Shown here in pieces: positions 1 through 64,000 of a DNA stretch of 64,000 bases. How positions within the stretch are numbered: position 1 is the stretch's first letter; each line of letters begins with the position of its first letter. The notes beneath the pieces were generated by a model. The model was not told the DNA's origin. It searched no databases and saw nothing but the letters and a program-made list of their open reading frames with translations. Made by a program: the position numbers and the translations under genes. Location of the stretch: positions 211,605 through 275,604 of the forward strand of contig CAVQBK010000003.1 of NCBI GenBank assembly GCA_963710755.1. The letters are read 5' to 3'. This DNA is from an uncultured bacterium (lineage in GTDB: Bacteria > Oederibacteriota > JAAXVQ01 > JAUVAV01).

Positions 1-1121
1 TGGGGATTGACCACGCCTTCCACCCCGGTCTCGGGATTTTTGAATTCCTCCACCAGCAGGGTGGTCAGGCTGCCGTCATTGATCCAATCGCGCACTTGCT
101 CCACATTGGCCTGGGTGGGCAAGCTCAACAGCAGATCAGCCGACGTGGTGCCGCAGGGCAAGGTGGGCTTGACTCCGTCCCAGGGATACAGCTTGATGTC
201 GTTGAGCAAGGCATCCATGAAGCACGTGCCCTTGCTCACAAAAAATTGGCTGTCGCTGTCCGGCTTTTCATGGCCGGTCCAGAAGGTGATGGTCTCCAGC
301 GGCATGCCTTGGGGATCGAGAGCGATCTCCAGATGCTGCCCTCCGGCCAATTTAACTGCCAGCCAGGTCACGGCCTGCTGGCCCTGATGAATATGGTAAT
401 CCATCAGACGGGCATGCCTGGCCAGGGACACACGCTTGCGGGCTGAGGTCAAGTAGGCCTCGTTCATAACCCGGTCCTGGAAATCGCTGAGCTCATCGGC
501 CGCCGCGCTGAATAAATCCATAAGCACCATATCCAGGTCCGCTTCACTGGTGGGTTGCCAGTTAGGCACGCGGGCCATCATGGCGGCGATCAACTGATGA
601 CGAAAAGAGGCGTAGTCCTTGCTCAAATAATCTATGCGCGGCTCGCTCTGCGCCGGACCGGCTTTTTCCCAATCAGGCGCGCAGTCGGCGCTGAAACAGC
701 CGGGCCGGAACTTGAAATCCAGTTCGCTCAGCAAAGGATCGATTTTGTAGGTGTCCAGGTCATTGATCGCCAGGGTGTAGGTGGAATAATCACCCACCGG
801 CGCGACGGTGAGACTGATTTTTTGCTGGCTCACCTGGCCTTCGATTTTGGTCACATGGATCTGATCCTTCAGCCATCCGCCGATAATACGCTGGCCCCCG
901 CTGATGGAAAAAACCTTGCAGGTCTGCTCCGGGCTGGTTGTAAACTCATCGAGCAGCTTTTGCAGTTTATGCTTGTTGTAAAAGTACACGTCCAGCACCG
1001 CATGGTCCGGATCAGGCCCGGACGGCAACCTGACCAGCACGAGCTGCATGCCATTGTAAGCGCCCAGGGTCTTGACCCGGTTGTTGAGGGCTTCCTGATC
1101 AATAATGGCCATGGTTCCCAT
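1..1121 (-). CDS. Baseplate J-like protein (gp6/gpJ/Afp11 family); N-terminal ~373 codons, C-terminus lies beyond window start
   Basis: Minus-strand frame is open from ATG at 1121 (GGAG just upstream; alternative ATG at 1112) to position 1. The ORF track misses it because it is truncated. Translation contains the baseplate-J signature stretch NWQPTSEADLDMVLMDLFSAAADELSDFQDRVMNEAYLTSARKRVSLARHARLMDY. It follows the gp25 gene, as in P2 W-J and Afp9-Afp11. The plus-strand ORFs listed here (7..387, 96..446, 555..1145) are antisense artefacts. Confidence 0.75.
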   Translation of the reverse strand, partial: MGTMAIIDQEALNNRVKTLGAYNGMQLVLVRLPSGPDPDHAVLDVYFYNKHKLQKLLDEFTTSPEQTCKVFSISGGQRIIGGWLKDQIHVTKIEGQVSQQKISLTVAPVGDYSTYTLAINDLDTYKIDPLLSELDFKFRPGCFSADCAPDWEKAGPAQSEPRIDYLSKDYASFRHQLIAAMMARVPNWQPTSEADLDMVLMDLFSAAADELSDFQDRVMNEAYLTSARKRVSLARHARLMDYHIHQGQQAVTWLAVKLAGGQHLEIALDPQGMPLETITFWTGHEKPDSDSQFFVSKGTCFMDALLNDIKLYPWDGVKPTLPCGTTSADLLLSLPTQANVEQVRDWINDGSLTTLLVEEFKNPETGVEGVVNP

Positions 1122-1135
1122 GTCTCCTTAAATCT

Positions 1136-1170
1136 AGTATTGTAGGGCACGGTCTCGACCGTGCTCTACA
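1136..1170. repeat. Intergenic palindromic hairpin element (copy A): ATTGTAGGGCACGGTC-tcg-GACCGTGCTCTACAAC
   Basis: 15-bp inverted repeat with one mismatch, located between the baseplate-J and gp25 genes. It shares the ends ATTGTAGGG...CTACAAC with the element at 1592-1628. Confidence 0.5.
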
Positions 1171-1187
1171 ACCCCGTCTGGACTACC

Positions 1188-1574
1188 CTATTTACTCTCG
1201 CTGTCCCGCTGGAACCTGAGTACTCTGGAGTCCTGTGTGCCTTTCAACCGGTAGGTCAACTCCACCACCAGCGCGCTTTCCTGGCTAAACTCTACTTTTA
1301 AATCCTCCATGGTCACCCGCTCGCCCAGCCAGCGCGCCAGGGCCTGAGTGATCCTGGCCTTGGCCATGCCCTCGGTCTGCTTGTCCATATTTTCAAACAG
1401 CAGCATGCGCACACCGGCGCCGAATTCGGTCACAAACGGGCGCTCACCGGGATTGGTAAGAATCAGCTGCACCACCTCATCACGCACATGGTCAGGCAGA
1501 TTGTCCACTGTGGCGGTCCGGCCATCCCGGTGGATGCGAAAAGGAAAAGATAAATGTTTGCCATAGATCCCCAT
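1188..1574 (-). CDS. Baseplate wedge protein, GPW/gp25 family (lysozyme-like fold)
   Basis: 128 aa. Size, the internal ...LILTNPGERPF...FGAG... region and its position between the PAAR and baseplate-J genes fit gpW/gp25/Afp9. Confidence 0.75.
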   Translation of the reverse strand: MGIYGKHLSFPFRIHRDGRTATVDNLPDHVRDEVVQLILTNPGERPFVTEFGAGVRMLLFENMDKQTEGMAKARITQALARWLGERVTMEDLKVEFSQESALVVELTYRLKGTQDSRVLRFQRDSESK

Positions 1575-1591
1575 AAGCTCTCCTAATCCAT

Positions 1592-1628
1592 TATTGTAGG
1601 GAACGGTCGTGACCCTTCCCTACAACGT
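1592..1628. repeat. Intergenic palindromic hairpin element (copy B): ATTGTAGGGAA-loop-TTCCCTACAAC
   Basis: 10-bp perfect stem between the gp25 and PAAR genes. Its termini match element A at 1136-1170. Confidence 0.5.
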
Positions 1629-1663
1629 CGGATATTGTTTTTTATTTTTCGATTCTCGATTTT

Positions 1664-1999
1664 CTAAACCCCTTCCACCTTGGGCTGGGTCTGGCTGATC
1701 AGCGCCATACCCTGCGGCGCGCCCTCCGGACTCTTGCACAGCCCGATGCTGCTTTCCATTAATAGCTTCTGCCCGTCCGTGGTGGCCATGGTCGTGCCCG
1801 CCTGCCATTCAATAGTCAGGCAAGGCGACGGCTTGGGCCCGGGCAAGGTGAAGGCGCAACCCGCAATCTGGTGCACATCCGATTCGAGCAGCACCGGTGC
1901 CCCCAGGGCCGAGACTTTTTGGTTGGCCGTGCTGAGAATAGCCATGCCGCCATGAGGACATTGAATAGTGGATTGAATAGTCAAATATTTCCCTGCCAT
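1664..1999 (-). CDS. PAAR-domain spike-tip protein
   Basis: 111 aa with the CPHGG motif, several Gly/Ala-rich turns and small size. Sits directly downstream of the spike (gpV) gene with start and stop abutting at 1999. Confidence 0.65.
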   Translation of the reverse strand: MAGKYLTIQSTIQCPHGGMAILSTANQKVSALGAPVLLESDVHQIAGCAFTLPGPKPSPCLTIEWQAGTTMATTDGQKLLMESSIGLCKSPEGAPQGMALISQTQPKVEGV

Positions 2000-2535
2000 C
2001 AGCTCACCTTGAAGGCACCGTCATTGACATCAAGGCCGCTGTCCTTAAGGCTGATCACCTTGCTGCCCACGGTGAGTTTGATTTCCGAAGACCCGATCAC
2101 CAGCTCCGGTCCGTCGGGATGTTTCAATCGGATCTCCATGGCACTGTCATCCATGATCAATTCCAGTCTTTCCGGGGTAATGAGTCCCCTTATTTGGGCA
2201 TCATCCTTGGTTTGGCTGGGAGGTTCATCCTGGGCCCACCAGAACCCGGTCCACAGAGGCGCACTCTTGAGCCCGGCTTCGAATTCCACCCATACACCAT
2301 CCTCTTCTTTTGGCAGCACCACCAAGCCATAGCCATCGCCTGCAAAAGGCACGCACGGCGTCATCCATGGCGAGAGTTGCCCGCTACCCCACACTTTGGG
2401 CACCTCGGCTTTGATGTACCCGGTTGCAGGATCGACTTGCTTGACCCGTCCCCGGTACTTGCCGAAATAGCGTTCCTCCAGAAAGGTCCTGATATCCGCG
2501 ACCACATTTTCTTCTACAGCCATGGTTCCACCCAC
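1999..2535 (-). CDS. Baseplate spike protein, gpV/gp5 N-terminal OB-fold family (VgrG/Afp8-like)
   Basis: 178 aa. Position between the gpD-like and PAAR genes, and the typical size of P2 gpV-type spikes. Ends ...GAFKVS. Confidence 0.65.
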   Translation of the reverse strand: MGGTMAVEENVVADIRTFLEERYFGKYRGRVKQVDPATGYIKAEVPKVWGSGQLSPWMTPCVPFAGDGYGLVVLPKEEDGVWVEFEAGLKSAPLWTGFWWAQDEPPSQTKDDAQIRGLITPERLELIMDDSAMEIRLKHPDGPELVIGSSEIKLTVGSKVISLKDSGLDVNDGAFKVS

Positions 2536-2565
2536 CTTTGCCAGGCCCTGAGGCCGGTTTTGGGC

Positions 2566-3729
2566 TTACACAATACTGAAAGAAACATTTACCGATACAC
2601 TGAGGCTGCCGGTCAGGCTGCTCTCACTTTGCTCCACATCACTGGTGGCGTTGCCCATCACCGTGAACTCCTGGCTGTACTCGTCCCAGGTCAAATGGTG
2701 AATCACCTTGGTCAGCACATAATGGCCGCTCAAGGCCGTGCGGCCGGCGTGAATGGCCACCATCTTGAAGGGCTGGAGTACACCGCCATAACAGGGCGCC
2801 TTGACCATGCCGCCGCCTTGGTAGGCATAGAGCGAGGCATTGCTCGCGCCCTGAACCATCTGCTGGGCATCGGCATCTTCATCGCTGTACTGCGACAACC
2901 GCCGGGTGGCGGTCTGGGACTCATCGCTGTAAGGCGCCTGCGAGCCCATGAGCGAAGCATCGCGAAAGCTGGAGGTGGCTGAGGTAATGCCCTTGTCATC
3001 GAGGCTAATGCTGTCCGTCACATAAGTGGCCGGCTGCTGGGCATTATGATGAACATCAAAACGGCTCACATTGCGGTCATCGCCGAGGGTGATCATGGTG
3101 GGCAACTGCTCGTCCAGGTTCTCGGGAAAATCCTTGAAGCAGCCAATGCTCTGGCCCCGGGTCTCCCCGGGCAGCACATAGGCATGCAAATGGTAAGTGG
3201 ACGCCAAGGTGCGAATCAGGCGTATGGGCATGCCCGAGAGGGTGCGGTCCGTGCGTTGCGTACTTGGCCGCGCCGGCAGGTTGGCCACATCGGTCTCCGT
3301 GATCTGGGCCGCGGCTTTGCCGAAGAGGTACTCCACGATCTCCTGATCACTGCGCTCGCCGGCTTCTTCGTGAATGGTTTCGCGGTTGAGATAGACGCTG
3401 TCATCATGCACGATCAAGGTCAGTTCACTCTGCCCTGGTTCAGGCTGCATGGCATTGTCTTGGCCCACCACCGGCCCGTCGATCAGGGCTACCCAATGCT
3501 CGCCGTCCGCCTTGACTTCAATACGTATGCGGCCGAAGGATTGAAAAAAGCGCTGATCCTGGTCGTTCCAGGCGCCCTGCGCATCGAGGCACAAGGGCCA
3601 GCGCAGTTGCGCTTCCCAGGCCTGATCCATCTCCTGGGTCACGGTAATGCCCAGGATGCGCTCCAGCTGATCCTGGGTAGCGCTCTGATCATCGAAGAAG
3701 ATTCTGAAATAAGTGGTCTTATCGCCCAT
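2566..3729 (-). CDS. Phage late control gene D-like protein (gpD / baseplate hub, gp27-like)
   Basis: 387 aa, placed immediately after the LysM gpX-like gene, matching the P2 X-D order. Size typical of gpD. Confidence 0.6.
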   Translation of the reverse strand: MGDKTTYFRIFFDDQSATQDQLERILGITVTQEMDQAWEAQLRWPLCLDAQGAWNDQDQRFFQSFGRIRIEVKADGEHWVALIDGPVVGQDNAMQPEPGQSELTLIVHDDSVYLNRETIHEEAGERSDQEIVEYLFGKAAAQITETDVANLPARPSTQRTDRTLSGMPIRLIRTLASTYHLHAYVLPGETRGQSIGCFKDFPENLDEQLPTMITLGDDRNVSRFDVHHNAQQPATYVTDSISLDDKGITSATSSFRDASLMGSQAPYSDESQTATRRLSQYSDEDADAQQMVQGASNASLYAYQGGGMVKAPCYGGVLQPFKMVAIHAGRTALSGHYVLTKVIHHLTWDEYSQEFTVMGNATSDVEQSESSLTGSLSVSVNVSFSIV

Positions 3730-3891
3730 TACAAGTCCTTTCTCTTAGAGACGGGTTCACAACCAACGATCCCCTCGCCTCTTGCGCGTCTAGTCCAGCA
3801 ACGTCGGAAAGGTGCCCCCCACCCAGCCTCTCCCCCAACTTGGGGGAAAGGAGATATTGCAGTTTGAGCCGGTGCGCTGCCATAGGGTCTC

Positions 3892-4182
3892 TTATTGCTG
3901 CGGCACAATAATGGTGCTGTTAGCCTCTGCTAACTCGTCAGCCTCGAGGCTGCTGTTGGCATCGGCAATATGCCAGAACTTACTGTCATCCTTATACGTC
4001 TTGCCGGCCAGCAGATCGAGTCGGTCCTGTTTTTGCAGAATGGTCTCTTGGCCGCGCACAGCCGGAAGCCGCCGTAGCTTGATAGCCACCACGCTGGTAC
4101 CGTCCGCCTGGGTCACGGTCATGGTCTCCACTTTTTTGTAGCGCGAGTTGTCGGCAAACATAGGGAACCTCCTTGGGTTCAC
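3892..4182 (-). CDS. Tail protein X-like (LysM-like domain)
   Basis: 96-aa ORF directly upstream of the gpD-like gene. Its C-terminal half (...DSKFWHIADANSSLEADELAEANSTIIVPQQ) resembles the LysM-like gpX fold. Confidence 0.55.
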   Translation of the reverse strand: MNPRRFPMFADNSRYKKVETMTVTQADGTSVVAIKLRRLPAVRGQETILQKQDRLDLLAGKTYKDDSKFWHIADANSSLEADELAEANSTIIVPQQ

Positions 4183-4302
4183 TTTTTAGGAGCGCGAAAA
4201 TTTAATCTAAACCATGAAAATCGAGAATCAAAAACAGACCACCATTGAGCTCCTTGCTAGGGCTCAATGGCTCCAGGAGCCTGCGCGACCATGCTCAGGC
4301 TC

Positions 4303-4983
4303 CTAAAACGGTATCATCTCCGCGATCTGGCTCACCGTGTTGGCCAGGTTGGCAATGGCCTGCACTTCCTTGACTGCATTGGTATAGTCCAGTGCGCCTT
4401 TGGCAATCCAATCATCACTGCAGGGATCAGCACCGGGCACGCCCAAGGTCAGTGATACTTCGGCCTGGATGGGATTGAGCCAGGCGTCGTATAACTTTTC
4501 ATTGATGGTCATGGATTGAATGACCACAGGCAGCACTTTCAGGGGCCCCCAGATGAACAGAATCTTGGGAAAGGCTTTTCTGGGAATCGGCTGCACGGCG
4601 GCATCCTCTCCGCCGCCCAGCCCCAAGGCCGAGCCAATGGCATCAAGCGCCGCGCCCATCAAGCCGCCGGCCATGTTGGTGGGATAGACCATTTTTTCCA
4701 GAGCCGCCAGGCGCGTGCCCACGCCAAAGGTCTTGGCCAGAATATTTTTGTCTTTCAATTCATCGCTGGCATTGAAATGGGCGGTCAGGCTGATGGTCTC
4801 GGTCGGGCTCTCTCCGGCCTGGCTGGTTTCCCGGGCCTGGCCGGAGAGAGGCCGGGCCGGAATCTGGATGCTGCGCGACAAGGACTCGGGATTGAATTGA
4901 AAAATGACCAGATTGGGAATAGGCCCCAGGAAGTCGCTGCCGTATTCCACCAACGCACCGCGAATGAATTTCCCCATGGTCAC
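4303..4983 (-). CDS. Tube-fold (T4 gp19-like) protein, putative tube initiator/baseplate-tube connector (Afp5/Afp7-like)
   Basis: 226 aa. The N-terminal IPNLVIFQFNPESL resembles the T4 gp19 PNLFQVEI motif. Second tube-family gene in the locus. Confidence 0.45.
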   Translation of the reverse strand: MTMGKFIRGALVEYGSDFLGPIPNLVIFQFNPESLSRSIQIPARPLSGQARETSQAGESPTETISLTAHFNASDELKDKNILAKTFGVGTRLAALEKMVYPTNMAGGLMGAALDAIGSALGLGGGEDAAVQPIPRKAFPKILFIWGPLKVLPVVIQSMTINEKLYDAWLNPIQAEVSLTLGVPGADPCSDDWIAKGALDYTNAVKEVQAIANLANTVSQIAEMIPF

Positions 4984-5129
4984 GCTCCACCTTTTTAGAA
5001 TCCTTACTGTTTAAATGCCGTGTCTCCGGGATCTATGTTTTTGGCAAAGATCGTATTCTTTACCTCCGACCCTTCTGGAGCTAAGGGTTCGAATTTTTCA
5101 GCCCTTACAATTAAACAAGATCTCCAAAT

Positions 5130-5450
5130 TCATATCTTTAACTCTCCGTTCTTTACGGGCGTGCCGTGAGACCTAGCCTTTATTCCCGCTTGGTCCTGCC
5201 GGGCCCGATCCAGGGCTTGCTCAATGCGCACCGCGCCTTGGCTCTGGGCTGTCCCCGGACTGGCGCCCGGAGAGAGGGTCAGGTGAACCGGCCCCAGGTT
5301 TTCAATAGTGCTGCTGTGATGGATCAGGTCTTCCCGGCCGGCCAGCCGGCGCAGCAGGGCCTGTCCCAACTCTTGCGCCCAGGCTTGCGCTTCCCGGGCA
5401 CTCAGGCCGTTGACACGCATATTAAGGTGCTCGATCCTGAGCTGCTTCAT
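5130..5450 (-). CDS. Hypothetical protein, eCIS-associated (106 aa)
   Basis: Stop/start overlaps the upstream ATPase gene (5447-5450) and it sits in the same operon. No recognisable motif. Confidence 0.35.
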   Translation of the reverse strand: MKQLRIEHLNMRVNGLSAREAQAWAQELGQALLRRLAGREDLIHHSSTIENLGPVHLTLSPGASPGTAQSQGAVRIEQALDRARQDQAGIKARSHGTPVKNGELKI

Positions 5451-7615
5451 ACCTGGTCCACCAGTGAGGCAAAGGCCCCGAATTGTTCCAGGCTCACCGA
5501 CCGGCCTGATTTTTCATATTCCCGTTTAAGGGCCACCATAACTTTGTCCATGCTCAGCTTGCCCTTGAATCCCGAGGCAAGCGGCCTGGCGCCACCGGCG
5601 CTTTGCAGGCAGGCCTGGAACACCACGGACCGGATATGGCCCCCGGCCAGGGGAAATTGTTTGGCCAAATAGCCCAGATCCAGGGCGCTGCGGTCCACCC
5701 CATTCGGGATAACCTGCTGCCAGATGCGCAGCCGCTCTTCCTCGCCGGGCATGGGAAAATCAATGATAAAGCGCAAGCGCCGCACAAAGGCTTCATCCAA
5801 ATCTTTTTTACGGTTGGTGGCCAGAATGGCCAGGCCTTTGAAGCGCTCCATGCGCTCCAGCAAATAACTGATCTCCAGGTTGGCATAGCGGTCATGGGCA
5901 TCCTTGACTTCAGACCGCTTGCCGAAGAGCGCATCCGCTTCGTCAAAAAACAGAATGGTGTCCGCGATATCAGCCAAGTCGAAAAGGCGTTTTAAATTTT
6001 TCTCCGTTTCCCCGATATACTTGCTGGCTACCTGGGACAAATCAATACGCACCATGGGCAGGCCCAGTAGAAGGGCCAGCCGCTCGGCGGCCATGGTTTT
6101 GCCTGTACCCGGCGGGCCGGCAAAGAGGGCTGTGATGCCGCTTTCATTCCAGGCCGCGGCTGTGCCCCACTCATAATGCACCTTGGTCAAGGCCTGCATG
6201 CTGGTAAGCAGTTCCTGATAATGGGCCTGTTGCTTGGCCGGCAGAACAACCTCTTCTTCCTGAAAGCGGGGGGTGACCCTTTGCGCCAGTTCGCCCATGT
6301 CCAGCGGTACCTGGGCCCAGCAGGCTGTGGCCAGGTCCTGACTGGTCAATGGCCGTCCGAGGGCCTGCAGGCTTTGGCCCACAGCGCTTATGGTGGCGCG
6401 CTCAAAGCGAAAGCGCCGGGCGCATTCCGCCATCTCCTGGTCCAGGCCCTGAGCCTGATCCTGCAATAGCTCATTCCAAGTCTCCAGGCGCTGCTTATAG
6501 GTCAGACTGGGCAGCTCCACCGCGGGCAGACGGTAAGCTGATGGCAGATGGGCCAGAGACTGGCGCTCCAGAAGACTGATGAAGATGGTAATGGGAATAG
6601 TCAGGCGCGGCAGCTGGTCCAGGGCAAGCTGCGGCCGCTCCTGGGTCAGCAACAGCACCTGTTCTTCATCAAGAAATAAATCCACCCCTTTAAGCCAGCA
6701 TAAGGTGGCCAAGCCGTCGCGAAAGGCTTTGGTGTTAAGCAGCAGCGGATCTTCCTGGAAGCGCACCACAGGCCGTTCCATTTGCTGGGCCATGAGGCAG
6801 GCCATGCCGCTAAAGGGACCGTGCTTAACACCCCACAAAGGCACCAGCCGGGCATGGCCGGGGTCTTCCTTGACCAGCCGGGCTGCGGTCATGGCTGCGG
6901 TGGCTGTAAGCTCCAGGCCGTGCGCTTCGGAAGCATTTACCACCTCCAGGCCATGGTCATGAGTACTGTTGGGATAAAGCAAGGAAGCCGCAATTAAGGG
7001 CGGCAGGCTAAGAGGCTGCTCCCAACCAAGGTGCTGATCAAAAGGCCCGGCCGGGGGTTGCAACAACCCAAAATGAAAAAGCCTGTGCGCCGGATTAAGC
7101 AATGCCATGAGCTGTTCCGGCTGATCCCATAAGCGCTGGGCCAAGGCCAGGGTAGGCCGGGTTTTAAGGGCATCATGCTGGCAGACCGCCAGCACCGCGC
7201 TGACCGAACTGTCCACCACCGGCAGCAACCCCATGGCCAGCACAAAGGTCTCCATGGGCCCCAACTGCAAGGTGGCCACCACCCAGGCAAAGGAGCCTCG
7301 CCTGACCTTGGCTGTGGTCATCAAGGGCTCCTGCAATTGCTCGGTCAGATAGCGGCCGGTAGGATCGTTTTTAAAGAACGACTGTTTTTTGTCCCAGCTG
7401 CGCTGATGACCCAGGGCGGCTGCGGCCTTGTCCTGCAAAGGCGGCAGGGTATCAGGCCTGGTAGCGGGCAACACGCCTTGCTCAAACCAGAGCCAGGCAA
7501 TTTCCCGGCGCAGGCGCAAGGTTACCTGGCGCAGCCAGTATTGGGCCACAGGATCCTCCACCTGAAGGCCCGGACTGAAGGTGACTTTAGGTCCATTGCC
7601 CGTGCTCACGGTCAT
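5447..7615 (-). CDS. AAA+ ATPase (Afp15/CDC48-like), eCIS hallmark
   Basis: 722 aa. C-terminal AAA module has Walker A GPPGTGKT, Walker B ILFFDEADALF, and second region of homology ILATNRKKDLDEAFVRRL. Large N-terminal extension as in Afp15. Confidence 0.8.
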   Translation of the reverse strand: MTVSTGNGPKVTFSPGLQVEDPVAQYWLRQVTLRLRREIAWLWFEQGVLPATRPDTLPPLQDKAAAALGHQRSWDKKQSFFKNDPTGRYLTEQLQEPLMTTAKVRRGSFAWVVATLQLGPMETFVLAMGLLPVVDSSVSAVLAVCQHDALKTRPTLALAQRLWDQPEQLMALLNPAHRLFHFGLLQPPAGPFDQHLGWEQPLSLPPLIAASLLYPNSTHDHGLEVVNASEAHGLELTATAAMTAARLVKEDPGHARLVPLWGVKHGPFSGMACLMAQQMERPVVRFQEDPLLLNTKAFRDGLATLCWLKGVDLFLDEEQVLLLTQERPQLALDQLPRLTIPITIFISLLERQSLAHLPSAYRLPAVELPSLTYKQRLETWNELLQDQAQGLDQEMAECARRFRFERATISAVGQSLQALGRPLTSQDLATACWAQVPLDMGELAQRVTPRFQEEEVVLPAKQQAHYQELLTSMQALTKVHYEWGTAAAWNESGITALFAGPPGTGKTMAAERLALLLGLPMVRIDLSQVASKYIGETEKNLKRLFDLADIADTILFFDEADALFGKRSEVKDAHDRYANLEISYLLERMERFKGLAILATNRKKDLDEAFVRRLRFIIDFPMPGEEERLRIWQQVIPNGVDRSALDLGYLAKQFPLAGGHIRSVVFQACLQSAGGARPLASGFKGKLSMDKVMVALKREYEKSGRSVSLEQFGAFASLVDQV

Positions 7616-8781
7616 GGCAATACCACCTCAGGACTTTGTTTGGCCTGCTGGCCATTGACCATTAAAATCACCCGATAGGTGCCGCCCGCTGGTTTGGTGC
7701 TGTTGGTGATGGCCACACTCAGGCTGGTCTGGTTCACGCTGCCCGGCAGATCGTCGTAAAGCTTAACCACCGTACCGGCCTGGTACAAGGCCACGCTGAT
7801 GGCGTCATCCACGCCGCCCAGCAAGGCACCGCTCAGGCTGATGGTGCCGTAATCACCGTTGGGGGTGAAGCCGGGTGTTCCCGTAATCGTCGGCAGCACC
7901 TGGATGGTGATCAGGTTGCTTTTTTGCACCCGGCCTGAAGGCAGGGGCTTGGTGAGTACCATGGGCCATTCCCCCGCGGACAGGGTATGAGCCGCCACCA
8001 AAGCCGCGATGGAGGCCACCATGCGGTCAGCGGTGGTGGTGTGATGATCAATGGCCATTTCCTGGTCATGAACATAGGCTTTCAAATCAGGCAAGGTGAG
8101 ATTCTCACCGATGATGATCACCTCATCGCCAGCCTCCACTTTTTCCTGCTCAGGATGATCAAGCACGGCCATGTCGCTGGGCCAGACGCCGAGCTGAATG
8201 CCCGCCTCGCCAATGGTGGTGGCACTGGTGTAATCAATGCCCACCAGCAAATTGTAGGAGGGCGGGGTGGTGCCGGTGATCATGATGGGCCGCACCTGAA
8301 AGGCCATGGAGAAGCGGTACTTCTCGTCATTGCCCTGCATCAGTTTGGAAAGCAGGTCGGCCGTGCTTTCGTCAAAGGTGATTTTTAATTCTTCCGGATT
8401 GTCCTTAAGCGCTTTTTGAATATCTGCCGGCACGGCGCTGCTTAATTGCAGCAAGGTCAGATCGCGCAGGGCGCGCAGGCCTTTGCCCAGATTGAGATGG
8501 GCTTTGCGCGTGTCACTCTCGCCGCCTTCATCAAAAGGCGTGAGTAAATATTTAAGCACCAGCCACAGGGGAGGATTCTGGCCTTCCGTGAGAGGCGTGT
8601 TTTTCAGGCTGGTGTCAAACACCGCTTCATACAGAAAAAGATTGAGCCGCGCGCCCGTGCTGTGGCTTTGATTGTCCCCGGGCCGCCCTACGCTGATGTC
8701 CAGGCCGGTGTGGTTGTGCAGTTTTTCTTCCAGTAAATGAGTCACTGCGCCAATGGCATCGGTTGTGTCCAGTTGAGCCAT
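7612..8781 (-). CDS. DUF4255 (Pvc16_N) protein, tail terminator/cap (Afp16-like)
   Basis: N-terminus has the family signature RLNLFLYEAVFD...PPLWLVLKYLLTPF (cf. LNLFLYRV / HYLLTAW). Overlaps the ATPase start by 4 nt. Confidence 0.65.
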   Translation of the reverse strand: MAQLDTTDAIGAVTHLLEEKLHNHTGLDISVGRPGDNQSHSTGARLNLFLYEAVFDTSLKNTPLTEGQNPPLWLVLKYLLTPFDEGGESDTRKAHLNLGKGLRALRDLTLLQLSSAVPADIQKALKDNPEELKITFDESTADLLSKLMQGNDEKYRFSMAFQVRPIMITGTTPPSYNLLVGIDYTSATTIGEAGIQLGVWPSDMAVLDHPEQEKVEAGDEVIIIGENLTLPDLKAYVHDQEMAIDHHTTTADRMVASIAALVAAHTLSAGEWPMVLTKPLPSGRVQKSNLITIQVLPTITGTPGFTPNGDYGTISLSGALLGGVDDAISVALYQAGTVVKLYDDLPGSVNQTSLSVAITNSTKPAGGTYRVILMVNGQQAKQSPEVVLP

Positions 8782-8915
8782 GATGCTCCTCGTCCGTCAT
8801 TCAACTACCCCGCGCTTGACATGATTTGGAATAATCTATCCTTCCATGTCACAGCGTTAGCGCGGGGATGGTTGGATATGATATGAAATAGATCATTATT
8901 TCTATTCGCTTCATC

Positions 8916-8935
8916 CCCGCCTTATAAGGCGGGGA
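8916..8935 (-). terminator. Perfect 20-bp palindrome CCCCGCCTTATAAGGCGGGG immediately 3' of the tape-measure-like gene (candidate intra-operon attenuator)
   Basis: Seen directly. Not followed by a clean U-run on the minus strand, so at best a partial terminator or RNA-processing site. A second inverted repeat CCCCGCGC...GCGCGGGG lies at 8807-8865. Confidence 0.25.
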
Positions 8936-8940
8936 ATTCG

Positions 8941-18082: not shown

Positions 18083-20053
18083 ATGTTTGGTAAACTGAGC
18101 CTGGCCGCGCTTCCCCTGAAAGACCCGCTTACGTTTGGCGCTTTTATATTTCTTGTACTGGCCGTCATCGCCGTGGCCCTTCTGATCACCTACCTGCACA
18201 GATGGAGGTGGCTGTGGAAAGAATGGCTGACCTCGGTGGATCATAAAAAAATCGGCGTCATGTATATCGTGGTGGCCAGCATGATGGGGCTGCGCGCTTT
18301 TATTGACGGCGTGATGATGCGCTCCCAGCAGGCCGTGGCCTTTGGCCCGGGCCAGGGACCCTTCAGTCCCGAGCTTTACAACCAGGTGTTCAGCGCTCAT
18401 GGCACCATCATGATTCTGTTTATGGCCATGCCACTCCTGATCGGCCTGATTAATATTGTGGTGCCCTTGCAAATCGGCACCCGCGACGTGGCTTTTCCTT
18501 TCATGAATTCCATCAGCTTTTACCTGTTTGTGGTGGGCGCCGTGCTTGCCAACCTTTCCCTGGGCATTGGGCAGTTCTCCCAAGCCGGGTGGTCCGGCTA
18601 TGCCCCCCTCACGGAAATCGGCTTTTCCCCGGGGGTGGGCGTCGATTATTACATCTGGAGTGTTGAAATATCGGGGATTGGAACCCTGCTCACGGGCATC
18701 AATTTTTTGGTCACCATACTGAGGCAGCGCGCGCCCGGCATGAGTTTGATGAAGATGCCGGTTTTCACCTGGACGGCTTTTTTCAGTTCCGTACTGATCA
18801 TTGGCGCTTTTCCCGTGCTCACCGTGGTCCTGGGACTTTTAGCCCTTGACCGCACTGCGGGCATGCACTTCTTTACCAATGCGCTTGGCGGCAACCCCAT
18901 GATGTATGTGAACCTTTTTTGGGCCTGGGGCCATCCTGAGGTTTATATCCTGATCCTGCCTGCATTTGGAGTATTTGCCGAGACTTCAGCCACCTTCAGC
19001 GGTAACCCCTTGTTTGGCTACAAGTCCGTGGTGATGGCCACCCTGGCCATCGTGGTGCTTTCCTATTCGGTTTGGGTTCATCACTTTTTTACCATGGGCG
19101 CCGGCGGCAATGTGAACGCCGTGTTTGGCATATCGACCATGCTGATTGCCATCCCCACGGGCGTGAAGATATTAAATTGGTTGTTTACCATGTTTCGGGG
19201 CAGACTCCGGTATCATACGCCTGTGCTCTGGACGCTTGGGTTTATGGTGCTCTTTACCATCGGCGGCATGACGGGCATGATGCTCGCCATGCCGCCCGCT
19301 GATTTCGTACTGCATGCCAGCATGTTTTTGATTGCTCACTTTCACAATGTGATCGTCGGCGGTACTGTATTTGGCGCCATGGCCGGTTTCATCTACTGGT
19401 TCCCAAAGGCCTTTGGGTTTAAACTTCACGAGCGCCTGGGCAAATCCGCCTTCTGGCTGTTCGCCAGCGGCTTTGTTCTCACTTTTGGACCGATGTATAT
19501 TCTGGGGTTTATGGGCATGACCCGGCGGCTTAATTATACAGAGAACCCCGCCTGGCGGCCTTTGCTCTGGATAGCGGCCCTTGGCGTGACCGTTTTTGCG
19601 CTCAGCTTACTTACCATGGCCATTCAATTGATCGTGAGCATACGCCAGCGCAAGCAAAACCGGGATCTCACGGGAGACCCCTGGGACGGCCGCACCCTTG
19701 AATGGTCCGTGCCTTCACCGCCACCGAGTTACAATTTTGCCATTATTCCCACGGTCACCGAACGCGATGCGTTTTGGGCGGCGAAGCAAAGCGGCCAAGG
19801 GAAAGCGCCTCAAGACTATAAGGATATTATGGAGCCGTGTAATACGTCGGCCGGTCTTTTTATCGGCGTCTTCAGTCTGCTTTTCGGATTTGCCATGATT
19901 TGGCAGATCTGGTGGCTCGCCATCTTCGGCGTGATCGGTGTTATCGTAACCTTGATTATCCGCACGTCCAATGATCATATTTATAAAATGATAAGCGCTG
20001 AAGAAGTCCGGCGGGAAGACCTGGCCGCCTCAATGGGGCAGGCCGGGCATTAA
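18083..20053 (+). CDS. cyoB: Cytochrome bo3-type ubiquinol oxidase subunit I (heme-copper oxidase)
   Basis: 656 aa polytopic protein with conserved heme-copper subunit I blocks ([33 protein letters not shown]). RBS GAGGAGAG. Confidence 0.9.
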
Positions 20054-20071
20054 GCGAAAAGAGAGGAATTC

Positions 20072-20671
20072 ATGAGCAATTCAACTGTACAAGAGCCCAT
20101 CTACGGGGGGAGCGAAATTGCTTCTACCCGCTTATTCGGCTTCTGGGCTTATATCATGAGTGATTTAGTGCTGTTTGGAACCTTGTTTGTGACTTATGCC
20201 GTTCTTTCCCGGAATTATGCAGGCGGGCCCACGGGAAAGGAACTCTTTAATCTGCGTGGGGTTCTGATGGAAACTTTTTTCCTTCTCACCAGCAGCTTTA
20301 CTTACGGCCTGGCCACCGTATCGGCCGCCAAAGGCAGGCGCGGATGGTTGCTCGGGTTTATGGCCGTCACCTTTGCTCTTGGCGCCGGCTTTGTGGCCCA
20401 CGAAATCCATGAATTCTCAGGATTGGTGGCAGCCGGGCATGGACCGGGGACAAGCGCCTTTTTATCCGCCTTTTTCACGCTCGTGGGGACCCATGGCCTT
20501 CACGTCAGTGTGGGCCTCCTCTGGATGGCGGTCCTGGCCGTACAGCTTGCCGCCAAAGGGCTTACACCGGCCACCAGCATTCGAGTAAAGACGCTGGGCT
20601 TGTTCTGGCACTTTCTGGACATTATCTGGATCTGTCTTTTTACCTTTGTTTATCTTATGGGGGCAATGTAA
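20072..20671 (+). CDS. cyoC: Cytochrome o ubiquinol oxidase subunit III
   Basis: 199-aa membrane protein. Position and size fit, and the C-terminal ...FWHFLDIIWICLFTFVYLMG is typical of subunit III. Confidence 0.8.
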   Translation: MSNSTVQEPIYGGSEIASTRLFGFWAYIMSDLVLFGTLFVTYAVLSRNYAGGPTGKELFNLRGVLMETFFLLTSSFTYGLATVSAAKGRRGWLLGFMAVTFALGAGFVAHEIHEFSGLVAAGHGPGTSAFLSAFFTLVGTHGLHVSVGLLWMAVLAVQLAAKGLTPATSIRVKTLGLFWHFLDIIWICLFTFVYLMGAM

Positions 20672-20998
20672 ATGAATAATCCTTATGTTCCTCACGCCAA
20701 GCCCGGAGAACTCCGGGATTACACCATCGGCTACCTGCTGTCCCTTCTTCTGACCGTGGTGCCCTTTATTCTGGTAATGAATAAGGTGCTTTCCGCAACC
20801 ATGGCCATCGTGGTGATCAGTGCCCTGGCGGTAACGCAAATGGCCGTGCACTTGACCTTATTTCTTCGCCTTCACAAGGCGTCGGACGAGCCCTTCAAAC
20901 TTACCATCTTTTATTATACGCTGATTATTCTGGCCATCTTAGTGGGCGCTTCCATTTGGATTATGCATCATCTGGATATGTATCATATGGTGCCTTGA
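20672..20998 (+). CDS. cyoD: Cytochrome o ubiquinol oxidase subunit IV
   Basis: 108 aa with three TM segments. ATG overlaps the cyoC stop. Confidence 0.75.
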   Translation: MNNPYVPHAKPGELRDYTIGYLLSLLLTVVPFILVMNKVLSATMAIVVISALAVTQMAVHLTLFLRLHKASDEPFKLTIFYYTLIILAILVGASIWIMHHLDMYHMVP

Positions 20999-21045
20999 GC
21001 AAGCTCAAACAACGGCATTGAACAATACGGGAAGGGGTAACAACC

Positions 21046-21990
21046 ATGACATCTTTAAAAGCTTATACTTTACTGGCCTCCATCGCTTTGGCGTCGGTGT
21101 GTATTCTTATGGTTTTGGGAGGCGCTGTAAGCTTCATGGGGGCCGCCAAAGCCATCCCTGATTGGCCCTCAACCTTCGGGAGTATCCTGCCTCCGGCTGA
21201 ACTGGGGGCCTTCGTCGAATACCTGCACCGGGTCATGGCGGTCATTGTGGGTCTGTTGGTCGTGGCCCTGGCCGTCATAGGACTGCTTAAGTTCCGTGCC
21301 CGGCCCTGGCTCCTGGTGCCGCCGCTTCTGACGATGGTATTGCTTGCCGTTGTTTCCACCGTGGGCGCCTTGGTTGTTCTCGGCTCCGTGTCGCCCATCG
21401 TCGCGGCCGTGGATGTAGCCAGTGCCCTGATGGTGCTGGCCTTGATGGTCACCATGGTTCAGGTCGGCCTTTATCTCCTGCGCCATCCTCAGGGCACTAT
21501 CCGCCTTGGCTTCCGGGATCCCTTTTCCAAGTTGGCGCTTAGTGCCACTGCCGTATTGTATGTGGTCTTGTTATCCGGTCTTTCCGTGGGCATCCCCAGC
21601 CCTGCCAACTGCCTGGGCCTGCCCCTGTGGAACCATGCCTTATCCCTGGCCGGCCATGGGTCTTGGCTGCGAACAGGGCACTTCCTTTTATCCAACGTGG
21701 CCGTCGTGCTCGTCTTCCTGGTGGCCATAACGTCCTGGACCCAATCGCGTCTGCAAACCCCACGGCGGTTTTTGGCTACCGCTGCCTTCCTATTGCTGAT
21801 CACCTCCATAGGTGCCAGTGAGCTGGCGGCAGCCCATGGCTTTCCCTGGTCCCTGATGGCCATCCGCGTTTCCACGGCAACCTTGCTTTGGGCCGCGCTC
21901 ACGGCATTGGTGGTTCACGAAGGCTTGCAAGCAGCGCTTCCTGAAACTGAAAAGGAATTAAGTGCTGTTGACAGCCTTAACCTGATATGA
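21046..21990 (+). CDS. ctaA: Heme A synthase-like protein (CtaA/COX15 family)
   Basis: 314-aa polytopic protein with an N-terminal ...AIPDWPSTFG... region and conserved His in TM helices. Confidence 0.55.
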   Translation: MTSLKAYTLLASIALASVCILMVLGGAVSFMGAAKAIPDWPSTFGSILPPAELGAFVEYLHRVMAVIVGLLVVALAVIGLLKFRARPWLLVPPLLTMVLLAVVSTVGALVVLGSVSPIVAAVDVASALMVLALMVTMVQVGLYLLRHPQGTIRLGFRDPFSKLALSATAVLYVVLLSGLSVGIPSPANCLGLPLWNHALSLAGHGSWLRTGHFLLSNVAVVLVFLVAITSWTQSRLQTPRRFLATAAFLLLITSIGASELAAAHGFPWSLMAIRVSTATLLWAALTALVVHEGLQAALPETEKELSAVDSLNLI

Positions 21991-22844
21991 ACCTTTGGAA
22001 AATTTATTCTTCCCTTTCCCGTTTTTATCTTTCTTTGGCCGTGGCCCTTTCCGGCTTGATCGGCTTTATTTTTTATGAGGGCCGGCTTAATTTAAAGGCC
22101 TTCATGCTTTTGCTGGGAATATTTTTGCTTTCCAATGCCGCTTCTGCCTTGAATCAATATCAGGAGCGAGCCTTGGACGCCCTCCTCCCGCGTACCCAAA
22201 ACAGGCCCTTGCCGGCACAGGCTATTTCCATAAAAAGTAGTTGGTTGTTTATATGTTCAACTTGCCTTTCGGGCTTGCTCATTTTACTTTTGGGCGCAAA
22301 TTTATTAACAGCCGTTTTAGGGGCTTTTAATTTGCTGTGGTATGGTGCGGTTTACACGCCTTTAAAAATGAAAACAAAATATGCCGTATTTTTAGGCGCC
22401 ATTTGTGGGGTTATCCCGCCTATCATGGGCTGGACCGCGGCCGGCGGGTCGATGTTTAATTATAAAATTGTCTTTATTGCCTTATTTGTATTTTTATGGC
22501 AAATCCCTCATGTTTTTCTTCTGCATTTAAAATATCAGAATGAGTTTGAATCGGCAAAGATGCCTTTAATTTTATCCACTTCCGACCAGCTTAAAAATAG
22601 AAGGTTGGTGTTTTATTGGATCTTAGCCACGATCTTGTGCACTTTTCTATATCCATTTTTTAATATTTTTAACAAAAGTTGGTTGATCATACTTTTATTA
22701 ATAGTCGATGGGGTTGTTCTTCTTTATTCTTTTTATCACTTGTTTTTCATTCCCAAACTTTCAACCAGCATCAACAAATTAATCCTAAGTTTCCATTTTT
22801 ATCAGCTGATTATTTTTGCATTGATTATGCTGGCAACGGAATAA
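21987..22844 (+). CDS. cyoE: Protoheme IX farnesyltransferase (heme O synthase, UbiA family)
   Basis: LNQYQERALDALLPRTQNRPLP corresponds to the N-x3-(D/E)-x3-D ... RTxNRP prenyltransferase motif. Start overlaps the ctaA stop. The gene is markedly AT-rich relative to upstream cyo genes. Confidence 0.7.
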   Translation: MNLWKIYSSLSRFYLSLAVALSGLIGFIFYEGRLNLKAFMLLLGIFLLSNAASALNQYQERALDALLPRTQNRPLPAQAISIKSSWLFICSTCLSGLLILLLGANLLTAVLGAFNLLWYGAVYTPLKMKTKYAVFLGAICGVIPPIMGWTAAGGSMFNYKIVFIALFVFLWQIPHVFLLHLKYQNEFESAKMPLILSTSDQLKNRRLVFYWILATILCTFLYPFFNIFNKSWLIILLLIVDGVVLLYSFYHLFFIPKLSTSINKLILSFHFYQLIIFALIMLATE

Positions 22845-22935
22845 AACCAGCGGAAGAGATGGGCACCACTTTTTCCCGTGGTCTTTGACGATCCAGCTTG
22901 CAATTTTATTTATGGAGAAGGCTGAGCCCGGACCA

Positions 22936-23026
22936 CTGCTCCCCCAAGAAAAGCCGAATCTCGGATGGAGGCCGTCCCTGGGCAGGAGGGGCTATTAAGC
23001 TGTTATGGTGTTAACGTCCTGTTGAC
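22936..23026. repeat. R2 repeat (copy 1): ~90-bp unit ending ATTAAGCTGTTATGGTGTTAACGTCCTGTTGAC
   Basis: Aligns by eye with 24644-24733 and partly with 28629-28691. Its 3' end resembles the MITE terminal inverted repeat. Confidence 0.55.
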
Positions 23027-23031
23027 TTCAA

Positions 23032-23409
23032 TCACGATCTGGCGAGACCACGTTCTAATATAGCAATCACTTCCGTATTCAGGCTGACGCCTTCCCGCTC
23101 TGCCTCCAAGGCAAGACGTTCATGCAGCGTTTTCGGAACCCGCACATTGAATTTTCCACTATATTTTTCCCGGGGCAATGGGATCGATCGTCCTCGCCTT
23201 AATTCTTCCTCCAGCCAAACCTCCTTGGCTTCGGCAATCATTTTTAACGCCTCTTCCTCCGTCTCACCTTGTGATACACAGCCGGGCAGATCAGGGATGA
23301 CCGCAACATAACCGCCGTCTTGATTATCCGGAATTAAATCCACACGGTACTTCAATTTAATATACTTTAAGAGATCGGCTTTGATATTCCTACCAGCCAT
23401 GGTTATCAT
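23032..23409 (-). CDS. hicB: HicB-family antitoxin (N-terminal HicB fold plus C-terminal RHH)
   Basis: 125 aa. C-terminal FNVRVPKTLHERLALEAEREGVSLNTEV is a ribbon-helix-helix. Overlaps the hicA stop by 4 nt. Confidence 0.75.
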   Translation of the reverse strand: MITMAGRNIKADLLKYIKLKYRVDLIPDNQDGGYVAVIPDLPGCVSQGETEEEALKMIAEAKEVWLEEELRRGRSIPLPREKYSGKFNVRVPKTLHERLALEAEREGVSLNTEVIAILERGLARS

Positions 23410-23648
23410 TCCTCTCCGCTAAGATAGCGCGCAAGCACAGTTCGCACTTGTTCCACGTAACAGCGCTTTACAGGATTATTCCTGGGCAATGTGATGGTGG
23501 TATATTTCTGATGTGAAAAAACCGTATGGCTGCCTTTGCCCTGTCTTTCCACATAGCCCAGTTTCAACAATACTTTGACAATTTCCGAGTACCTAATCTC
23601 TCTTCTCTTATCCATGACTGCAAATAAGAGTTTATCCAGCTTGGTCAT
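23406..23648 (-). CDS. hicA: HicA-family mRNA interferase toxin
   Basis: 80 aa with GKGSHTVFSH (the HicA GSHxxF motif). Confidence 0.75.
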   Translation of the reverse strand: MTKLDKLLFAVMDKRREIRYSEIVKVLLKLGYVERQGKGSHTVFSHQKYTTITLPRNNPVKRCYVEQVRTVLARYLSGEE

Positions 23649-23846
23649 GAAATGTCCTTCTTTTTATGGTACTATATTCGGTACTACATATCAATAGCTT
23701 AATAATTTAAATAGCCGCGCGCCAAAACAGGGATGCCGGCGCCAAGGTTTAAATTATTGGACCGGAAAACAGCAATTTTCTTTCGAAAAATGTTAATTTT
23801 TTCCCTTCCTCCCCGTCCCCCGTGCCTCCCTGTGAATAGTCCTTTT

Positions 23847-24164
23847 TTATCTTGTCCCGTTTTTTAATCTCTTCACTTCTTCCACCACCGCCATCTCTAT
23901 GACCGTCCGCAAGCTCCACACAATCTCATTGACCATGGTTAGATCCATCTCCTCCGGACAGGCCGCCACGGGGTTGGCCTCCATCATACATGTGTACTCC
24001 CCGGCCCAATGAAAGATAGGAATCTCCTTGAGCAGGATACGGTTGTCAATGGTCACCCGGGCTATGCCGATAATAGCGGATAAGTTCGAAGTGCTGGGGT
24101 AGATGGTGATGGAGAGATTGGGGGATTGGGGCATGGGGCGTTCCTTGTGTGGCTTATTTTCCAT
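23847..24164 (-). CDS. Small conserved hypothetical protein (copy 1 of a duplicated gene; paralog at 27828-28115)
   Basis: 105 aa. From MPQSPNL onward it is ~96% identical to the 95-aa paralog (4 aa differences). Divergently paired with an XRE-family regulator. Confidence 0.5.
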   Translation of the reverse strand: MENKPHKERPMPQSPNLSITIYPSTSNLSAIIGIARVTIDNRILLKEIPIFHWAGEYTCMMEANPVAACPEEMDLTMVNEIVWSLRTVIEMAVVEEVKRLKNGTR

Positions 24165-24252
24165 ATTATGCCAATCCTTCGGTTTAAGGTCAAGGTTTTT
24201 ATGTGGCTAACTTTCTGTTTGCTAATTTTCTGCAAGGAATTAGATTACTGCC

Positions 24253-24564
24253 ATGCCTACTAAGTCTAAAGAATCAAACATCATTCAAAAGAGCATGGGC
24301 CATGTCATTCGGACATTGCGTTTCAAGCTGAATCTTACCCAAAGTCAGCTGGCCGAAAAAGCCGGCCTGGACCGCACCTATATTGGGGATATTGAAATCG
24401 GCGGCCGCAATATCGCCCTGCGCACTTTCTTTCGCCTAGCTGCAGCCCTTGAGGTGTCGCCGGACAAGTTCATGAAATTATTGACCAAACAACTGGAAGC
24501 GGATCATAAGGGATTTGATTGGAAGAAACTCATGGAAAAAGATAAGTGGGTGGAGAGAGGGTAA
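24253..24564 (+). CDS. XRE-family (Cro/C1-type HTH) transcriptional regulator, copy 1
   Basis: 103 aa. HTH core LTQSQLAEKAGLDRTYIGDIEIG. C-terminal ~35-aa extension ends KDKWVERG, shared with copy 2 and with the fragment at 26571-26710. Confidence 0.7.
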   Translation: MPTKSKESNIIQKSMGHVIRTLRFKLNLTQSQLAEKAGLDRTYIGDIEIGGRNIALRTFFRLAAALEVSPDKFMKLLTKQLEADHKGFDWKKLMEKDKWVERG

Positions 24565-24643
24565 AGGTAGGTATCAAAATAACAGCATGTATTTCCCCTC
24601 GCCCCGTGCCAGCGGGGAGAGGTTGGGTGAGGGGCCCAGTATA
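24565..24643. repeat. Conserved 3' tail of the XRE gene with a G/C-rich imperfect hairpin (CCCCTCGCCCCG-TGCCAGC-GGGGAGAGG...GGTGAGGGG); also at 28549-28628
   Basis: Near-identical between the two XRE copies although the XRE coding regions have diverged. Confidence 0.5.
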
Positions 24644-24733
24644 CTCCTCCCCCAAAAAAGTCGAATCTCGGGTGGATGCCGTCCCTGGGCAGGAGGGGCA
24701 ATTAAGTTGTTATGTTGTTAACGTCCCGTTGAC
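24644..24733. repeat. R2 repeat (copy 2), ending ATTAAGTTGTTATGTTGTTAACGTCCCGTTGAC (MITE-like terminus)
   Basis: Aligns with 22936-23026. The last ~35 bp match the right end of the MITE family. Confidence 0.55.
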
Positions 24734-24772
24734 CCGTATTTCCGGCGCATTTTTTAAAGAAAGGGGCAAACC

Positions 24773-26269
24773 ATGAAAAAGTTAACTTATAGCCTGCTCT
24801 TATGTGGGCTTATATTGGATGGTTCCGTTCACGCTGAACTCGTCGAAAGAGGAACGCTCTCCGGCATCGTAACCACCTTTGACTCGGACAACGCAGGCGT
24901 TCTGTACCGAAACAGTGCCTCTGAGTATTGGCACCTAACTCGAGGCGGCGACGCCAAAAAACTTATCGCCAATTCACATTCTGAACGTGTGACATCGGTG
25001 TCACCTCAGCGCACTTACGCCCTTCTCCGCGGAATGGAAGGCATTCACATTGTGAAACTCAAAACCGGAGAAAAAATCCCCATAAAATTTAAGTTGAATT
25101 TTTCTCATCATGCTACCTGGCTTTTGGATGAAAGTAAATTCGCCTTTGTATCACGAAACAAGAAAGAAAGTGAACGCCCGGTTCTTTCTAATTTTACTGA
25201 AAATCTCTATCTTTTTAATGTTATTGAGTATGTCAAGGATTACAAGAATCGGTCACTCGCGGATATCGGTAATTATACAACAAAACTTACAACGTATACC
25301 AAAGGCTTTTGGATAGACAATCTCGCCTGGGCTACCGATCAGAAGAGACTTGCCTTTGGAACCTACCATCCGGAGAAAGTGAACAATCAATCTAAGTATT
25401 TTCATACGATAGAAGTTGTTGATATCTCCAGTGAAATGATTTCTACTGTAGCCAAGATGCCCAGCGATGGAATCTATTGGACCGGAAAGGATTCGCTGGC
25501 GTTTTTCGGCTATACCAAAGCAGGTGGTTGGACGCTCTACGCCAAAGAAGGCCAAGGGCCTGTAAAGCAACTCGTTCAGGGACGACCACACCATTGGGCT
25601 TTTTCCGAACAAGAGCGGAGTTATTTATACGACATGCCGCCTCACTCATCAAATCCGGGAAACGAACACTTTTGGAAGAATTTGGATAATAAAAGCATGA
25701 CCAGGATAGTAGGTGCTCTAAGGAATCCGATGTTATCCAAGGACGGAAAGTGGCTCTCATTCCAAGTCCCTGATACACTGGACAAAGCCATGGCCATCTT
25801 GGTTGAAACAAAACTCATCTCAGAGCGTGCCGTTAATGGGACAGTCAAGGTTGAGGACCTCATCCAAATACGTATGGGAGAAAGGCCATCAGTTTATGAC
25901 GTGAAGTCGTCACCCCTCCCTCAGCCATCGGTCACTTTTCGTTTGAATGATGTACAGGCCAATCAGGAATTCATCTCGTATGAGCTACATCTAAAGAATG
26001 AATTCAATGACAGGTACTTGCGTTTTAAATTTGTAAACCAACAGCAGATTGCCGGCAAAATTACAGACGCAACTGGCAATGAAGTCCTATCATGGCCGAG
26101 GATCGTTCAACCTGCCGTTTCAGCTTTCCTCGTGGGGCCGCATGAAACCAAGGTGTTCAGCGGACGTACCTCTTCCTCGTTGAAACCGGGTCAGACCTAT
26201 ACCGTCGCCTTTGAACTGATAGGATACCAAAACATTCCGACAGTCCAAACACAATTTACAGTCGACTAG
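24773..26269 (+). CDS. Secreted hypothetical protein (signal peptide; 498 aa), lower-GC
   Basis: N-terminal MKKLTYSLLLCGLILDGSVHA signal. No recognisable catalytic motif. Composition differs from the core genome. Confidence 0.5.
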   Translation: MKKLTYSLLLCGLILDGSVHAELVERGTLSGIVTTFDSDNAGVLYRNSASEYWHLTRGGDAKKLIANSHSERVTSVSPQRTYALLRGMEGIHIVKLKTGEKIPIKFKLNFSHHATWLLDESKFAFVSRNKKESERPVLSNFTENLYLFNVIEYVKDYKNRSLADIGNYTTKLTTYTKGFWIDNLAWATDQKRLAFGTYHPEKVNNQSKYFHTIEVVDISSEMISTVAKMPSDGIYWTGKDSLAFFGYTKAGGWTLYAKEGQGPVKQLVQGRPHHWAFSEQERSYLYDMPPHSSNPGNEHFWKNLDNKSMTRIVGALRNPMLSKDGKWLSFQVPDTLDKAMAILVETKLISERAVNGTVKVEDLIQIRMGERPSVYDVKSSPLPQPSVTFRLNDVQANQEFISYELHLKNEFNDRYLRFKFVNQQQIAGKITDATGNEVLSWPRIVQPAVSAFLVGPHETKVFSGRTSSSLKPGQTYTVAFELIGYQNIPTVQTQFTVD

Positions 26270-26350
26270 TTCCTGCTGGGCATATGTGGATATGGGACGA
26301 ACCTAACTAATGATTCCTGAGAAGTAAGTACCTTTTTTGAAGTCGAATAA

Positions 26351-26569
26351 GTTCTAGGGGACGTTAACAACATAACAACTTAATAGACAGTTCCAAATAA
26401 ATGCAGTTATAATTACACCATGCCACGACAAAAACGACTGAATTTACCAGGGTAACAGACATTTAAGTGAGCGCCAAAGAACAAGCGGTATCGAAATGGT
26501 TCGAAAAAGGAAGGGAGATTTGTGAACGAAAAAATATAAAGTTGTTAAGTTGTTAACGTCCCGTAGAAC
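26351..26569. mobile_element. MITE-like non-autonomous element, copy A (~219 bp, 21-bp TIRs GTTCTAGGGGACGTTAACAAC / GTTGTTAACGTCCCGTAGAAC)
   Basis: Near-identical copies at 37354-37572 and 38987-39204 in the opposite orientation. Terminal inverted repeats seen directly. No coding capacity. Confidence 0.7.
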
Positions 26570-26570
26570 A

Positions 26571-26710
26571 CTTTCTTTCGCCTAGCTGCAGCCCTTGAGG
26601 TGTCGCCGGACAAGTTCATGAAATTATTGGCCAAACAACTGGAAGCGGATCATAAGGGATTTGATTGGAAGAAACTCATGGAAAAAGATAAGTGGGTGGA
26701 GCGGGGTTGA
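26571..26710 (+). pseudogene. 3' fragment of an XRE-family regulator gene (third, truncated copy)
   Basis: Matches 24427-24564 of XRE copy 1 with a few substitutions. Starts 2 bp after the right TIR of MITE copy A, so the 5' part and the partner gene are missing. Confidence 0.65.
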
Positions 26711-26734
26711 TGGGGGGATAATTTCTTTGCTGGT

Positions 26735-27637
26735 TCAAACAAAATATCCGTCTTTCTTTAAAAACCGCTCATGTTTTTTCCTGTTACAATAAGGTGCATA
26801 AATTATTCCATCCCACTTCCATATTTTTTGATCATTAAATATAATGTCTATATTCATAGTTGTGTTTAATATTTTCTCCCACAGGTTTTTATAGGGATTA
26901 ATGCACAACGAAGATTGAAAGCAATCTTTTGCAGTACAAGTATTGTTAGCCGTATATTCATCAAAAGACTTCGAAACGATCCCCCCGATTATATCTATTA
27001 TTTTGATCGCTCTAGCTTCATCTGAATATTTTTCTGATTTTTTGGGAATAAAATAAGGGCCGCCCAGTATTACTTTTTTTTCTCGCGCCAAATCATGAAT
27101 CTGTACCTTGATTTTATCCTGATACTTACGGTCATTAATATCAATGAACCAATCCACTTTGGGGTTATTGAACAAATATGATCCTGGCTGATGGAAATTA
27201 AGTTTTTTTACAAAAGGAAATATTCTTTTAAATCCATATAAATAACCATTTTGTGCATGCCCGGCTATTATTGCTTTGTCTGTCAATTTTTGTCCGCATT
27301 CTACTTCTGATTTATTTAGAATATAAAAACCTAGAAGGCAAATATAGTCTCTGTTATTTCCCGATAAAAGCTCCGTAACAAAACCCTCAAGGGCACAAGG
27401 ATCGTCTTTAGCGACTTTCTTTAACTCAGACCATTTTCGCAAACGGGATTTAAGATATTTTCTTGAGCAGGAGCGGGCGATTTCAATGAATTTCTTCATC
27501 GATTCTTCGCCGGGAAAGCACGCCATTGAAATGATGTAATTTCTTGTGGCTCCAGAATAGGTTGTTCCCAAACATCCTGATTCATCGGAGATAACGATGA
27601 GTCGCAACTTTTTACCCCAAAAAAATAGCCCCGTCAT
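26735..27637 (-). CDS. DUF3800-family protein (AT-rich, 300 aa)
   Basis: N-terminal LRLIVISDESGCLG fits the DUF3800 hhYhDESG start. Strongly AT-rich compared with surrounding DNA. Confidence 0.45.
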   Translation of the reverse strand: MTGLFFWGKKLRLIVISDESGCLGTTYSGATRNYIISMACFPGEESMKKFIEIARSCSRKYLKSRLRKWSELKKVAKDDPCALEGFVTELLSGNNRDYICLLGFYILNKSEVECGQKLTDKAIIAGHAQNGYLYGFKRIFPFVKKLNFHQPGSYLFNNPKVDWFIDINDRKYQDKIKVQIHDLAREKKVILGGPYFIPKKSEKYSDEARAIKIIDIIGGIVSKSFDEYTANNTCTAKDCFQSSLCINPYKNLWEKILNTTMNIDIIFNDQKIWKWDGIIYAPYCNRKKHERFLKKDGYFV

Positions 27638-27827
27638 ACCCTCTCAAAGAGAGGTGAGTTCTCGACAAGGGCGAGAACCGACGGGGCTAATATAGGACAC
27701 CAATAATTTCTAAATAGAGTATATCTCAGCTTTTTATTGCCTACAAGTATAATTTTAAAGTTTTTATGATCCCCTTAAATTATCGGCATAATATTGCTGA
27801 TCCTAAATTTAATATGCCTATTCCCTT

Positions 27828-28115
27828 TTATCTTGTCCCGTTTTTTAATCTCTTCACTTCTTCCACCACCGCCATCTCTATGACCGCCCGCAAGCTCCAC
27901 ACAATCTCATTGACCATGGTTAGATCCATCTTCTCCGGGCAGGCCGCCACGGGCTTGGCCTCCATCATACATGTGTACTCTCCGGCCCAATGAAAGATAG
28001 GAATCTCCTTGAGCAGGATACGGTTGTCAATGGTCACCCGGGCTATGCCGATAATAGCGGATAAGTTCGAAGTGCTGGGGTAGATGGTGATGGAGAGATT
28101 GGGGGAGTGGGGCAT
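27828..28115 (-). CDS. Small conserved hypothetical protein (copy 2; paralog of 23847-24164)
   Basis: 95 aa. Nucleotide identity to copy 1 runs from ~27826 through the start codon (6 substitutions). Confidence 0.5.
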   Translation of the reverse strand: MPHSPNLSITIYPSTSNLSAIIGIARVTIDNRILLKEIPIFHWAGEYTCMMEAKPVAACPEKMDLTMVNEIVWSLRAVIEMAVVEEVKRLKNGTR

Positions 28116-28236
28116 AAAAATCTTCCTTTTGTTACTAATTTGCTACCAAGAGTATATCCAATTCATAAAAGGAGATCAAGCCAATTGTACATAACTTGCC
28201 ATTTACTTATTTTCTACAAACCTCTAATGTTGCCCT

Positions 28237-28548
28237 ATGCCTTCAAAATCTAAAGAGAAAAATATAATCCAAGTTACCTTAGGTCATATTATAAGGGACT
28301 TACGCTACAAGCTTCACCTTACTCAAGAACAGTTGGCCGAACGGGCTAGTGTAAACCGTTCCTATATTGCTGATCTTGAATTAGGCGGACGCAACATGGC
28401 CTTTCGCAATATTCTACGGCTATCCGTCGCCCTGGAAATCACGCCAGATAAATTATTCAAATTGCTTCTCAAACGACTTGAAACAGATCAAAAAGGATTT
28501 GATTTGAAGAAGTTTATGGAAAAAGATAAGTGGGTGGAGAGAGGGTAA
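28237..28548 (+). CDS. XRE-family HTH transcriptional regulator, copy 2 (diverged)
   Basis: 103 aa, ~60% identical to copy 1 over the HTH but with an identical last 11 codons and identical downstream tail. Confidence 0.7.
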   Translation: MPSKSKEKNIIQVTLGHIIRDLRYKLHLTQEQLAERASVNRSYIADLELGGRNMAFRNILRLSVALEITPDKLFKLLLKRLETDQKGFDLKKFMEKDKWVERG

Positions 28549-28628
28549 AGGTAGGTATCAAAATAACAGCATGTATTTCCCCTCGCCCCGTGCCAGCGGG
28601 GAGAGGTTGGGTGAGGGGCCCACTACAC

Positions 28629-28691
28629 TCCTCCCCCAGGAAAAGTCACGTATCAGGTGGATACCGTCTCTGTACACAATAGGTAATTAAG
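28629..28691. repeat. R2 repeat (copy 3, degenerate)
   Basis: CTCCTCCCCCAGGAAAAGTC... aligns with the 5' part of the other R2 copies and ends ...GGTAATTAAG. Confidence 0.4.
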
Positions 28692-28724
28692 CAAGACCGT
28701 CCCCTTTATACAAAAGAAAAATGC

Positions 28725-28931
28725 TTGGATATGGTCTTGAAAGCGTTAGAAACGATGGAGCAAGGGGATAGAAATCTCGTTGTCCAGGAATTATTAGATC
28801 TATTGCAGAACAATGAATTTAAAGATTCCACATGGGCTAAAAGTGATCAAAAACGATTTAAAAAAGAGCTTGAAAAGTTCAGATGGTGTCGCCGGTTGCT
28901 TGGGATATTAGAAACGAAAATAAAAGAATGA
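28725..28931 (+). CDS. Small helical hypothetical protein (68 aa)
   Basis: ORF in the AT-rich spacer upstream of the STAND gene. No homology recognised. Could be non-coding. Confidence 0.25.
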   Translation: MDMVLKALETMEQGDRNLVVQELLDLLQNNEFKDSTWAKSDQKRFKKELEKFRWCRRLLGILETKIKE

Positions 28932-29028
28932 TTCTGATATAAAAAACTATATGACAATATATCGACATCCATCCCGCCATTAGCCACGGAAATGCGCATT
29001 TCAGTAACTATAACAGTGTGGTCGCCTA

Positions 29029-32000
29029 TTAGGAGGCCAACCGAACTTCGCGAAATGCCTCGCTAAGCTGAAGCGCTGCACTTCGCCTGTCGCCCATGTC
29101 GACTAGAATGTCGAGAATCCGCAGGAACTTCTGAGCAAGAGCCATTTTCATGGGCGTATCACGATGTGCGAAGTACTGAACAAGCTCCGCAATACGTGCC
29201 GGAATGAACGTTCCATGCCAACCCTTTAGGTTGTCGGGTCCGTTATTAATAATCGAGAGCACTTGGTCCGCGAAGGCTTCTGTTGGATAGTTTGCCCTTG
29301 CTCGTTCACAGAGCGTCAAAAATGGGGCCATCACAGAAGCGGCCCATCCGCTGGCGCGAACGAATCGATTGATCAGGGGTAGGATACGGTCAATTTCTGA
29401 CCAGTCACCATTGACGTAGCGAGCAGCTAAGTCCGCGCCTTCGACGGAGACAAACATTAAAGTGCGAACAAGATCAGGCTGATCGAAACCTGTGAGTTCA
29501 CCACTCCGGTAAGTGTCGCGTTTGAAAACGGAATCCTGTAAAAGACGTTCAAGACACAGGTTCAGCATCACGATTGCATCGGCTGGAACGACCGGCGCAT
29601 CGTACACATAGGCGCAGACATAAGTACTCGCGAAGGGGGAAAGGAGAGCCCAGCAATTGTCGCCTTTGAGGTTCAGAATCGGGTCGAGGAAGCGGGTTTG
29701 AAAGTCGGCAAGCGGGATAAAACCAGCCACCTGGCCCAGCCGCGATCCAAGCGTATGCGTCCACTCGAAAATCTGGGTTGATGATTTATTTCGGCGTCCA
29801 GGCTTCACCCATGCTGGCTCATTCTTTTGATTGGTCCAGTCGAGAACACCAGCGAGGAAATCGAGAAGTGAGTTCATTGCGCTACTTTGCAGAACCTTAT
29901 CAAAGGGGATGTGCTTAAGAATTTTTGCTGCCTGCTTGGAATGCCAAATAACGTTTGGTTCACCCCATGCCTCAGCTGCGTCGGTAGCATCATCAGCATC
30001 GATATCTTCATAGCTTTGATGCCCACGTCGGCTCTTTCCTTGTTCGACTTTCACCCAGGCTGGAGGCGGTAACGGAAGGGAAGCCCATCCGCTTCCATTC
30101 TCGTAGAACTCAAGCGCCGCATCGATCGCCGCTTGCGCTTCACTCATCGAATGGAGTGCTTCATTGTGTTGACGGGCCTGGCTGCGCGGCCGTAGTGGGA
30201 CGTGACAGAGCGAAAATGCTAAGACCAGCGCCGCCCAAGTCAATCTGGGATCCTTGGACCAAAGCTTACACGATTCTTCAAGCGCGGCTAATGAAACAAT
30301 CTCCAATGGGTGCGCAATCAGCCCAAGAAGGTCGCGAATCGCACCGCGTTCCGCTGTACTTTCGCGGATATCCGCTGCGATGCCGCGCGCCACGTAGATC
30401 GCCTGATGCCATGGGATAATGGAACTGGGAGACTGCATCAAATCGGGCTTTTCTGGCAGAAGGATAGCACGTTTTAATACATCACGAGCCCACTTGAGAT
30501 CTTCTTGACTACACCCTTTTCGAAATGTGAGCGCGATGGCAGCGGTGGCGGCAACTGCACCTCGACGTATACCCAACTGCACTTCTTCGTTCTCATCTTT
30601 CGGTTGTTTGAATAAATCGTTGGCGTCAGCTTCTCTGGCCATTGCAATGGCATCTTGAATATCGTAACTGTCGTTGAGTCCCTTCTTTTCAAATGACTTG
30701 CACGCCCACGTCCACAAGCTGGTCAGATTAAGATATTTAGTTGCCTCTTCGACCCTGGCGATATTTTCAGGTTCAGCATCGGAAGGACTAACGTGGACAA
30801 TTGTTAGCTGGTCTGAATCCTTTTCCGTGCGGTAGGCCTGATAGTTGTGCGGGTCTGTAAACTCGGCATATTTAATGGCTTGTTCCATGAGGTGTTTCCT
30901 TACCTCTGGAATATTGCGCTGCTCCTCGTACTGAAAAGGCAAATTATTCTTGAAATCGAGAATCGCATTGCGGGTTTGGTTACGGATCGGTCCTGTCGCA
31001 AAAACAAACATAGGCACCATCCAACTAAGCTGCTTTTTGCGAACCGGCCTGGCATTTGCTGCTTGGATCGCATCAACGTGAGGTTTATCGGTGCGAGATG
31101 TAAAACCTATTAGATTAGTAGTCGGAGCAATATCTTGCTCCCATCGATGTTGGTCGGCAGCTAGCAAACGTTGTGAGATGAAGAGTGGCAATGTCGTTTC
31201 GGACACAGTTTCGGTATTGAGCGCAAGCATTGCCGCAATGCCTAGGATGGCGATGCATTCGTTTCCCTCTATGATTTGCTGGATTATCTCATCAACGGGC
31301 CGACCACGCTCAAGCTCGGTGAAGCACCATTCTTCGAGTGCCATAAACCCGCAGCCGATGGCATTGGGCGCCCATGTAGAACGAAACCAAAGATACTCCC
31401 GGTCAGTACCCCAGAATTTCTGGGTACCCCAGGGAAACCTCAGTTCAAGCGGTATAGGTGTGCCGGGGGGATTTTCATGATATCGTGAATAACAATGTAG
31501 TTGTCGCCACGCGGTCATCGCGTGATTGCATAGTTCCCGAAGGAGTCTCAAAGCCTCGGCGGGTGAAAACTTAAAAAGTGAGTAAAAGGGCTCTCGAAGC
31601 GGTGAAGGAGGCAAGAAACTTTGATGGTCATCGTGGATCGATAGCCTTTCACAGTCGTGGAAACTAAAATCACCTATGGCTCGCAGAGAATGTCCGAACG
31701 AAAGTGACATTTGTTCTTGGCGCGTGCGCTCAGCTTTCGGCTTGGCAAGGACTGTTTTGCGCCACTCGGCCGCACGATGAAGTTCCTGTCTTTCGCGGGC
31801 GACTTGCTCGTCTGGTAGTTCCTCTCGCAGGAACGCCAATGAAAGTTCGACGACCGACTGAGGGAGTGATTGGGCGAGGACAGGTGAGTAGACGATGATG
31901 TCGTGAAAAGCGTCGTCACGGATACGCTCTGAGTTGGCCACCCGCTGCAAGTAGTCGGCGGCAAAGATCGGCTCAGATCTCGACGATTTTAAGAGGAGTT

Positions 32001-34365
32001 GAGAGAGGGATTTTTGAAAGCCACCGGGGTCGGGCATGGTGGCGAGCCAGGTGGCGCATTGCTGCAGCAGAGCGCGAGACGTTGGATTGGGCAAATCTGC
32101 AAGTGCATTTTGCCAGACCTCGAAGATAGCGACGATCTCCGGATAGAGCCTCTGCGGTATATCCGAAATGCGTCTGAGGATAAAGTTGATGAGGCGACGC
32201 CACGCGGCGAAGTCGGAAGGCCAACCGAGAAGATCAGCGAATCGTTGGCGTTGATCCGGTGGAAGCGCACCAGCGAGGATGTTCGCATTCGGAGTGGTCT
32301 TTTCAGCTTGAAACCAGACAAGCACCTTTCTGAAAAGCCGGAAGTCGTCGGCAAAGATGGCCGTCGCAAACTGGTCCTCATCAGCTTCGAACTTCGCAGT
32401 TCCGAGGGGACCGACTAGCCAAGCACGCAGCCATTGTGATCTAAGGTCCGAACCCTCGGTTTTGGCGAGGTAGGCGCACCATTCTTTTCCCTGTGTGTAC
32501 TCCCATTGGGAAGAGAGTTCGACGACGCGCGCGACCGCTGGCGGCTCCCCGGAAGCCTTAATCTCTTCCATCCATTGGGCCCCGCGATCAGCCAAGACAT
32601 AGAAAAAGGCCCATTCGAAGAAGATATCGTGGGCGAAGCGGACGGATATCCCTTCACGAGCATTTTGGAGTATGCCATCTGATCTTAGGTCATCGATGTG
32701 TGCGACTGAAGTGAGCTGGCTAAGGCAAATCGGCTGGCTAAGATTGCGAGCACGAACAGAAGCTAAATTGAGCAGCGCTCGCTGGCGTTCAATTGCGTCT
32801 TGTCCATTCTCATTATAACCGCCCCGCTGCCACCAATTCTCGATCAAATCTACTTCAGATTGAGGAGCGAATGTCGGGGCGCCGGGGTCGGCTACGTAAC
32901 TTTGGTTTAGCACTTTCGCAAAAAAGGGTCGTCGGACAATCTCTTTCACCTGGGGTAATCCAAACAGAAGTGGTCTCAGGTGTGGTTTGGCTTTTGCGAG
33001 TAGCTCAGCCTCTTCGTCGCTCAGCTGATCAACGCTAAGCGTCTCGACATTCAGGACATCAAGGAACTCGCCTAACCAATTGCGAAGAACTTCAATACCG
33101 GTGTTGCGAAGGGAGACGACGGTTCGCCAGTTGTCAAGCAGCGGTGACTCCACAATGGTGCGGATTACGTCGAGAATGATGGGCTGATGCTCCTTCTCAA
33201 TACGATCGATTGCATCGATGAACAAAATGGAAGTGCCAGATGCTCCGATCTCAACGAGAAGTTGCTCCAAGGGAGCACCAGAGAGACCCTGCGAAGTCGC
33301 ATAACTGATCCAACTGGTGCCTTCGAGCTGTTCGGCTTTGAGGAAGAAAACTGGCCCGCGTACTAGCGCGCGCTCTACCGCTCGCCTCACTACGACTGAT
33401 TTGCCACTTCCCGGCAGGCCGCGAACCTGGACAACACGGGCTGTAGTTAGCTTGGCGTCCAGGTCTCCTAGGAGCGAGGCTCGGTCGAGCTTTGATCCGC
33501 CAACATCGTCAGGAATGAGGTTTGTGTAACTCTTTGTGAGTTCCGTTAATCTGTCGAGATCAAGACGCAAGGAGGTCGCGCCGCGAAAGCGTACCACAGG
33601 GGAGATCATGCGCACAAGCCGCGCGCGGTCAAACTGGCCCGATTTGCCTGCTGAAGCGCGGGCTAACTGAACGATCTTTGACCAAACGAAGGGTGCCTTG
33701 GCTGCGTCATCGGGCACGAGGCAATCTCCGATGCGATTAATTGCATCCGGGGGATCAGTGGCGCCTTCACGAAGGAAATCGAATTGGATCAGAACGAAGT
33801 GCGCAAGGAACCGATGCACTTCTTCATTTGTGCACGGCGCCCCCTTTGCATCTTCCATCAGAGCAACTACGTTGTTCTTGACTGTTTTGAGCTCAGCACT
33901 AGCGCCGCCATCCTTCGCAAAGCGAGCGTTAAAATGATCCGCGGTCAGACTTTCACGGGCCCAATCGCAAAGGGTTTTAAGCGCTCGTTCTTTGGCGGGG
34001 GTAACCGTGCCAACTGCTGACCCGTAGCGGTCGACGTTGATGCGGAAGTCAGCTTTTTTGAGGGTAGCCCAACTGTTGCGGATAATGTCGCGAAAGTCGG
34101 TGTTAGTTTCCGCCTTGCTTATTGTGAGCGAACGCTTCACCTGGAGGCTAAGGCGAGCGGGTTTCTTTGCTGCATCTTCAAAATCAACAATCACATCATC
34201 GAGCGGTTCGCCGAAGTCGCGCTGTTGAACCGACACGCGAACAACGGTTCGATCATCAATGCCGGGTGCATATGCTTCGGCTAGAAGCGCGGTGAGATAG
34301 AACGCGGCCGCGTCACCCTCAAAGGTAAAACCTTCACCGCCGGCGAGTTCAGTTGATTGTGGCAT
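29029..34365 (-). CDS. Giant STAND-type P-loop NTPase with N-terminal Cap4-like (DUF4297) nuclease-like domain and ~1350-aa helical C-terminal region; putative Avs/bNACHT-like antiviral sensor-effector (1778 aa)
   Basis: N-terminus GGEGFTFEGDAAAFYLTALL...DDVIVDFED...LSLQVKRS fits the DUF4297 GGxGFxFQ start plus a D...(D/E)xK-like core. Walker A VRGLPGSGKSVV at aa ~306-313 and Walker B ILFIDAIDRIE at aa ~369-379. The long C-terminal region has no other catalytic motif. Confidence 0.6.
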   Translation of the reverse strand: MPQSTELAGGEGFTFEGDAAAFYLTALLAEAYAPGIDDRTVVRVSVQQRDFGEPLDDVIVDFEDAAKKPARLSLQVKRSLTISKAETNTDFRDIIRNSWATLKKADFRINVDRYGSAVGTVTPAKERALKTLCDWARESLTADHFNARFAKDGGASAELKTVKNNVVALMEDAKGAPCTNEEVHRFLAHFVLIQFDFLREGATDPPDAINRIGDCLVPDDAAKAPFVWSKIVQLARASAGKSGQFDRARLVRMISPVVRFRGATSLRLDLDRLTELTKSYTNLIPDDVGGSKLDRASLLGDLDAKLTTARVVQVRGLPGSGKSVVVRRAVERALVRGPVFFLKAEQLEGTSWISYATSQGLSGAPLEQLLVEIGASGTSILFIDAIDRIEKEHQPIILDVIRTIVESPLLDNWRTVVSLRNTGIEVLRNWLGEFLDVLNVETLSVDQLSDEEAELLAKAKPHLRPLLFGLPQVKEIVRRPFFAKVLNQSYVADPGAPTFAPQSEVDLIENWWQRGGYNENGQDAIERQRALLNLASVRARNLSQPICLSQLTSVAHIDDLRSDGILQNAREGISVRFAHDIFFEWAFFYVLADRGAQWMEEIKASGEPPAVARVVELSSQWEYTQGKEWCAYLAKTEGSDLRSQWLRAWLVGPLGTAKFEADEDQFATAIFADDFRLFRKVLVWFQAEKTTPNANILAGALPPDQRQRFADLLGWPSDFAAWRRLINFILRRISDIPQRLYPEIVAIFEVWQNALADLPNPTSRALLQQCATWLATMPDPGGFQKSLSQLLLKSSRSEPIFAADYLQRVANSERIRDDAFHDIIVYSPVLAQSLPQSVVELSLAFLREELPDEQVARERQELHRAAEWRKTVLAKPKAERTRQEQMSLSFGHSLRAIGDFSFHDCERLSIHDDHQSFLPPSPLREPFYSLFKFSPAEALRLLRELCNHAMTAWRQLHCYSRYHENPPGTPIPLELRFPWGTQKFWGTDREYLWFRSTWAPNAIGCGFMALEEWCFTELERGRPVDEIIQQIIEGNECIAILGIAAMLALNTETVSETTLPLFISQRLLAADQHRWEQDIAPTTNLIGFTSRTDKPHVDAIQAANARPVRKKQLSWMVPMFVFATGPIRNQTRNAILDFKNNLPFQYEEQRNIPEVRKHLMEQAIKYAEFTDPHNYQAYRTEKDSDQLTIVHVSPSDAEPENIARVEEATKYLNLTSLWTWACKSFEKKGLNDSYDIQDAIAMAREADANDLFKQPKDENEEVQLGIRRGAVAATAAIALTFRKGCSQEDLKWARDVLKRAILLPEKPDLMQSPSSIIPWHQAIYVARGIAADIRESTAERGAIRDLLGLIAHPLEIVSLAALEESCKLWSKDPRLTWAALVLAFSLCHVPLRPRSQARQHNEALHSMSEAQAAIDAALEFYENGSGWASLPLPPPAWVKVEQGKSRRGHQSYEDIDADDATDAAEAWGEPNVIWHSKQAAKILKHIPFDKVLQSSAMNSLLDFLAGVLDWTNQKNEPAWVKPGRRNKSSTQIFEWTHTLGSRLGQVAGFIPLADFQTRFLDPILNLKGDNCWALLSPFASTYVCAYVYDAPVVPADAIVMLNLCLERLLQDSVFKRDTYRSGELTGFDQPDLVRTLMFVSVEGADLAARYVNGDWSEIDRILPLINRFVRASGWAASVMAPFLTLCERARANYPTEAFADQVLSIINNGPDNLKGWHGTFIPARIAELVQYFAHRDTPMKMALAQKFLRILDILVDMGDRRSAALQLSEAFREVRLAS

Positions 34366-34788
34366 CGCTAGCCTGCATTAATGCTTTAATCATTTTCCGT
34401 TTCCCCATAACAACTTTTTAACCTACCTATAACGTTGGAATAATAAAGCTTTCCCGGTTTGCATTGAGCATAGTTTTTATCACCCTTATATACTATGAAA
34501 CCGTTTTTTACCAAGATTTTATTGAATTTTCCAATGAAATTAACTCCACCCTTGAGCAGCCTCAAGTACCAGCGGCAAATAGCAGTCCAGGTGTGGTAAA
34601 TAAAAGCTGGTAGCTTATAAAATACCCCCCCCTATTTCCATTGCTATCTCCTCGACTCTATGGCCCTATGTGCCTGAGTGGGAGAGGAGAGGGTAATCCG
34701 ATGAAACAAACCCTTTTAAACTAGGGGACGTTGGTTCTTAGGATGCAATACGATTGCTAAAGCCTTCGCCTTTTAATACAATTAAAAC

Positions 34789-34971
34789 ATGCCAAGACAA
34801 GCTCGCCTAGACATACCAGGTGCCCTCCACCATAGCATGATCCGGGGGACCAATAAGTCTGCTGTTTTTAAAAGCAAGCAAGATAAACTCTGCTTCCTCG
34901 AATGTCTCGGTGATAAAATAGTGCGGGTTAAGGCAATTAAAGCAGCGGCGGAGTGGAAGGAAGCTCGTTGA
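34789..34971 (+). pseudogene. N-terminal fragment of an IS200-like Y1 (HuH) transposase gene
   Basis: MPRQARLDIPGALHHSMIRGTNKSAVF parallels the N-terminus of the minus-strand copy (MARQKRLSIPGAIYHIITRG). It loses homology after ~45 codons and runs antisense into the neighbouring fragment. Confidence 0.5.
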
Positions 34972-34980
34972 TATATAAAA

Positions 34981-35256
34981 TTAGTGGGAAGAGATGAAAC
35001 CAGGGCGTCGGCGCGGCAGTGTGGAATTCCGGTGCCAGCCGCCATCGCCTTTGGTTGGTCGCAGAAGTAAATGCACATGATTGCTCATCAGCGCCCAGCC
35101 ATAGCACTGGCAAGTGGTTTTTTCTAGAGCAAATGATAATCGTTCCAGAAATTCTCGTCGATCACGATCATCTTTGAATAGTGCCATCCCATTTAAACCG
35201 CGCGTGATGATGTGATAGATTGCACCTGGTATGCTTAATCGTTTTTGTCTGGCCAT
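34981..35256 (-). pseudogene. Truncated/frameshifted IS200-like Y1 transposase (RAYT-like; HuH motif HVHLLL present)
   Basis: MARQKRLSIPGAIYHIITRG...WALMSNHVHLLLRP, then the frame degenerates. A continuation ORF lies in another frame (34782-35078). Confidence 0.55.
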
Positions 35257-35403
35257 GTTTGGTTAGACCAGCGAATCCTAATTTCCTTCCAGTTTTTTGT
35301 TTTCATTAAGCTTATAAGCTTACTCCGGCCCCCAACCCCATTTCAACTCTGGACGCTCGATATTCGCGCTGTTTCATGAAACAAACAATGGGTTGTGTAT
35401 ATC

Positions 35404-35432
35404 TTGACAACCAATAGTGTCTGCGCCATAAT
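35404..35432 (+). promoter_or_regulatory. Sigma70-type promoter: TTGACA (35404-35409), 17-bp spacer, CATAAT (35427-35432)
   Basis: Consensus-like hexamers with ideal spacing, ~40 bp upstream of the ArsR-family gene start. Confidence 0.5.
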
Positions 35433-35439
35433 TAGATGG

Positions 35440-35455
35440 TTAGATAACTATCTAA
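35440..35455 (+). promoter_or_regulatory. Putative ArsR/SdpR operator: palindrome TTAGATA-AC-TATCTAA
   Basis: 7-2-7 perfect inverted repeat just downstream of the -10 and overlapping the predicted transcription start, a classic autorepressor arrangement. Confidence 0.5.
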
Positions 35456-35472
35456 CAACAAAAGGAGTGCGG

Positions 35473-35781
35473 ATGACAAAGAGCAATGCGTTTTTTCAAG
35501 CATTGGCCGACCCGACCCGGCGCCAGATTCTTAAATTGTTGCAGCACGCCGAGCAAACACCGGGCGAGCTGCTGGAGCATTTTGTTATGACCAAGCCGTC
35601 GTTGTCCCATCATTTGGATATTTTGAAAAAAGCGGATTTGGTGGAAACCCGGCGACAGGGGCAAAATATTTACTATTCTTTAAAGACCAGTGTATTTGAA
35701 GATGTGGTGGCTTTTTTGCTGGACTTCACGGGCAAACCAATAAGTAAAGCCGGCACACGCCGGCAAAAAAAGAAAGGTTGA
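35473..35781 (+). CDS. ArsR/SmtB-family transcriptional repressor (SdpR-like)
   Basis: ALADPTRRQILKLL...ELLEHFVMTKPSLSHHLDILKKADLV is the ArsR winged-HTH signature. RBS AAAGGAG 7 nt upstream of ATG 35473. The track ORF start at 35395 is overextended. Confidence 0.75.
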   Translation: MTKSNAFFQALADPTRRQILKLLQHAEQTPGELLEHFVMTKPSLSHHLDILKKADLVETRRQGQNIYYSLKTSVFEDVVAFLLDFTGKPISKAGTRRQKKKG

Positions 35782-35786
35782 GGAAC

Positions 35787-36440
35787 ATGTATACCATTGA
35801 ATGGAAAAAAGAGATTCCGGCTTTTGTTTTACTGGCCGTGGTGCTACTGGTGGTGGGGTTGATGTATCCGGCTTTACCCGAACGCCTGCCCATGCACTGG
35901 AACATCCAGGGTGAGGTGGACGGCTGGGTGGCCAAATCCTGGGGCAGTGTTTTCTGGATGCCCCTGATGTGCGTGGCCATGCATTTTCTTATGCTTTTTT
36001 TGCCGCTGATTGATCCCCGGAAAGAACGGTATGCCCAATTTTTACGCCCGTATCGTCAAATCCGGTATGGCTTGGTCATTTATTTGAGCTTGGTCTCCAT
36101 TCTGGTGCTGGTCGCAGCTATAATTCCGGCCATTCCGGTGCATTATATTATTGCCGGAACCGTATCCTTGCTCATGATTGTGATTGGAAATTATCTGGGC
36201 AAGTTGCGGCCGAACTGGTTTGTGGGCATCCGGCTGCCGTGGACTCTGGAGAATGAGGAAGTCTGGATACGCACGCACCGCTTGGGCGGCAAGCTGTTTG
36301 TGCTGGTGGGCATTATGGGTCTGATCGGACTTTTCTTCAAGCCCGTGGTTACCTTTGCGCTATTCTTTGGAAGCTTGTTGGTAACATTGGTTATTGTAGT
36401 GGTGTATGCGTTTCAATTGTATCGGAAGTTGAGTGGGTGA
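35787..36440 (+). CDS. SdpI/YhfL-family membrane protein (DUF1648 plus SdpI immunity-like domain)
   Basis: Polytopic. NWFVGIRLPWTLENEEVW matches the SdpI-family NxxxGxRxxWTL..EEvW motif. ATG 35787 has a GAGGA RBS; the track start TTG at 35778 is less likely. Confidence 0.65.
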   Translation: MYTIEWKKEIPAFVLLAVVLLVVGLMYPALPERLPMHWNIQGEVDGWVAKSWGSVFWMPLMCVAMHFLMLFLPLIDPRKERYAQFLRPYRQIRYGLVIYLSLVSILVLVAAIIPAIPVHYIIAGTVSLLMIVIGNYLGKLRPNWFVGIRLPWTLENEEVWIRTHRLGGKLFVLVGIMGLIGLFFKPVVTFALFFGSLLVTLVIVVVYAFQLYRKLSG

Positions 36441-36513
36441 TTATTTAATCTATTTCTATGCTTTTTCTGCGAAGGCAATGGGACAGGCAAGGGGACACCT
36501 ATAATTTAATAAC

Positions 36514-36692
36514 TATTCTCCATCGATGATAATAGGAAGCAAAGATGGGTTTTCCTTGATTATCTGTGCACCTTGCCGGAATAACCTGCTGGCGGCAGGC
36601 TGACTGATACCCAGCCGATCGGCCAATGCTGTTTGCCGTTCGTGCTGATAGTCGCATGCCAAATAAATGGCCAAACTCCGGGCTTTCGCCAT
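36514..36692 (-). pseudogene. C-terminal fragment of a Y1 transposase-like gene with DnaA-C-like HTH
   Basis: Minus-strand translation MAKARSLAIYLACDYQHERQTALADRLGISQPAASRLFRQGAQIIKENPSLLPII resembles the C-terminal HTH tail of IS200-like proteins of the MARQARLDIPGALHH family. Isolated, with no upstream catalytic part. Confidence 0.4.
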
Positions 36693-36774
36693 GTTTCGCG
36701 ATGATCTGCCTTTTCTATTTAGAGAAAAAAGTGGCTGGCACCGATTTCGCTACTCCTTGAGTAAAAAATCTAAT

Positions 36775-37077
36775 TTACTCAAACCAACTGGTCAGGAAAT
36801 CTTGGCATTTATGAAGCTTAAATTCTGTAATTCGATATTCTTGAATGCCTGCTTTCACCAATGGATCATCATTACAAAATTTCTCAATGTCTTCACATTT
36901 TACTATAATTATCCCTCCTCCAGCACCAACTTTGGGACCAGAGACAAGCACTGATCCGTCTTTAAACCCAATATCAAGATATTCTAGATGTGCCTTAATC
37001 GCTTTTTCCATTTCTTTTTGTACAGGAAGGTTTTCTACGAATGAACCTTCCAATGTGTAATATTTATTTCCGTTCAT
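36775..37077 (-). CDS. YciI-like protein (Dabb fold)
   Basis: 100 aa. ...DGSVLVSGPKVGAGGGIIIVKCEDIEKFCNDDPLVKAGIQEYRITEF is typical of the YciI family. AT-rich. Confidence 0.55.
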   Translation of the reverse strand: MNGNKYYTLEGSFVENLPVQKEMEKAIKAHLEYLDIGFKDGSVLVSGPKVGAGGGIIIVKCEDIEKFCNDDPLVKAGIQEYRITEFKLHKCQDFLTSWFE

Positions 37078-37353
37078 TGATTTCCTTCCAATATTCTTAA
37101 TGTATTAGAATTGCTCTGCTAATTTCTGCATATTGCCTATAACGTTCCTGGCACATACGATGTTGCGTCTGACACTTGAAGTTACATTATCCTTTTAGCT
37201 TTTTTAAAGCAACAAATTTTTTGACCTAAATCAAGCAAGCAATATGGCGTAGCCCAAGCGACCGCAGGGCGCGCAGCGTTATGTGCCGTGTTGAACTAAA
37301 CCTTCGGTAATAAAATTATTGCGTAGATTCATTGACTACCTATCATGATATGT

Positions 37354-37572
37354 GTTCTACGGGACGTTAACAACTTAACAACTTTATATTTTTTCGTTCA
37401 CAAATCTCCCTTCCTTTTTCGAACCATTTCGATACCGCTTGTTCTTTGGCGCTCACTTAAATGTCTGTCACCCTGGTAAATTCAGTCGTTTTTGTCGTGG
37501 CATGGTGTAATTATAACTGCATTTATTTGGAACTGTCTATTAAGTTGTTATGTTGTTAACGTCCCCTAGAAC
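37354..37572. mobile_element. MITE-like element, copy B (inverted relative to copy A)
   Basis: Reverse complement of copy A with TIRs GTTCTACGGGACGTTAACAAC / GTTGTTAACGTCCCCTAGAAC. Confidence 0.7.
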
Positions 37573-37726
37573 TAACGTTCTATTCCCAGACTTTTTCTTT
37601 TTTCATTTCACTTTTTTACAAAAAAAGGACATGCCTATAGTTTCAAGTTAGACATGTCCCCTAATCTTATCCAAAATAAAAACCCACCCGACTAGCTTTA
37701 GGTGGGTTAATTAAAATGCTCTATTA

Positions 37727-38092
37727 TTAACTCTGAAAATAATGTTTATATTTTTTCGGCAACGCTTTTGATTTCGCGCCACCTTTTTTAATCTTTGAAA
37801 CTAATTTTTCAGAGGCATCTGGTTTCCTAATATGGCTTTTATTTGCTGACCAAGCTAAAATATCAGATAGTAATTCTTCTTTTACTCGAATATAATTCAC
37901 AAAGGATTTCTTTTTTACAAACGGATGTTCACCCGGTTCAATTATACAAGAACGGTCACATGGCCTATCTTCGCGTACTGTCGAAAGACTCACAAGTAAA
38001 CAATGTGTCTCGTTATTACAAACAACGAAAAACAGATGATGGGAAGAAGGACTGTCAGTAGGGATTAAAAAAGCAGCACCAATTAATGACAT
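37727..38092 (-). CDS. Hypothetical protein, candidate toxin partner of the Panacea-domain antitoxin (121 aa)
   Basis: Overlaps the upstream Panacea gene by 10 nt in an AT-rich context. Ends Lys-rich. No family recognised. Confidence 0.35.
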   Translation of the reverse strand: MSLIGAAFLIPTDSPSSHHLFFVVCNNETHCLLVSLSTVREDRPCDRSCIIEPGEHPFVKKKSFVNYIRVKEELLSDILAWSANKSHIRKPDASEKLVSKIKKGGAKSKALPKKYKHYFQS

Positions 38093-38640
38093 TCCAAAAA
38101 TTGCTTTGCTTTATTAAAGCGGTGAATGTCCTTTTCAATTTCTTTTATAACTTGTGTGGATTTCCCAACGGCTCTAAAAATATCTTCGATTTCAATGGGT
38201 TTTGATGAACCTTCGGGGTCTTGCCACTCTTTTAAATACCTATGACAGTATTTTTCAATTTGCCACTGATTAAAATGCCTAAACTTGTGTGAAACTTTTT
38301 CTATTAGCTCTATCTCTCTTTCGCTTAACTCTCCATCCTCACATTCATTATGAGCGGAAACGTTATAATTATTCCGCACTATATGTTTATGCCAATAGGA
38401 GTCTTCCCCTGGTTTTGGTTTATAATTAATAGTATCCAATATTTCACTTACAACTGGACCATGAGGCAATGAAAAATACCTGTCACAAGTAATAGGTGCT
38501 TCCCATTTTTTCAAAGCTTCCCTGTCTGCAATATATAGAAGCTTGATTAGCTTCATATAGTTAATACGCCCACCTTCTTTTTTAATAAAATGGCAGGCTG
38601 CTTGTGTTGCTTTTTTAATATCAAACTCGAATTGGATCAT
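38083..38640 (-). CDS. Panacea-domain (DUF4065, SocA-like) putative antitoxin
   Basis: N-terminal MKLIKLLYIADREALKKWEAPITCDRYFSLPHGPVVSEI matches the Panacea core (KLxKLLYxADRE...GxPxxx..Y.A...GPV). Confidence 0.6.
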   Translation of the reverse strand: MIQFEFDIKKATQAACHFIKKEGGRINYMKLIKLLYIADREALKKWEAPITCDRYFSLPHGPVVSEILDTINYKPKPGEDSYWHKHIVRNNYNVSAHNECEDGELSEREIELIEKVSHKFRHFNQWQIEKYCHRYLKEWQDPEGSSKPIEIEDIFRAVGKSTQVIKEIEKDIHRFNKAKQFLECH

Positions 38641-38986
38641 TTTAACCGCCCCTTATTTACCCGAATTCGGCCCAATTTCTAGTGAATTCGCCTACACTTT
38701 CATAATAGTTTCGTCTCAATAGTTGATATTGTTTAGACCCTGATTTGACTTTAAATACCGCTTAAGCGGTATTTAACTATATAGAAGTATAGCATACGCC
38801 CCGATATAAACACAACATATTGTCCAGCTCACCCAAGTTGCCTAAAGCCATTTGTCGTATCCAACCAGTATTAAACCCTTATAAATCAACGGTTTTCCCT
38901 CATCCAGAGTGCGCCTTCTCGACGCTATCCATCATGTCATCCTTTTTTGAATTCTCGCCCCTGAAGGTTCTGCACTGTAATGTTGG

Positions 38987-39204
38987 TTCTAGGGGACGTT
39001 AACAACTTAACAACTTTATATTTTTCCGTTCACAAATCTCCCTTCCTTTTTCGAACCATTTCGATACCGCTTGTTCTTTGGCGCTCACTTAAATGTCTGT
39101 CACCCTGGTAAATTCAGTCGTTTTTGTCGTGGCATGGCGTAATTATAACTGCATTTATTTGGAACTGTCTATTAAGTTGTTATGTTGTTAACGTCCCCTA
39201 GAAC
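38987..39204. mobile_element. MITE-like element, copy C (same orientation as copy B)
   Basis: Near-identical to copy B. TIRs GTTCTAGGGGACGTTAACAAC / GTTGTTAACGTCCCCTAGAAC. Confidence 0.7.
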
Positions 39205-39285
39205 ACAGACCCGGGTATCCGGGACGAGCCTAACTGATTAACTTAAGCTTCTTGTTCCCCACTATTTCCACGCCCTCGCCGGCTC

Positions 39286-39513
39286 TTATTTTTTATCCGC
39301 CTTGCCCGGCTGATCCCCTTGGGTGCTGATATGCACGCCGGGCACGGAAACATCGGTGTTGCCATTGTCATCGGTACTGATATGCACCCCGGGCAGGTTC
39401 ACGCGCACGCCCTGATCGGATACGTGGATGCCCACCATGCCATTGCTTTTTGAACCGCAGGCCGCGAGACCCACCAAACTCATCCCCACCAAAACCCACG
39501 CCATTATTTTCAT
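39286..39513 (-). CDS. Small lipoprotein with duplicated PGVHIST motif (75 aa)
   Basis: Signal peptide ending LAAC (lipobox). Internal repeat LPGVHISTDDNGNTDVSVPGVHISTQGD. Confidence 0.5.
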   Translation of the reverse strand: MKIMAWVLVGMSLVGLAACGSKSNGMVGIHVSDQGVRVNLPGVHISTDDNGNTDVSVPGVHISTQGDQPGKADKK

Positions 39514-39687
39514 GCCCGCCTCCGAAATTAAGATAGATTATGCTTCTGGTCACATGTCTTCAGTATCGGAAAATAGAAATCAAACTCAACGCTGAGCATC
39601 CGGCATGCCTTCGCTCCACCGGCGAGAAAACTTCAATGCCAGATAGCGCCTTTTCCCCATAGCCTTGGCCTGCTTGCGGAATGCTTT

Positions 39688-41058
39688 TTACCGATCCCCC
39701 TGGACCGCCTCTTCATTCAGCAGGCCTTCAATATTCTCAACAACTAAAAAATTCAGCTCTTTGCCTCGTTTACGCTCCTCTAAAAACCCTTTCTTGGCCA
39801 GATCCAACAAATCCGACCGGGCCGTGCCCCAGGAGATGGCATTTGAATTTTGATAGTTTTTAATGGTATAGGCAAAGTCCTTATGGTTGATGGCATGATT
39901 TAACAGATCGATCTGCCGATAGTTTAAATCCTCTCTTCTTTTTATCCTGGTTCTGAGCCGATGATAGTTAACCACTTTCTTTTCAACATAGGCTTCCAGC
40001 GCTTCGATACTTTTTCGAATAATACTTAGATGATAATAAATAAAATAATTTAAATCTCCGCCGTCGCATTCGGTATTTAAATAAGCCCTTTTATATTGGC
40101 CTTTGGATTGATTGATCATTTCCGAAATGGAAACATATTCAAATAATTTATACTGCTTGCTAATCAGGTACCAATAAAACAATCCCCGGGCCGTCCGGCC
40201 GTTGCCGTCGGTAAAGGGATGGATATAACCGATCATAAAGTGGAGGATAATGGCTTTTATAACCGGGTGAACGAACTCCTGGTCGTCATTGGCAAAGTCA
40301 CATAAGGCCTGGATTCTCTGCTCCACTTCTGCATAAGGGGGCGGTATAAACAAGACTTCCTGGTCCGCATCATGTACATTAACCTGTTCTTTTCTAAAAG
40401 AACCTTCTTCCTCAGGATTTTCCAACAACCCGGCAGTTAAATCTTGATGTATTTTTTTAATTAATTCCGGGGAGAGCTTTTGGGTTTTATACTGCTTGGT
40501 TATTTTAATAATCGCACTATAGTTATTGATGATCATTTTTTCATCCTGCGTTTTTGGTTTCTTGCCGGCCTTGATCATTTCCTTGGCTTGTTTGCGCGTG
40601 GTGGCCGCGCCTTCTATTTGGGATGAAGTGATGGCTTCTTCCATCAACGCGTGTATGATTCTTTGTTTCAGCCATTCTTCCTTGTGGTCTTCTTCGCCGG
40701 CATTTTGAAAAACCATATTATCCGAAAGATGGATATCGACATAGTGGATCTCTTTTAAGATGCTGTTGGTTAATTTATAGGAAAAGGGGCTATTTTTAAT
40801 ATCCACCAAGCCCTTGGTTTCCAGACTCTGCGAACGTAAAAAAATTTTCATATAAAGCCATAAGGTTAAATGATCATAACTGCTTTCCGGTAAGGGACTA
40901 TTAGAGAACTTGTTCCAGGTCCAGTACTCTTCATAGGCTTGATTAAGAAAAATGCTTAGTTCTTTTTTCGCGTGAAGCTGTTTATGAATCGTCAATAACG
41001 TCATCATTAAATCATCATTGAGCTTTTCCACTATATTGGGAAAGTATGGTTTTTGCAC
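39688..41058 (-). CDS. Fic-family protein (class II, with inhibitory SxxxEG helix), 456 aa
   Basis: Fic motif HPFTDGNGRTAR. Inhibitory motif SSQIEG lies N-terminal to the core. GTG start. AT-rich. Confidence 0.8.
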   Translation of the reverse strand: MQKPYFPNIVEKLNDDLMMTLLTIHKQLHAKKELSIFLNQAYEEYWTWNKFSNSPLPESSYDHLTLWLYMKIFLRSQSLETKGLVDIKNSPFSYKLTNSILKEIHYVDIHLSDNMVFQNAGEEDHKEEWLKQRIIHALMEEAITSSQIEGAATTRKQAKEMIKAGKKPKTQDEKMIINNYSAIIKITKQYKTQKLSPELIKKIHQDLTAGLLENPEEEGSFRKEQVNVHDADQEVLFIPPPYAEVEQRIQALCDFANDDQEFVHPVIKAIILHFMIGYIHPFTDGNGRTARGLFYWYLISKQYKLFEYVSISEMINQSKGQYKRAYLNTECDGGDLNYFIYYHLSIIRKSIEALEAYVEKKVVNYHRLRTRIKRREDLNYRQIDLLNHAINHKDFAYTIKNYQNSNAISWGTARSDLLDLAKKGFLEERKRGKELNFLVVENIEGLLNEEAVQGDR

Positions 41059-41396
41059 TTTAATGCACCTTTTTCTATCAATTTATAAATTTTTAATACT
41101 TGTTAACACTATATCAACAAAATCTATCAATTTAAATAAAATTAATACTTTGTTATATTTAACTATTAATATTTATTAGTTTTTAAATTTTTGATACTTT
41201 GCTTGATGAATTTAGGATTAATTAAATTAAAAGACATTTTCATTTAATTAATTTTGGTTAAGTAAAAGAAGGCTTAATTATTAAGACGCTAATTAAAGGA
41301 ATCTCAGTGGATAGCACCAAAATTACCGCATATATTTTTATCCGGTCGAAAAATCGGTGGCTGGCGCCAAAACCCCGACTCTATGATTGGCCGTCC

Positions 41397-42554
41397 TCAC
41401 TCTACGCCTTCATTCAACAGCCCTATATACGCACTGTAGGCATATATCCTACCCCGCTGTTTACCGCTGATTTCTTTGACGATCCCCAAACGCTCAAGCT
41501 GATTAAAGGCCGACACAATGGTGGGGGTGGTCAGGCCTGTCAGCTTTTTCATTTTTTTAATCGATAAAATGAGATGTTGCTCCATTTCACGGTGGAGGCG
41601 GAGGGCCGTGGTGGCACCTCTGCCGGTCTGCTGCAGGGCTTGCCGGTCTTGATTAACCAAAGCCATTAGTCTCTTGGCTGTATCCACGGCATTGCCCGCT
41701 GTTTCAATGAGGCCATCGGCAAAGAAGTCGAGCCAACTTTCCCAGTCTCCTTCAAGGCGCACCTGCTCCAGCAACTTGTAATACATCTCTTTATGTTTTT
41801 TAAAGTAAAGACTCATATACAGCATGGGCTGGGATAGTATTTTTTCTGTATATAATAATAATGTAATCAGCAACCTGCCGATACGGCCGTTGCCATCCAA
41901 AAAGGGATGGATCGTTTCAAACTGCACATGGGCCAGCGCCACTTTGATTAAAGCCGGTGTTCTGGTTTCCGCATTATGCAGGTACTTTTCAAAAGCATCA
42001 AGACACTCCATTAATAATTCCGGCGGTGGGGGCACAAAGCCGGCATTGCCCGGTCTGGTGCCGCCCACCCAATTTTGACTTTTTCTGAATTCTCCGGGAT
42101 TTTTACCGGCCCCCCTTCCCTGGGATAACAGCACTTGGTGTATTTCCCGGATAAGACGCAATGACAGAGGAAACCCTTCTTCCATCCGTTTTAACCCATG
42201 ATTGAGTGCAGCGACATATTGAGAAACTTCCTCCACATCATCGATTGGTACCCCGGGCATGGCTTCCGATTCATAAATGAGCAAATCTGAAAGGGACGAT
42301 TGCGTGCCTTCGATCCTGGAGGACATCACCGCCTCTTTACGGATATAAGCATATATAAAATAGGTAATATCGGGCAACAAGATCGCCGCACTGTCGAGCC
42401 GTCCTAAGCTGATTAAAGCCTGATCCAGTTTCAGACGTAAACCATCGTCAATAGCCAATTTCTTAAAATCCGGTATGGGATAGGGGACAAAGGCCTTGAC
42501 CTGTTCATCATAAACAGTTGTTGTAATATATCGTCCTGTTACCTCTTTAGTCAT
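41397..42554 (-). CDS. Fic-family protein (class II), 385 aa
   Basis: Fic motif HPFLDGNGRIGR and inhibitory motif SSRIEG. Confidence 0.8.
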   Translation of the reverse strand: MTKEVTGRYITTTVYDEQVKAFVPYPIPDFKKLAIDDGLRLKLDQALISLGRLDSAAILLPDITYFIYAYIRKEAVMSSRIEGTQSSLSDLLIYESEAMPGVPIDDVEEVSQYVAALNHGLKRMEEGFPLSLRLIREIHQVLLSQGRGAGKNPGEFRKSQNWVGGTRPGNAGFVPPPPELLMECLDAFEKYLHNAETRTPALIKVALAHVQFETIHPFLDGNGRIGRLLITLLLYTEKILSQPMLYMSLYFKKHKEMYYKLLEQVRLEGDWESWLDFFADGLIETAGNAVDTAKRLMALVNQDRQALQQTGRGATTALRLHREMEQHLILSIKKMKKLTGLTTPTIVSAFNQLERLGIVKEISGKQRGRIYAYSAYIGLLNEGVE

Positions 42555-42736
42555 GACATCCTCTTAATTAAAGTATATCGGATTTAGATTTAATTAAATT
42601 TATTTTAGTAAAAGAAAGCTTATTTGGCAACTTATTAATTAAAGTATAACTGTTTTTCTTTTAATTAATAGAAAATAACGCTGGAGACGCCATATTTATT
42701 TGCCATGACTGTTCTAGTCAATAGGGTCGGGAAATT

Positions 42737-42973
42737 GGTGGCTGTTACCGGTTGCGCCTATAATTTTCCACGCTGCGGTCATAGGTCTTTTCCGCTTTGG
42801 CGTCAAAATAACAAGCCGGCAATTCGCCCCTCTTGCGGTGATAGTGAAGGCATTCACAGCAGAGGCCCTTGCGGGAACAGGGGTAGGAACAATTGCAGTC
42901 GTTTCTATTATGCTCTTGTTTGCATTCCACCGGCTGATCTCCCCTACAAAAATCTTTCTTCCATTCCGGCGTT
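42737..42973. repeat. 237-bp direct repeat, copy 1 (second copy at 45329-45565; 1 mismatch)
   Basis: Seen directly. Contains the Cys-rich mini-ORF on the minus strand. Confidence 0.8.
42745..42930 (-). CDS. Cys-rich small protein (N-terminally truncated copy; [21 protein letters not shown])
   Basis: 61 aa from a GTG start. Identical to the C-terminal 61 aa of 45337-45573 except R/M at one position. Confidence 0.35.
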
Positions 42974-43052
42974 TGATAACACGAATATGGATCTTATTTG
43001 ACCCTTCGAATGCCGGGAGCCTTCGCGCTTGGCATCCCTTAAAGCTGCTGCT

Positions 43053-44147
43053 TCATTTAATTTCATCTTTCACTTCCGGAACCCGTATAAATAAATTAAA
43101 CAACTTGTGATTGATATAATAAATCGAATTGCCCATCTTCTTTTTCTTTAAAAATCCACCATCTACCAATTCGTTTAAATATTTTGTGGCCGTGATCCTG
43201 GTTATGTTTAAATCCCGTTTCAGAAAATCTATTTTCGTATAGGGATGAAAAAATAAATTGTTTAAAAGATCCTGGCTATAAAAGCGGTATTTTTGGCGAA
43301 TCTCATGCTTGTAGGCCATCATTAATTCTCTGATTTTCAGGATGATGTGTATGGTTTGACGCGACGTTTGTTCAATCCCGGCAAGTATGAATAAAATCCA
43401 TTCTTCCCAAGCTTCCCGATCCCGTACGGCTTGTAAAAGACGATAATAATCATTTTTATTTTTAATAATGTATCGGCTGAGGTACAGCACCGGTATGTTT
43501 AATAACTTTTTTTGAACCAAATATAAAATATTGAGGATGCGTCCTGTCCTTCCATTGCCGTCATAAAAAGGATGGATGCTTTCAAATTGATGGTGAATCA
43601 CCGCCATCTTAATTAAAGGATCTATCGGCGAAATGTGATCATCATTGATATACTTCTCCAAGTTATTCATCAAACGCAAAATATCATCGGCATTTTGTGG
43701 TGGCGTATAGACCGTCTCACCGGTTTGATTATTTTTGAGTTCTGTTCCTGGAAGTTTTCGATATCCGGCCTTATGTTTAACCAATTCAGATTGAATTTCC
43801 AGTATAGTGTTGCTGGTCAACATGCCGCTCTTTTGCACCAACTGGAATCCTTTTTTCAATGCAATGGCATAATTTTGAACCTCTTTGGTTGCCGGACTGG
43901 TTTGCATCTCTTTAAAAAGACCAAGTTTAAACAATTCATCTTGGGTGGTAATAATATTTTCAATTGCAGAACTATCCTTAGCTTCCTGAAGGCCTAACGA
44001 ATTGATTAAAATATTTTGATTGGGTATGGTTTGCGAAATGCCTTTTAGTTCTGCTAAATATCTGTGCGCTCGGGCTGCTTTTTTTAATATCTCCTTTGAT
44101 TCAAGATCCGCTTTGGGCGGCAGATTATTTAACTGGTACATGGGCAC
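43053..44147 (-). CDS. Fic-family protein (class II), 364 aa
   Basis: Fic motif HPFYDGNGRTGR and inhibitory motif SSAIEN. Confidence 0.8.
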   Translation of the reverse strand: MPMYQLNNLPPKADLESKEILKKAARAHRYLAELKGISQTIPNQNILINSLGLQEAKDSSAIENIITTQDELFKLGLFKEMQTSPATKEVQNYAIALKKGFQLVQKSGMLTSNTILEIQSELVKHKAGYRKLPGTELKNNQTGETVYTPPQNADDILRLMNNLEKYINDDHISPIDPLIKMAVIHHQFESIHPFYDGNGRTGRILNILYLVQKKLLNIPVLYLSRYIIKNKNDYYRLLQAVRDREAWEEWILFILAGIEQTSRQTIHIILKIRELMMAYKHEIRQKYRFYSQDLLNNLFFHPYTKIDFLKRDLNITRITATKYLNELVDGGFLKKKKMGNSIYYINHKLFNLFIRVPEVKDEIK

Positions 44148-44562
44148 ATTTAACTCCTGGGCGCAGTTATGTATAAAAACATTAAAATTTTATATATTGT
44201 GCAATAAGTATGTATATTTTTAACCATTTATTATACATGCGATTGTAATTATCCTTTTTTATCAAGCATTTTATGGTACTTCATTTTTATGGTCTTATTG
44301 CCTTTTTGATCTGAATGTCAATAAAAAAGACGGTTTTTGAAATTGTAGAGGGGGTATCGGGGACGCTCTTAACTAATCCAACTTAAGCTTTTTGTTCCCC
44401 ACTATTTCCACGTCCTCGCCAATACCTTGCTGGACTGCCTCATCGCTTATCCCCAAATATTTCCCTATCCCGGTTTTAGAGTGGCTACCTGGGACGTCCT
44501 TCGATAATATGATATCCCTTGTGCAGTGCAATTTTGCAGTCGCGTGCAATAATAGCCGGCAC

Positions 44563-44928
44563 CTATTTCGAAGGAAGTAGTCTGGCCATTTGGCTGACCA
44601 ATTCAGGCACATGCTGCTTGGCTACTCTCCACAAAAGTTCATCTTCGATTTCTCCGTATTCGTGGGCAATGACATTTCTTTGAGCAATAATCTTTCCCCA
44701 TGGAATTTGAGGATTATTTTTTTGAAAGGACTTTGATACTTTATTGGCAGCTTCACCAATAATTTCAATATTTCTTTCTATCGCATTTCGAAGTTTTCTA
44801 TCTGAAGCATAATCATGATAGGTCTGATCAGCTATGAATTCCATAACCGCTTTCCCTGCATCCAGCATATCCCACAGGTAGGCCAGATCCCTCTCTTCAG
44901 GCTGCATAAATAACCTCTCGATTATCAA
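44563..44928 (-). CDS. hepT: HepT-like HEPN-domain toxin (DUF86)
   Basis: 121 aa. RNVIAHEY is the Rx4HxY HEPN motif. Overlaps the mntA-like gene by 32 nt. Confidence 0.75.
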   Translation of the reverse strand: MIIERLFMQPEERDLAYLWDMLDAGKAVMEFIADQTYHDYASDRKLRNAIERNIEIIGEAANKVSKSFQKNNPQIPWGKIIAQRNVIAHEYGEIEDELLWRVAKQHVPELVSQMARLLPSK

Positions 44929-45199
44929 GGATGGCTTGCCTGCGATAAGGATTCCTTATTCCTTTCTTGGATACCAGGTCGACTTTTTTCAAAAACAAGG
45001 CCTCCAGCTCATGCTGCATATCAATCCAATCGTATAGACTCCAGCCGGAATTATTGAGAAACTCCACCAGCACATCAACATCGCTGTTGGAGGTAAAATC
45101 GTCACGAAGAACAGAACCAAAAAATGAAAGTTCCGCTATCTTCCATTTTTGGCAAAAATCTCTTATTTTTTGGTGATCAATACTGATGTGAGGACTCAT
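44897..45199 (-). CDS. mntA: MntA-like minimal nucleotidyltransferase antitoxin
   Basis: 100 aa. GSVLRDDFTSNSDVDVLVEF is the GSx10DxD NTase motif. Confidence 0.75.
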   Translation of the reverse strand: MSPHISIDHQKIRDFCQKWKIAELSFFGSVLRDDFTSNSDVDVLVEFLNNSGWSLYDWIDMQHELEALFLKKVDLVSKKGIRNPYRRQAILDNREVIYAA

Positions 45200-45328
45200 T
45201 TTTATTCCTTAACCAAGTGATGAATTTATGATGACAGATATTTGATGACGAGGCAATATTTTATTGTTGTCTAAGCTGTCAATAACAATAGCATGCACCG
45301 GTTGAGATCCATCGGTATGAGAAAAACC

Positions 45329-45565
45329 GGTGGCTGTTACCGGTTGCGCCTATAATTTTCCACGCTGCGGTCATAGGTCTTTTCCGCTTTGGCGTCAAAA
45401 TAACAAGCCGGCAATTCGCCCATCTTGCGGTGATAGTGAAGGCATTCACAGCAGAGGCCCTTGCGGGAACAGGGGTAGGAACAATTGCAGTCGTTTCTAT
45501 TATGCTCTTGTTTGCATTCCACCGGCTGATCTCCCCTACAAAAATCTTTCTTCCATTCCGGCGTT
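45329..45565. repeat. 237-bp direct repeat, copy 2
   Basis: One mismatch relative to 42737-42973. Confidence 0.8.
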
Positions 45566-45573
45566 ATATCCAA
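45337..45573 (-). CDS. Cys-rich small protein (full-length copy, 78 aa; 9 Cys)
   Basis: [48 protein letters not shown]... ATG start present only in this copy. Confidence 0.4.
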
Positions 45574-45696
45574 CCTGGAACTATCGGTTGGCCGTGCAGG
45601 GTACAGGCAGGCCGGTACCCTGCAACAAGGTTTTTTTAAATGCTGCCCAAGGATGAGGTCGCACTTCTTTTTATTACACCCTGAACATTAATAGCA

Positions 45697-46377
45697 TCAG
45701 GCCGTCCTTTTTTTACTTCTGCTTTTCTGCTTAACCGCTTTAACCGCCGCGATCAAGGGTTTATAGCGTTTGGCCTGTTCATCGAATTCATAAAATTTGG
45801 CATGTTTGATGTCAAACCACCAGGCATGAAGCTGCAGGGTGCCCTGATTGATCCGTCGGTAGATGGGGGGATAGGTTTTGAGATGGCTCAATTGCATGAG
45901 CACATTAAGCTGGGAGATTTGATTGAGATCGGACAAGGACTCATCGATCTCCACGGTCTCCTCCACCTCCGCGATGGAAGCACGCTGCAGGCGTAGCCAT
46001 GATTCCAGATTGGGCATGCCGTCCAACGCCATGCCCTGATAAATGACCTGCATGGCCCCGCATTCGGAATGGCCGCAGACGATGATGTCCTTGACGTCTA
46101 ATTGAAAAAGCGCGTACTCAATGGCCGCGCCTACAGAAACGCTTCCGGCCGAGAGGCCGCCCGGTCCGCAAGGCGGGACCATGTTGCCGATATTGCGGAT
46201 GATGAACAAGTCCCCCGGTTGGCCTGAGGTCATGGCGGAAGGCAAAATGCGGCTGTCCGCACAGGTCAAAAACAGGGCCTGCGGTTTCTGCCCTTTGATC
46301 AAGGGCGCGATTTTCTTTTGATAGTGGGCTTGCTGTTCCAGCTCGAATTTTTTAATGCCCTCTATGAGTCTTTTCAT
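45697..46377 (-). CDS. Beta-class carbonic anhydrase
   Basis: LTCADSRILP (CxDSR) and IIVCGHSECGA (HxxC) zinc-ligand motifs. Confidence 0.8.
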   Translation of the reverse strand: MKRLIEGIKKFELEQQAHYQKKIAPLIKGQKPQALFLTCADSRILPSAMTSGQPGDLFIIRNIGNMVPPCGPGGLSAGSVSVGAAIEYALFQLDVKDIIVCGHSECGAMQVIYQGMALDGMPNLESWLRLQRASIAEVEETVEIDESLSDLNQISQLNVLMQLSHLKTYPPIYRRINQGTLQLHAWWFDIKHAKFYEFDEQAKRYKPLIAAVKAVKQKSRSKKRTA

Positions 46378-46446
46378 TTGCGCTCCTGTAAGGGATTAGC
46401 GGCGCCCACCCTGGCCGCCATGGTCTGTGCCCATTGCCCGGCTGGT

Positions 46447-46974
46447 TTAGGGGACGCGGTCAAAAAAAGGATTCTTGGCCTGGGCGGACAGGGGTACGCC
46501 ATAGGCAATCTTAACCTTCTCACCCAGCAGCTGGAGCGAGAGCGCGGCCATGCCCATGCTGTACATCACCCGGTTGTCGGCATGATGCAGCCCGGCCACC
46601 GCCACCGCCGAACCCAGGGCAATGCCCAGATCGCCGGTGTTGAAGGCGCAGATGCCGTTCTGGGTGCGGTTGTCAGCGCAGTCCCTAAACCCGCACAGTC
46701 CGCAATACTTGAGGTCCATGGTTTTAATTTTGGTACCCACGAGCATGGCCACTTCGGCATGCTCGCGCACATTGGCTGCGTCGCGCAGGAAAGAGGGCAC
46801 TTGTTGTTCCTTGCCCAGCCGTTCCATTTCCCCGGCCAGGGTAAGTAAATCCGCTTTTTCCAAAATAGCGATTTCCAGATTATCCTGACCCCGGCCCTTG
46901 GGCGCGGTGACCGCAGCCAGCACCATCTTGTGAGCCACGTCCATTAAGGCTTGTTGTTCCGCATGCTGTATCAT
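46447..46974 (-). CDS. DUF2148-like ferredoxin-domain protein
   Basis: 175 aa with a YCGLCGFRDCADN cysteine cluster. Size and motif fit DUF2148. Confidence 0.45.
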   Translation of the reverse strand: MIQHAEQQALMDVAHKMVLAAVTAPKGRGQDNLEIAILEKADLLTLAGEMERLGKEQQVPSFLRDAANVREHAEVAMLVGTKIKTMDLKYCGLCGFRDCADNRTQNGICAFNTGDLGIALGSAVAVAGLHHADNRVMYSMGMAALSLQLLGEKVKIAYGVPLSAQAKNPFFDRVP

Positions 46975-47089
46975 TGTTTCTCCCAGTTAAAGGTTTTTTC
47001 ACAGAAACGCGGGAAGAAAAACTTTTATGGATCGCTGCGCGATCATCCCAAAATGATCCTGTGATAAACAGCTTTTATTTACCGCGTGG

Positions 47090-50000
47090 TCACTCCTGTG
47101 ACAGTTTAACCAACCCCAGGGCCTGACGCTTGACCCAGCCTTGATGGCCGGCATCGAGGGCCACTTTGATCCAGGCCTCTTCCTGCTCCAGGACCGCCAT
47201 ACTCATCCCTTCCGGCAAATCAAGCAGGGCCTCGGCTTTGGGATAAGGCCGCAACCGCAGAGGCGCCTGGTTGCTGAGCACCACGGCCTTCTGCCACCAC
47301 AGCGGTTCGCTGGAGCGGGCCGTGGCCCAGAGCACGGTCAGCAGCAGGGCCAACGCCGCCAGGCCTGAACAGAGCTTTAAGGGATTTCCAGCCTGCGCCC
47401 ACGGTCCTTCTTTTGCATCCATGACTTTGCGGCCAGCGGCAGGGTTATTTAAAATACCAAAGGAGCGCGGCCAAAGCAACCATAACATCAACAGCACGAT
47501 TAAGATCCAATAAAGGACCACCACCGCGATCCATAATTCATCGGCTGTAAAATACTGATAGAGGTTCTGTATTGCCAGTACCCAGGCCGATGATTCCAAA
47601 TTAAGATCCCTGATGGTGGTTAGGCCGTGCACGGTCTTAAGATTAAAAGCAATCGCCTGATCGCGCGGCGCCAGCCAATGAGCGCGCTCATAGGCCAACA
47701 CCGCATCCCCCAGGCGGCCCTGGTGCACATAGCAATTGCCCAGGTTAAAATACACGGGACCACCGGCCGCACCCTGATTGAGCAGATCGGTGTAAATTTT
47801 TTCCGCTTCCTGAAGCCGTCCCTGGTCCATAAACGCATTGGCCTGAGTAAACCGGGCCGCCTGATCCTGGGCCAGCGCCGGATGGGGCGCAAGCAAGGGC
47901 AGCAACAGCACCAGGGCCACTTTAATCTGCTGCTTGGCGTCCTTTTCCTTTTGCTTCCATACGGCCTCAAAAGCACGGAGGGCTGTTTTTAAATCCTTGT
48001 GCAAGGCATGCATATCCTTGGCCGGCAGGGTTACGGCCGCGTAACGCACATATTCACAAGCCGTCAAGGCCACTTTAAAACGGGCCACCAGAGCCTGAGG
48101 AATCTCATTGGCCTTGAAATAACCGGCCAGGCGTTCGGCGCTGATGTAGCTGTTGGGTACTTTAAATTTGGCGGCCAGGTAGTCGGTGGTGATTTTGGTG
48201 AGGCCGTCATAAAAGGTACGGATGGCGCCGTCATAGATGGCGTGTTTTAAGCGGCGCATGGCTTTTTTGGCTTGGGTATAGGCCTGCCGCCTGCGCCAAG
48301 CCTGTTCATCCGCCAATAGGTTGTCCTGGCGGCGGCGCCAGCCAAAGGCGCCCAGCAGCAACAATGGTCCCAAAGCCTGCACCACCCAGAAGCTCCAGTG
48401 ATGAACCCAGGAACCACTTAGGTCCGTTCGGCCGGTCAGCGCATGCTTGTTGGGCTGCAAGGATAAGGTGGCACTGTCCAAGGCGGGCGTGATAATCGTC
48501 TGGCTTTCTGTTTTTGGCCGGCCGCTGACCGTCACCCCCGGGATGGACATGCTCACCGTCTGCCAGGTTTTGAGTTCAGGATCAAAAGCCCGCACCCGGG
48601 CCGGGCCCAGAGCAAAGACCCCCGGTTTTTCAAACACCACCAGATAATGGTAATTCCGTCGGCTGAATATAACCTTGTCCCGGGGATCTACGGTATCCTC
48701 TATTTTTTCCAGATACACCCGGCAGCCGGACACTGCCGCCAGCAATGGTTCCGGCGCGCTGCTCAAATTGCCCTGGCCGCTTAAGGTAAGCGCGAGCATG
48801 ACCGGCCGGCCCGTGCGTGGCGCTGTATCCTGTTGCCAGGCCGCCTGTCCTTGAAAGCAGCCTACCAAGACTTGCTGCTTATGCAGCCCCTGGACATCCT
48901 TGGGCAGGGGCAGTACCTTGACACTGAGCACATCGGTCAGGTATTGCTGCTGTTTGTTTTTCACACTGATGACCGCCTTGCCCATGGCAATGGAAAAGGT
49001 TCCCGGCCTGATGGGAAACAGAGCGGTGCGGTAATGACGCTCCAACAACCGCTGCTTGGTGCTGGAAATTTGCTCTTCCTTTTGCAAAGGTGGCAACGGT
49101 TCGGTAATAAAGCCGGAGAGCATGGGTGGCGTATAGGCCATGGTGGTGTGCTCATCGCTGACGTATTGAAGCTTGATGGTCAGGGTGACCTGCTGGTTGA
49201 CATAGGCCTGATCCTTGTCCAAATAAGCCTCGAACACCACGCCGTCTTTATCCGCACTCTCCAGCTTGGGCGCTGCCGGCACCAGAGCTTGCCCGGTTTT
49301 GCCTACCCCGCTGAAGCGGCGACGGTAGGTAATACCTGAATTGGTGCCTTCCACCCTGATCTTGAGTTTTTGGCTGCTGTAGGTCTTGTTGCCCACTTTG
49401 ACCCGAATGGGCTCAATCTCAAACAAGCCCGGCTGTTTGCCCAGGTAGACCACGCTAATGAGCCGGTGATGCCAGAGTTGGCCTTGCACGGAAAGAGGAC
49501 CAGTGGTCTGGCTGCGGTTGATAATTTCAAAATAGGACAGCTTGGGCAAAATCACCTTGCCCAGGGCATGATTGCTTTTGGCGAGAATATCCACCTGCAG
49601 CGTAAAACTTTCATCCAGATGCACCCGGTCATGATCCAAACTGACGCTTAGTCGCACCGGCTTGCGTCCAGCCGCTGACTCGGGCTCATCGTGGGTTATA
49701 GGCTCCGTGGCCAGCTCCACTTCATTGTCCGCAAGCCAGCCGCCATTGCCCTGCAATGCATCTCCGCCGGGCAGGCTGCGTTCCTGCACGGTATCGGGCG
49801 ACACGCTGTAATTTTTAATCATCCCTGTTTTAGGCTTCCCGGTTGGTGTGGCCCAGGGTTTAGGTGACGCCGTTGAGGCCGGCTCCGCGTCCAGTATGGG
49901 CTCCGTGCTCAGTTCGGCTTCTTCCTGTTCGCGCGCCAGCATAGGTTTGAGCTGCTGATCATAGATTGCCTGATTGACGTTTGGCACTGCCGGTTGGGAA

Positions 50001-50128
50001 GCCTTGGAATTGGCAGCCTCCGCCCCGGGGACGAACCAGCTCAGGGCAACGATGAGGATGGCAAGATTGACAAGCTTGGTCACAGTTTGGTCCTTCTTTT
50101 TGAAATGCTTTAAGCGCTTCCCGGCCAC
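47090..50128 (-). CDS. BatD-family protein fused to TPR repeats and a C-terminal SH3b-like domain (1012 aa)
   Basis: N-terminal signal/TM, BatD-like region and internal TM. TPR YFNLGNCYVHQGRLGDAVLAYERAHWLAPRDQ. C-terminal ...AWIKVALDAGHQGWVKRQALG. Confidence 0.5.
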   Translation of the reverse strand: MAGKRLKHFKKKDQTVTKLVNLAILIVALSWFVPGAEAANSKASQPAVPNVNQAIYDQQLKPMLAREQEEAELSTEPILDAEPASTASPKPWATPTGKPKTGMIKNYSVSPDTVQERSLPGGDALQGNGGWLADNEVELATEPITHDEPESAAGRKPVRLSVSLDHDRVHLDESFTLQVDILAKSNHALGKVILPKLSYFEIINRSQTTGPLSVQGQLWHHRLISVVYLGKQPGLFEIEPIRVKVGNKTYSSQKLKIRVEGTNSGITYRRRFSGVGKTGQALVPAAPKLESADKDGVVFEAYLDKDQAYVNQQVTLTIKLQYVSDEHTTMAYTPPMLSGFITEPLPPLQKEEQISSTKQRLLERHYRTALFPIRPGTFSIAMGKAVISVKNKQQQYLTDVLSVKVLPLPKDVQGLHKQQVLVGCFQGQAAWQQDTAPRTGRPVMLALTLSGQGNLSSAPEPLLAAVSGCRVYLEKIEDTVDPRDKVIFSRRNYHYLVVFEKPGVFALGPARVRAFDPELKTWQTVSMSIPGVTVSGRPKTESQTIITPALDSATLSLQPNKHALTGRTDLSGSWVHHWSFWVVQALGPLLLLGAFGWRRRQDNLLADEQAWRRRQAYTQAKKAMRRLKHAIYDGAIRTFYDGLTKITTDYLAAKFKVPNSYISAERLAGYFKANEIPQALVARFKVALTACEYVRYAAVTLPAKDMHALHKDLKTALRAFEAVWKQKEKDAKQQIKVALVLLLPLLAPHPALAQDQAARFTQANAFMDQGRLQEAEKIYTDLLNQGAAGGPVYFNLGNCYVHQGRLGDAVLAYERAHWLAPRDQAIAFNLKTVHGLTTIRDLNLESSAWVLAIQNLYQYFTADELWIAVVVLYWILIVLLMLWLLWPRSFGILNNPAAGRKVMDAKEGPWAQAGNPLKLCSGLAALALLLTVLWATARSSEPLWWQKAVVLSNQAPLRLRPYPKAEALLDLPEGMSMAVLEQEEAWIKVALDAGHQGWVKRQALGLVKLSQE

Positions 50129-50136
50129 GGCCTTTA

Positions 50137-51915
50137 TTACCAGGGTGGTCCCTGATAGTCAGGAGAAGGCTTGGCCTGATCAGGCCATTGTTTCTGGATG
50201 GAATTTTCCTCTGACTCCAAAGACCGCAAGGTGCGTAAAGCTTCGTCCTGGGACATGCCTTTTTGGCGCCGGCCTTGTTGTTCTTCCGAAGTTTTAGGCT
50301 GATGGCCCTGATCCTGGCGTTGCTGGCTTTGTTGTTGTCTTTCCCGGGGCGGCGCCTGCTCTTGCGGTCGGCCCTGGGCCTTGGCCTGCTCCTGACCGGG
50401 TTTATCCGCACCGCTGCCGGGCTGCTTGCCCTGATCTTGGCCCTGGCTCTGCCGTTGTTGGGGCGCGGTCGTGTGGGTGCGCTTTTTAATCTCTCTTAAT
50501 ATGATTTCAATATTATATCGCGCCTCCTCGTCGTTTTGATTGAGAATGAGCAATTCCTTGTAACGCTCCAGGGCTTCCTGCCAATAAGCCGGATCCCCTT
50601 CCTGCAGACCCAGGTAAAAGGCGGTGTACCCCAGGTTATAAAGCACCGCCTGGTGCAATCGGTTGCGGGCATGGGCCCGGGCGCGGGTGAAGGCCTGGTA
50701 GGCTTCCATCAGTTTTTGTTGGGCCAGCAAGCTGCAGCCCAGATTGTAATCCGCCAAAGCCTGCTGCGGCTTGAGGCGGCGCGCTTGCTCAAAAGCCTGT
50801 TGCGCATGAATCAAATCGTTTTGCGCAAACCCTTTCAGCCCCTGCTGCATGAGCTGGCGGTAGCTCTGGGCTTGACCGGCCAAAGGCAGGCCCAGCAGTA
50901 CCAGCAGCACGGCCACCCGGCTCAGGTGCTTGGGATTTTTTTGTTGCTGGATCAGCAGGCTGGCGGCCACCAGCAGCGCAGCCATCAGGGCCAGCCAGGG
51001 ATAGAGCGGCCGCCAGGCATAATAGCCGCTGGTAAAACGTTTAATTTTTTCAAGATGATTTAATTCCGCCACCAGCTGGTCTTCCTGGGCATTGCTGTCG
51101 CTCAAGCGCCAGTAAATGCCGCCGCCGGCATCCGCCAGCTGGGCCAGCCGTTTTTGATTTAACTTGGTGACCACGGCTTTGCCGTGGCTGTCTTTGACCA
51201 CGCCCTGGTCCAGGCTCAGGCCGATGCCCTGGGGCGTGCCCACGCCCAGCACATAAAGCCGGACGCCCTCGGCCCGGGCTTTTCGGAGCGCACTGTCCAT
51301 CTTGGCACCGTAATCCTCGCCGTCGCTGATCAGCACCATGACCTTGTTCTTGGCCCCGTTGCGTTCAAAACTGTCCAGTCCCAGGCGTAGGGCTTGATCA
51401 ATAGCAGTGCCTGCCAGCGGCAGGCTTTTGCTGTTCATGGCATCCACCATCAGCCGGAGGGCACCTTTATCGTCCGTAAAGGGACAGCTCATAAAGGCTT
51501 CCCCGGCCCATTGGATGAGGCCAATGCGATGGCCTTCCCAATGATCGATCAGATAGGTCATGGCGCGTTTGCCCCGTTCCAGCCGCGAAGGCATGATATC
51601 CTTGGCCTCCATGGAGGCGGAACAATCCATCAGGAATAAGATGTCCAGGCCCATGCTGCCGGCCTGCCGGCCCATGACGGTTTGTTGGGGCTGGGCCAGA
51701 CCCAGCACGGTAAGGGTAAACGCCAGCATCAGCAGCATGCGGCCGGCCCATTGCAGCCGGGGATAATGATGAACCGTCAGCTGGCGCAGCAAGGGCGCTT
51801 GCGCCAGGCGGTTGAGCGCCTGGGTGCGCTTTTTTTGATGCCACCACCAACCCAGTAGCCAAAGGGGCAGCAGCCAGAGCAACAGTAATAAGTGCGGCTG
51901 ATCAAAACGTATCAT
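50137..51915 (-). CDS. BatB-like vWA-domain/TPR membrane protein (592 aa)
   Basis: N-terminal TM helices. vWA MIDAS ILFLMDCSASM. TPR repeats (ADYNLGCSLLAQQKLMEAYQAF...). Gln/Pro-rich low-complexity C-terminus. Confidence 0.65.
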   Translation of the reverse strand: MIRFDQPHLLLLLWLLPLWLLGWWWHQKKRTQALNRLAQAPLLRQLTVHHYPRLQWAGRMLLMLAFTLTVLGLAQPQQTVMGRQAGSMGLDILFLMDCSASMEAKDIMPSRLERGKRAMTYLIDHWEGHRIGLIQWAGEAFMSCPFTDDKGALRLMVDAMNSKSLPLAGTAIDQALRLGLDSFERNGAKNKVMVLISDGEDYGAKMDSALRKARAEGVRLYVLGVGTPQGIGLSLDQGVVKDSHGKAVVTKLNQKRLAQLADAGGGIYWRLSDSNAQEDQLVAELNHLEKIKRFTSGYYAWRPLYPWLALMAALLVAASLLIQQQKNPKHLSRVAVLLVLLGLPLAGQAQSYRQLMQQGLKGFAQNDLIHAQQAFEQARRLKPQQALADYNLGCSLLAQQKLMEAYQAFTRARAHARNRLHQAVLYNLGYTAFYLGLQEGDPAYWQEALERYKELLILNQNDEEARYNIEIILREIKKRTHTTAPQQRQSQGQDQGKQPGSGADKPGQEQAKAQGRPQEQAPPRERQQQSQQRQDQGHQPKTSEEQQGRRQKGMSQDEALRTLRSLESEENSIQKQWPDQAKPSPDYQGPPW

Positions 51916-52036
51916 GACTGTCCTTGCGCTTTTTAATTGGTCATCCTGAACCAGGATTTTAACTCAAGGTCTTCTCACTTGCCAATGGTTAAACGCGTCC
52001 GTTTGCGTGACCGGGTTAGGATGGGTTGGCGGCCTT

Positions 52037-53377
52037 TTAGCGACTGACCACTAATTTTTTCAGAGGATAGATACTGGTTTTTCCCCGACTGATGGCGGCC
52101 AGGCGTACATAATACAGCCCCGGCGCCAGGTGATGCAAACGGCAGCGGACCAGCTGCTCTCCGGGAGATACGGTAATGCTGGCCACACGCTCCCCGGCCA
52201 CATTGTAAAGCGTGACCCGTCCGCCACCGTCCGCATCCTCAGGCCAGCAAAAAGTCACCTGGTCAACAGCAGGGTTGGGATAAAAAGCATGGGCCGCAGG
52301 TGCAGGATCATTGACCGTGGCCGCTGGGCTGGGCGTGGTGCTTGCGGTTGCAGGCATGATGGTCGTGGTGGTGGCACTGGCCGTGGGGCTCGCGGTCAGG
52401 GTGGGTGTCACGGTGGCGATGAATGAGGCTGTTGGCGTGAGGGTGTTGGTCAAGGTGATGGTGCTGCTCGCCGTCAGGCTGGGCGTCACGGTAAATGAAT
52501 TGGTGTTGGTCGGGGTAACGGACCACGTAGGGCTGTGGGTGGCTGTGGCCGTGGGTGTAGACGTATTGGTCAAGGTCGCAGTAGGGCTCGCGGTCAGGGT
52601 GGGCGTTATTGTGCAGGTGCTGGTGGTGGTCTCGGTAAAGGTGGCGGTGGCCGTGATGGTCATGGTAAACGAGGGCGTGGGCGTAATGGTCAGCGTGGAT
52701 GTTGGCGTATAGGTAATGGATTGCGTGGGGGTCATGGTGGCGCTGGGACTGGCGGTAAAGGTTGGCGTCATGCTGGGCGTCGCGGTCAGGGTCGGCGTGG
52801 CGGTAAAGGTTGGCGTGTGGGTTGGGGTTATGGTGGGAGTAGAGGTAGAGGTCGGCGTGCCCAGGACATCGGAAATATAAACGCAGAAGGTGGAAAAAGA
52901 AGCTGCCGGCGACACGCCGGCAGGATCAGGAAAAGGGTTCCATGAATAAGACCGCTGCAAACGGGCGGTGGCATAAGAACTGAGGCCTATGGTGGTGGAA
53001 AATTGAAATTGAATACCCAGATAATAATCGCTGCCATTAACAATAGGCACGGCTGATGACAGAGGCATTTGGTTCCATCCATTCACAGCTTCCTGGGGAG
53101 CGGCTGCAGCCAGGAGATTCTCGGCATACCCGGTGGTGCTGTTGCCTTGATACACCGCAGCCTGTATCTGAGTGCCGGGCGTGGTGATGTTCTGCACATA
53201 AACCATAATGTAGCTGGCCGTAAAATCTTCAGCAGCGCGAAACATATGGCCGCGAATGGAAGCCGCAAAGGAGGCGCTGCTGTCGGGCAAATTATTATTG
53301 CCCAGCACCGCTGCCTTGGCTTGGGTTGGACAGCCTAATAATAATATGATCATTATTTTTCTCAAGGTTGTGCGCAT
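52037..53377 (-). CDS. Secreted protein with ~200-aa Thr/Pro-rich linker and T9SS-type C-terminal sorting domain (446 aa)
   Basis: Signal peptide. TPT/TAT repeats (nt ~52250-52870). C-terminus FYPNPAVDQVTF...VTLYNVAGERV...GLYYVRLAAISRGKTSIYPLKKLVVSR resembles the Por-secretion C-terminal domain. Confidence 0.6.
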   Translation of the reverse strand: MRTTLRKIMIILLLGCPTQAKAAVLGNNNLPDSSASFAASIRGHMFRAAEDFTASYIMVYVQNITTPGTQIQAAVYQGNSTTGYAENLLAAAAPQEAVNGWNQMPLSSAVPIVNGSDYYLGIQFQFSTTIGLSSYATARLQRSYSWNPFPDPAGVSPAASFSTFCVYISDVLGTPTSTSTPTITPTHTPTFTATPTLTATPSMTPTFTASPSATMTPTQSITYTPTSTLTITPTPSFTMTITATATFTETTTSTCTITPTLTASPTATLTNTSTPTATATHSPTWSVTPTNTNSFTVTPSLTASSTITLTNTLTPTASFIATVTPTLTASPTASATTTTIMPATASTTPSPAATVNDPAPAAHAFYPNPAVDQVTFCWPEDADGGGRVTLYNVAGERVASITVSPGEQLVRCRLHHLAPGLYYVRLAAISRGKTSIYPLKKLVVSR

Positions 53378-53521
53378 CCTGCCCCCTTGGATAAGGGTCG
53401 GCGACTAAGGGTAAGCGTTTACCTTTATTTTCAAGAGCATTGATTACTAATCGGTGTATGCACTTAATAATTTCAAAGCTAAGCCGATCATTTAATTACC
53501 ACTTGCCACAAGGAGGCTTGC

Positions 53522-56500
53522 ATGCGTCACTGGTTACTCAGCCTTATGGTTGTCCTTTTACTCACACCCTTGGTTAACGCCGCCACTTATACAGTCACCA
53601 ATAGCAATGATTCGGGCGCCGGTTCTTTTCGTCAGGCCGTACTGGATGCCAACGGCTCGGTCGGTCCCGACAGCATCGTGTTTAGCTCCAGTTTTATGTA
53701 TATCACCGTAAGCAGTTATATCCGGGTGACTGACACCATTAACCTCAGCGGCAACTACGCGGTTATCAATGGCAACAACAGCAGCAACGGCGTTTATTTT
53801 GCCGCCGGCAGCGATGGCAGCACCATCACGGCCATGGCCTTTGTACAATCCACAGGCTACGGTCTCAGCCTGGCGTCCAACTGCAACCGCGTCTATAACT
53901 GCGCCTTGGGCACCAACTTCAGCGGCACGAGCGGGCTGGGCAACAACATCGGCCTGTCCGTCAGCGGCCATTACAATGACATCGGCGGTACGCTCTCCTC
54001 AGGCTACAATATTATCTCCGGCAATAACAGCTATGGGCTCAGTATTTATAGTTCCATTGGCACCAGGGTACACGGCAACTATATTGGCACCAATCACACC
54101 GCTACCTTGGCCGTGCCCAATAACACGGGTATTCAACTCTACGGCAACAGCATGCAAACCATGATCGGCGGCGACCGCAGTGCCGGTCAGGGCAATGTGA
54201 TCAGCGGCAATACCACTTACGGTGTGTACCTCAGCGATGTAGATTGTTTTGGCAACAGCCTGGCCGGCAATTACATCGGGGTGGATCCCATTCAGGTCAA
54301 TCCCTTGCCCAATAGCGTGGGGATCTTGGTTCATCAGTCCTCCTGGAATTATATCGGCTTGCCGGTGGCGAATTATGGCAACGTGGTGGCCGGCAACAGC
54401 TCCTATGGCATTGAACTTTGGTGCGGCAGTTCCACCAGCAATCCCCATCCCAATGCCAACCGTATTCAAAACAACTATATCGGCATCTGCCCGGACACCG
54501 GCGTGGTTTACGGCAACAACAATGGCGTCTATCTGGCTTCTGCTGACGGCAATTTGGTTGGCGGCGACCGGACACTCAACGAAGGCAATGTGATCTCAGG
54601 CAATACCAACCACGGGGTATACATGCTCGACGGCATTGGCAACTCCATCAGCGGCAACCTGATCGGCACCGATATTCTAGGATCCATGGAAGCGCACAAC
54701 ACCGGTTCGGGCATCCGCATTCAGATGGGCTCAGGCAACCTGATCGGCGGGTACAATATTGGCACCACCTTACGCCAGGGCAACCTGATCTCCGGCAATT
54801 ACCAGCACGGCATCACCTTTAACCGGGATGTACTGGGCGAACAGCAGCGGAACAATAATATTTACGGCAACTGGATCGGCCTGAACCTGGCCGGCACCGG
54901 CGCTATTGCCAATCAGCAAAACGGCATTAATTTTTACACCAATGCCGGGGACAATAATATCGGTTCCTCCAACACTCTTTATCGCAACGTAATTGCCGGC
55001 AATGGCGGCTATGGATTCCAGGCGCAATACGGCTTCAACAACAAGGTCTACGGCAATTACTTTGGCACGGACATCAATGGGACCACCTTCATTCCCAACA
55101 GCAATGATGCCATTCACTGGACCAACAGCTACAAGAACCGGATTGGCGGCACCAACACCAATGAAGGCAATGTAATCTGCGGCACAGGCACTTACGGCAT
55201 TTACCTGGCCGATAGCTTTGAGAACACCATCATCGCCAATTATATTGGTGCGCTGGCCAACAAAACCGTGACCTCACCCAATTTCAATACCGGTATTTAC
55301 CTCACCAATTGGAGCTATACCAACTGGATCGGTTTGGAAAGCGCCAACAAAGGCAACCTGATCGCCGGCGTGACCAACGGCATTAATGTGGCCCATGATC
55401 AGGCCGACGGCGTCATGCTCAGCACCAACACCATCTGCGCCTTCAGCGGCCAGGGCATTATCCTGGCGGCCGGTGCCAACAACAATGAAGCCGCGCCCAC
55501 CATTGATTCCCACAGCAGTGGCTGGCTCTATGGCACATGTACCAGCGGCGACGATGTGGTGGAAGTGTTTGTGTCAGACCGCTCCACCGGCGTGGCCGGC
55601 GGCAGCCTGACCTATGTGGGCCGCACCACGGCCATCATCGGGACATCGTGGGGCCTCAATGTAACCGGCCGGTTTACCACCAGTGGAGAAGCCTTCACGG
55701 CCATTAGCACCAACGGCATGAACAGTTCCGCCTTTGCTCAAAATTACATGATTCCTTACCCTACGCCGACCATCACGCCGACATCCACCATTACCATGAC
55801 CTCTACGTTCACGCCGACTGCTACCATTACCAAAACGGGCACTCCCACCGCGACCTTGACGGATACGGCAACTGCCACAAGGACAGCCACACCTTTGGCC
55901 AGCGCCACTTTCACGCCCAGCTATACGGCCACGCCCTCGGTAACACCGACCTTTACCCTCACAGCCACCATGACTGATACCATGACTTCCACGGCCACCC
56001 CCACCCTGACCGCGACACCCACCAAGACCTTTACCCCTACAGCGACGGCCACAGCCACCATCTCAACGACGATAACGCCCGGTAACACACCTACATTTAC
56101 GGAAACACCCACTTGTTCGCCCACGTATACAGCCACGGGCACTGCGACCGCTACAGGCACCTGCACCGACACGCCCACTCAAACCGCGACCCCAACCATG
56201 TCGGTCACCTCTACACCCACGGGCACCTGCACCGACACGCCTACTCACACCCCGACCCCAACCATGTCGGTCACTTTTACTGCGACAGGCACTAAAACCA
56301 TGACCAGTACAGCCACGCCTTATTATTCAGCAACGACGACGTCAACGATCACCGACACCCCCACTGTAACATCGACCGCCACCATTACCACTACCAGCAC
56401 CATCAGCCCCACGCGCACCGCCACACCTCTGGCCACCAACACCCCGGTAGTCACCAATACACCGGTGGTCACCGCCACGGAGACCGATAACAACACCACC

Positions 56501-56758
56501 CCCGTACAAGTATTGGCTTATCCCAACCCCGCCACGGACCATGTGGCATTCTCTGTGCCCGATTGGAACAGCGGCAGCCTGGAGATCATGATCTATAATG
56601 CCTCCGGCGAGCTGGTGGCTAAAGTGAACTCTTATAATCCCCATCAGACCCAAGCGCCTACTTGGTCCACCGGCAGCGTCAGTCCCGGCATTTACTTGGC
56701 GAGAGTATATATTGATAAGAAACTGGTCCAAACCAAGAAGGTGGCTATTATCAAATAG
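53522..56758 (+). CDS. Right-handed parallel beta-helix repeat protein with Thr/Pro-rich linker and T9SS-type CTD (1078 aa)
   Basis: Signal peptide. N-terminal [23 protein letters not shown]. More than 10 (I/V)(S/A)GN..YG(I/V) beta-helix repeats. Thr-rich linker nt ~55750-56480. C-terminus [12 protein letters not shown]...[11 protein letters not shown]...[23 protein letters not shown]. Confidence 0.7.
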
Positions 56759-57312
56759 CCCGCCATCTTAGGCACTGCTTATAAAAAAAGGCCTGCATGC
56801 TGATCATGCGGGCCTTTTTTATTTAATTTATTTTAATCGTATGGTCCCTTCCGGTGTTCATTCTTTATCTGCTTTAAGGCACCACTACCTGCACTCTTGG
56901 CAGCCTCCGAAGGGCAGGGTGATCCAGAACACTTGTAAAATAAGCGCCTGAGGTTTTTCAAACGGTTTTTTACAAGATATTTCAAATAGGCAGGACGATT
57001 ATACTGTCTGCTGCAAATCGGGCGGGATCGATTAACATTATCGTGGGTAATCTATTAGTCTTGGTTGCAAAAAACGTTTTTTAGAAAAGGGCATCTGGTC
57101 CTATTCGTCCTGCCCGCCTTCGCTTAGCCGGCATCCAGGATTTTTTAAGGGTTCAATCTGGACCCCGCTAAAACCATACCGGGGTGTCCGAAATTAGACA
57201 TGACCATTAATGCGTACTGCCACCATAACTTATTAAGTAGTATTTTTATCGCCAGAAAATCTTGGGTCTTCCACACTTTTAATCTGATGTTTCCCTAAAC
57301 TCCTGGCGCAAC

Positions 57313-60300
57313 TCAACGGATGATGGCCAGTTTTTTAATGTGGCCTTTTTGTCTTAACCCGTTTTTCGTCAAGTTAAGGCGGTAATAGTAAAGACCGGGC
57401 GGTATAGCGTGCGCGTCCCAAGCCACCCGGTTAATGGCGGGATGGTACTCCTGCACTATGGCAATTCTTTCGCCGGCCAGGTTAAAAATCTCTATGGCCA
57501 CCCTGTCCACCTTTTGCGGCGGATAAGCAAAATAAATGATTCCCCGGCCCGGATTAGGATAACTGAGCACATCGGCCACACTGATCCAGGCCGGCGTTGC
57601 GGTTACCGTGGCCGTGGGCGTACTTGCCCCAACCAAGGCGGGTACAGCCACAGTTTGGGTGCCTGCGCTCTCACCGCGGTCATTGACAGCTGTAAGCTTA
57701 TAATAATAACCTTGTCCGTCCTGGACTTGGGTATCGTCCCACAAGGGTGCTTCTTCCCATTGATAAGATTTTTGTCCTATCAGGTTGCCTGCCTGGCAGT
57801 TCACCTCGGCCTGCGTTGACCGGTAAATATTATATTGGATGAGCTTCTCAGCCTGGTTGTTTTGCTGCCAGGTGAGACGGATAAGGGTCTGCACCCGTTC
57901 TGCGCTCAAGCCTTGTGGTATGGTCGCCAGTGGAATGACAGGCACCCCCATAACTGGGCTGGACAAAGAACCGGCATGATTTTGATTATCATAGGCGCAG
58001 ACCTGGTAATAGTAGGCTGTGCCATTAACGGTCAGCGTATCTCCCCATGCCTGCGCCGTGGCCCCCACCCAGGCCAGCGGTGTATTGCCCATGGCCGTGG
58101 CATTCAGGCCTCGCCAGATCTGATAGCCTGCCAGGGGATAGGTGCCGGCCATTGCCGGCTGCCAAGTAAGATCCAGGCGTTCATCCCCGGCGGTGATGGT
58201 CAATTGCCCCGGTACACCGGGTAAGTGCATGGGTATCACAACCGCTTCCGGCGAGTAACCGCTGCGATTACCGGCGCTGTCCTCGCTTTTAATTTTATAA
58301 TAATAAGCCACGCCGTTGCTCAAAGGTGCGTCTGTATAGGTAGTAACCGGCACATAGGCTCCATTGACAGGGGGGTCTGTTTGGCCGTCTGACAGGGGCG
58401 CGCGATAAACCTGATAGCCTTTGAGGCTCAGGCTGCCGGGTACCCCGGGCAGCCAAGCCAGCCGGGCTGATCCATTGCCCGCCTGCACGCTGACTTGGGC
58501 AGGCGGCAGGGGTGCCACGAACCCGGCCGTAGGCACGCAGGTACATTCCGCGGAAAAGCCACAGGTGTTGCCCGCACTATCAATGGCCGAGACCCGGTAA
58601 TAATAAGTCGTGCCGTTGCTTAACCCTGTATCCGTGATCCAAGGTTCGTCCAAAGGCTGCGCATTGACGGGCGTGGTATTACCACTGGCGGCCACGGTGC
58701 TGCGGTAATAATGATAGCCTGTAATGGGATAGGCCGAGCGGGCCGGAACCCAGGCCAAATGAGCCTCCCCCTGGCCTGGATTGGCCACCAGCTGCGAGGG
58801 CGCCTGGTAACCCACCAGTTGAATATCACCCAAACTGGCCGTGCGTCCTACCAGATCACGAGCATTAACGGTCATGGTGTAGAGCCCGACTTGGGCGAGG
58901 GGCTGGGAAGTTAAAAAATAGCCTGTGCCTGGATAAGCGCCCAGACCGGCCCATTGCATGGTAAGGTGCGCCTGGGTGCTCGAGTCGGGCGCCTCAATAT
59001 CACCCCAGCAGGACAATTGACCGAGCAACGTGGCATCATCGCTTGCATCAAGGAAAAGAATATAGGTGGAGCCCAACTCCAGGGCTGCAGTTTCCTGCGC
59101 CCGGTAGGACATGGGCCAGCTTTGGGCCACCCATCCTCCCTTAATCAAGGGGGGATCATGGTCGACGGTGACATTAAAGGCAATAGCAGAGGAAAGATTG
59201 ACAATATCCTGAAAAGCCGTGGCATTACCGGCTCGATCCTGAAACCGGATGGCTACCCGATAATCACCGGCTTGGGCCGTATCCGTAATGGTCACATAGC
59301 AGGGATAAAAGGTAGGTGCAAAATCAATAAGGCTGATACTGGCATCGGGTTTGGTGATTTTTAGTGTTCCCTGCAGGGTTGCGCCTGAGTCGTCGCTGAC
59401 CAGGGCTTGTACGGTCGCTTGTCCGTTGGGCGCCAGATAACTGGGGGTGAGACTGGCGGTTTGGATGACCGGCGCTGTGGTATCAGTCGCAACCTCGAGT
59501 GTTAGCGGGCCTTGCTGGGATTCGTTGCATGATATATCGAGAGCGTGGAAAACCAGGTGATAGGTCCCGGTTTGGCCGGTGTCCTGGAAGCACCCGGTAT
59601 AGAGCGACGACAGGCCCTGCCGGGATAAGGGTTGTTCTCTGGTTTCCGCATTGGGCAGCGTCACCTCGACCCAGACATGAGAAGAGACATCGTCATTATC
59701 CGTGGCGGTGATGGAGCAGGCCACGGCTTGATAGGCCGTGATGGCGGTTGGTTGAATGGCTGCCTGTAATAAAGCCGGCCCGGTATGATCTCCGGGCAGG
59801 CGGTAATCCATTTCCAAAGTGGGATCGCCGAGAAAATTATAGGTGTACATCGTTCCCGGCAGGCATTGATAGTAAAGGGTGCTGGGCCGTACCCGGCCAT
59901 TATCATAGTAAGCGGCCTTAAACAGTTTAAAAATACGCACCACCGGATCCTGGGCAGGCTCACCGAAATACATGATCCGATTAGCCCCCACATAGGCCAA
60001 GGCACCGCCATGCTCAATTTCAAAGAAGCTCTTGCCAATATTGTCCACCACATCAAAGGTTCCGGTATAACATGCCGAGGCCACCACAAAAGGCAGGCGC
60101 TGGCCGTTCTGGAGTTGGCGCACGTGCCAGCTCGTCAATCCCACGTTGGCCCAGCCTGCATTATTGCCATGCCCCAGGTATCCTACTACCCCGCAGCCTG
60201 CATTGAGCGCGGCCACGATGGTGTTGCCCTGACTAGCGTCGGCTATGGTCACAGGGGTGAACTTGTTGATCCCGGTTAGTTGATCATCCAGCCAGCCGGT

Positions 60301-60834
60301 ATAGACCATGGTCTTGGACCAGGTGCTGACCGCAGGAAAGGTTGCCCAGAGGGTGCTGATTTTTTGGGCTTGCCCGGCGTCAGCCGCGGGCAGACGCCCG
60401 CCAAAAATTGTGGCGCCGGTTTCGCTGTAGCCATCTCCATTAAGCTTAAAATAATAACCGTCGTAAACCACGTTATTGTATCGCCGAACCGGTATATGAC
60501 TGGCATCCCCGGCCAGCAAAGCATAGGAGATGGCCCAGGTGGCATAGGCGTCTTGTAAATAGGCGCGTATTTTTTCCTGTGTATCTGCGCCGGGATAAGC
60601 GGCGGTTATAGCTTCCAGCGCAACGACCCGGGTTTGCACCCCTTGATTATTTTTGGCTATCACATAAGCATCAAAAGCCGTCTGCCAGGCGCTGGGTGTG
60701 ATGATGACATAATCCGCCGGTGCGCCGGTACACAACCCGGCTGGTGCTAACCGGGCTAATCCTAAAAGCGTGATCAGCACTCCTAGGCGAACCAACGCGC
60801 GACGCATGCGCTTAAGGCTCCAAGGGGAGGCCAA
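57313..60834 (-). CDS. Gingipain-like cysteine peptidase (C25 family) with FN3-like repeats and T9SS-type CTD (1173 aa)
   Basis: Catalytic His GVVGYLGHGNNAGW and Cys PFVVASACYTGTFD in the N-terminal domain. Several FN3-like YYY(R/K)(V/I)SA(I/E)DSAGN repeats. C-terminal SYPNPGRGIIYF...IEIFNLAGERI...GLYYYRLNLTKNGLRQKGHIKKLAIIR. Confidence 0.7.
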   Translation of the reverse strand: MASPWSLKRMRRALVRLGVLITLLGLARLAPAGLCTGAPADYVIITPSAWQTAFDAYVIAKNNQGVQTRVVALEAITAAYPGADTQEKIRAYLQDAYATWAISYALLAGDASHIPVRRYNNVVYDGYYFKLNGDGYSETGATIFGGRLPAADAGQAQKISTLWATFPAVSTWSKTMVYTGWLDDQLTGINKFTPVTIADASQGNTIVAALNAGCGVVGYLGHGNNAGWANVGLTSWHVRQLQNGQRLPFVVASACYTGTFDVVDNIGKSFFEIEHGGALAYVGANRIMYFGEPAQDPVVRIFKLFKAAYYDNGRVRPSTLYYQCLPGTMYTYNFLGDPTLEMDYRLPGDHTGPALLQAAIQPTAITAYQAVACSITATDNDDVSSHVWVEVTLPNAETREQPLSRQGLSSLYTGCFQDTGQTGTYHLVFHALDISCNESQQGPLTLEVATDTTAPVIQTASLTPSYLAPNGQATVQALVSDDSGATLQGTLKITKPDASISLIDFAPTFYPCYVTITDTAQAGDYRVAIRFQDRAGNATAFQDIVNLSSAIAFNVTVDHDPPLIKGGWVAQSWPMSYRAQETAALELGSTYILFLDASDDATLLGQLSCWGDIEAPDSSTQAHLTMQWAGLGAYPGTGYFLTSQPLAQVGLYTMTVNARDLVGRTASLGDIQLVGYQAPSQLVANPGQGEAHLAWVPARSAYPITGYHYYRSTVAASGNTTPVNAQPLDEPWITDTGLSNGTTYYYRVSAIDSAGNTCGFSAECTCVPTAGFVAPLPPAQVSVQAGNGSARLAWLPGVPGSLSLKGYQVYRAPLSDGQTDPPVNGAYVPVTTYTDAPLSNGVAYYYKIKSEDSAGNRSGYSPEAVVIPMHLPGVPGQLTITAGDERLDLTWQPAMAGTYPLAGYQIWRGLNATAMGNTPLAWVGATAQAWGDTLTVNGTAYYYQVCAYDNQNHAGSLSSPVMGVPVIPLATIPQGLSAERVQTLIRLTWQQNNQAEKLIQYNIYRSTQAEVNCQAGNLIGQKSYQWEEAPLWDDTQVQDGQGYYYKLTAVNDRGESAGTQTVAVPALVGASTPTATVTATPAWISVADVLSYPNPGRGIIYFAYPPQKVDRVAIEIFNLAGERIAIVQEYHPAINRVAWDAHAIPPGLYYYRLNLTKNGLRQKGHIKKLAIIR

Positions 60835-61510
60835 AAAAAGCTTCTTGGCTGTTCCATAATTTTTTTTGCAGCTCCCGGTCCACGATATTACGGGGTTGGT
60901 TATCAGGATCCCAGGTGGTGGTCGTAAGTACCACCGCGACCTCTGCCCCCGAAGAAACCAGCAGGCTCTGCGTACGCCCCAGGTATTTAAGCATATACAG
61001 ACGCACGATCAGGACCCGGGCGCTGCCCATGCGCCTGATGGCATAGTCATAATCTTGTTGGGGATAAGCGGCTTGGTTTTGATAGGCTGATCCATCGGCT
61101 TGCGGCGCTTGGGGCCGCGACAAGGTAGGCTGACCGGCAGGGATCACCGGCAGGGCCAGCGGCTGTTGTTGCCAATGGCCGGAGACCGTGATCGCTTTAA
61201 CCTGTGCTTGTTGGGGAATAGATATCCATACCTCCCGGCATGGTAGCAGGGGCTGCCCCGGAATTTGGAGCAAACCTGCATCCCCTTCTGTGGATACCAG
61301 GTGTGTCCAATGGTCGTTGGCCGTGCAGGTAAAGGCCAGGGGAGAAGCATGAAAATGGAGGCGCGCTTCCTGCCGGGAGGCTTCAAAGGCAGCTCTGGCC
61401 GCGGCGCTGGTGAGAACCGGCATTAATAGCAACCACGTTACCATAATACTTACCCCACCGAATCTTGCACGCAAGCCCAGACGGGTCATGGCTATTCCTC
61501 TCTTATCCAT
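60812..61510 (-). CDS. Signal-peptide protein, candidate C25 propeptide domain, in a separate frame overlapping the peptidase start by 23 nt
   Basis: 232 aa with N-terminal hydrophobic signal (VSIMVTWLLLMPVLTSAAARA). Directly upstream of the catalytic domain, where C25 enzymes carry their propeptide. Frame differs, implying a frameshift or a true two-gene arrangement. Confidence 0.4.
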   Translation of the reverse strand: MDKRGIAMTRLGLRARFGGVSIMVTWLLLMPVLTSAAARAAFEASRQEARLHFHASPLAFTCTANDHWTHLVSTEGDAGLLQIPGQPLLPCREVWISIPQQAQVKAITVSGHWQQQPLALPVIPAGQPTLSRPQAPQADGSAYQNQAAYPQQDYDYAIRRMGSARVLIVRLYMLKYLGRTQSLLVSSGAEVAVVLTTTTWDPDNQPRNIVDRELQKKLWNSQEAFFGLPLEP

Positions 61511-61703
61511 ACATATTCAGCTTTATCGGCTAGGCGCTGATGTCCAAAGGTAGCGCATTGTACCATGATAAGCGGAAAGGAATAAACCATGCTTTTATAT
61601 GTCATCCCAAGTGAGGCCACTGGCAGGTCCTTGCGCTATTAGCATGTCAATAGACCGGGCGGAGGAGGCTCGGCCGGAACCTAAATCGTGCCCTCAACCC
61701 TGG

Positions 61704-62477
61704 TTAGGCCGCTATTTCTTCCAGCAGCATGGTCTTGAGGAGGAGTTCGATTTTTTCCGGTGTGTGCAGGTATTCGGTATTCACCAGCTGCGCGATTTTG
61801 TGCATGACCAGATGGCTGATAGCGCCTTTGGCCAGCTTGCGGTTGGTAAAGTTCTCGTTATGAATGACAATAGGCTTGCCGATTTTGATATGACAACGGG
61901 CGATGCCGGGCAGTTTTTTATGCCGCGGCCAGGCCTGGTAAAACCCATTTAACCCTACCGGCACAATAGGCACATTGGCTTCCATCACCAGACTGCCCAC
62001 GCCTTCTGCCGCCGGTTTGATGCGGCCGTCATCAGAGCGGGTGCCTTCCGGAAAAATGGCCACCATCTCCCCATTGGCCAGACGGTCTTTCATCTGGACA
62101 AAGACATTTTTTACAGACTTCAAGTTGGTGTAGTCAATAATAATACTGTTGGAATGAACCAGGAATTTTTTCCAAAAGGGACTCTCATATAGTTTGTGTT
62201 TGGCCAGAAAATGCAGCTTCTTTTTCAAACGGTGTTTAAACAAGGGGTAACAAATACAGAAATCAAGATAACTGACATGATTGAACACGAAAACACAGGG
62301 CCCTTGGGGAATGTTTTCCACACCGCTTATCTTGCCCCGCAACACCAAATAAAAGTAAAGTTCAAATAAAGAGCCCATGATGTCGATATAAAAAAGATTG
62401 AAGAGCTTGTTCCACCATCTTTTCATTTGCTTAACCTCTTTTCGCCATACTCTGGTAATACTATAGTGTCGTGACAA
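61704..62477 (-). CDS. plsC: 1-acyl-sn-glycerol-3-phosphate acyltransferase (lysophospholipid acyltransferase)
   Basis: HVSYLDF (HxxxxD) and FPEGTRS motifs. Confidence 0.8.
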   Translation of the reverse strand: MSRHYSITRVWRKEVKQMKRWWNKLFNLFYIDIMGSLFELYFYLVLRGKISGVENIPQGPCVFVFNHVSYLDFCICYPLFKHRLKKKLHFLAKHKLYESPFWKKFLVHSNSIIIDYTNLKSVKNVFVQMKDRLANGEMVAIFPEGTRSDDGRIKPAAEGVGSLVMEANVPIVPVGLNGFYQAWPRHKKLPGIARCHIKIGKPIVIHNENFTNRKLAKGAISHLVMHKIAQLVNTEYLHTPEKIELLLKTMLLEEIAA

Positions 62478-62659
62478 TCCCGCTTCAGCCTTAGGCCTTT
62501 TTGCAGTCAGGACTATTTATTTTTGGACCAAAGGCCCGCGCCCCGTGAAAACGGCCGGCCCCCATCCTGGTGCCTGTTGCAAGCCGTGGCAATGCTTGAC
62601 ACCTCTTGAACGCTGTGTTTTGATAAGCACATATCGATTATGCCTAAAGGATGTGAACC

Positions 62660-63604
62660 ATGAGTGTTTCCATTAAAAGCATCTGGACGCTGGGCCTGGG
62701 TGGTGTGGGCGGTTATGTGGGCGGCCGTATTGCCGAGGCCTTGACCAAACATCCGGGCAGGCAGCATATTTATTTCATTGCCCGCGGCGAACACCTGCGC
62801 GCCATTCAACAGCAGGGATTGCGGCTCATGCTTCATGATAATCAACCCTTAATCGGCCATCCCGCCTTGGCTACCGATGATATGAGTCAATTGCCGCTGC
62901 CGGAATTGGTCATTGTGGCCGTCAAGAGCTATGATTTGCAAACGGCCTTAAAGCCGCTGGTCCCCTATGTACGGCCCGGCACCATTATCCTGCCTTTATT
63001 AAACGGCATTGACATTGTGGAGCGTTGCCGCCGGGTATTGCCTGAAGCTATTATTCTGCCGGCCTGCATTTACGTGGGCGTGCATAAGGAAGGCCCGGGG
63101 GTGATCCGCCAGCAAGGCCGGGAAAATAAGATCATCTTTGGCCCTGATCCAAAACATCTGGATCTCAACCTGACTTCCTTAAAAACGGTTTTAACCCGGG
63201 CCCATTTAAACTGCGACGAACACTATAATCCCTGGCCGGCCATCTGGTCCAAATACCTGTTCATCGCGCCGCTGGGGTTGGTCACCTCCGCTTATAATAA
63301 AACCCTGGGTGAGGTGGCCAACGACCCCAGCCTGCTCCATCAAGTACGCCTGGTAATGGAAGAGACCCGCGCCCTGGCTCTGGCTAAAGATATTGTGCTG
63401 CCCAAGGATATTGTGGAAAGCACTTTAAAAAAACTCCGTGATTTCCCACCGGAGACTAAAACCTCCTACCAGCGCGATGTGGAAACTCCGGGCAAAGCCA
63501 ACGAAGGCGAACTATTCGGCCCTACCATTATCCGGCTGGGCCAAGAGCTCAACCGCGCCACACCCATGACGGAAAAACTAACGGCCTTGCTTGGCCTGGC
63601 ATGA
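62660..63604 (+). CDS. panE: 2-dehydropantoate 2-reductase (ketopantoate reductase, ApbA/PanE family)
   Basis: N-terminal Rossmann motif LGLGGVGGYVGG. Length 314 aa. Conserved K/E positions typical of the family. Confidence 0.7.
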   Translation: MSVSIKSIWTLGLGGVGGYVGGRIAEALTKHPGRQHIYFIARGEHLRAIQQQGLRLMLHDNQPLIGHPALATDDMSQLPLPELVIVAVKSYDLQTALKPLVPYVRPGTIILPLLNGIDIVERCRRVLPEAIILPACIYVGVHKEGPGVIRQQGRENKIIFGPDPKHLDLNLTSLKTVLTRAHLNCDEHYNPWPAIWSKYLFIAPLGLVTSAYNKTLGEVANDPSLLHQVRLVMEETRALALAKDIVLPKDIVESTLKKLRDFPPETKTSYQRDVETPGKANEGELFGPTIIRLGQELNRATPMTEKLTALLGLA

Positions 63605-64000
63605 ACCCTGCGGCGACTAGGCCCAAAGTCCTGGTCCCTGGAAGTGTGCTGCTCGATCACTATGCGGATAGCGGCCGGCGCTTTCTGGGCGGTGCTTGTT
63701 TTAATTTTGCCTACCATATGCATCATCTTTTGGGAAACGTGGATTTTTTAAGCCGTGTGGGCCACGATGACGCCGGGCAATTTATTCTGACAGAACTCGA
63801 ACGCCGTCACTTTCCCACCCATTTAATCCAAAAGGACTTGCACAAGCCCACTAAAACCGTGCAGGTCCGGAAGGATGACCACCATGAGCCTTATTACCTT
63901 ATCAGCCGTGACGTGGCCACGGACTATTTGGAGATGCCGGGCCTGACCGATACACAATTAAAGGCTTACCAGTTGGTTTATTTCGGCACCACCATTCAAA
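63601..64000 (+). CDS. PfkB-family carbohydrate kinase, N-terminal part (continues beyond window)
   Basis: ATG at 63601 overlaps the panE stop (ATGA). VLVPGSVLLDH...GGACFNFAYHM is the ribokinase-like N-terminal pattern. Not in the ORF track because it is truncated. Confidence 0.55.
   Translation, partial: MNPAATRPKVLVPGSVLLDHYADSGRRFLGGACFNFAYHMHHLLGNVDFLSRVGHDDAGQFILTELERRHFPTHLIQKDLHKPTKTVQVRKDDHHEPYYLISRDVATDYLEMPGLTDTQLKAYQLVYFGTTIQ

Follow-up and report, generated by a model that had tools for sequence, protein, structure and literature searches.

SoFic is a standalone single-gene anti-phage defence protein in which a Fic domain is combined with a winged helix (Millman et al. 2022; PADLOC/DefenseFinder model). 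Its type protein is S. oneidensis SO_4266 (PDB 3EQX/3ZCN), and EcSofic is another example; anti-phage activity has been demonstrated only for a few SoFic homologs. SoFic AMPylates EF-Tu and binds its own promoter DNA as a dimer, with F1 the best-bound fragment. EcSofic is toxic, its toxicity requires dimerisation and the C-terminal domain, and it needs AS1, a small antitoxin of 47 aa encoded downstream. In Yersinia pseudotuberculosis, the class II Fic protein CccR (PDB 7XUX) has an HTH domain and is both a T6SS effector, with FtsZ as its published target, and an auto-repressor. The CccR dimer uses its C-terminal HTH to repress its own gene via a 10-N26-10 palindrome. In the class I FicT/FicA pairs (VbhT/VbhA) the Fic toxin is restrained by an SxxxE(G/N) inhibitory helix located on a separate small antitoxin.

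The 64-kb stretch of DNA analysed here (the window) carries three Fic genes, stacked at one locus, that were probably acquired separately and represent independent single-gene modules of the SoFic type. The ORF list gives exactly the three same-strand frames of the original prediction, all on the minus strand. Fic1 (39688-41058; 456 aa) has a Fic core, a C-terminal winged helix and a family-specific N-terminal domain (residues 1-~115). Fic2 (41397-42554; 385 aa) is of the SoFic type, with Fic_N, Fic and a C-terminal HTH region. Fic3 (43053-44147; 364 aa) is the nearest of the three to S. oneidensis SoFic; a gene caller starts it at an ATG two codons further in, for a length of 362 aa (P0243).

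Both the catalytic and the inhibitory motifs had been predicted to be intact, and the translations bear this out. The Fic/Fido domain (PF02661), defined by HxFx(D/E)GNGRxxR within the Fic fold, is present in all three proteins (Pfam Fic E-values of 5e-21, 1.7e-21 and 9e-21), with complete HPFxDGNGR motifs (HPFTDGNGRTAR, HPFLDGNGRIGR and HPFYDGNGRTGR). The N-terminal inhibitory motifs are SSQIEG (145-150) in Fic1, SSRIEG in Fic2 and SSAIEN in Fic3. They share alignment columns, in which S145, S146, I148 and E149 (Fic1 numbering) are invariant, and the Fic3 motif matches GSSEIEN of SoFic, including E73, residue for residue. Within each Fic family alignment the catalytic and inhibitory residues are also invariant. 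In the predicted model of Fic1, the only one of the three modelled in 3D, the inhibitory motif is at the end of helix 123-148. In class II Fic proteins (Engel et al. 2012) an (S/T)xxxE(G/N) helix precedes the Fic core within one chain, and this arrangement is found in all three. The sequences thus support their assignment to the class II type, with the inhibitory motif in cis and the catalytic motif intact. In this they resemble CccR, where the class II motif (SARIEG) is likewise combined with a C-terminal HTH.

All three proteins match the PADLOC SoFic model, Fic1 with 173 bits (model positions 55-352 of 361), Fic2 with 388 bits (full length) and Fic3 with 397 bits. The SoFic-type architecture consists of Fic_N, Fic and a C-terminal SoFic-like winged helix, and it is found here except for the N-terminal part of Fic1. 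Pfam Fic_N is above the cut-off in Fic2 (81 bits, with 77 bits for Fic) and in Fic3, where SoFic-like_C is detected alongside Fic_N and Fic, but below it in Fic1 (17.9 bits vs a cut-off of 26.7). The alignment of Fic2 with Fic3 extends to residue 361, and some Fic2 homologs have HTH-type Pfam families on record. Unlike SoFic, Fic1 lacks the N-terminal dimerisation helix region and has its family-specific ~115-residue domain in place of it; its predicted model matches SoFic structures, with a C-terminal helix-strand wHTH at 380-439. Among PDB sequences, Fic3 aligns with SoFic over residues 16-353 (338 residues, 282 bits), while the best match of Fic2 is 7cb8, a Mycobacterium marinum Fic protein (121 bits), and that of Fic1 is CccR, a weak similarity of 46 bits. 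Scores against NCBIfam ProtAdlyltaseSoFic (NF046030) are 67.3, 135.6 and 384.8 bits for Fic1, Fic2 and Fic3, and none of the three reaches the equivalog cut-off of 550 bits. Judged by these scores, they are family relatives rather than equivalogs of S. oneidensis SoFic. The features shared with SoFic are an N-terminal helix and Fic_N with SxxxE(G/N) in cis, an HPFxDGNGRxxR core, a C-terminal winged helix and a location in a defence island, and by this architecture the genes correspond to the already named single-gene defence system SoFic, a link that the original prediction had not made.

The Fic genes lie in a low-GC island together with an Avs4-like STAND NTPase, HepT/MNT, a Panacea TA and HicB. 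GC content is 40.0% in Fic1, 47.2% in Fic2 and 36.6% in Fic3, and falls to 17-25% in the proximal upstream regions, vs about 55% in the flanks. These data support the defence/TA island originally proposed as the setting of the triplet, and mark it as foreign, AT-rich DNA. Nothing was found in support of the further suggestion of an NTP-transferase relay; the neighbouring MNT has HepT as its partner in an ordinary TA module. T6SS domains, which would be expected of a CccR-like effector, were not found among the island ORFs scanned, a difference from CccR.

The original prediction called the genes tandem paralogs, which in the sense of a locally diversified family is not supported. Pairwise identity among the three proteins is 24-31%, and each has 60-84% identical orthologs elsewhere, which are solitary genes in unrelated genomes with varied neighbourhoods. 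Based on the low mutual identity, the closer solitary orthologs and the differing GC content, we attribute the triplet to an accumulation of three different SoFic subfamilies. The patchy distribution of the three families across phyla at 60-84% identity indicates horizontal transfer. A second Fic gene nearby is uncommon among relatives, most of which are solitary, and only one other locus has three. In the multi-Fic clusters L180, L171, L161, L156 and L019, two or three Fic genes occur within a few kb and always belong to different subfamilies, as they do here, but the subfamily combination is another one. The genes are on opposite strands in L156, L161 and L171 and mixed in L180, and only in L019 are both on one strand. 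L180, with three Fic genes beside Rep3, resolvase, Cas6 and WYL genes, lies on a plasmid- or virus-like contig. What is unusual about the present locus is the stacking; the genes themselves are of a kind already known and do not make up a new system.

With so low an identity, the three genes cannot have come from collapse or expansion of a single repeat, a possible refutation named beforehand. That the triplet is an assembly artefact of any kind, whether a mis-joined or expanded repeat or a strain chimera, appears extremely unlikely. A near-identical repeat of 237 nt, containing DUF6485, brackets Fic3-HepT-MNT. In an independent short-read assembly (Logan, ERR11523667), one contig contains Fic2-Fic1-lipoprotein (L001) and another MNT-HepT-Fic3 (L254), and coordinate arithmetic places the ends of both about 30 nt inside repeats. 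Because the short-read contigs end there, the assembly graph would look identical if the repeat were single-copy with a separate 2.6-kb circle, or if strains varied, and the Fic2-Fic3 join across the repeat is provided by the long contig alone. However, the adjacency of Fic2 and Fic1 is independently reproduced, one position differs between the two repeat copies, and the alternative topology also joins Fic3 to the same DUF6485 repeat.

Comparison of the genes downstream of orthologs identified no conserved separate antitoxin gene for the Fic genes, consistent with the earlier observation that none was evident. The locus resembles class I FicT/FicA in its TA-rich setting and in the SxxxE(G/N) inhibitory helix, but here the helix is part of the same polypeptide in all three cases, without a conserved small partner gene. 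An unrecognised small partner may be present, as EcSofic needs AS1, and the 47-aa protein encoded downstream of EcSofic neutralises its toxicity. The candidates for such two-gene TA systems are a 40-aa ORF (42944-43066) that overlaps the Fic3 stop codon by 14 nt, DUF6485 downstream of Fic3, and a 75-aa lipoprotein-like ORF downstream of Fic1. We consider two-gene systems with AS1-like antitoxins very unlikely, given the inhibitory motif in cis. The 40-aa ORF has no Pfam match, and orthologs of Fic3, even at 84% and 72% identity, are not followed by a similar small ORF; no Fic gene adjoins the second copy of DUF6485; and the called genes downstream of Fic orthologs vary between loci.

Each Fic gene has its own family-conserved palindromic candidate control site. 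Upstream of Fic1 are three palindromes of the form TATYAAW-N9-WTTRATA (41076-41098, 41125-41147 and 41174-41196), tandem units with 49-nt spacing that are candidate Fic1 operators. The 60%-identical Fic1 orthologs L002 and L004 likewise have three such palindromes, with matching offsets of about -40, -87 and -136, and more distant orthologs have covarying arms (TACTAAT/ATTAGTA, TACCAAT/ATTGGTA). Of 18 Fic1-family upstream regions, 9 contain exact 7-N9-7 palindromes, vs 0.2 in shuffles. For Fic2, two palindromes of the form TTAATTAAA-N16-TTTAATTAA (42564-42597 and 42635-42668) flank a sigma-70-like promoter, TTGCCA-17-TAAAAT (42630 to 42602, minus strand). Within the Fic2 family, exact AAAG-N14-CTTT was found in 19 of 72 upstream regions, mostly centred 40-65 nt upstream, and 9-N16-9 palindromes in 26 of 65, vs 1.3 in shuffles; the arms covary, for example TTATTTTAG/CTAAAATAA and TAACGAAAG/CTTTCGTTA. 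The two Fic3-type palindromes, ATRTATA-N15-TATACAT, are 41 nt apart (44169-44197 and 44210-44238) and overlap a weak promoter-like match (44216 to 44187). Four Fic3 orthologs (L171, L172, L174 and L180) have the same pair with 41-nt spacing and covarying arms ATGTAAA/TTTACAT.

Two Fic3-type palindromes are also present upstream of S. oneidensis SoFic, 40 nt apart at -255 and -215 (fragments F3/F2). These are outside the best-bound fragment F1, and thus the sole experimental data set does not confirm the predicted Fic3-type operator. The candidate operators fit the published self-repression by CccR and promoter binding by SoFic. The logic is that of CccR, whose own promoter overlaps the widely spaced inverted repeat bound by the dimer, but the CccR operator is 10-N26-10 whereas the palindromes here are 7-N9-7, 10-N14-10 and 7-N15-7. 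Folded as RNA, the palindromes are weakly structured (0 to -4.4 kcal/mol), and z is no better than -1.2 in four of the five that were folded; the exception, with a z of -2.9, is the palindrome at 41218-41251 described below. The weak folding favours a role as protein-binding DNA over an RNA structure.

In the mechanism we propose, each Fic protein, a class II enzyme with a C-terminal winged-helix DNA-binding domain, is most likely an AMP-transferase, with its active site blocked in cis by the N-terminal SxxxE(G/N) helix. Each would dimerise and bind the widely spaced palindrome at its own promoter, holding expression low, as is known experimentally for CccR. The proteins would be latent toxins: once auto-inhibition is relieved, for instance in phage infection, they would AMPylate an essential host protein and growth would stop, resulting in abortive infection. 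Since operator sequence and spacing differ among the three subfamilies, the modules would act in parallel. Defence systems that accumulate in islands usually work in parallel. The proposed anti-phage role draws on the island context and on the published activity of homologs.

It is also conceivable, although unlikely, that the genes do not serve defence and instead encode self-regulating transcription or translation regulators, which would exert physiological control by AMPylating host proteins and reversing the modification, while residing in a mobile island. SoFic is an efficient deAMPylase as well as a DNA binder, for which the authors propose a dual transcriptional/translational role without invoking phages, and the Fic families are very widespread and frequently found beside housekeeping genes. 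However, SoFic gives protection from phage T5, and EcSofic is toxic in its wild-type form. The foreign low-GC surroundings of the genes, with their Avs-like, HepT/MNT, Panacea and HicB neighbours, and the horizontal transfer indicated by their patchy cross-phylum distribution, also favour defence genes over regulators.

A Fic2-type site upstream of Fic1 argues against complete independence of the modules. The prediction of upstream blocks shared by the genes was correct for Fic1 and Fic2, which have a real cis-element in common, but not for Fic3. The Fic2-type palindrome occurs three times in the window, vs 0.03 expected, and is confined to the upstream regions of Fic1 and Fic2. An 81-nt direct repeat (41218-41298 vs 42564-42644, 73% identical) shows that part of the Fic2 promoter/operator region is present a second time, as a decayed copy, between the stop codon of Fic2 and the Fic1 operators. 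The equivalents of the Fic2 -35 and -10 elements in this copy are TTAATA and TTAACC, and its palindrome, TTAATTAAAT-N14-ATTTAATTAA (41218-41251), is intact, with perfectly complementary 10-bp arms. The Fic1 orthologs L002 and L004 have no such copy upstream.

These features hint at cross-regulation, in which Fic2 would bind the third exact palindrome, immediately upstream of the Fic1 operators, and control Fic1, so that the genes would form a hierarchy or cascade. We give this arrangement little credence compared with independent modules. The copy is partial and its -10 equivalent decayed, and the site may therefore be a mere recombination relic. It is about 160 nt 5' of the Fic1 start, past the three sites of Fic1 itself, and Fic3 has nothing in common with the other two genes. 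The 80% identical Fic2 ortholog in L008 is followed by a MITE and no Fic1 gene, and thus the Fic2-Fic1 pairing is not conserved. A more elaborate version, which we regard as decidedly improbable, would have Fic2 repress Fic1 until titration or activation of Fic2 in infection frees a second, differently targeted toxin in a two-layer cascade, with an operator code (7-N9-7, 10-N14-10, 7-N15-7) that co-evolves with the winged helices and insulates co-resident paralogs.

The three Fic genes lie on the minus strand at 39688-41058 (Fic1, 456 aa), 41397-42554 (Fic2, 385 aa) and 43053-44147 (Fic3, 364 aa), exactly where the ORF list and the original prediction both place them. They belong to a low-GC island that spans about 23 kb, from roughly 22.8 to 45.7 kb, with a gene for a UbiA-family prenyltransferase on one side and one for a carbonic anhydrase on the other. 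As had been claimed, the FIC and inhibitory motifs are intact, and all three proteins carry HPFxDGNGRxxR with an upstream SxxxE(G/N). The inhibitory Ser-Ser-x-Ile-Glu falls in common columns of a three-way alignment, and the motif in Fic3 aligns with the GSSEIEN of SoFic, which includes E73. The Pfam domain Fic was found in all three proteins, Fic_N above the cut-off in Fic2 and Fic3 and under it in Fic1, and SoFic-like_C was detected in Fic3. Gene integrity is established here.

SoFic is a published standalone Fic defence protein, and its PADLOC model matches Fic1, Fic2 and Fic3 with 173, 388 and 397 bits, respectively. In a comparison with solved structures, Fic3 is the nearest of the three to the SoFic of Shewanella oneidensis (282 bits, residues 16-353), and it scores 385 bits against the NCBIfam SoFic equivalog model, for which the cut-off is 550. 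The best structure match of Fic2 is a Mycobacterium marinum Fic (7cb8), and that of Fic1, a weak one, is the Yersinia pseudotuberculosis auto-repressor CccR (7XUX). We conclude that all three are SoFic-type class II Fic-wHTH proteins, a kind already known, and this family membership is firm. The gene find itself is ordinary, as standard defence-annotation tools would call all three ORFs SoFic. Its value rests mainly on the operator predictions, on the unusual stacking of the genes and on the uncharacterised Fic1 subfamily, which comprises about 1,200 clusters at 50% identity and has an N-terminal domain without a recognisable fold.

The observations of the original prediction are confirmed, and its interpretation is right in part only. 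Its reading of the genes as local paralogs fails: pairwise identity among the three is 24-31%, versus 60-84% to orthologs of each gene found elsewhere, in metagenomes and MAGs from many phyla. The genes also differ in GC content (40.0% in Fic1, 47.2% in Fic2 and 36.6% in Fic3, with flanks of ~55%). Recent tandem duplication was rejected, given the low mutual identity, the unlike GC and the nearer orthologs elsewhere. Where genomic context was retrieved, the orthologs are mostly solitary and their neighbours varied. We scanned the related loci fetched for comparison for ORFs with Fic motifs. A second Fic gene occurs in five independent loci, and three Fic genes occur in one only; of the 46 family-level loci flanked on each side by 3 kb or more, 3 have a second Fic gene. 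In the multi-Fic loci scanned, the partner always comes from another subfamily. Given the low mutual identity, the mostly solitary orthologs and the rarity of multi-Fic loci, we conclude that three SoFic subtypes have accumulated in the triplet and that such an arrangement, though uncommon, is not unique. The sole other three-Fic cluster found is on a plasmid- or virus-like contig (L180, filed as viral) with Rep3, resolvase, Cas6 and WYL genes. Its positions 5980-11241 encode a SoFic-type Fic, a DUF4172-Fic and a 325-aa Fic with HPYSDGNGR, which belong to different subfamilies.

An integron-like cassette array was considered because the genes are on the same strand with intervening repeats. 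By our own reading, the repeat ends misfit the R''/R' cores of attC, and this possibility was rejected. A scan of island ORFs revealed no integrase; a 91-aa IS200-like Y1 fragment (34981-35256, minus strand), identified by a family match, was the sole transposase-like sequence observed in the island.

The claimed AT-rich setting is borne out by proximal upstream regions of 17-25% GC. The shared TTAATTAAA blocks are also real, as 41218-41298 and 42564-42644 are 73% identical over 81 nt. The pattern TTAATTAAA-N16-TTTAATTAA has three exact matches in 64 kb (41218-41251, 42564-42597 and 42635-42668) versus 0.03 expected, and the latter two flank a sigma-70-like promoter, TTGCCA-17-TAAAAT, upstream of Fic2. 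From the upstream regions of 72 orthologs we derived a Fic2-family consensus, YTTATTAAAG-N14-CTTTAATAAR; its centre is mostly 40-65 nt ahead of the start codon, and its arms covary between orthologs. A uniform palindrome test (7-nt arms, one mismatch) was too permissive, and exact-arm counts per spacer were used instead. Fic2-family palindromes are far above shuffled sequences (26 of 65 vs 1.3, and 27 of 65 vs 1.0).

Each of the other two genes has a signature of its own. Upstream of Fic1 are three TATYAAW-N9-WTTRATA palindromes with 49-nt spacing in 41076-41196 (41076-41098, 41125-41147 and 41174-41196); 60%-identical orthologs have palindromes at the same offsets, and remoter orthologs have covarying arms. 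Upstream of Fic3 are two ATRTATA-N15-TATACAT sites, 41 nt apart, in 44169-44238 (44169-44197 and 44210-44238), and this pair recurs in Fic3 orthologs with unchanged spacing. The conservation of these cis-elements is established. Folded as RNA, the palindromes have predicted energies of 0 to -4.4 kcal/mol; of five tested, only 41218-41251 (z -2.9) folds better than shuffles. Searches of the window for tRNAs and Rfam families found none. Because RNA folding is weak, the better reading of the palindromes is that they are protein-binding DNA.

Binding data for published relatives allow a comparison. CccR is a class II Fic that has an HTH at its C-terminal end; its dimer represses the promoter of its own gene and binds AGATAATCAT-N26-ATGATAATCT. 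SoFic dimers bind the DNA of their own promoter, and SoFic AMPylates switch I of EF-Tu. The CccR site is known from one footprint; for SoFic, promoter binding has been shown and the site is unmapped. We inspected the S. oneidensis mloA upstream DNA used as a 300-bp SoFic promoter probe (preprint 10.64898/2026.07.09.737422, Table S2). It contains two 7-N15-7 palindromes 40 nt apart in fragments F3/F2 of the binding assay, GTGTATA...TATACAC (-255) and TTGTATA...TATACAT (-215); the F3/F2 boundary cuts through the latter. In F1, the fragment bound best, the half-site is present only as a 7-N9-7 variant; F1 contains several ATGTCGAT palindromes. These data neither confirm nor refute the predicted Fic3-type operator. 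Overall, for each of three large SoFic subfamilies the comparative data yield concrete predictions of operators that can be tested, and the covarying half-sites and fixed spacings could steer footprinting and work on wHTH specificity.

The third Fic2-type site is upstream of Fic1, inside an incomplete and decayed duplicate of the Fic2 promoter in which the -35 equivalent is TTAATA and the -10 equivalent TTAACC. The site is absent from Fic1 orthologs. It is improbable, in our estimation, that this misplaced operator lets Fic2 influence Fic1; alternatively, it may be left over from recombination. Downstream of an 80%-identical Fic2 ortholog lies a member of the MITE family that also occurs in the window, in place of a Fic1 gene. 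With three co-resident SoFic subtypes, their own predicted operators and one misplaced operator, the locus is a natural test case, convenient for studying whether paralogous defence regulators that reside together cross-talk or are insulated.

By analogy with the characterised proteins we infer DNA binding, toxicity, targets and phage defence. Each Fic would be an independent, self-repressing and auto-inhibited toxin/defence module, in which the dimer on its own palindromes would hold expression low. Some trigger would relieve the cis inhibitory Glu, after which an essential target would be AMPylated and growth arrested. EcSofic is toxic, its toxicity requires dimerisation and the C-terminal domain, and it is neutralised by AS1, a 47-aa protein encoded downstream. 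The lone candidate of AS1 shape here, a 40-aa ORF that overlaps the stop codon of Fic3, was rejected, being neither conserved downstream of orthologs nor matched in Pfam. DUF6485, encoded downstream of Fic3, was also rejected as an AS1-like antitoxin since its second copy is not beside any Fic gene; it is absent among the called genes near the Fic3 orthologs looked up.

In the short-read assembly of ERR11523667, Fic2-Fic1-lipoprotein and MNT-HepT-Fic3 are recovered independently on separate contigs; by our coordinate arithmetic, these reach ~30 nt into the MITE and into the DUF6485 repeat, where they end. Since these contigs end inside repeats, the Fic3-Fic2 join rests on the long contig. One short-read contig (L254) consists of the unique segment plus 30 nt of repeat per end. 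The DUF6485 repeat is a 237-nt direct repeat (42737-42973 and 45329-45565; one mismatch, copies 2592 nt apart). Both copies include a complete gene for the 61-aa Cys-rich DUF6485 protein, and the pair brackets Fic3-HepT-MNT. It looks like the product of integration by homologous recombination, or a cassette able to loop out. Fic2 and both DUF6485 copies each have the motif CAGCCACCRRTTTYYC downstream (41348-41363, 42729-42744 and 45321-45336), and at 45325-45345 it is within a terminator-like hairpin. The copy after Fic2 may be a leftover DUF6485 3' end, which, if so, hints at repeated insertion at one spot. A ~75-nt repeat, roughly 85% identical (39200-39285 and 44340-44425; terminator-like hairpin in one copy), is found downstream of HepT and of a lipoprotein-like ORF that itself follows Fic1.

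The MITE-like element is 219 bp long, has 35-nt terminal inverted repeats (GTTCTAGGGGACGTTAACAAC...) and is present in three copies (26351-26569, 37354-37572 and 38986-39204), two of which flank the Panacea (SocA) module (37727-38640) in the fashion of a composite element. Its terminal repeat is also found in an unrelated sample (L008:1515-1554), ~90 nt 3' of the 80%-identical Fic2 ortholog. In the module, the Panacea (SocA-like) antitoxin-domain gene (38083-38640, minus strand) overlaps a downstream 121-aa ORF (37727-38092, minus strand) that has no family match; the two may form a toxin-antitoxin pair whose toxin is unclassified.

Further genes of the island are those for HicB, two HTH proteins, ArsR, SdpI and HepT/MNT, in addition to the Panacea module between two MITE-like copies and the two copies of the DUF6485 gene. 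A 1778-aa protein (29029-34365, minus strand) has an Avs4-like NTPase region, well under the family cut-off, and its N-terminal 270 residues match the PADLOC model DUF626_VIII. This is probably a STAND defence protein of the Avs-like type whose effector or sensor differs. Small HTH_3 genes (24253-24564 and 28237-28548) adjoin ORFs of 498 aa and 300 aa, the pairs spanning 24253-26269 and 26735-28548. The two ORFs matched nothing in Pfam, NCBIfam or PADLOC, and the pairs are possible uncharacterised modules of the same island. At two other loci (L009:5001-6937 and L010), a 60%-identical Fic2 ortholog is directly followed by an MNT + HEPN pair, which echoes Fic3-HepT/MNT and may reflect mere co-location in islands.

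Follow-up and report, generated by a model that had tools for sequence, protein, structure and literature searches.

Near-identical direct repeats serve as substrates for RecA, through which the unit lying between them can be deleted or amplified. Among described systems, Campbell-type plasmid integrations and amplifiable DNA units come closest to the locus considered here, a pair of 237-bp direct repeats in the window (the whole stretch of DNA analysed, 64,000 nucleotides), since in both cases direct copies of the homology flank a unique segment, and RecA-mediated loop-out or amplification is likewise expected with no need for an element-encoded recombinase. The present locus differs in that the circular donor is hypothetical, the homology, only 237 bp long, amounts to one entire small host gene, and a defence and toxin-antitoxin cassette devoid of replicon functions forms the cargo. 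Composite transposons and IS26-type translocatable units also display identical direct repeats, between which cargo is gained or lost in the form of a circle that includes one repeat, but the repeat described here is not an insertion sequence, bears neither a transposase nor terminal inverted repeats, and encodes the conserved cellular protein DUF6485.

In integrative islands and cis-mobilisable elements, the att repeats copy the end of the target gene, such as the 3′ ends of icd or of tRNA genes. The shared features are foreign DNA beside a core gene, direct repeats made of host-gene sequence, and a target gene that is left intact; at the present locus, by contrast, no integrase was found, the repeat spans the entire gene together with its ribosome-binding site, and no core or arm sites were identified. 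A resemblance of another kind concerns SoFic, a single-gene anti-phage defence with a small downstream antitoxin termed AS1, of which EcAS1 has 47 aa (PMC12249575). PADLOC's SoFic model recognises the Fic3 gene between the repeats, and 122 nt downstream of this gene comes a small one, DUF6485 copy 1. This resemblance is positional only, and a role of DUF6485 as an AS1-like antitoxin is disfavoured because DUF6485 and Fic genes are not associated in the other genome loci examined.

The repeat pair and the interval it encloses

The repeats, the cassette between them and the genes on either side are as follows.

41397..42554, minus strand: Fic2 (SoFic-type), an island gene directly downstream of copy 1
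42737..42973, no strand: direct repeat copy 1 (R1), 237 bp, GC 0.51
42974..45328, no strand: unique interval between the repeats, 2,355 bp, a foreign low-GC (0.38) defence cassette
43053..44147, minus strand: Fic3, class II (SoFic-type) Fic AMPylase with Fic_N, Fic and SoFic-like_C domains
44352..44420, no strand: 69-nt segment between hepT and Fic3, about 87% identical to 39213-39280
44563..44928, minus strand: HepT toxin (HEPN RNase), RX4HXY motif RNVIAHEY
44897..45199, minus strand: MntA antitoxin (minimal nucleotidyltransferase), GSX10DXD motif present
45255..45282, minus strand: sigma-70-like promoter match (TTGACA-16-AATATT) upstream of mntA and inside the cassette, a consensus match only
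45329..45565, no strand: direct repeat copy 2 (R2), 237 bp, one mismatch to R1
45697..46377, minus strand: beta-carbonic anhydrase, a host core gene directly upstream of copy 2, GC3 0.67

The initial annotation had reported that near-identical 237-bp direct repeats bracket a cassette of a third Fic gene and hepT/mntA, and both parts of this description were borne out. A repeat search, a MAFFT alignment and a base-by-base comparison all revealed one mismatch between R1 and R2 (C at 42830, A at 45422), a match far beyond chance; the two copies are in direct orientation with a start-to-start spacing of 2,592 bp, and the interval holds the genes named. The base-by-base comparison also revealed sharp edges, the 300-nt flanks of R1 and R2 sharing no residual homology. 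The 64-kb window holds these two copies only, with no third copy and no degenerate remnants. Each copy comprises 43 nt of upstream sequence with the ribosome-binding site, the complete DUF6485 gene and 8 nt downstream, and the pair represents a real segmental duplication that takes in one host gene in full. With a single mismatch in 237 bp and such sharp edges, a recent duplication or insertion, as proposed at the outset, is still the simplest reading, and intrachromosomal gene conversion could also keep old repeat copies identical.

The junctions were compared with three independently assembled Logan k=31 contigs (unitigs) from run ERR11523667, of which L003 corresponds to 39175-42766, L002 to 42944-45358, and L001 begins at 45536. 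Both L002 and L003 are identical to the window sequence, and 2 mismatches to it occur among the 10,842 bases of L001. L003 and L002 stop 30 nt (k-1) inside the two edges of R1, and L002 and L001 do so at those of R2; as the unitigs break at this distance from every edge, all four junctions are present in the reads.

The genes of the cassette carry the motifs of their families. Fic3 has the Fic motif HPFYDGNGRTGR, of the HxFx(D/E)GNGRxxR type, along with an N-terminal inhibitory (S/T)xxxE(G/N) motif, SSAIEN, and matches the PADLOC SoFic model at 2.9e-119, which identifies it by sequence as a SoFic-type (class II) Fic AMPylase and a putative defence gene; its score of 385 bits against NCBIfam NF046030 falls below the 550-bit equivalog cut-off, so that it is not an equivalog. 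The catalytic motifs of the HepT/MntA pair are RX4HXY in HepT and GSX10DXD in MntA, the latter read from the translation here as GSVLRDDFTSNSDVD. The antitoxin gene comes first, and mntA (45199 to 44897) overlaps hepT (44928 to 44563) by 32 nt. Pfam matches (PF01909/PF18765 for MntA, PF01934 for HepT) and a score of 38 bits against the NCBIfam equivalog models, whose cut-off is 60, place the pair at family level rather than equivalog level.

The DUF6485 gene in both repeat copies

The small gene within each repeat and the hairpin that follows its second copy are located as follows.

42745..42930, minus strand: DUF6485 gene copy 1, 61 aa, GTG start, Arg34; Shine-Dalgarno-like GGGGAG at 42939-42944
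45325..45345, minus strand: terminator-like hairpin after DUF6485 copy 2, AACCGGT-7 nt-ACCGGTT then TTTCTC
45337..45522, minus strand: DUF6485 gene copy 2, 61 aa, GTG start, Met34; GGGGAG at 45531-45536

Described earlier as being of unknown family and as having an ATG start in copy 2 only, this Cys-rich mini-gene proved to belong to Pfam PF20095 (DUF6485), by profile score and by its homologues, and to begin with ATG in neither copy; both are intact GTG-start genes. GGGGAG is found 8 nt upstream of the GTG in each, and because the 61-aa reading frame and its ribosome-binding site are wholly inside the repeat, both copies are complete. The 78-aa reading frame of copy 2 is an over-extension from a TTG at 45573, outside the repeat. 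The 61-aa protein of copy 1 scored 25.6 bits against PF20095 (cut-off 24), and that of copy 2, covered by the Pfam scan in its over-extended 78-aa form only, scored 20.4 bits. A total of 349 homologues were found, the lowest E-value being 9e-27. PF20095 is carried by nearly all homologues listed, lengths of 61-70 aa prevail among the best 120 of the 349, and of these, 59 were aligned, nearly all of which start at or within two residues of M-E-C.

The family alignment revealed that the invariant residues C3, C12, C14, C18, C24, C25, C27, H31 and C40 are present in both copies. The family thus has 8 invariant Cys in addition to His31, and the ninth Cys counted previously sits in the spurious N-terminal extension. 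From this residue set, metal binding by the DUF6485 protein is plausible, and nothing was found in support of the suggestion that it acts as a regulator. The mismatch between R1 and R2 is non-synonymous, giving Arg34 in copy 1 and Met34 in copy 2, and residue 34 is a variable column of the alignment. The AlphaFold2 model of the protein has a mean pLDDT of 71; a Foldseek search of the PDB with this model returned no match, a profile search of PDB sequences returned no significant match, and no NCBIfam model matches the protein. Look-ups of the exact protein in public assemblies, made with both 61-aa alleles, the 78-aa form and edge-truncated 75-aa forms, gave no hit, and DUF6485 is mentioned in no paper of the library searched.

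The protein shares its 61-aa length and its Cys/His set with the bacterial and archaeal members of the family, to which it is at most 79% identical, but differs from them in being duplicated: the gene is single-copy in all 80 other genome loci examined. Within 10-kb flanks of DUF6485, a Fic-like match occurs in 1 of these 80 loci only, and a HepT or MntA match in none. No conserved neighbour emerged among them, the best cluster (13/80) being apparently lineage-specific. Since DUF6485 is single-copy and unlinked to Fic/HepT in these loci, the duplication appears local and exceptional. In composition, the locus shows a GC3 of 0.60 for the DUF6485 gene, 0.67-0.71 for its core neighbours and 0.37-0.43 for the cassette genes, and a GC of about 0.50 for the repeat and 0.38 for the insert; the repeat is thus host-like and the insert foreign. 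The host-type GC3, the single-copy occurrence elsewhere and the lack of linkage to Fic/HepT/MntA speak against the proposal that the mini-gene is part of the mobile unit. In practical terms, the mini-gene is intact in both copies and appears to be a host gene that was swept along by the event, a bystander that probably encodes a metal-binding host protein, and not mobile-element or recombination machinery.

At copy 2, the last 4 bases of the hairpin stem and the T-run lie outside the repeat, and at copy 1 the same hairpin is broken. Rfam returned no match in the window.

The defence island and possible routes to the duplication

A 22-kb defence island (22.9-45.6 kb) has this locus at its edge. 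A domain search of 26 sizeable reading frames of this island detected no integrase, no tyrosine or serine recombinase and no reverse transcriptase; no complete transposase is present in the island, where IS200-like fragments at a distance of 8 kb are all that recalls a transposase. Neither terminal inverted nor terminal direct repeats of significance were detected at the ends of the cassette or of the repeats, and no tRNA was found in the window. Other segmental repeats occur in the island, namely one of 290 nt at 98% identity, one of 145 nt at 96% that is a fragment of an XRE gene (26569-26713), and one of 219-222 nt in three copies, and from such near-identical segments recombinational shuffling is evidently active there.

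Several mobile-element classes were considered. A transposon or insertion sequence was rejected because terminal inverted repeats are lacking and no transposase lies in or between the repeats, and a diversity-generating retroelement because the copies show a single difference (on the sense strand, G in copy 1 and T in copy 2) and the scanned island reading frames include no reverse transcriptase. An integron cassette seems unlikely, as no integrase was detected in these reading frames and no structured inverted repeat at the cassette ends.

The repeat pair is most likely the scar of a cassette insertion by recombination. The favoured route, to which we give about an even chance, is a Campbell-type single crossover through the DUF6485 gene, by which the cassette would have entered and the gene been duplicated. 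The donor would be a circular (or ends-in linear) DNA on which the cassette is joined to one copy of the gene, possibly from a sibling strain with an island variant in which the cassette stood beside the gene, and the DUF6485 gene would be the only stretch of homology used. Any single crossover duplicates the stretch of homology through which it passes, so that direct copies of this stretch border the insert at either end. This mechanism, which we infer from the layout of the locus, is favoured, and old paralogues are disfavoured, because the copies differ by one mismatch in 237 bp with no residual flank homology; further support comes from the confirmation of all four junctions by independent k=31 unitigs, the contrast in composition between a core-like repeat and a foreign insert, the single-copy state of DUF6485 in 80 of 80 loci with no linkage to Fic/HepT, the lack of terminal repeats, integrase, complete transposase or tRNA in the searches above, and the other near-identical segmental repeats of the island. 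The hairpin, complete only at the junction of copy 2 with the cassette, fits a donor in which the cassette natively followed the gene.

Several points weigh against the single crossover. A circle holding both cassette and host gene needs an earlier event of its own, genes for replication or mobilisation are lacking from the cassette, the hairpin is weak as evidence (no better than shuffled sequence, z = 0.1), and an ectopic copy-paste event accounts for the same anatomy. As neither an empty site nor a donor context was found among the 80 DUF6485 loci (at most 79% identity), it is the anatomy of the locus that argues for an insertion event. Synteny of DUF6485 with carbonic anhydrase, DUF2148 or Fic was seen in 0 of 80 loci, JGI metagenomes do not contain the exact 33-mer taken from the repeat, and a metagenome scan with the carbonic anhydrase gave matches of at most 49% identity with no DUF6485 nearby.

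Under the copy-paste alternative, which is unlikely, the native order would be carbonic anhydrase, DUF6485, mntA, hepT, Fic3, Fic2, and copy 1 would be a 237-bp templated insertion into the Fic3-Fic2 spacer, for instance by break repair with template switching. The context of copy 2 is indeed coherent, with a core gene upstream and the hairpin and T-run completed past the edge, both of which copy 1 lacks; the repeat is roughly transcript-sized (43-nt leader, coding sequence, an end within the terminator stem), and the 145-nt XRE piece is another sub-gene fragment pasted in the island. Bacteria rarely duplicate non-mobile DNA to dispersed sites, however, no significant microhomology was found at the repeat junctions, complementarity or hairpin formation across the reconstituted Fic3/Fic2 joint is not significant, no promoter match lies just upstream of the repeat edge, and the scanned island reading frames include no reverse transcriptase. 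A variant through cDNA of the transcript is even less likely. A decayed site-specific integrative element resembling the cis-mobilisable ones, with the DUF6485 gene as att site, the repeats as attL/attR and an integrase supplied in trans or lost, is improbable. It would account for host-gene direct repeats around foreign DNA at an island edge beside core genes, and for foreign DNA beginning at the same nucleotide 3′ of the gene on the Fic2 and mntA sides, which has the look of a reused insertion point. Yet no integrase or recombinase was found among the 26 island reading frames, the far island border holds no third copy or remnant, and what is duplicated is a gene in full length together with its ribosome-binding site and not a 3′ or 5′ gene end; the att identity segments known to us are also 237 bp long at most. 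A recombinase encoded elsewhere in the genome might conceivably act on the repeats in trans.

It is quite improbable that the assembly was mis-resolved, such that the chromosome reads Fic2, one repeat with a single DUF6485 copy, then carbonic anhydrase, and that the cassette with the other copy forms a circle of 2,592 bp apart from the chromosome, or a minority variant, threaded into the contig. The k=31 graph (A to R, R to C, C to R, R to B) does not distinguish a tandem arrangement from one copy accompanied by a circle, but the source contig spans 1.47 Mb and several other repeats of 220-290 bp are resolved in the window, the one site at which the copies differ lies 93 nt from the edge, so that short reads can phase it to the left flank, and a 2.6-kb circle without a replication gene would not persist. 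A shade less credible is a very long target-site duplication, in which ligation of a linear cassette at nicks staggered by 237 bp was followed by gap filling. One event would thereby explain host-type repeats with sharp edges around foreign DNA, although the cassette has neither terminal inverted repeats nor a transposase, the prokaryotic target-site duplications known to us measure a few bp to a few tens of bp, and completion of the hairpin at the junction of copy 2 with the cassette would be a coincidence. Old paralogous DUF6485 genes held identical by gene conversion are highly improbable, being at odds with the absence of similarity past either repeat edge, the single-copy state in 80 of 80 loci and the host-type composition of the repeats inside foreign DNA; mosaic identity elsewhere in the island, where a 290-nt gene is 98% identical and its partner gene only 70%, counts in favour of this explanation.

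Possible behaviour and make-up of the 2,592-bp unit

If the single crossover through the DUF6485 gene is correct, the locus would be a fresh footprint of a defence island gaining a module with no integrase or transposase, and would bear on how defence islands get assembled and turned over. RecA could now loop out the 2,592-bp unit, restoring the single gene, and unequal sister exchange could amplify it; HepT/MntA would penalise its loss, so that an otherwise unstable, deletable and amplifiable unit may be stabilised by its toxin-antitoxin pair. On present evidence, the locus is one example of ordinary recombinational genome plasticity. That the unit (Fic, HepT/MntA and one DUF6485 copy) is a non-autonomous circularising defence cassette is doubtful; were it so, the unit would come and go at a defence-island hotspot without encoding a recombinase, RecA acting on a conserved host gene carried along in full as portable homology and the toxin-antitoxin pair penalising loss, and the same logic might extend to other repeat-bracketed modules in the island.

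Searches with Fic3 returned only distant Fic matches in plasmid and phage collections and no match in E. coli genomes. Its nearest relative (L084) is 84% identical, with the coding sequence alone in common and a different context. The 69-nt segment between hepT and Fic3 that resembles 39213-39280 suggests that the cassette itself is composite.

Two direct repeats around the Fic3-HepT/MntA cassette

The initial annotation had read the locus as a pair of near-identical direct repeats bracketing the third Fic gene and hepT/mntA, and this structural reading stands, with alignments and independently assembled contigs in agreement. Repeat search, MAFFT alignment and base-by-base comparison concordantly gave two direct copies at 42737-42973 (copy 1) and 45329-45565 (copy 2), each exactly 237 bp long, spaced 2,592 bp start to start and differing only at 42830 (C) versus 45422 (A), for 99.6% identity. 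Their identity ends sharply on both sides, local alignments of the 300-nt flanks score no higher than shuffled sequence, and no third copy or degenerate remnant was found in the window at the DNA or protein level. Contigs assembled from the public run ERR11523667 (Logan, k=31) served as an independent check. One matches 39175-42766 exactly, a second matches 42944-45358 exactly (covering the 2,355-bp interval and a further 30 nt at either end), and a third starts at 45536, with 2 mismatches to the window in 10,842 bases. Since all relevant contig ends sit exactly k-1 = 30 nt within a repeat edge, all four junctions are present in the reads and the repeat boundaries hold; the repeat is real and well defined.

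43053-44147, minus strand: Fic3
44563-44928, minus strand: HepT
44897-45199, minus strand: MntA
43066 to 42944, minus strand: 40-aa ATG ORF, overlapping the Fic3 stop codon by 14 nt and extending 30 nt into copy 1

Fic3 belongs to the class II Fic proteins and has the canonical HPFYDGNGRTGR motif, an inhibitory SSAIEN and a SoFic-like C-terminal domain (PADLOC SoFic model, 2.9e-119); its nearest relative, 84% identical, shares only the coding sequence. MntA carries the GSX10DXD motif and HepT the RX4HXY motif, and mntA precedes hepT with a 32-nt overlap, resembling in gene order and overlap the mntA-first arrangement of type VII toxin-antitoxin pairs (PMC7641770). An approximately 87% identical 69-nt segment is shared between 39213-39280, beside the MITE-like unit at 39.2 kb, and the spacer downstream of hepT (44352-44420), which suggests that the cassette was put together from a HepT/MntA module and a Fic module.

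The DUF6485 mini-gene within each repeat

The mini-gene in each repeat had been described as a 78-aa ORF of unknown family with an ATG start in copy 2 only. An ATG start is absent from both copies, and the 78-aa ORF of copy 2 depends on a TTG at 45573, beyond the repeat. A 61-aa ORF starts at GTG (42930 in copy 1, 45522 in copy 2), with GGGGAG 8 nt upstream, both elements lying within the repeat. The family is a known one, DUF6485 (PF20095), detected by Pfam scan with a score of 25.6 bits (cut-off 24). Among 5.8 billion proteins searched there were 349 homologues with up to 79% identity, the best 120 of which are mostly 61-70 aa long, span the full 61-aa query and are nearly all pre-annotated as PF20095. 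Nearly all of 59 aligned homologues start at M-E-C or within two residues of it, and C3, C12, C14, C18, C24, C25, C27, H31 and C40 are invariant. Both copies are thus, as read from sequence, complete genes; the mismatch gives Arg34 in copy 1 and Met34 in copy 2, at a column that is variable in the family, so neither looks disabled.

No mention of the family was found in the literature searched. The AlphaFold2 model reached only moderate confidence (mean pLDDT 71) and matched no solved fold, and a profile search of PDB sequences gave nothing significant. The Cys/His pattern makes metal binding a reasonable guess; no hint of DNA binding was found.

Base composition of the repeat and its surroundings
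Repeat/DUF6485 gene: GC 0.50, GC3 0.60
Core genes to the right (carbonic anhydrase, DUF2148, BatD): GC 0.53-0.58, GC3 0.67-0.71
Interval between the repeats (Fic3, HepT, MntA): GC 0.38, GC3 0.37-0.43

DUF6485 is single-copy in all 80 loci surveyed from other genomes and has no conserved neighbour (best cluster in 13/80); a Fic-like match lies within the 10-kb flanks at one locus only, and a HepT or MntA match at none. Composition, single copy and lack of a conserved neighbour give the mini-gene the look of an ordinary host gene swept up in the event, rather than of part of a mobile unit, the possibility raised earlier.

Copy 1 of the gene lies 122 nt downstream of Fic3, a position like that of AS1, the 47-aa antitoxin reported directly downstream of E. 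coli SoFic (2025 paper, PMC12249575). An AS1-like role seems unlikely, as DUF6485 shows no linkage to Fic genes in the other genomes surveyed. The 40-aa ORF is of interest because of the same report; it has no Pfam match and no counterpart downstream of the other SoFic-type genes of the island (Fic1, Fic2) or of the 84% Fic3 homologue.

Origin of the duplication and expected consequences

Insertion-duplications at the border of a defence island are a known kind of event, to which this locus adds an example. A host-type segment stands on either side of foreign DNA, in direct orientation and with sharp edges, and the cassette has neither terminal inverted repeats nor a recombinase. Such a structure is the product expected of a single crossover within one homology segment, and Campbell-type integration of this sort, to which the anatomy lends an even chance, would have involved a circle or ends-in fragment bearing the cassette and a DUF6485 gene. 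No related genome or metagenome contig near enough to reveal an empty site or donor context was found, so the mechanism is argued from this anatomy by itself. A terminator-like hairpin after the DUF6485 gene is whole at copy 2, where four bases and a T-run lie just beyond the repeat, and broken at copy 1; it is weak, folding no better than shuffled sequence. Its completion at copy 2 fits a donor in which the cassette natively followed the DUF6485 gene, and fits equally the main rival, ectopic copy-paste, in which the cassette would natively adjoin copy 2, and copy 1 would have been pasted, as a 237-bp templated insertion, into the spacer between Fic3 and Fic2. The junctions lack microhomology and structure across the reconstituted joint is not significant, and we consider copy-paste rather unlikely.

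No integrase turned up among the 26 sizeable ORFs scanned in the island, and a decayed integrative element served by an integrase in trans appears improbable. The k=31 graph is identical for the tandem arrangement and for one chromosomal copy plus a 2.6-kb circle; mis-resolution of the latter is judged distinctly improbable. A very long target-site duplication seems highly improbable, and old paralogues homogenised by gene conversion are scarcely credible.

At 237 bp and 99.6% identity, the two repeats are well beyond the minimal length for RecA-dependent exchange. Loop-out would remove 2,592 bp and leave a single DUF6485 gene, and the same unit would be amplified by unequal sister exchange. 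With HepT/MntA encoded on the excised segment, its loss would presumably be penalised.

A strong hairpin with a 10-bp stem (GCAGGGTAC...GTACCCTGC) occupies 45596-45625, in the 135-nt spacer that separates DUF6485 copy 2 from the carbonic anhydrase gene. Its T-run is on the plus strand, with an A-run on the gene strand, and the spacer as a whole folds more stably than shuffled versions of it (z = -2.6).

The surrounding defence island

The locus forms the right-hand edge of a low-GC island (~22.9-45.3 kb), bordered by a UbiA-family gene on one side and the DUF6485/carbonic anhydrase genes on the other.

Island contents: HicAB; two XRE-linked pairs; SocA/Panacea pair; ArsR and SdpI; two further SoFic-type genes
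29029-34365, minus strand: Avs4-like STAND protein, 1,778 aa, matching PADLOC DUF626_VIII at the N-terminus and Avs4 (STAND NTPase) at residues 292-587
34789-35256 and 36513-36692, both strands: IS200-like (Y1_Tnp) transposase gene fragments and a small HTH-like ORF
26350-26571 (inverted), 37352-37573, 38986-39204: MITE-like units of 219-222 nt, 98-100% identical, with 35-nt terminal inverted repeats (GTTCTAGGGGACGTTAACAAC...)

The 1,778-aa protein is probably an Avs-like anti-phage sensor. Further near-identical segmental repeats (a 290-nt gene at 98%, a 145-nt gene fragment at 96% and the 219-222-nt unit in three copies) evidently reflect frequent recombinational shuffling. The terminal inverted repeats give the ~220-nt units their MITE-like look, and the IS200-like fragments, the only transposase traces in the island, may be what is left of the enzyme that mobilised them. 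The window has no tRNA gene, and Rfam gave no match to these units. Two direct copies bracket an unknown 121-aa gene and the SocA/Panacea pair (37727-38640); solo ends occur at 22993-23029 and 24700-24736, and partial copies within an 85-nt repeat at 22942-23026 and 24649-24733. The Logan unitig end at 39175 also falls 30 nt inside one copy.

A gene of 95-105 aa and unknown family occurs twice, at 98% identity over 290 nt (23845-24134 versus 27826-28115), while the divergently transcribed XRE-HTH gene paired with it reaches only 70% (24253-24552 versus 28237-28536); a 145-nt 3' XRE gene fragment (96%) recurs at 24423-24567 and, beside a MITE-like unit, at 26569-26713. Such a mosaic of identities points to gene conversion or module exchange. 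Upstream of Fic1 and Fic2, in very AT-rich regions that are 73% alike over 81 nt (41076-41199; 41208-41298/42554-42668), there are three tandem 49-nt repeats and recurring TTAATTAA palindromes, which may serve as operators or promoter elements common to the SoFic-type genes. In GC-rich coding sequence at 52366-52863 and 55962-56267, degenerate 48-nt and 66-nt tandem-like repeats are partly complementary to one another across a distance of 3.4 kb.
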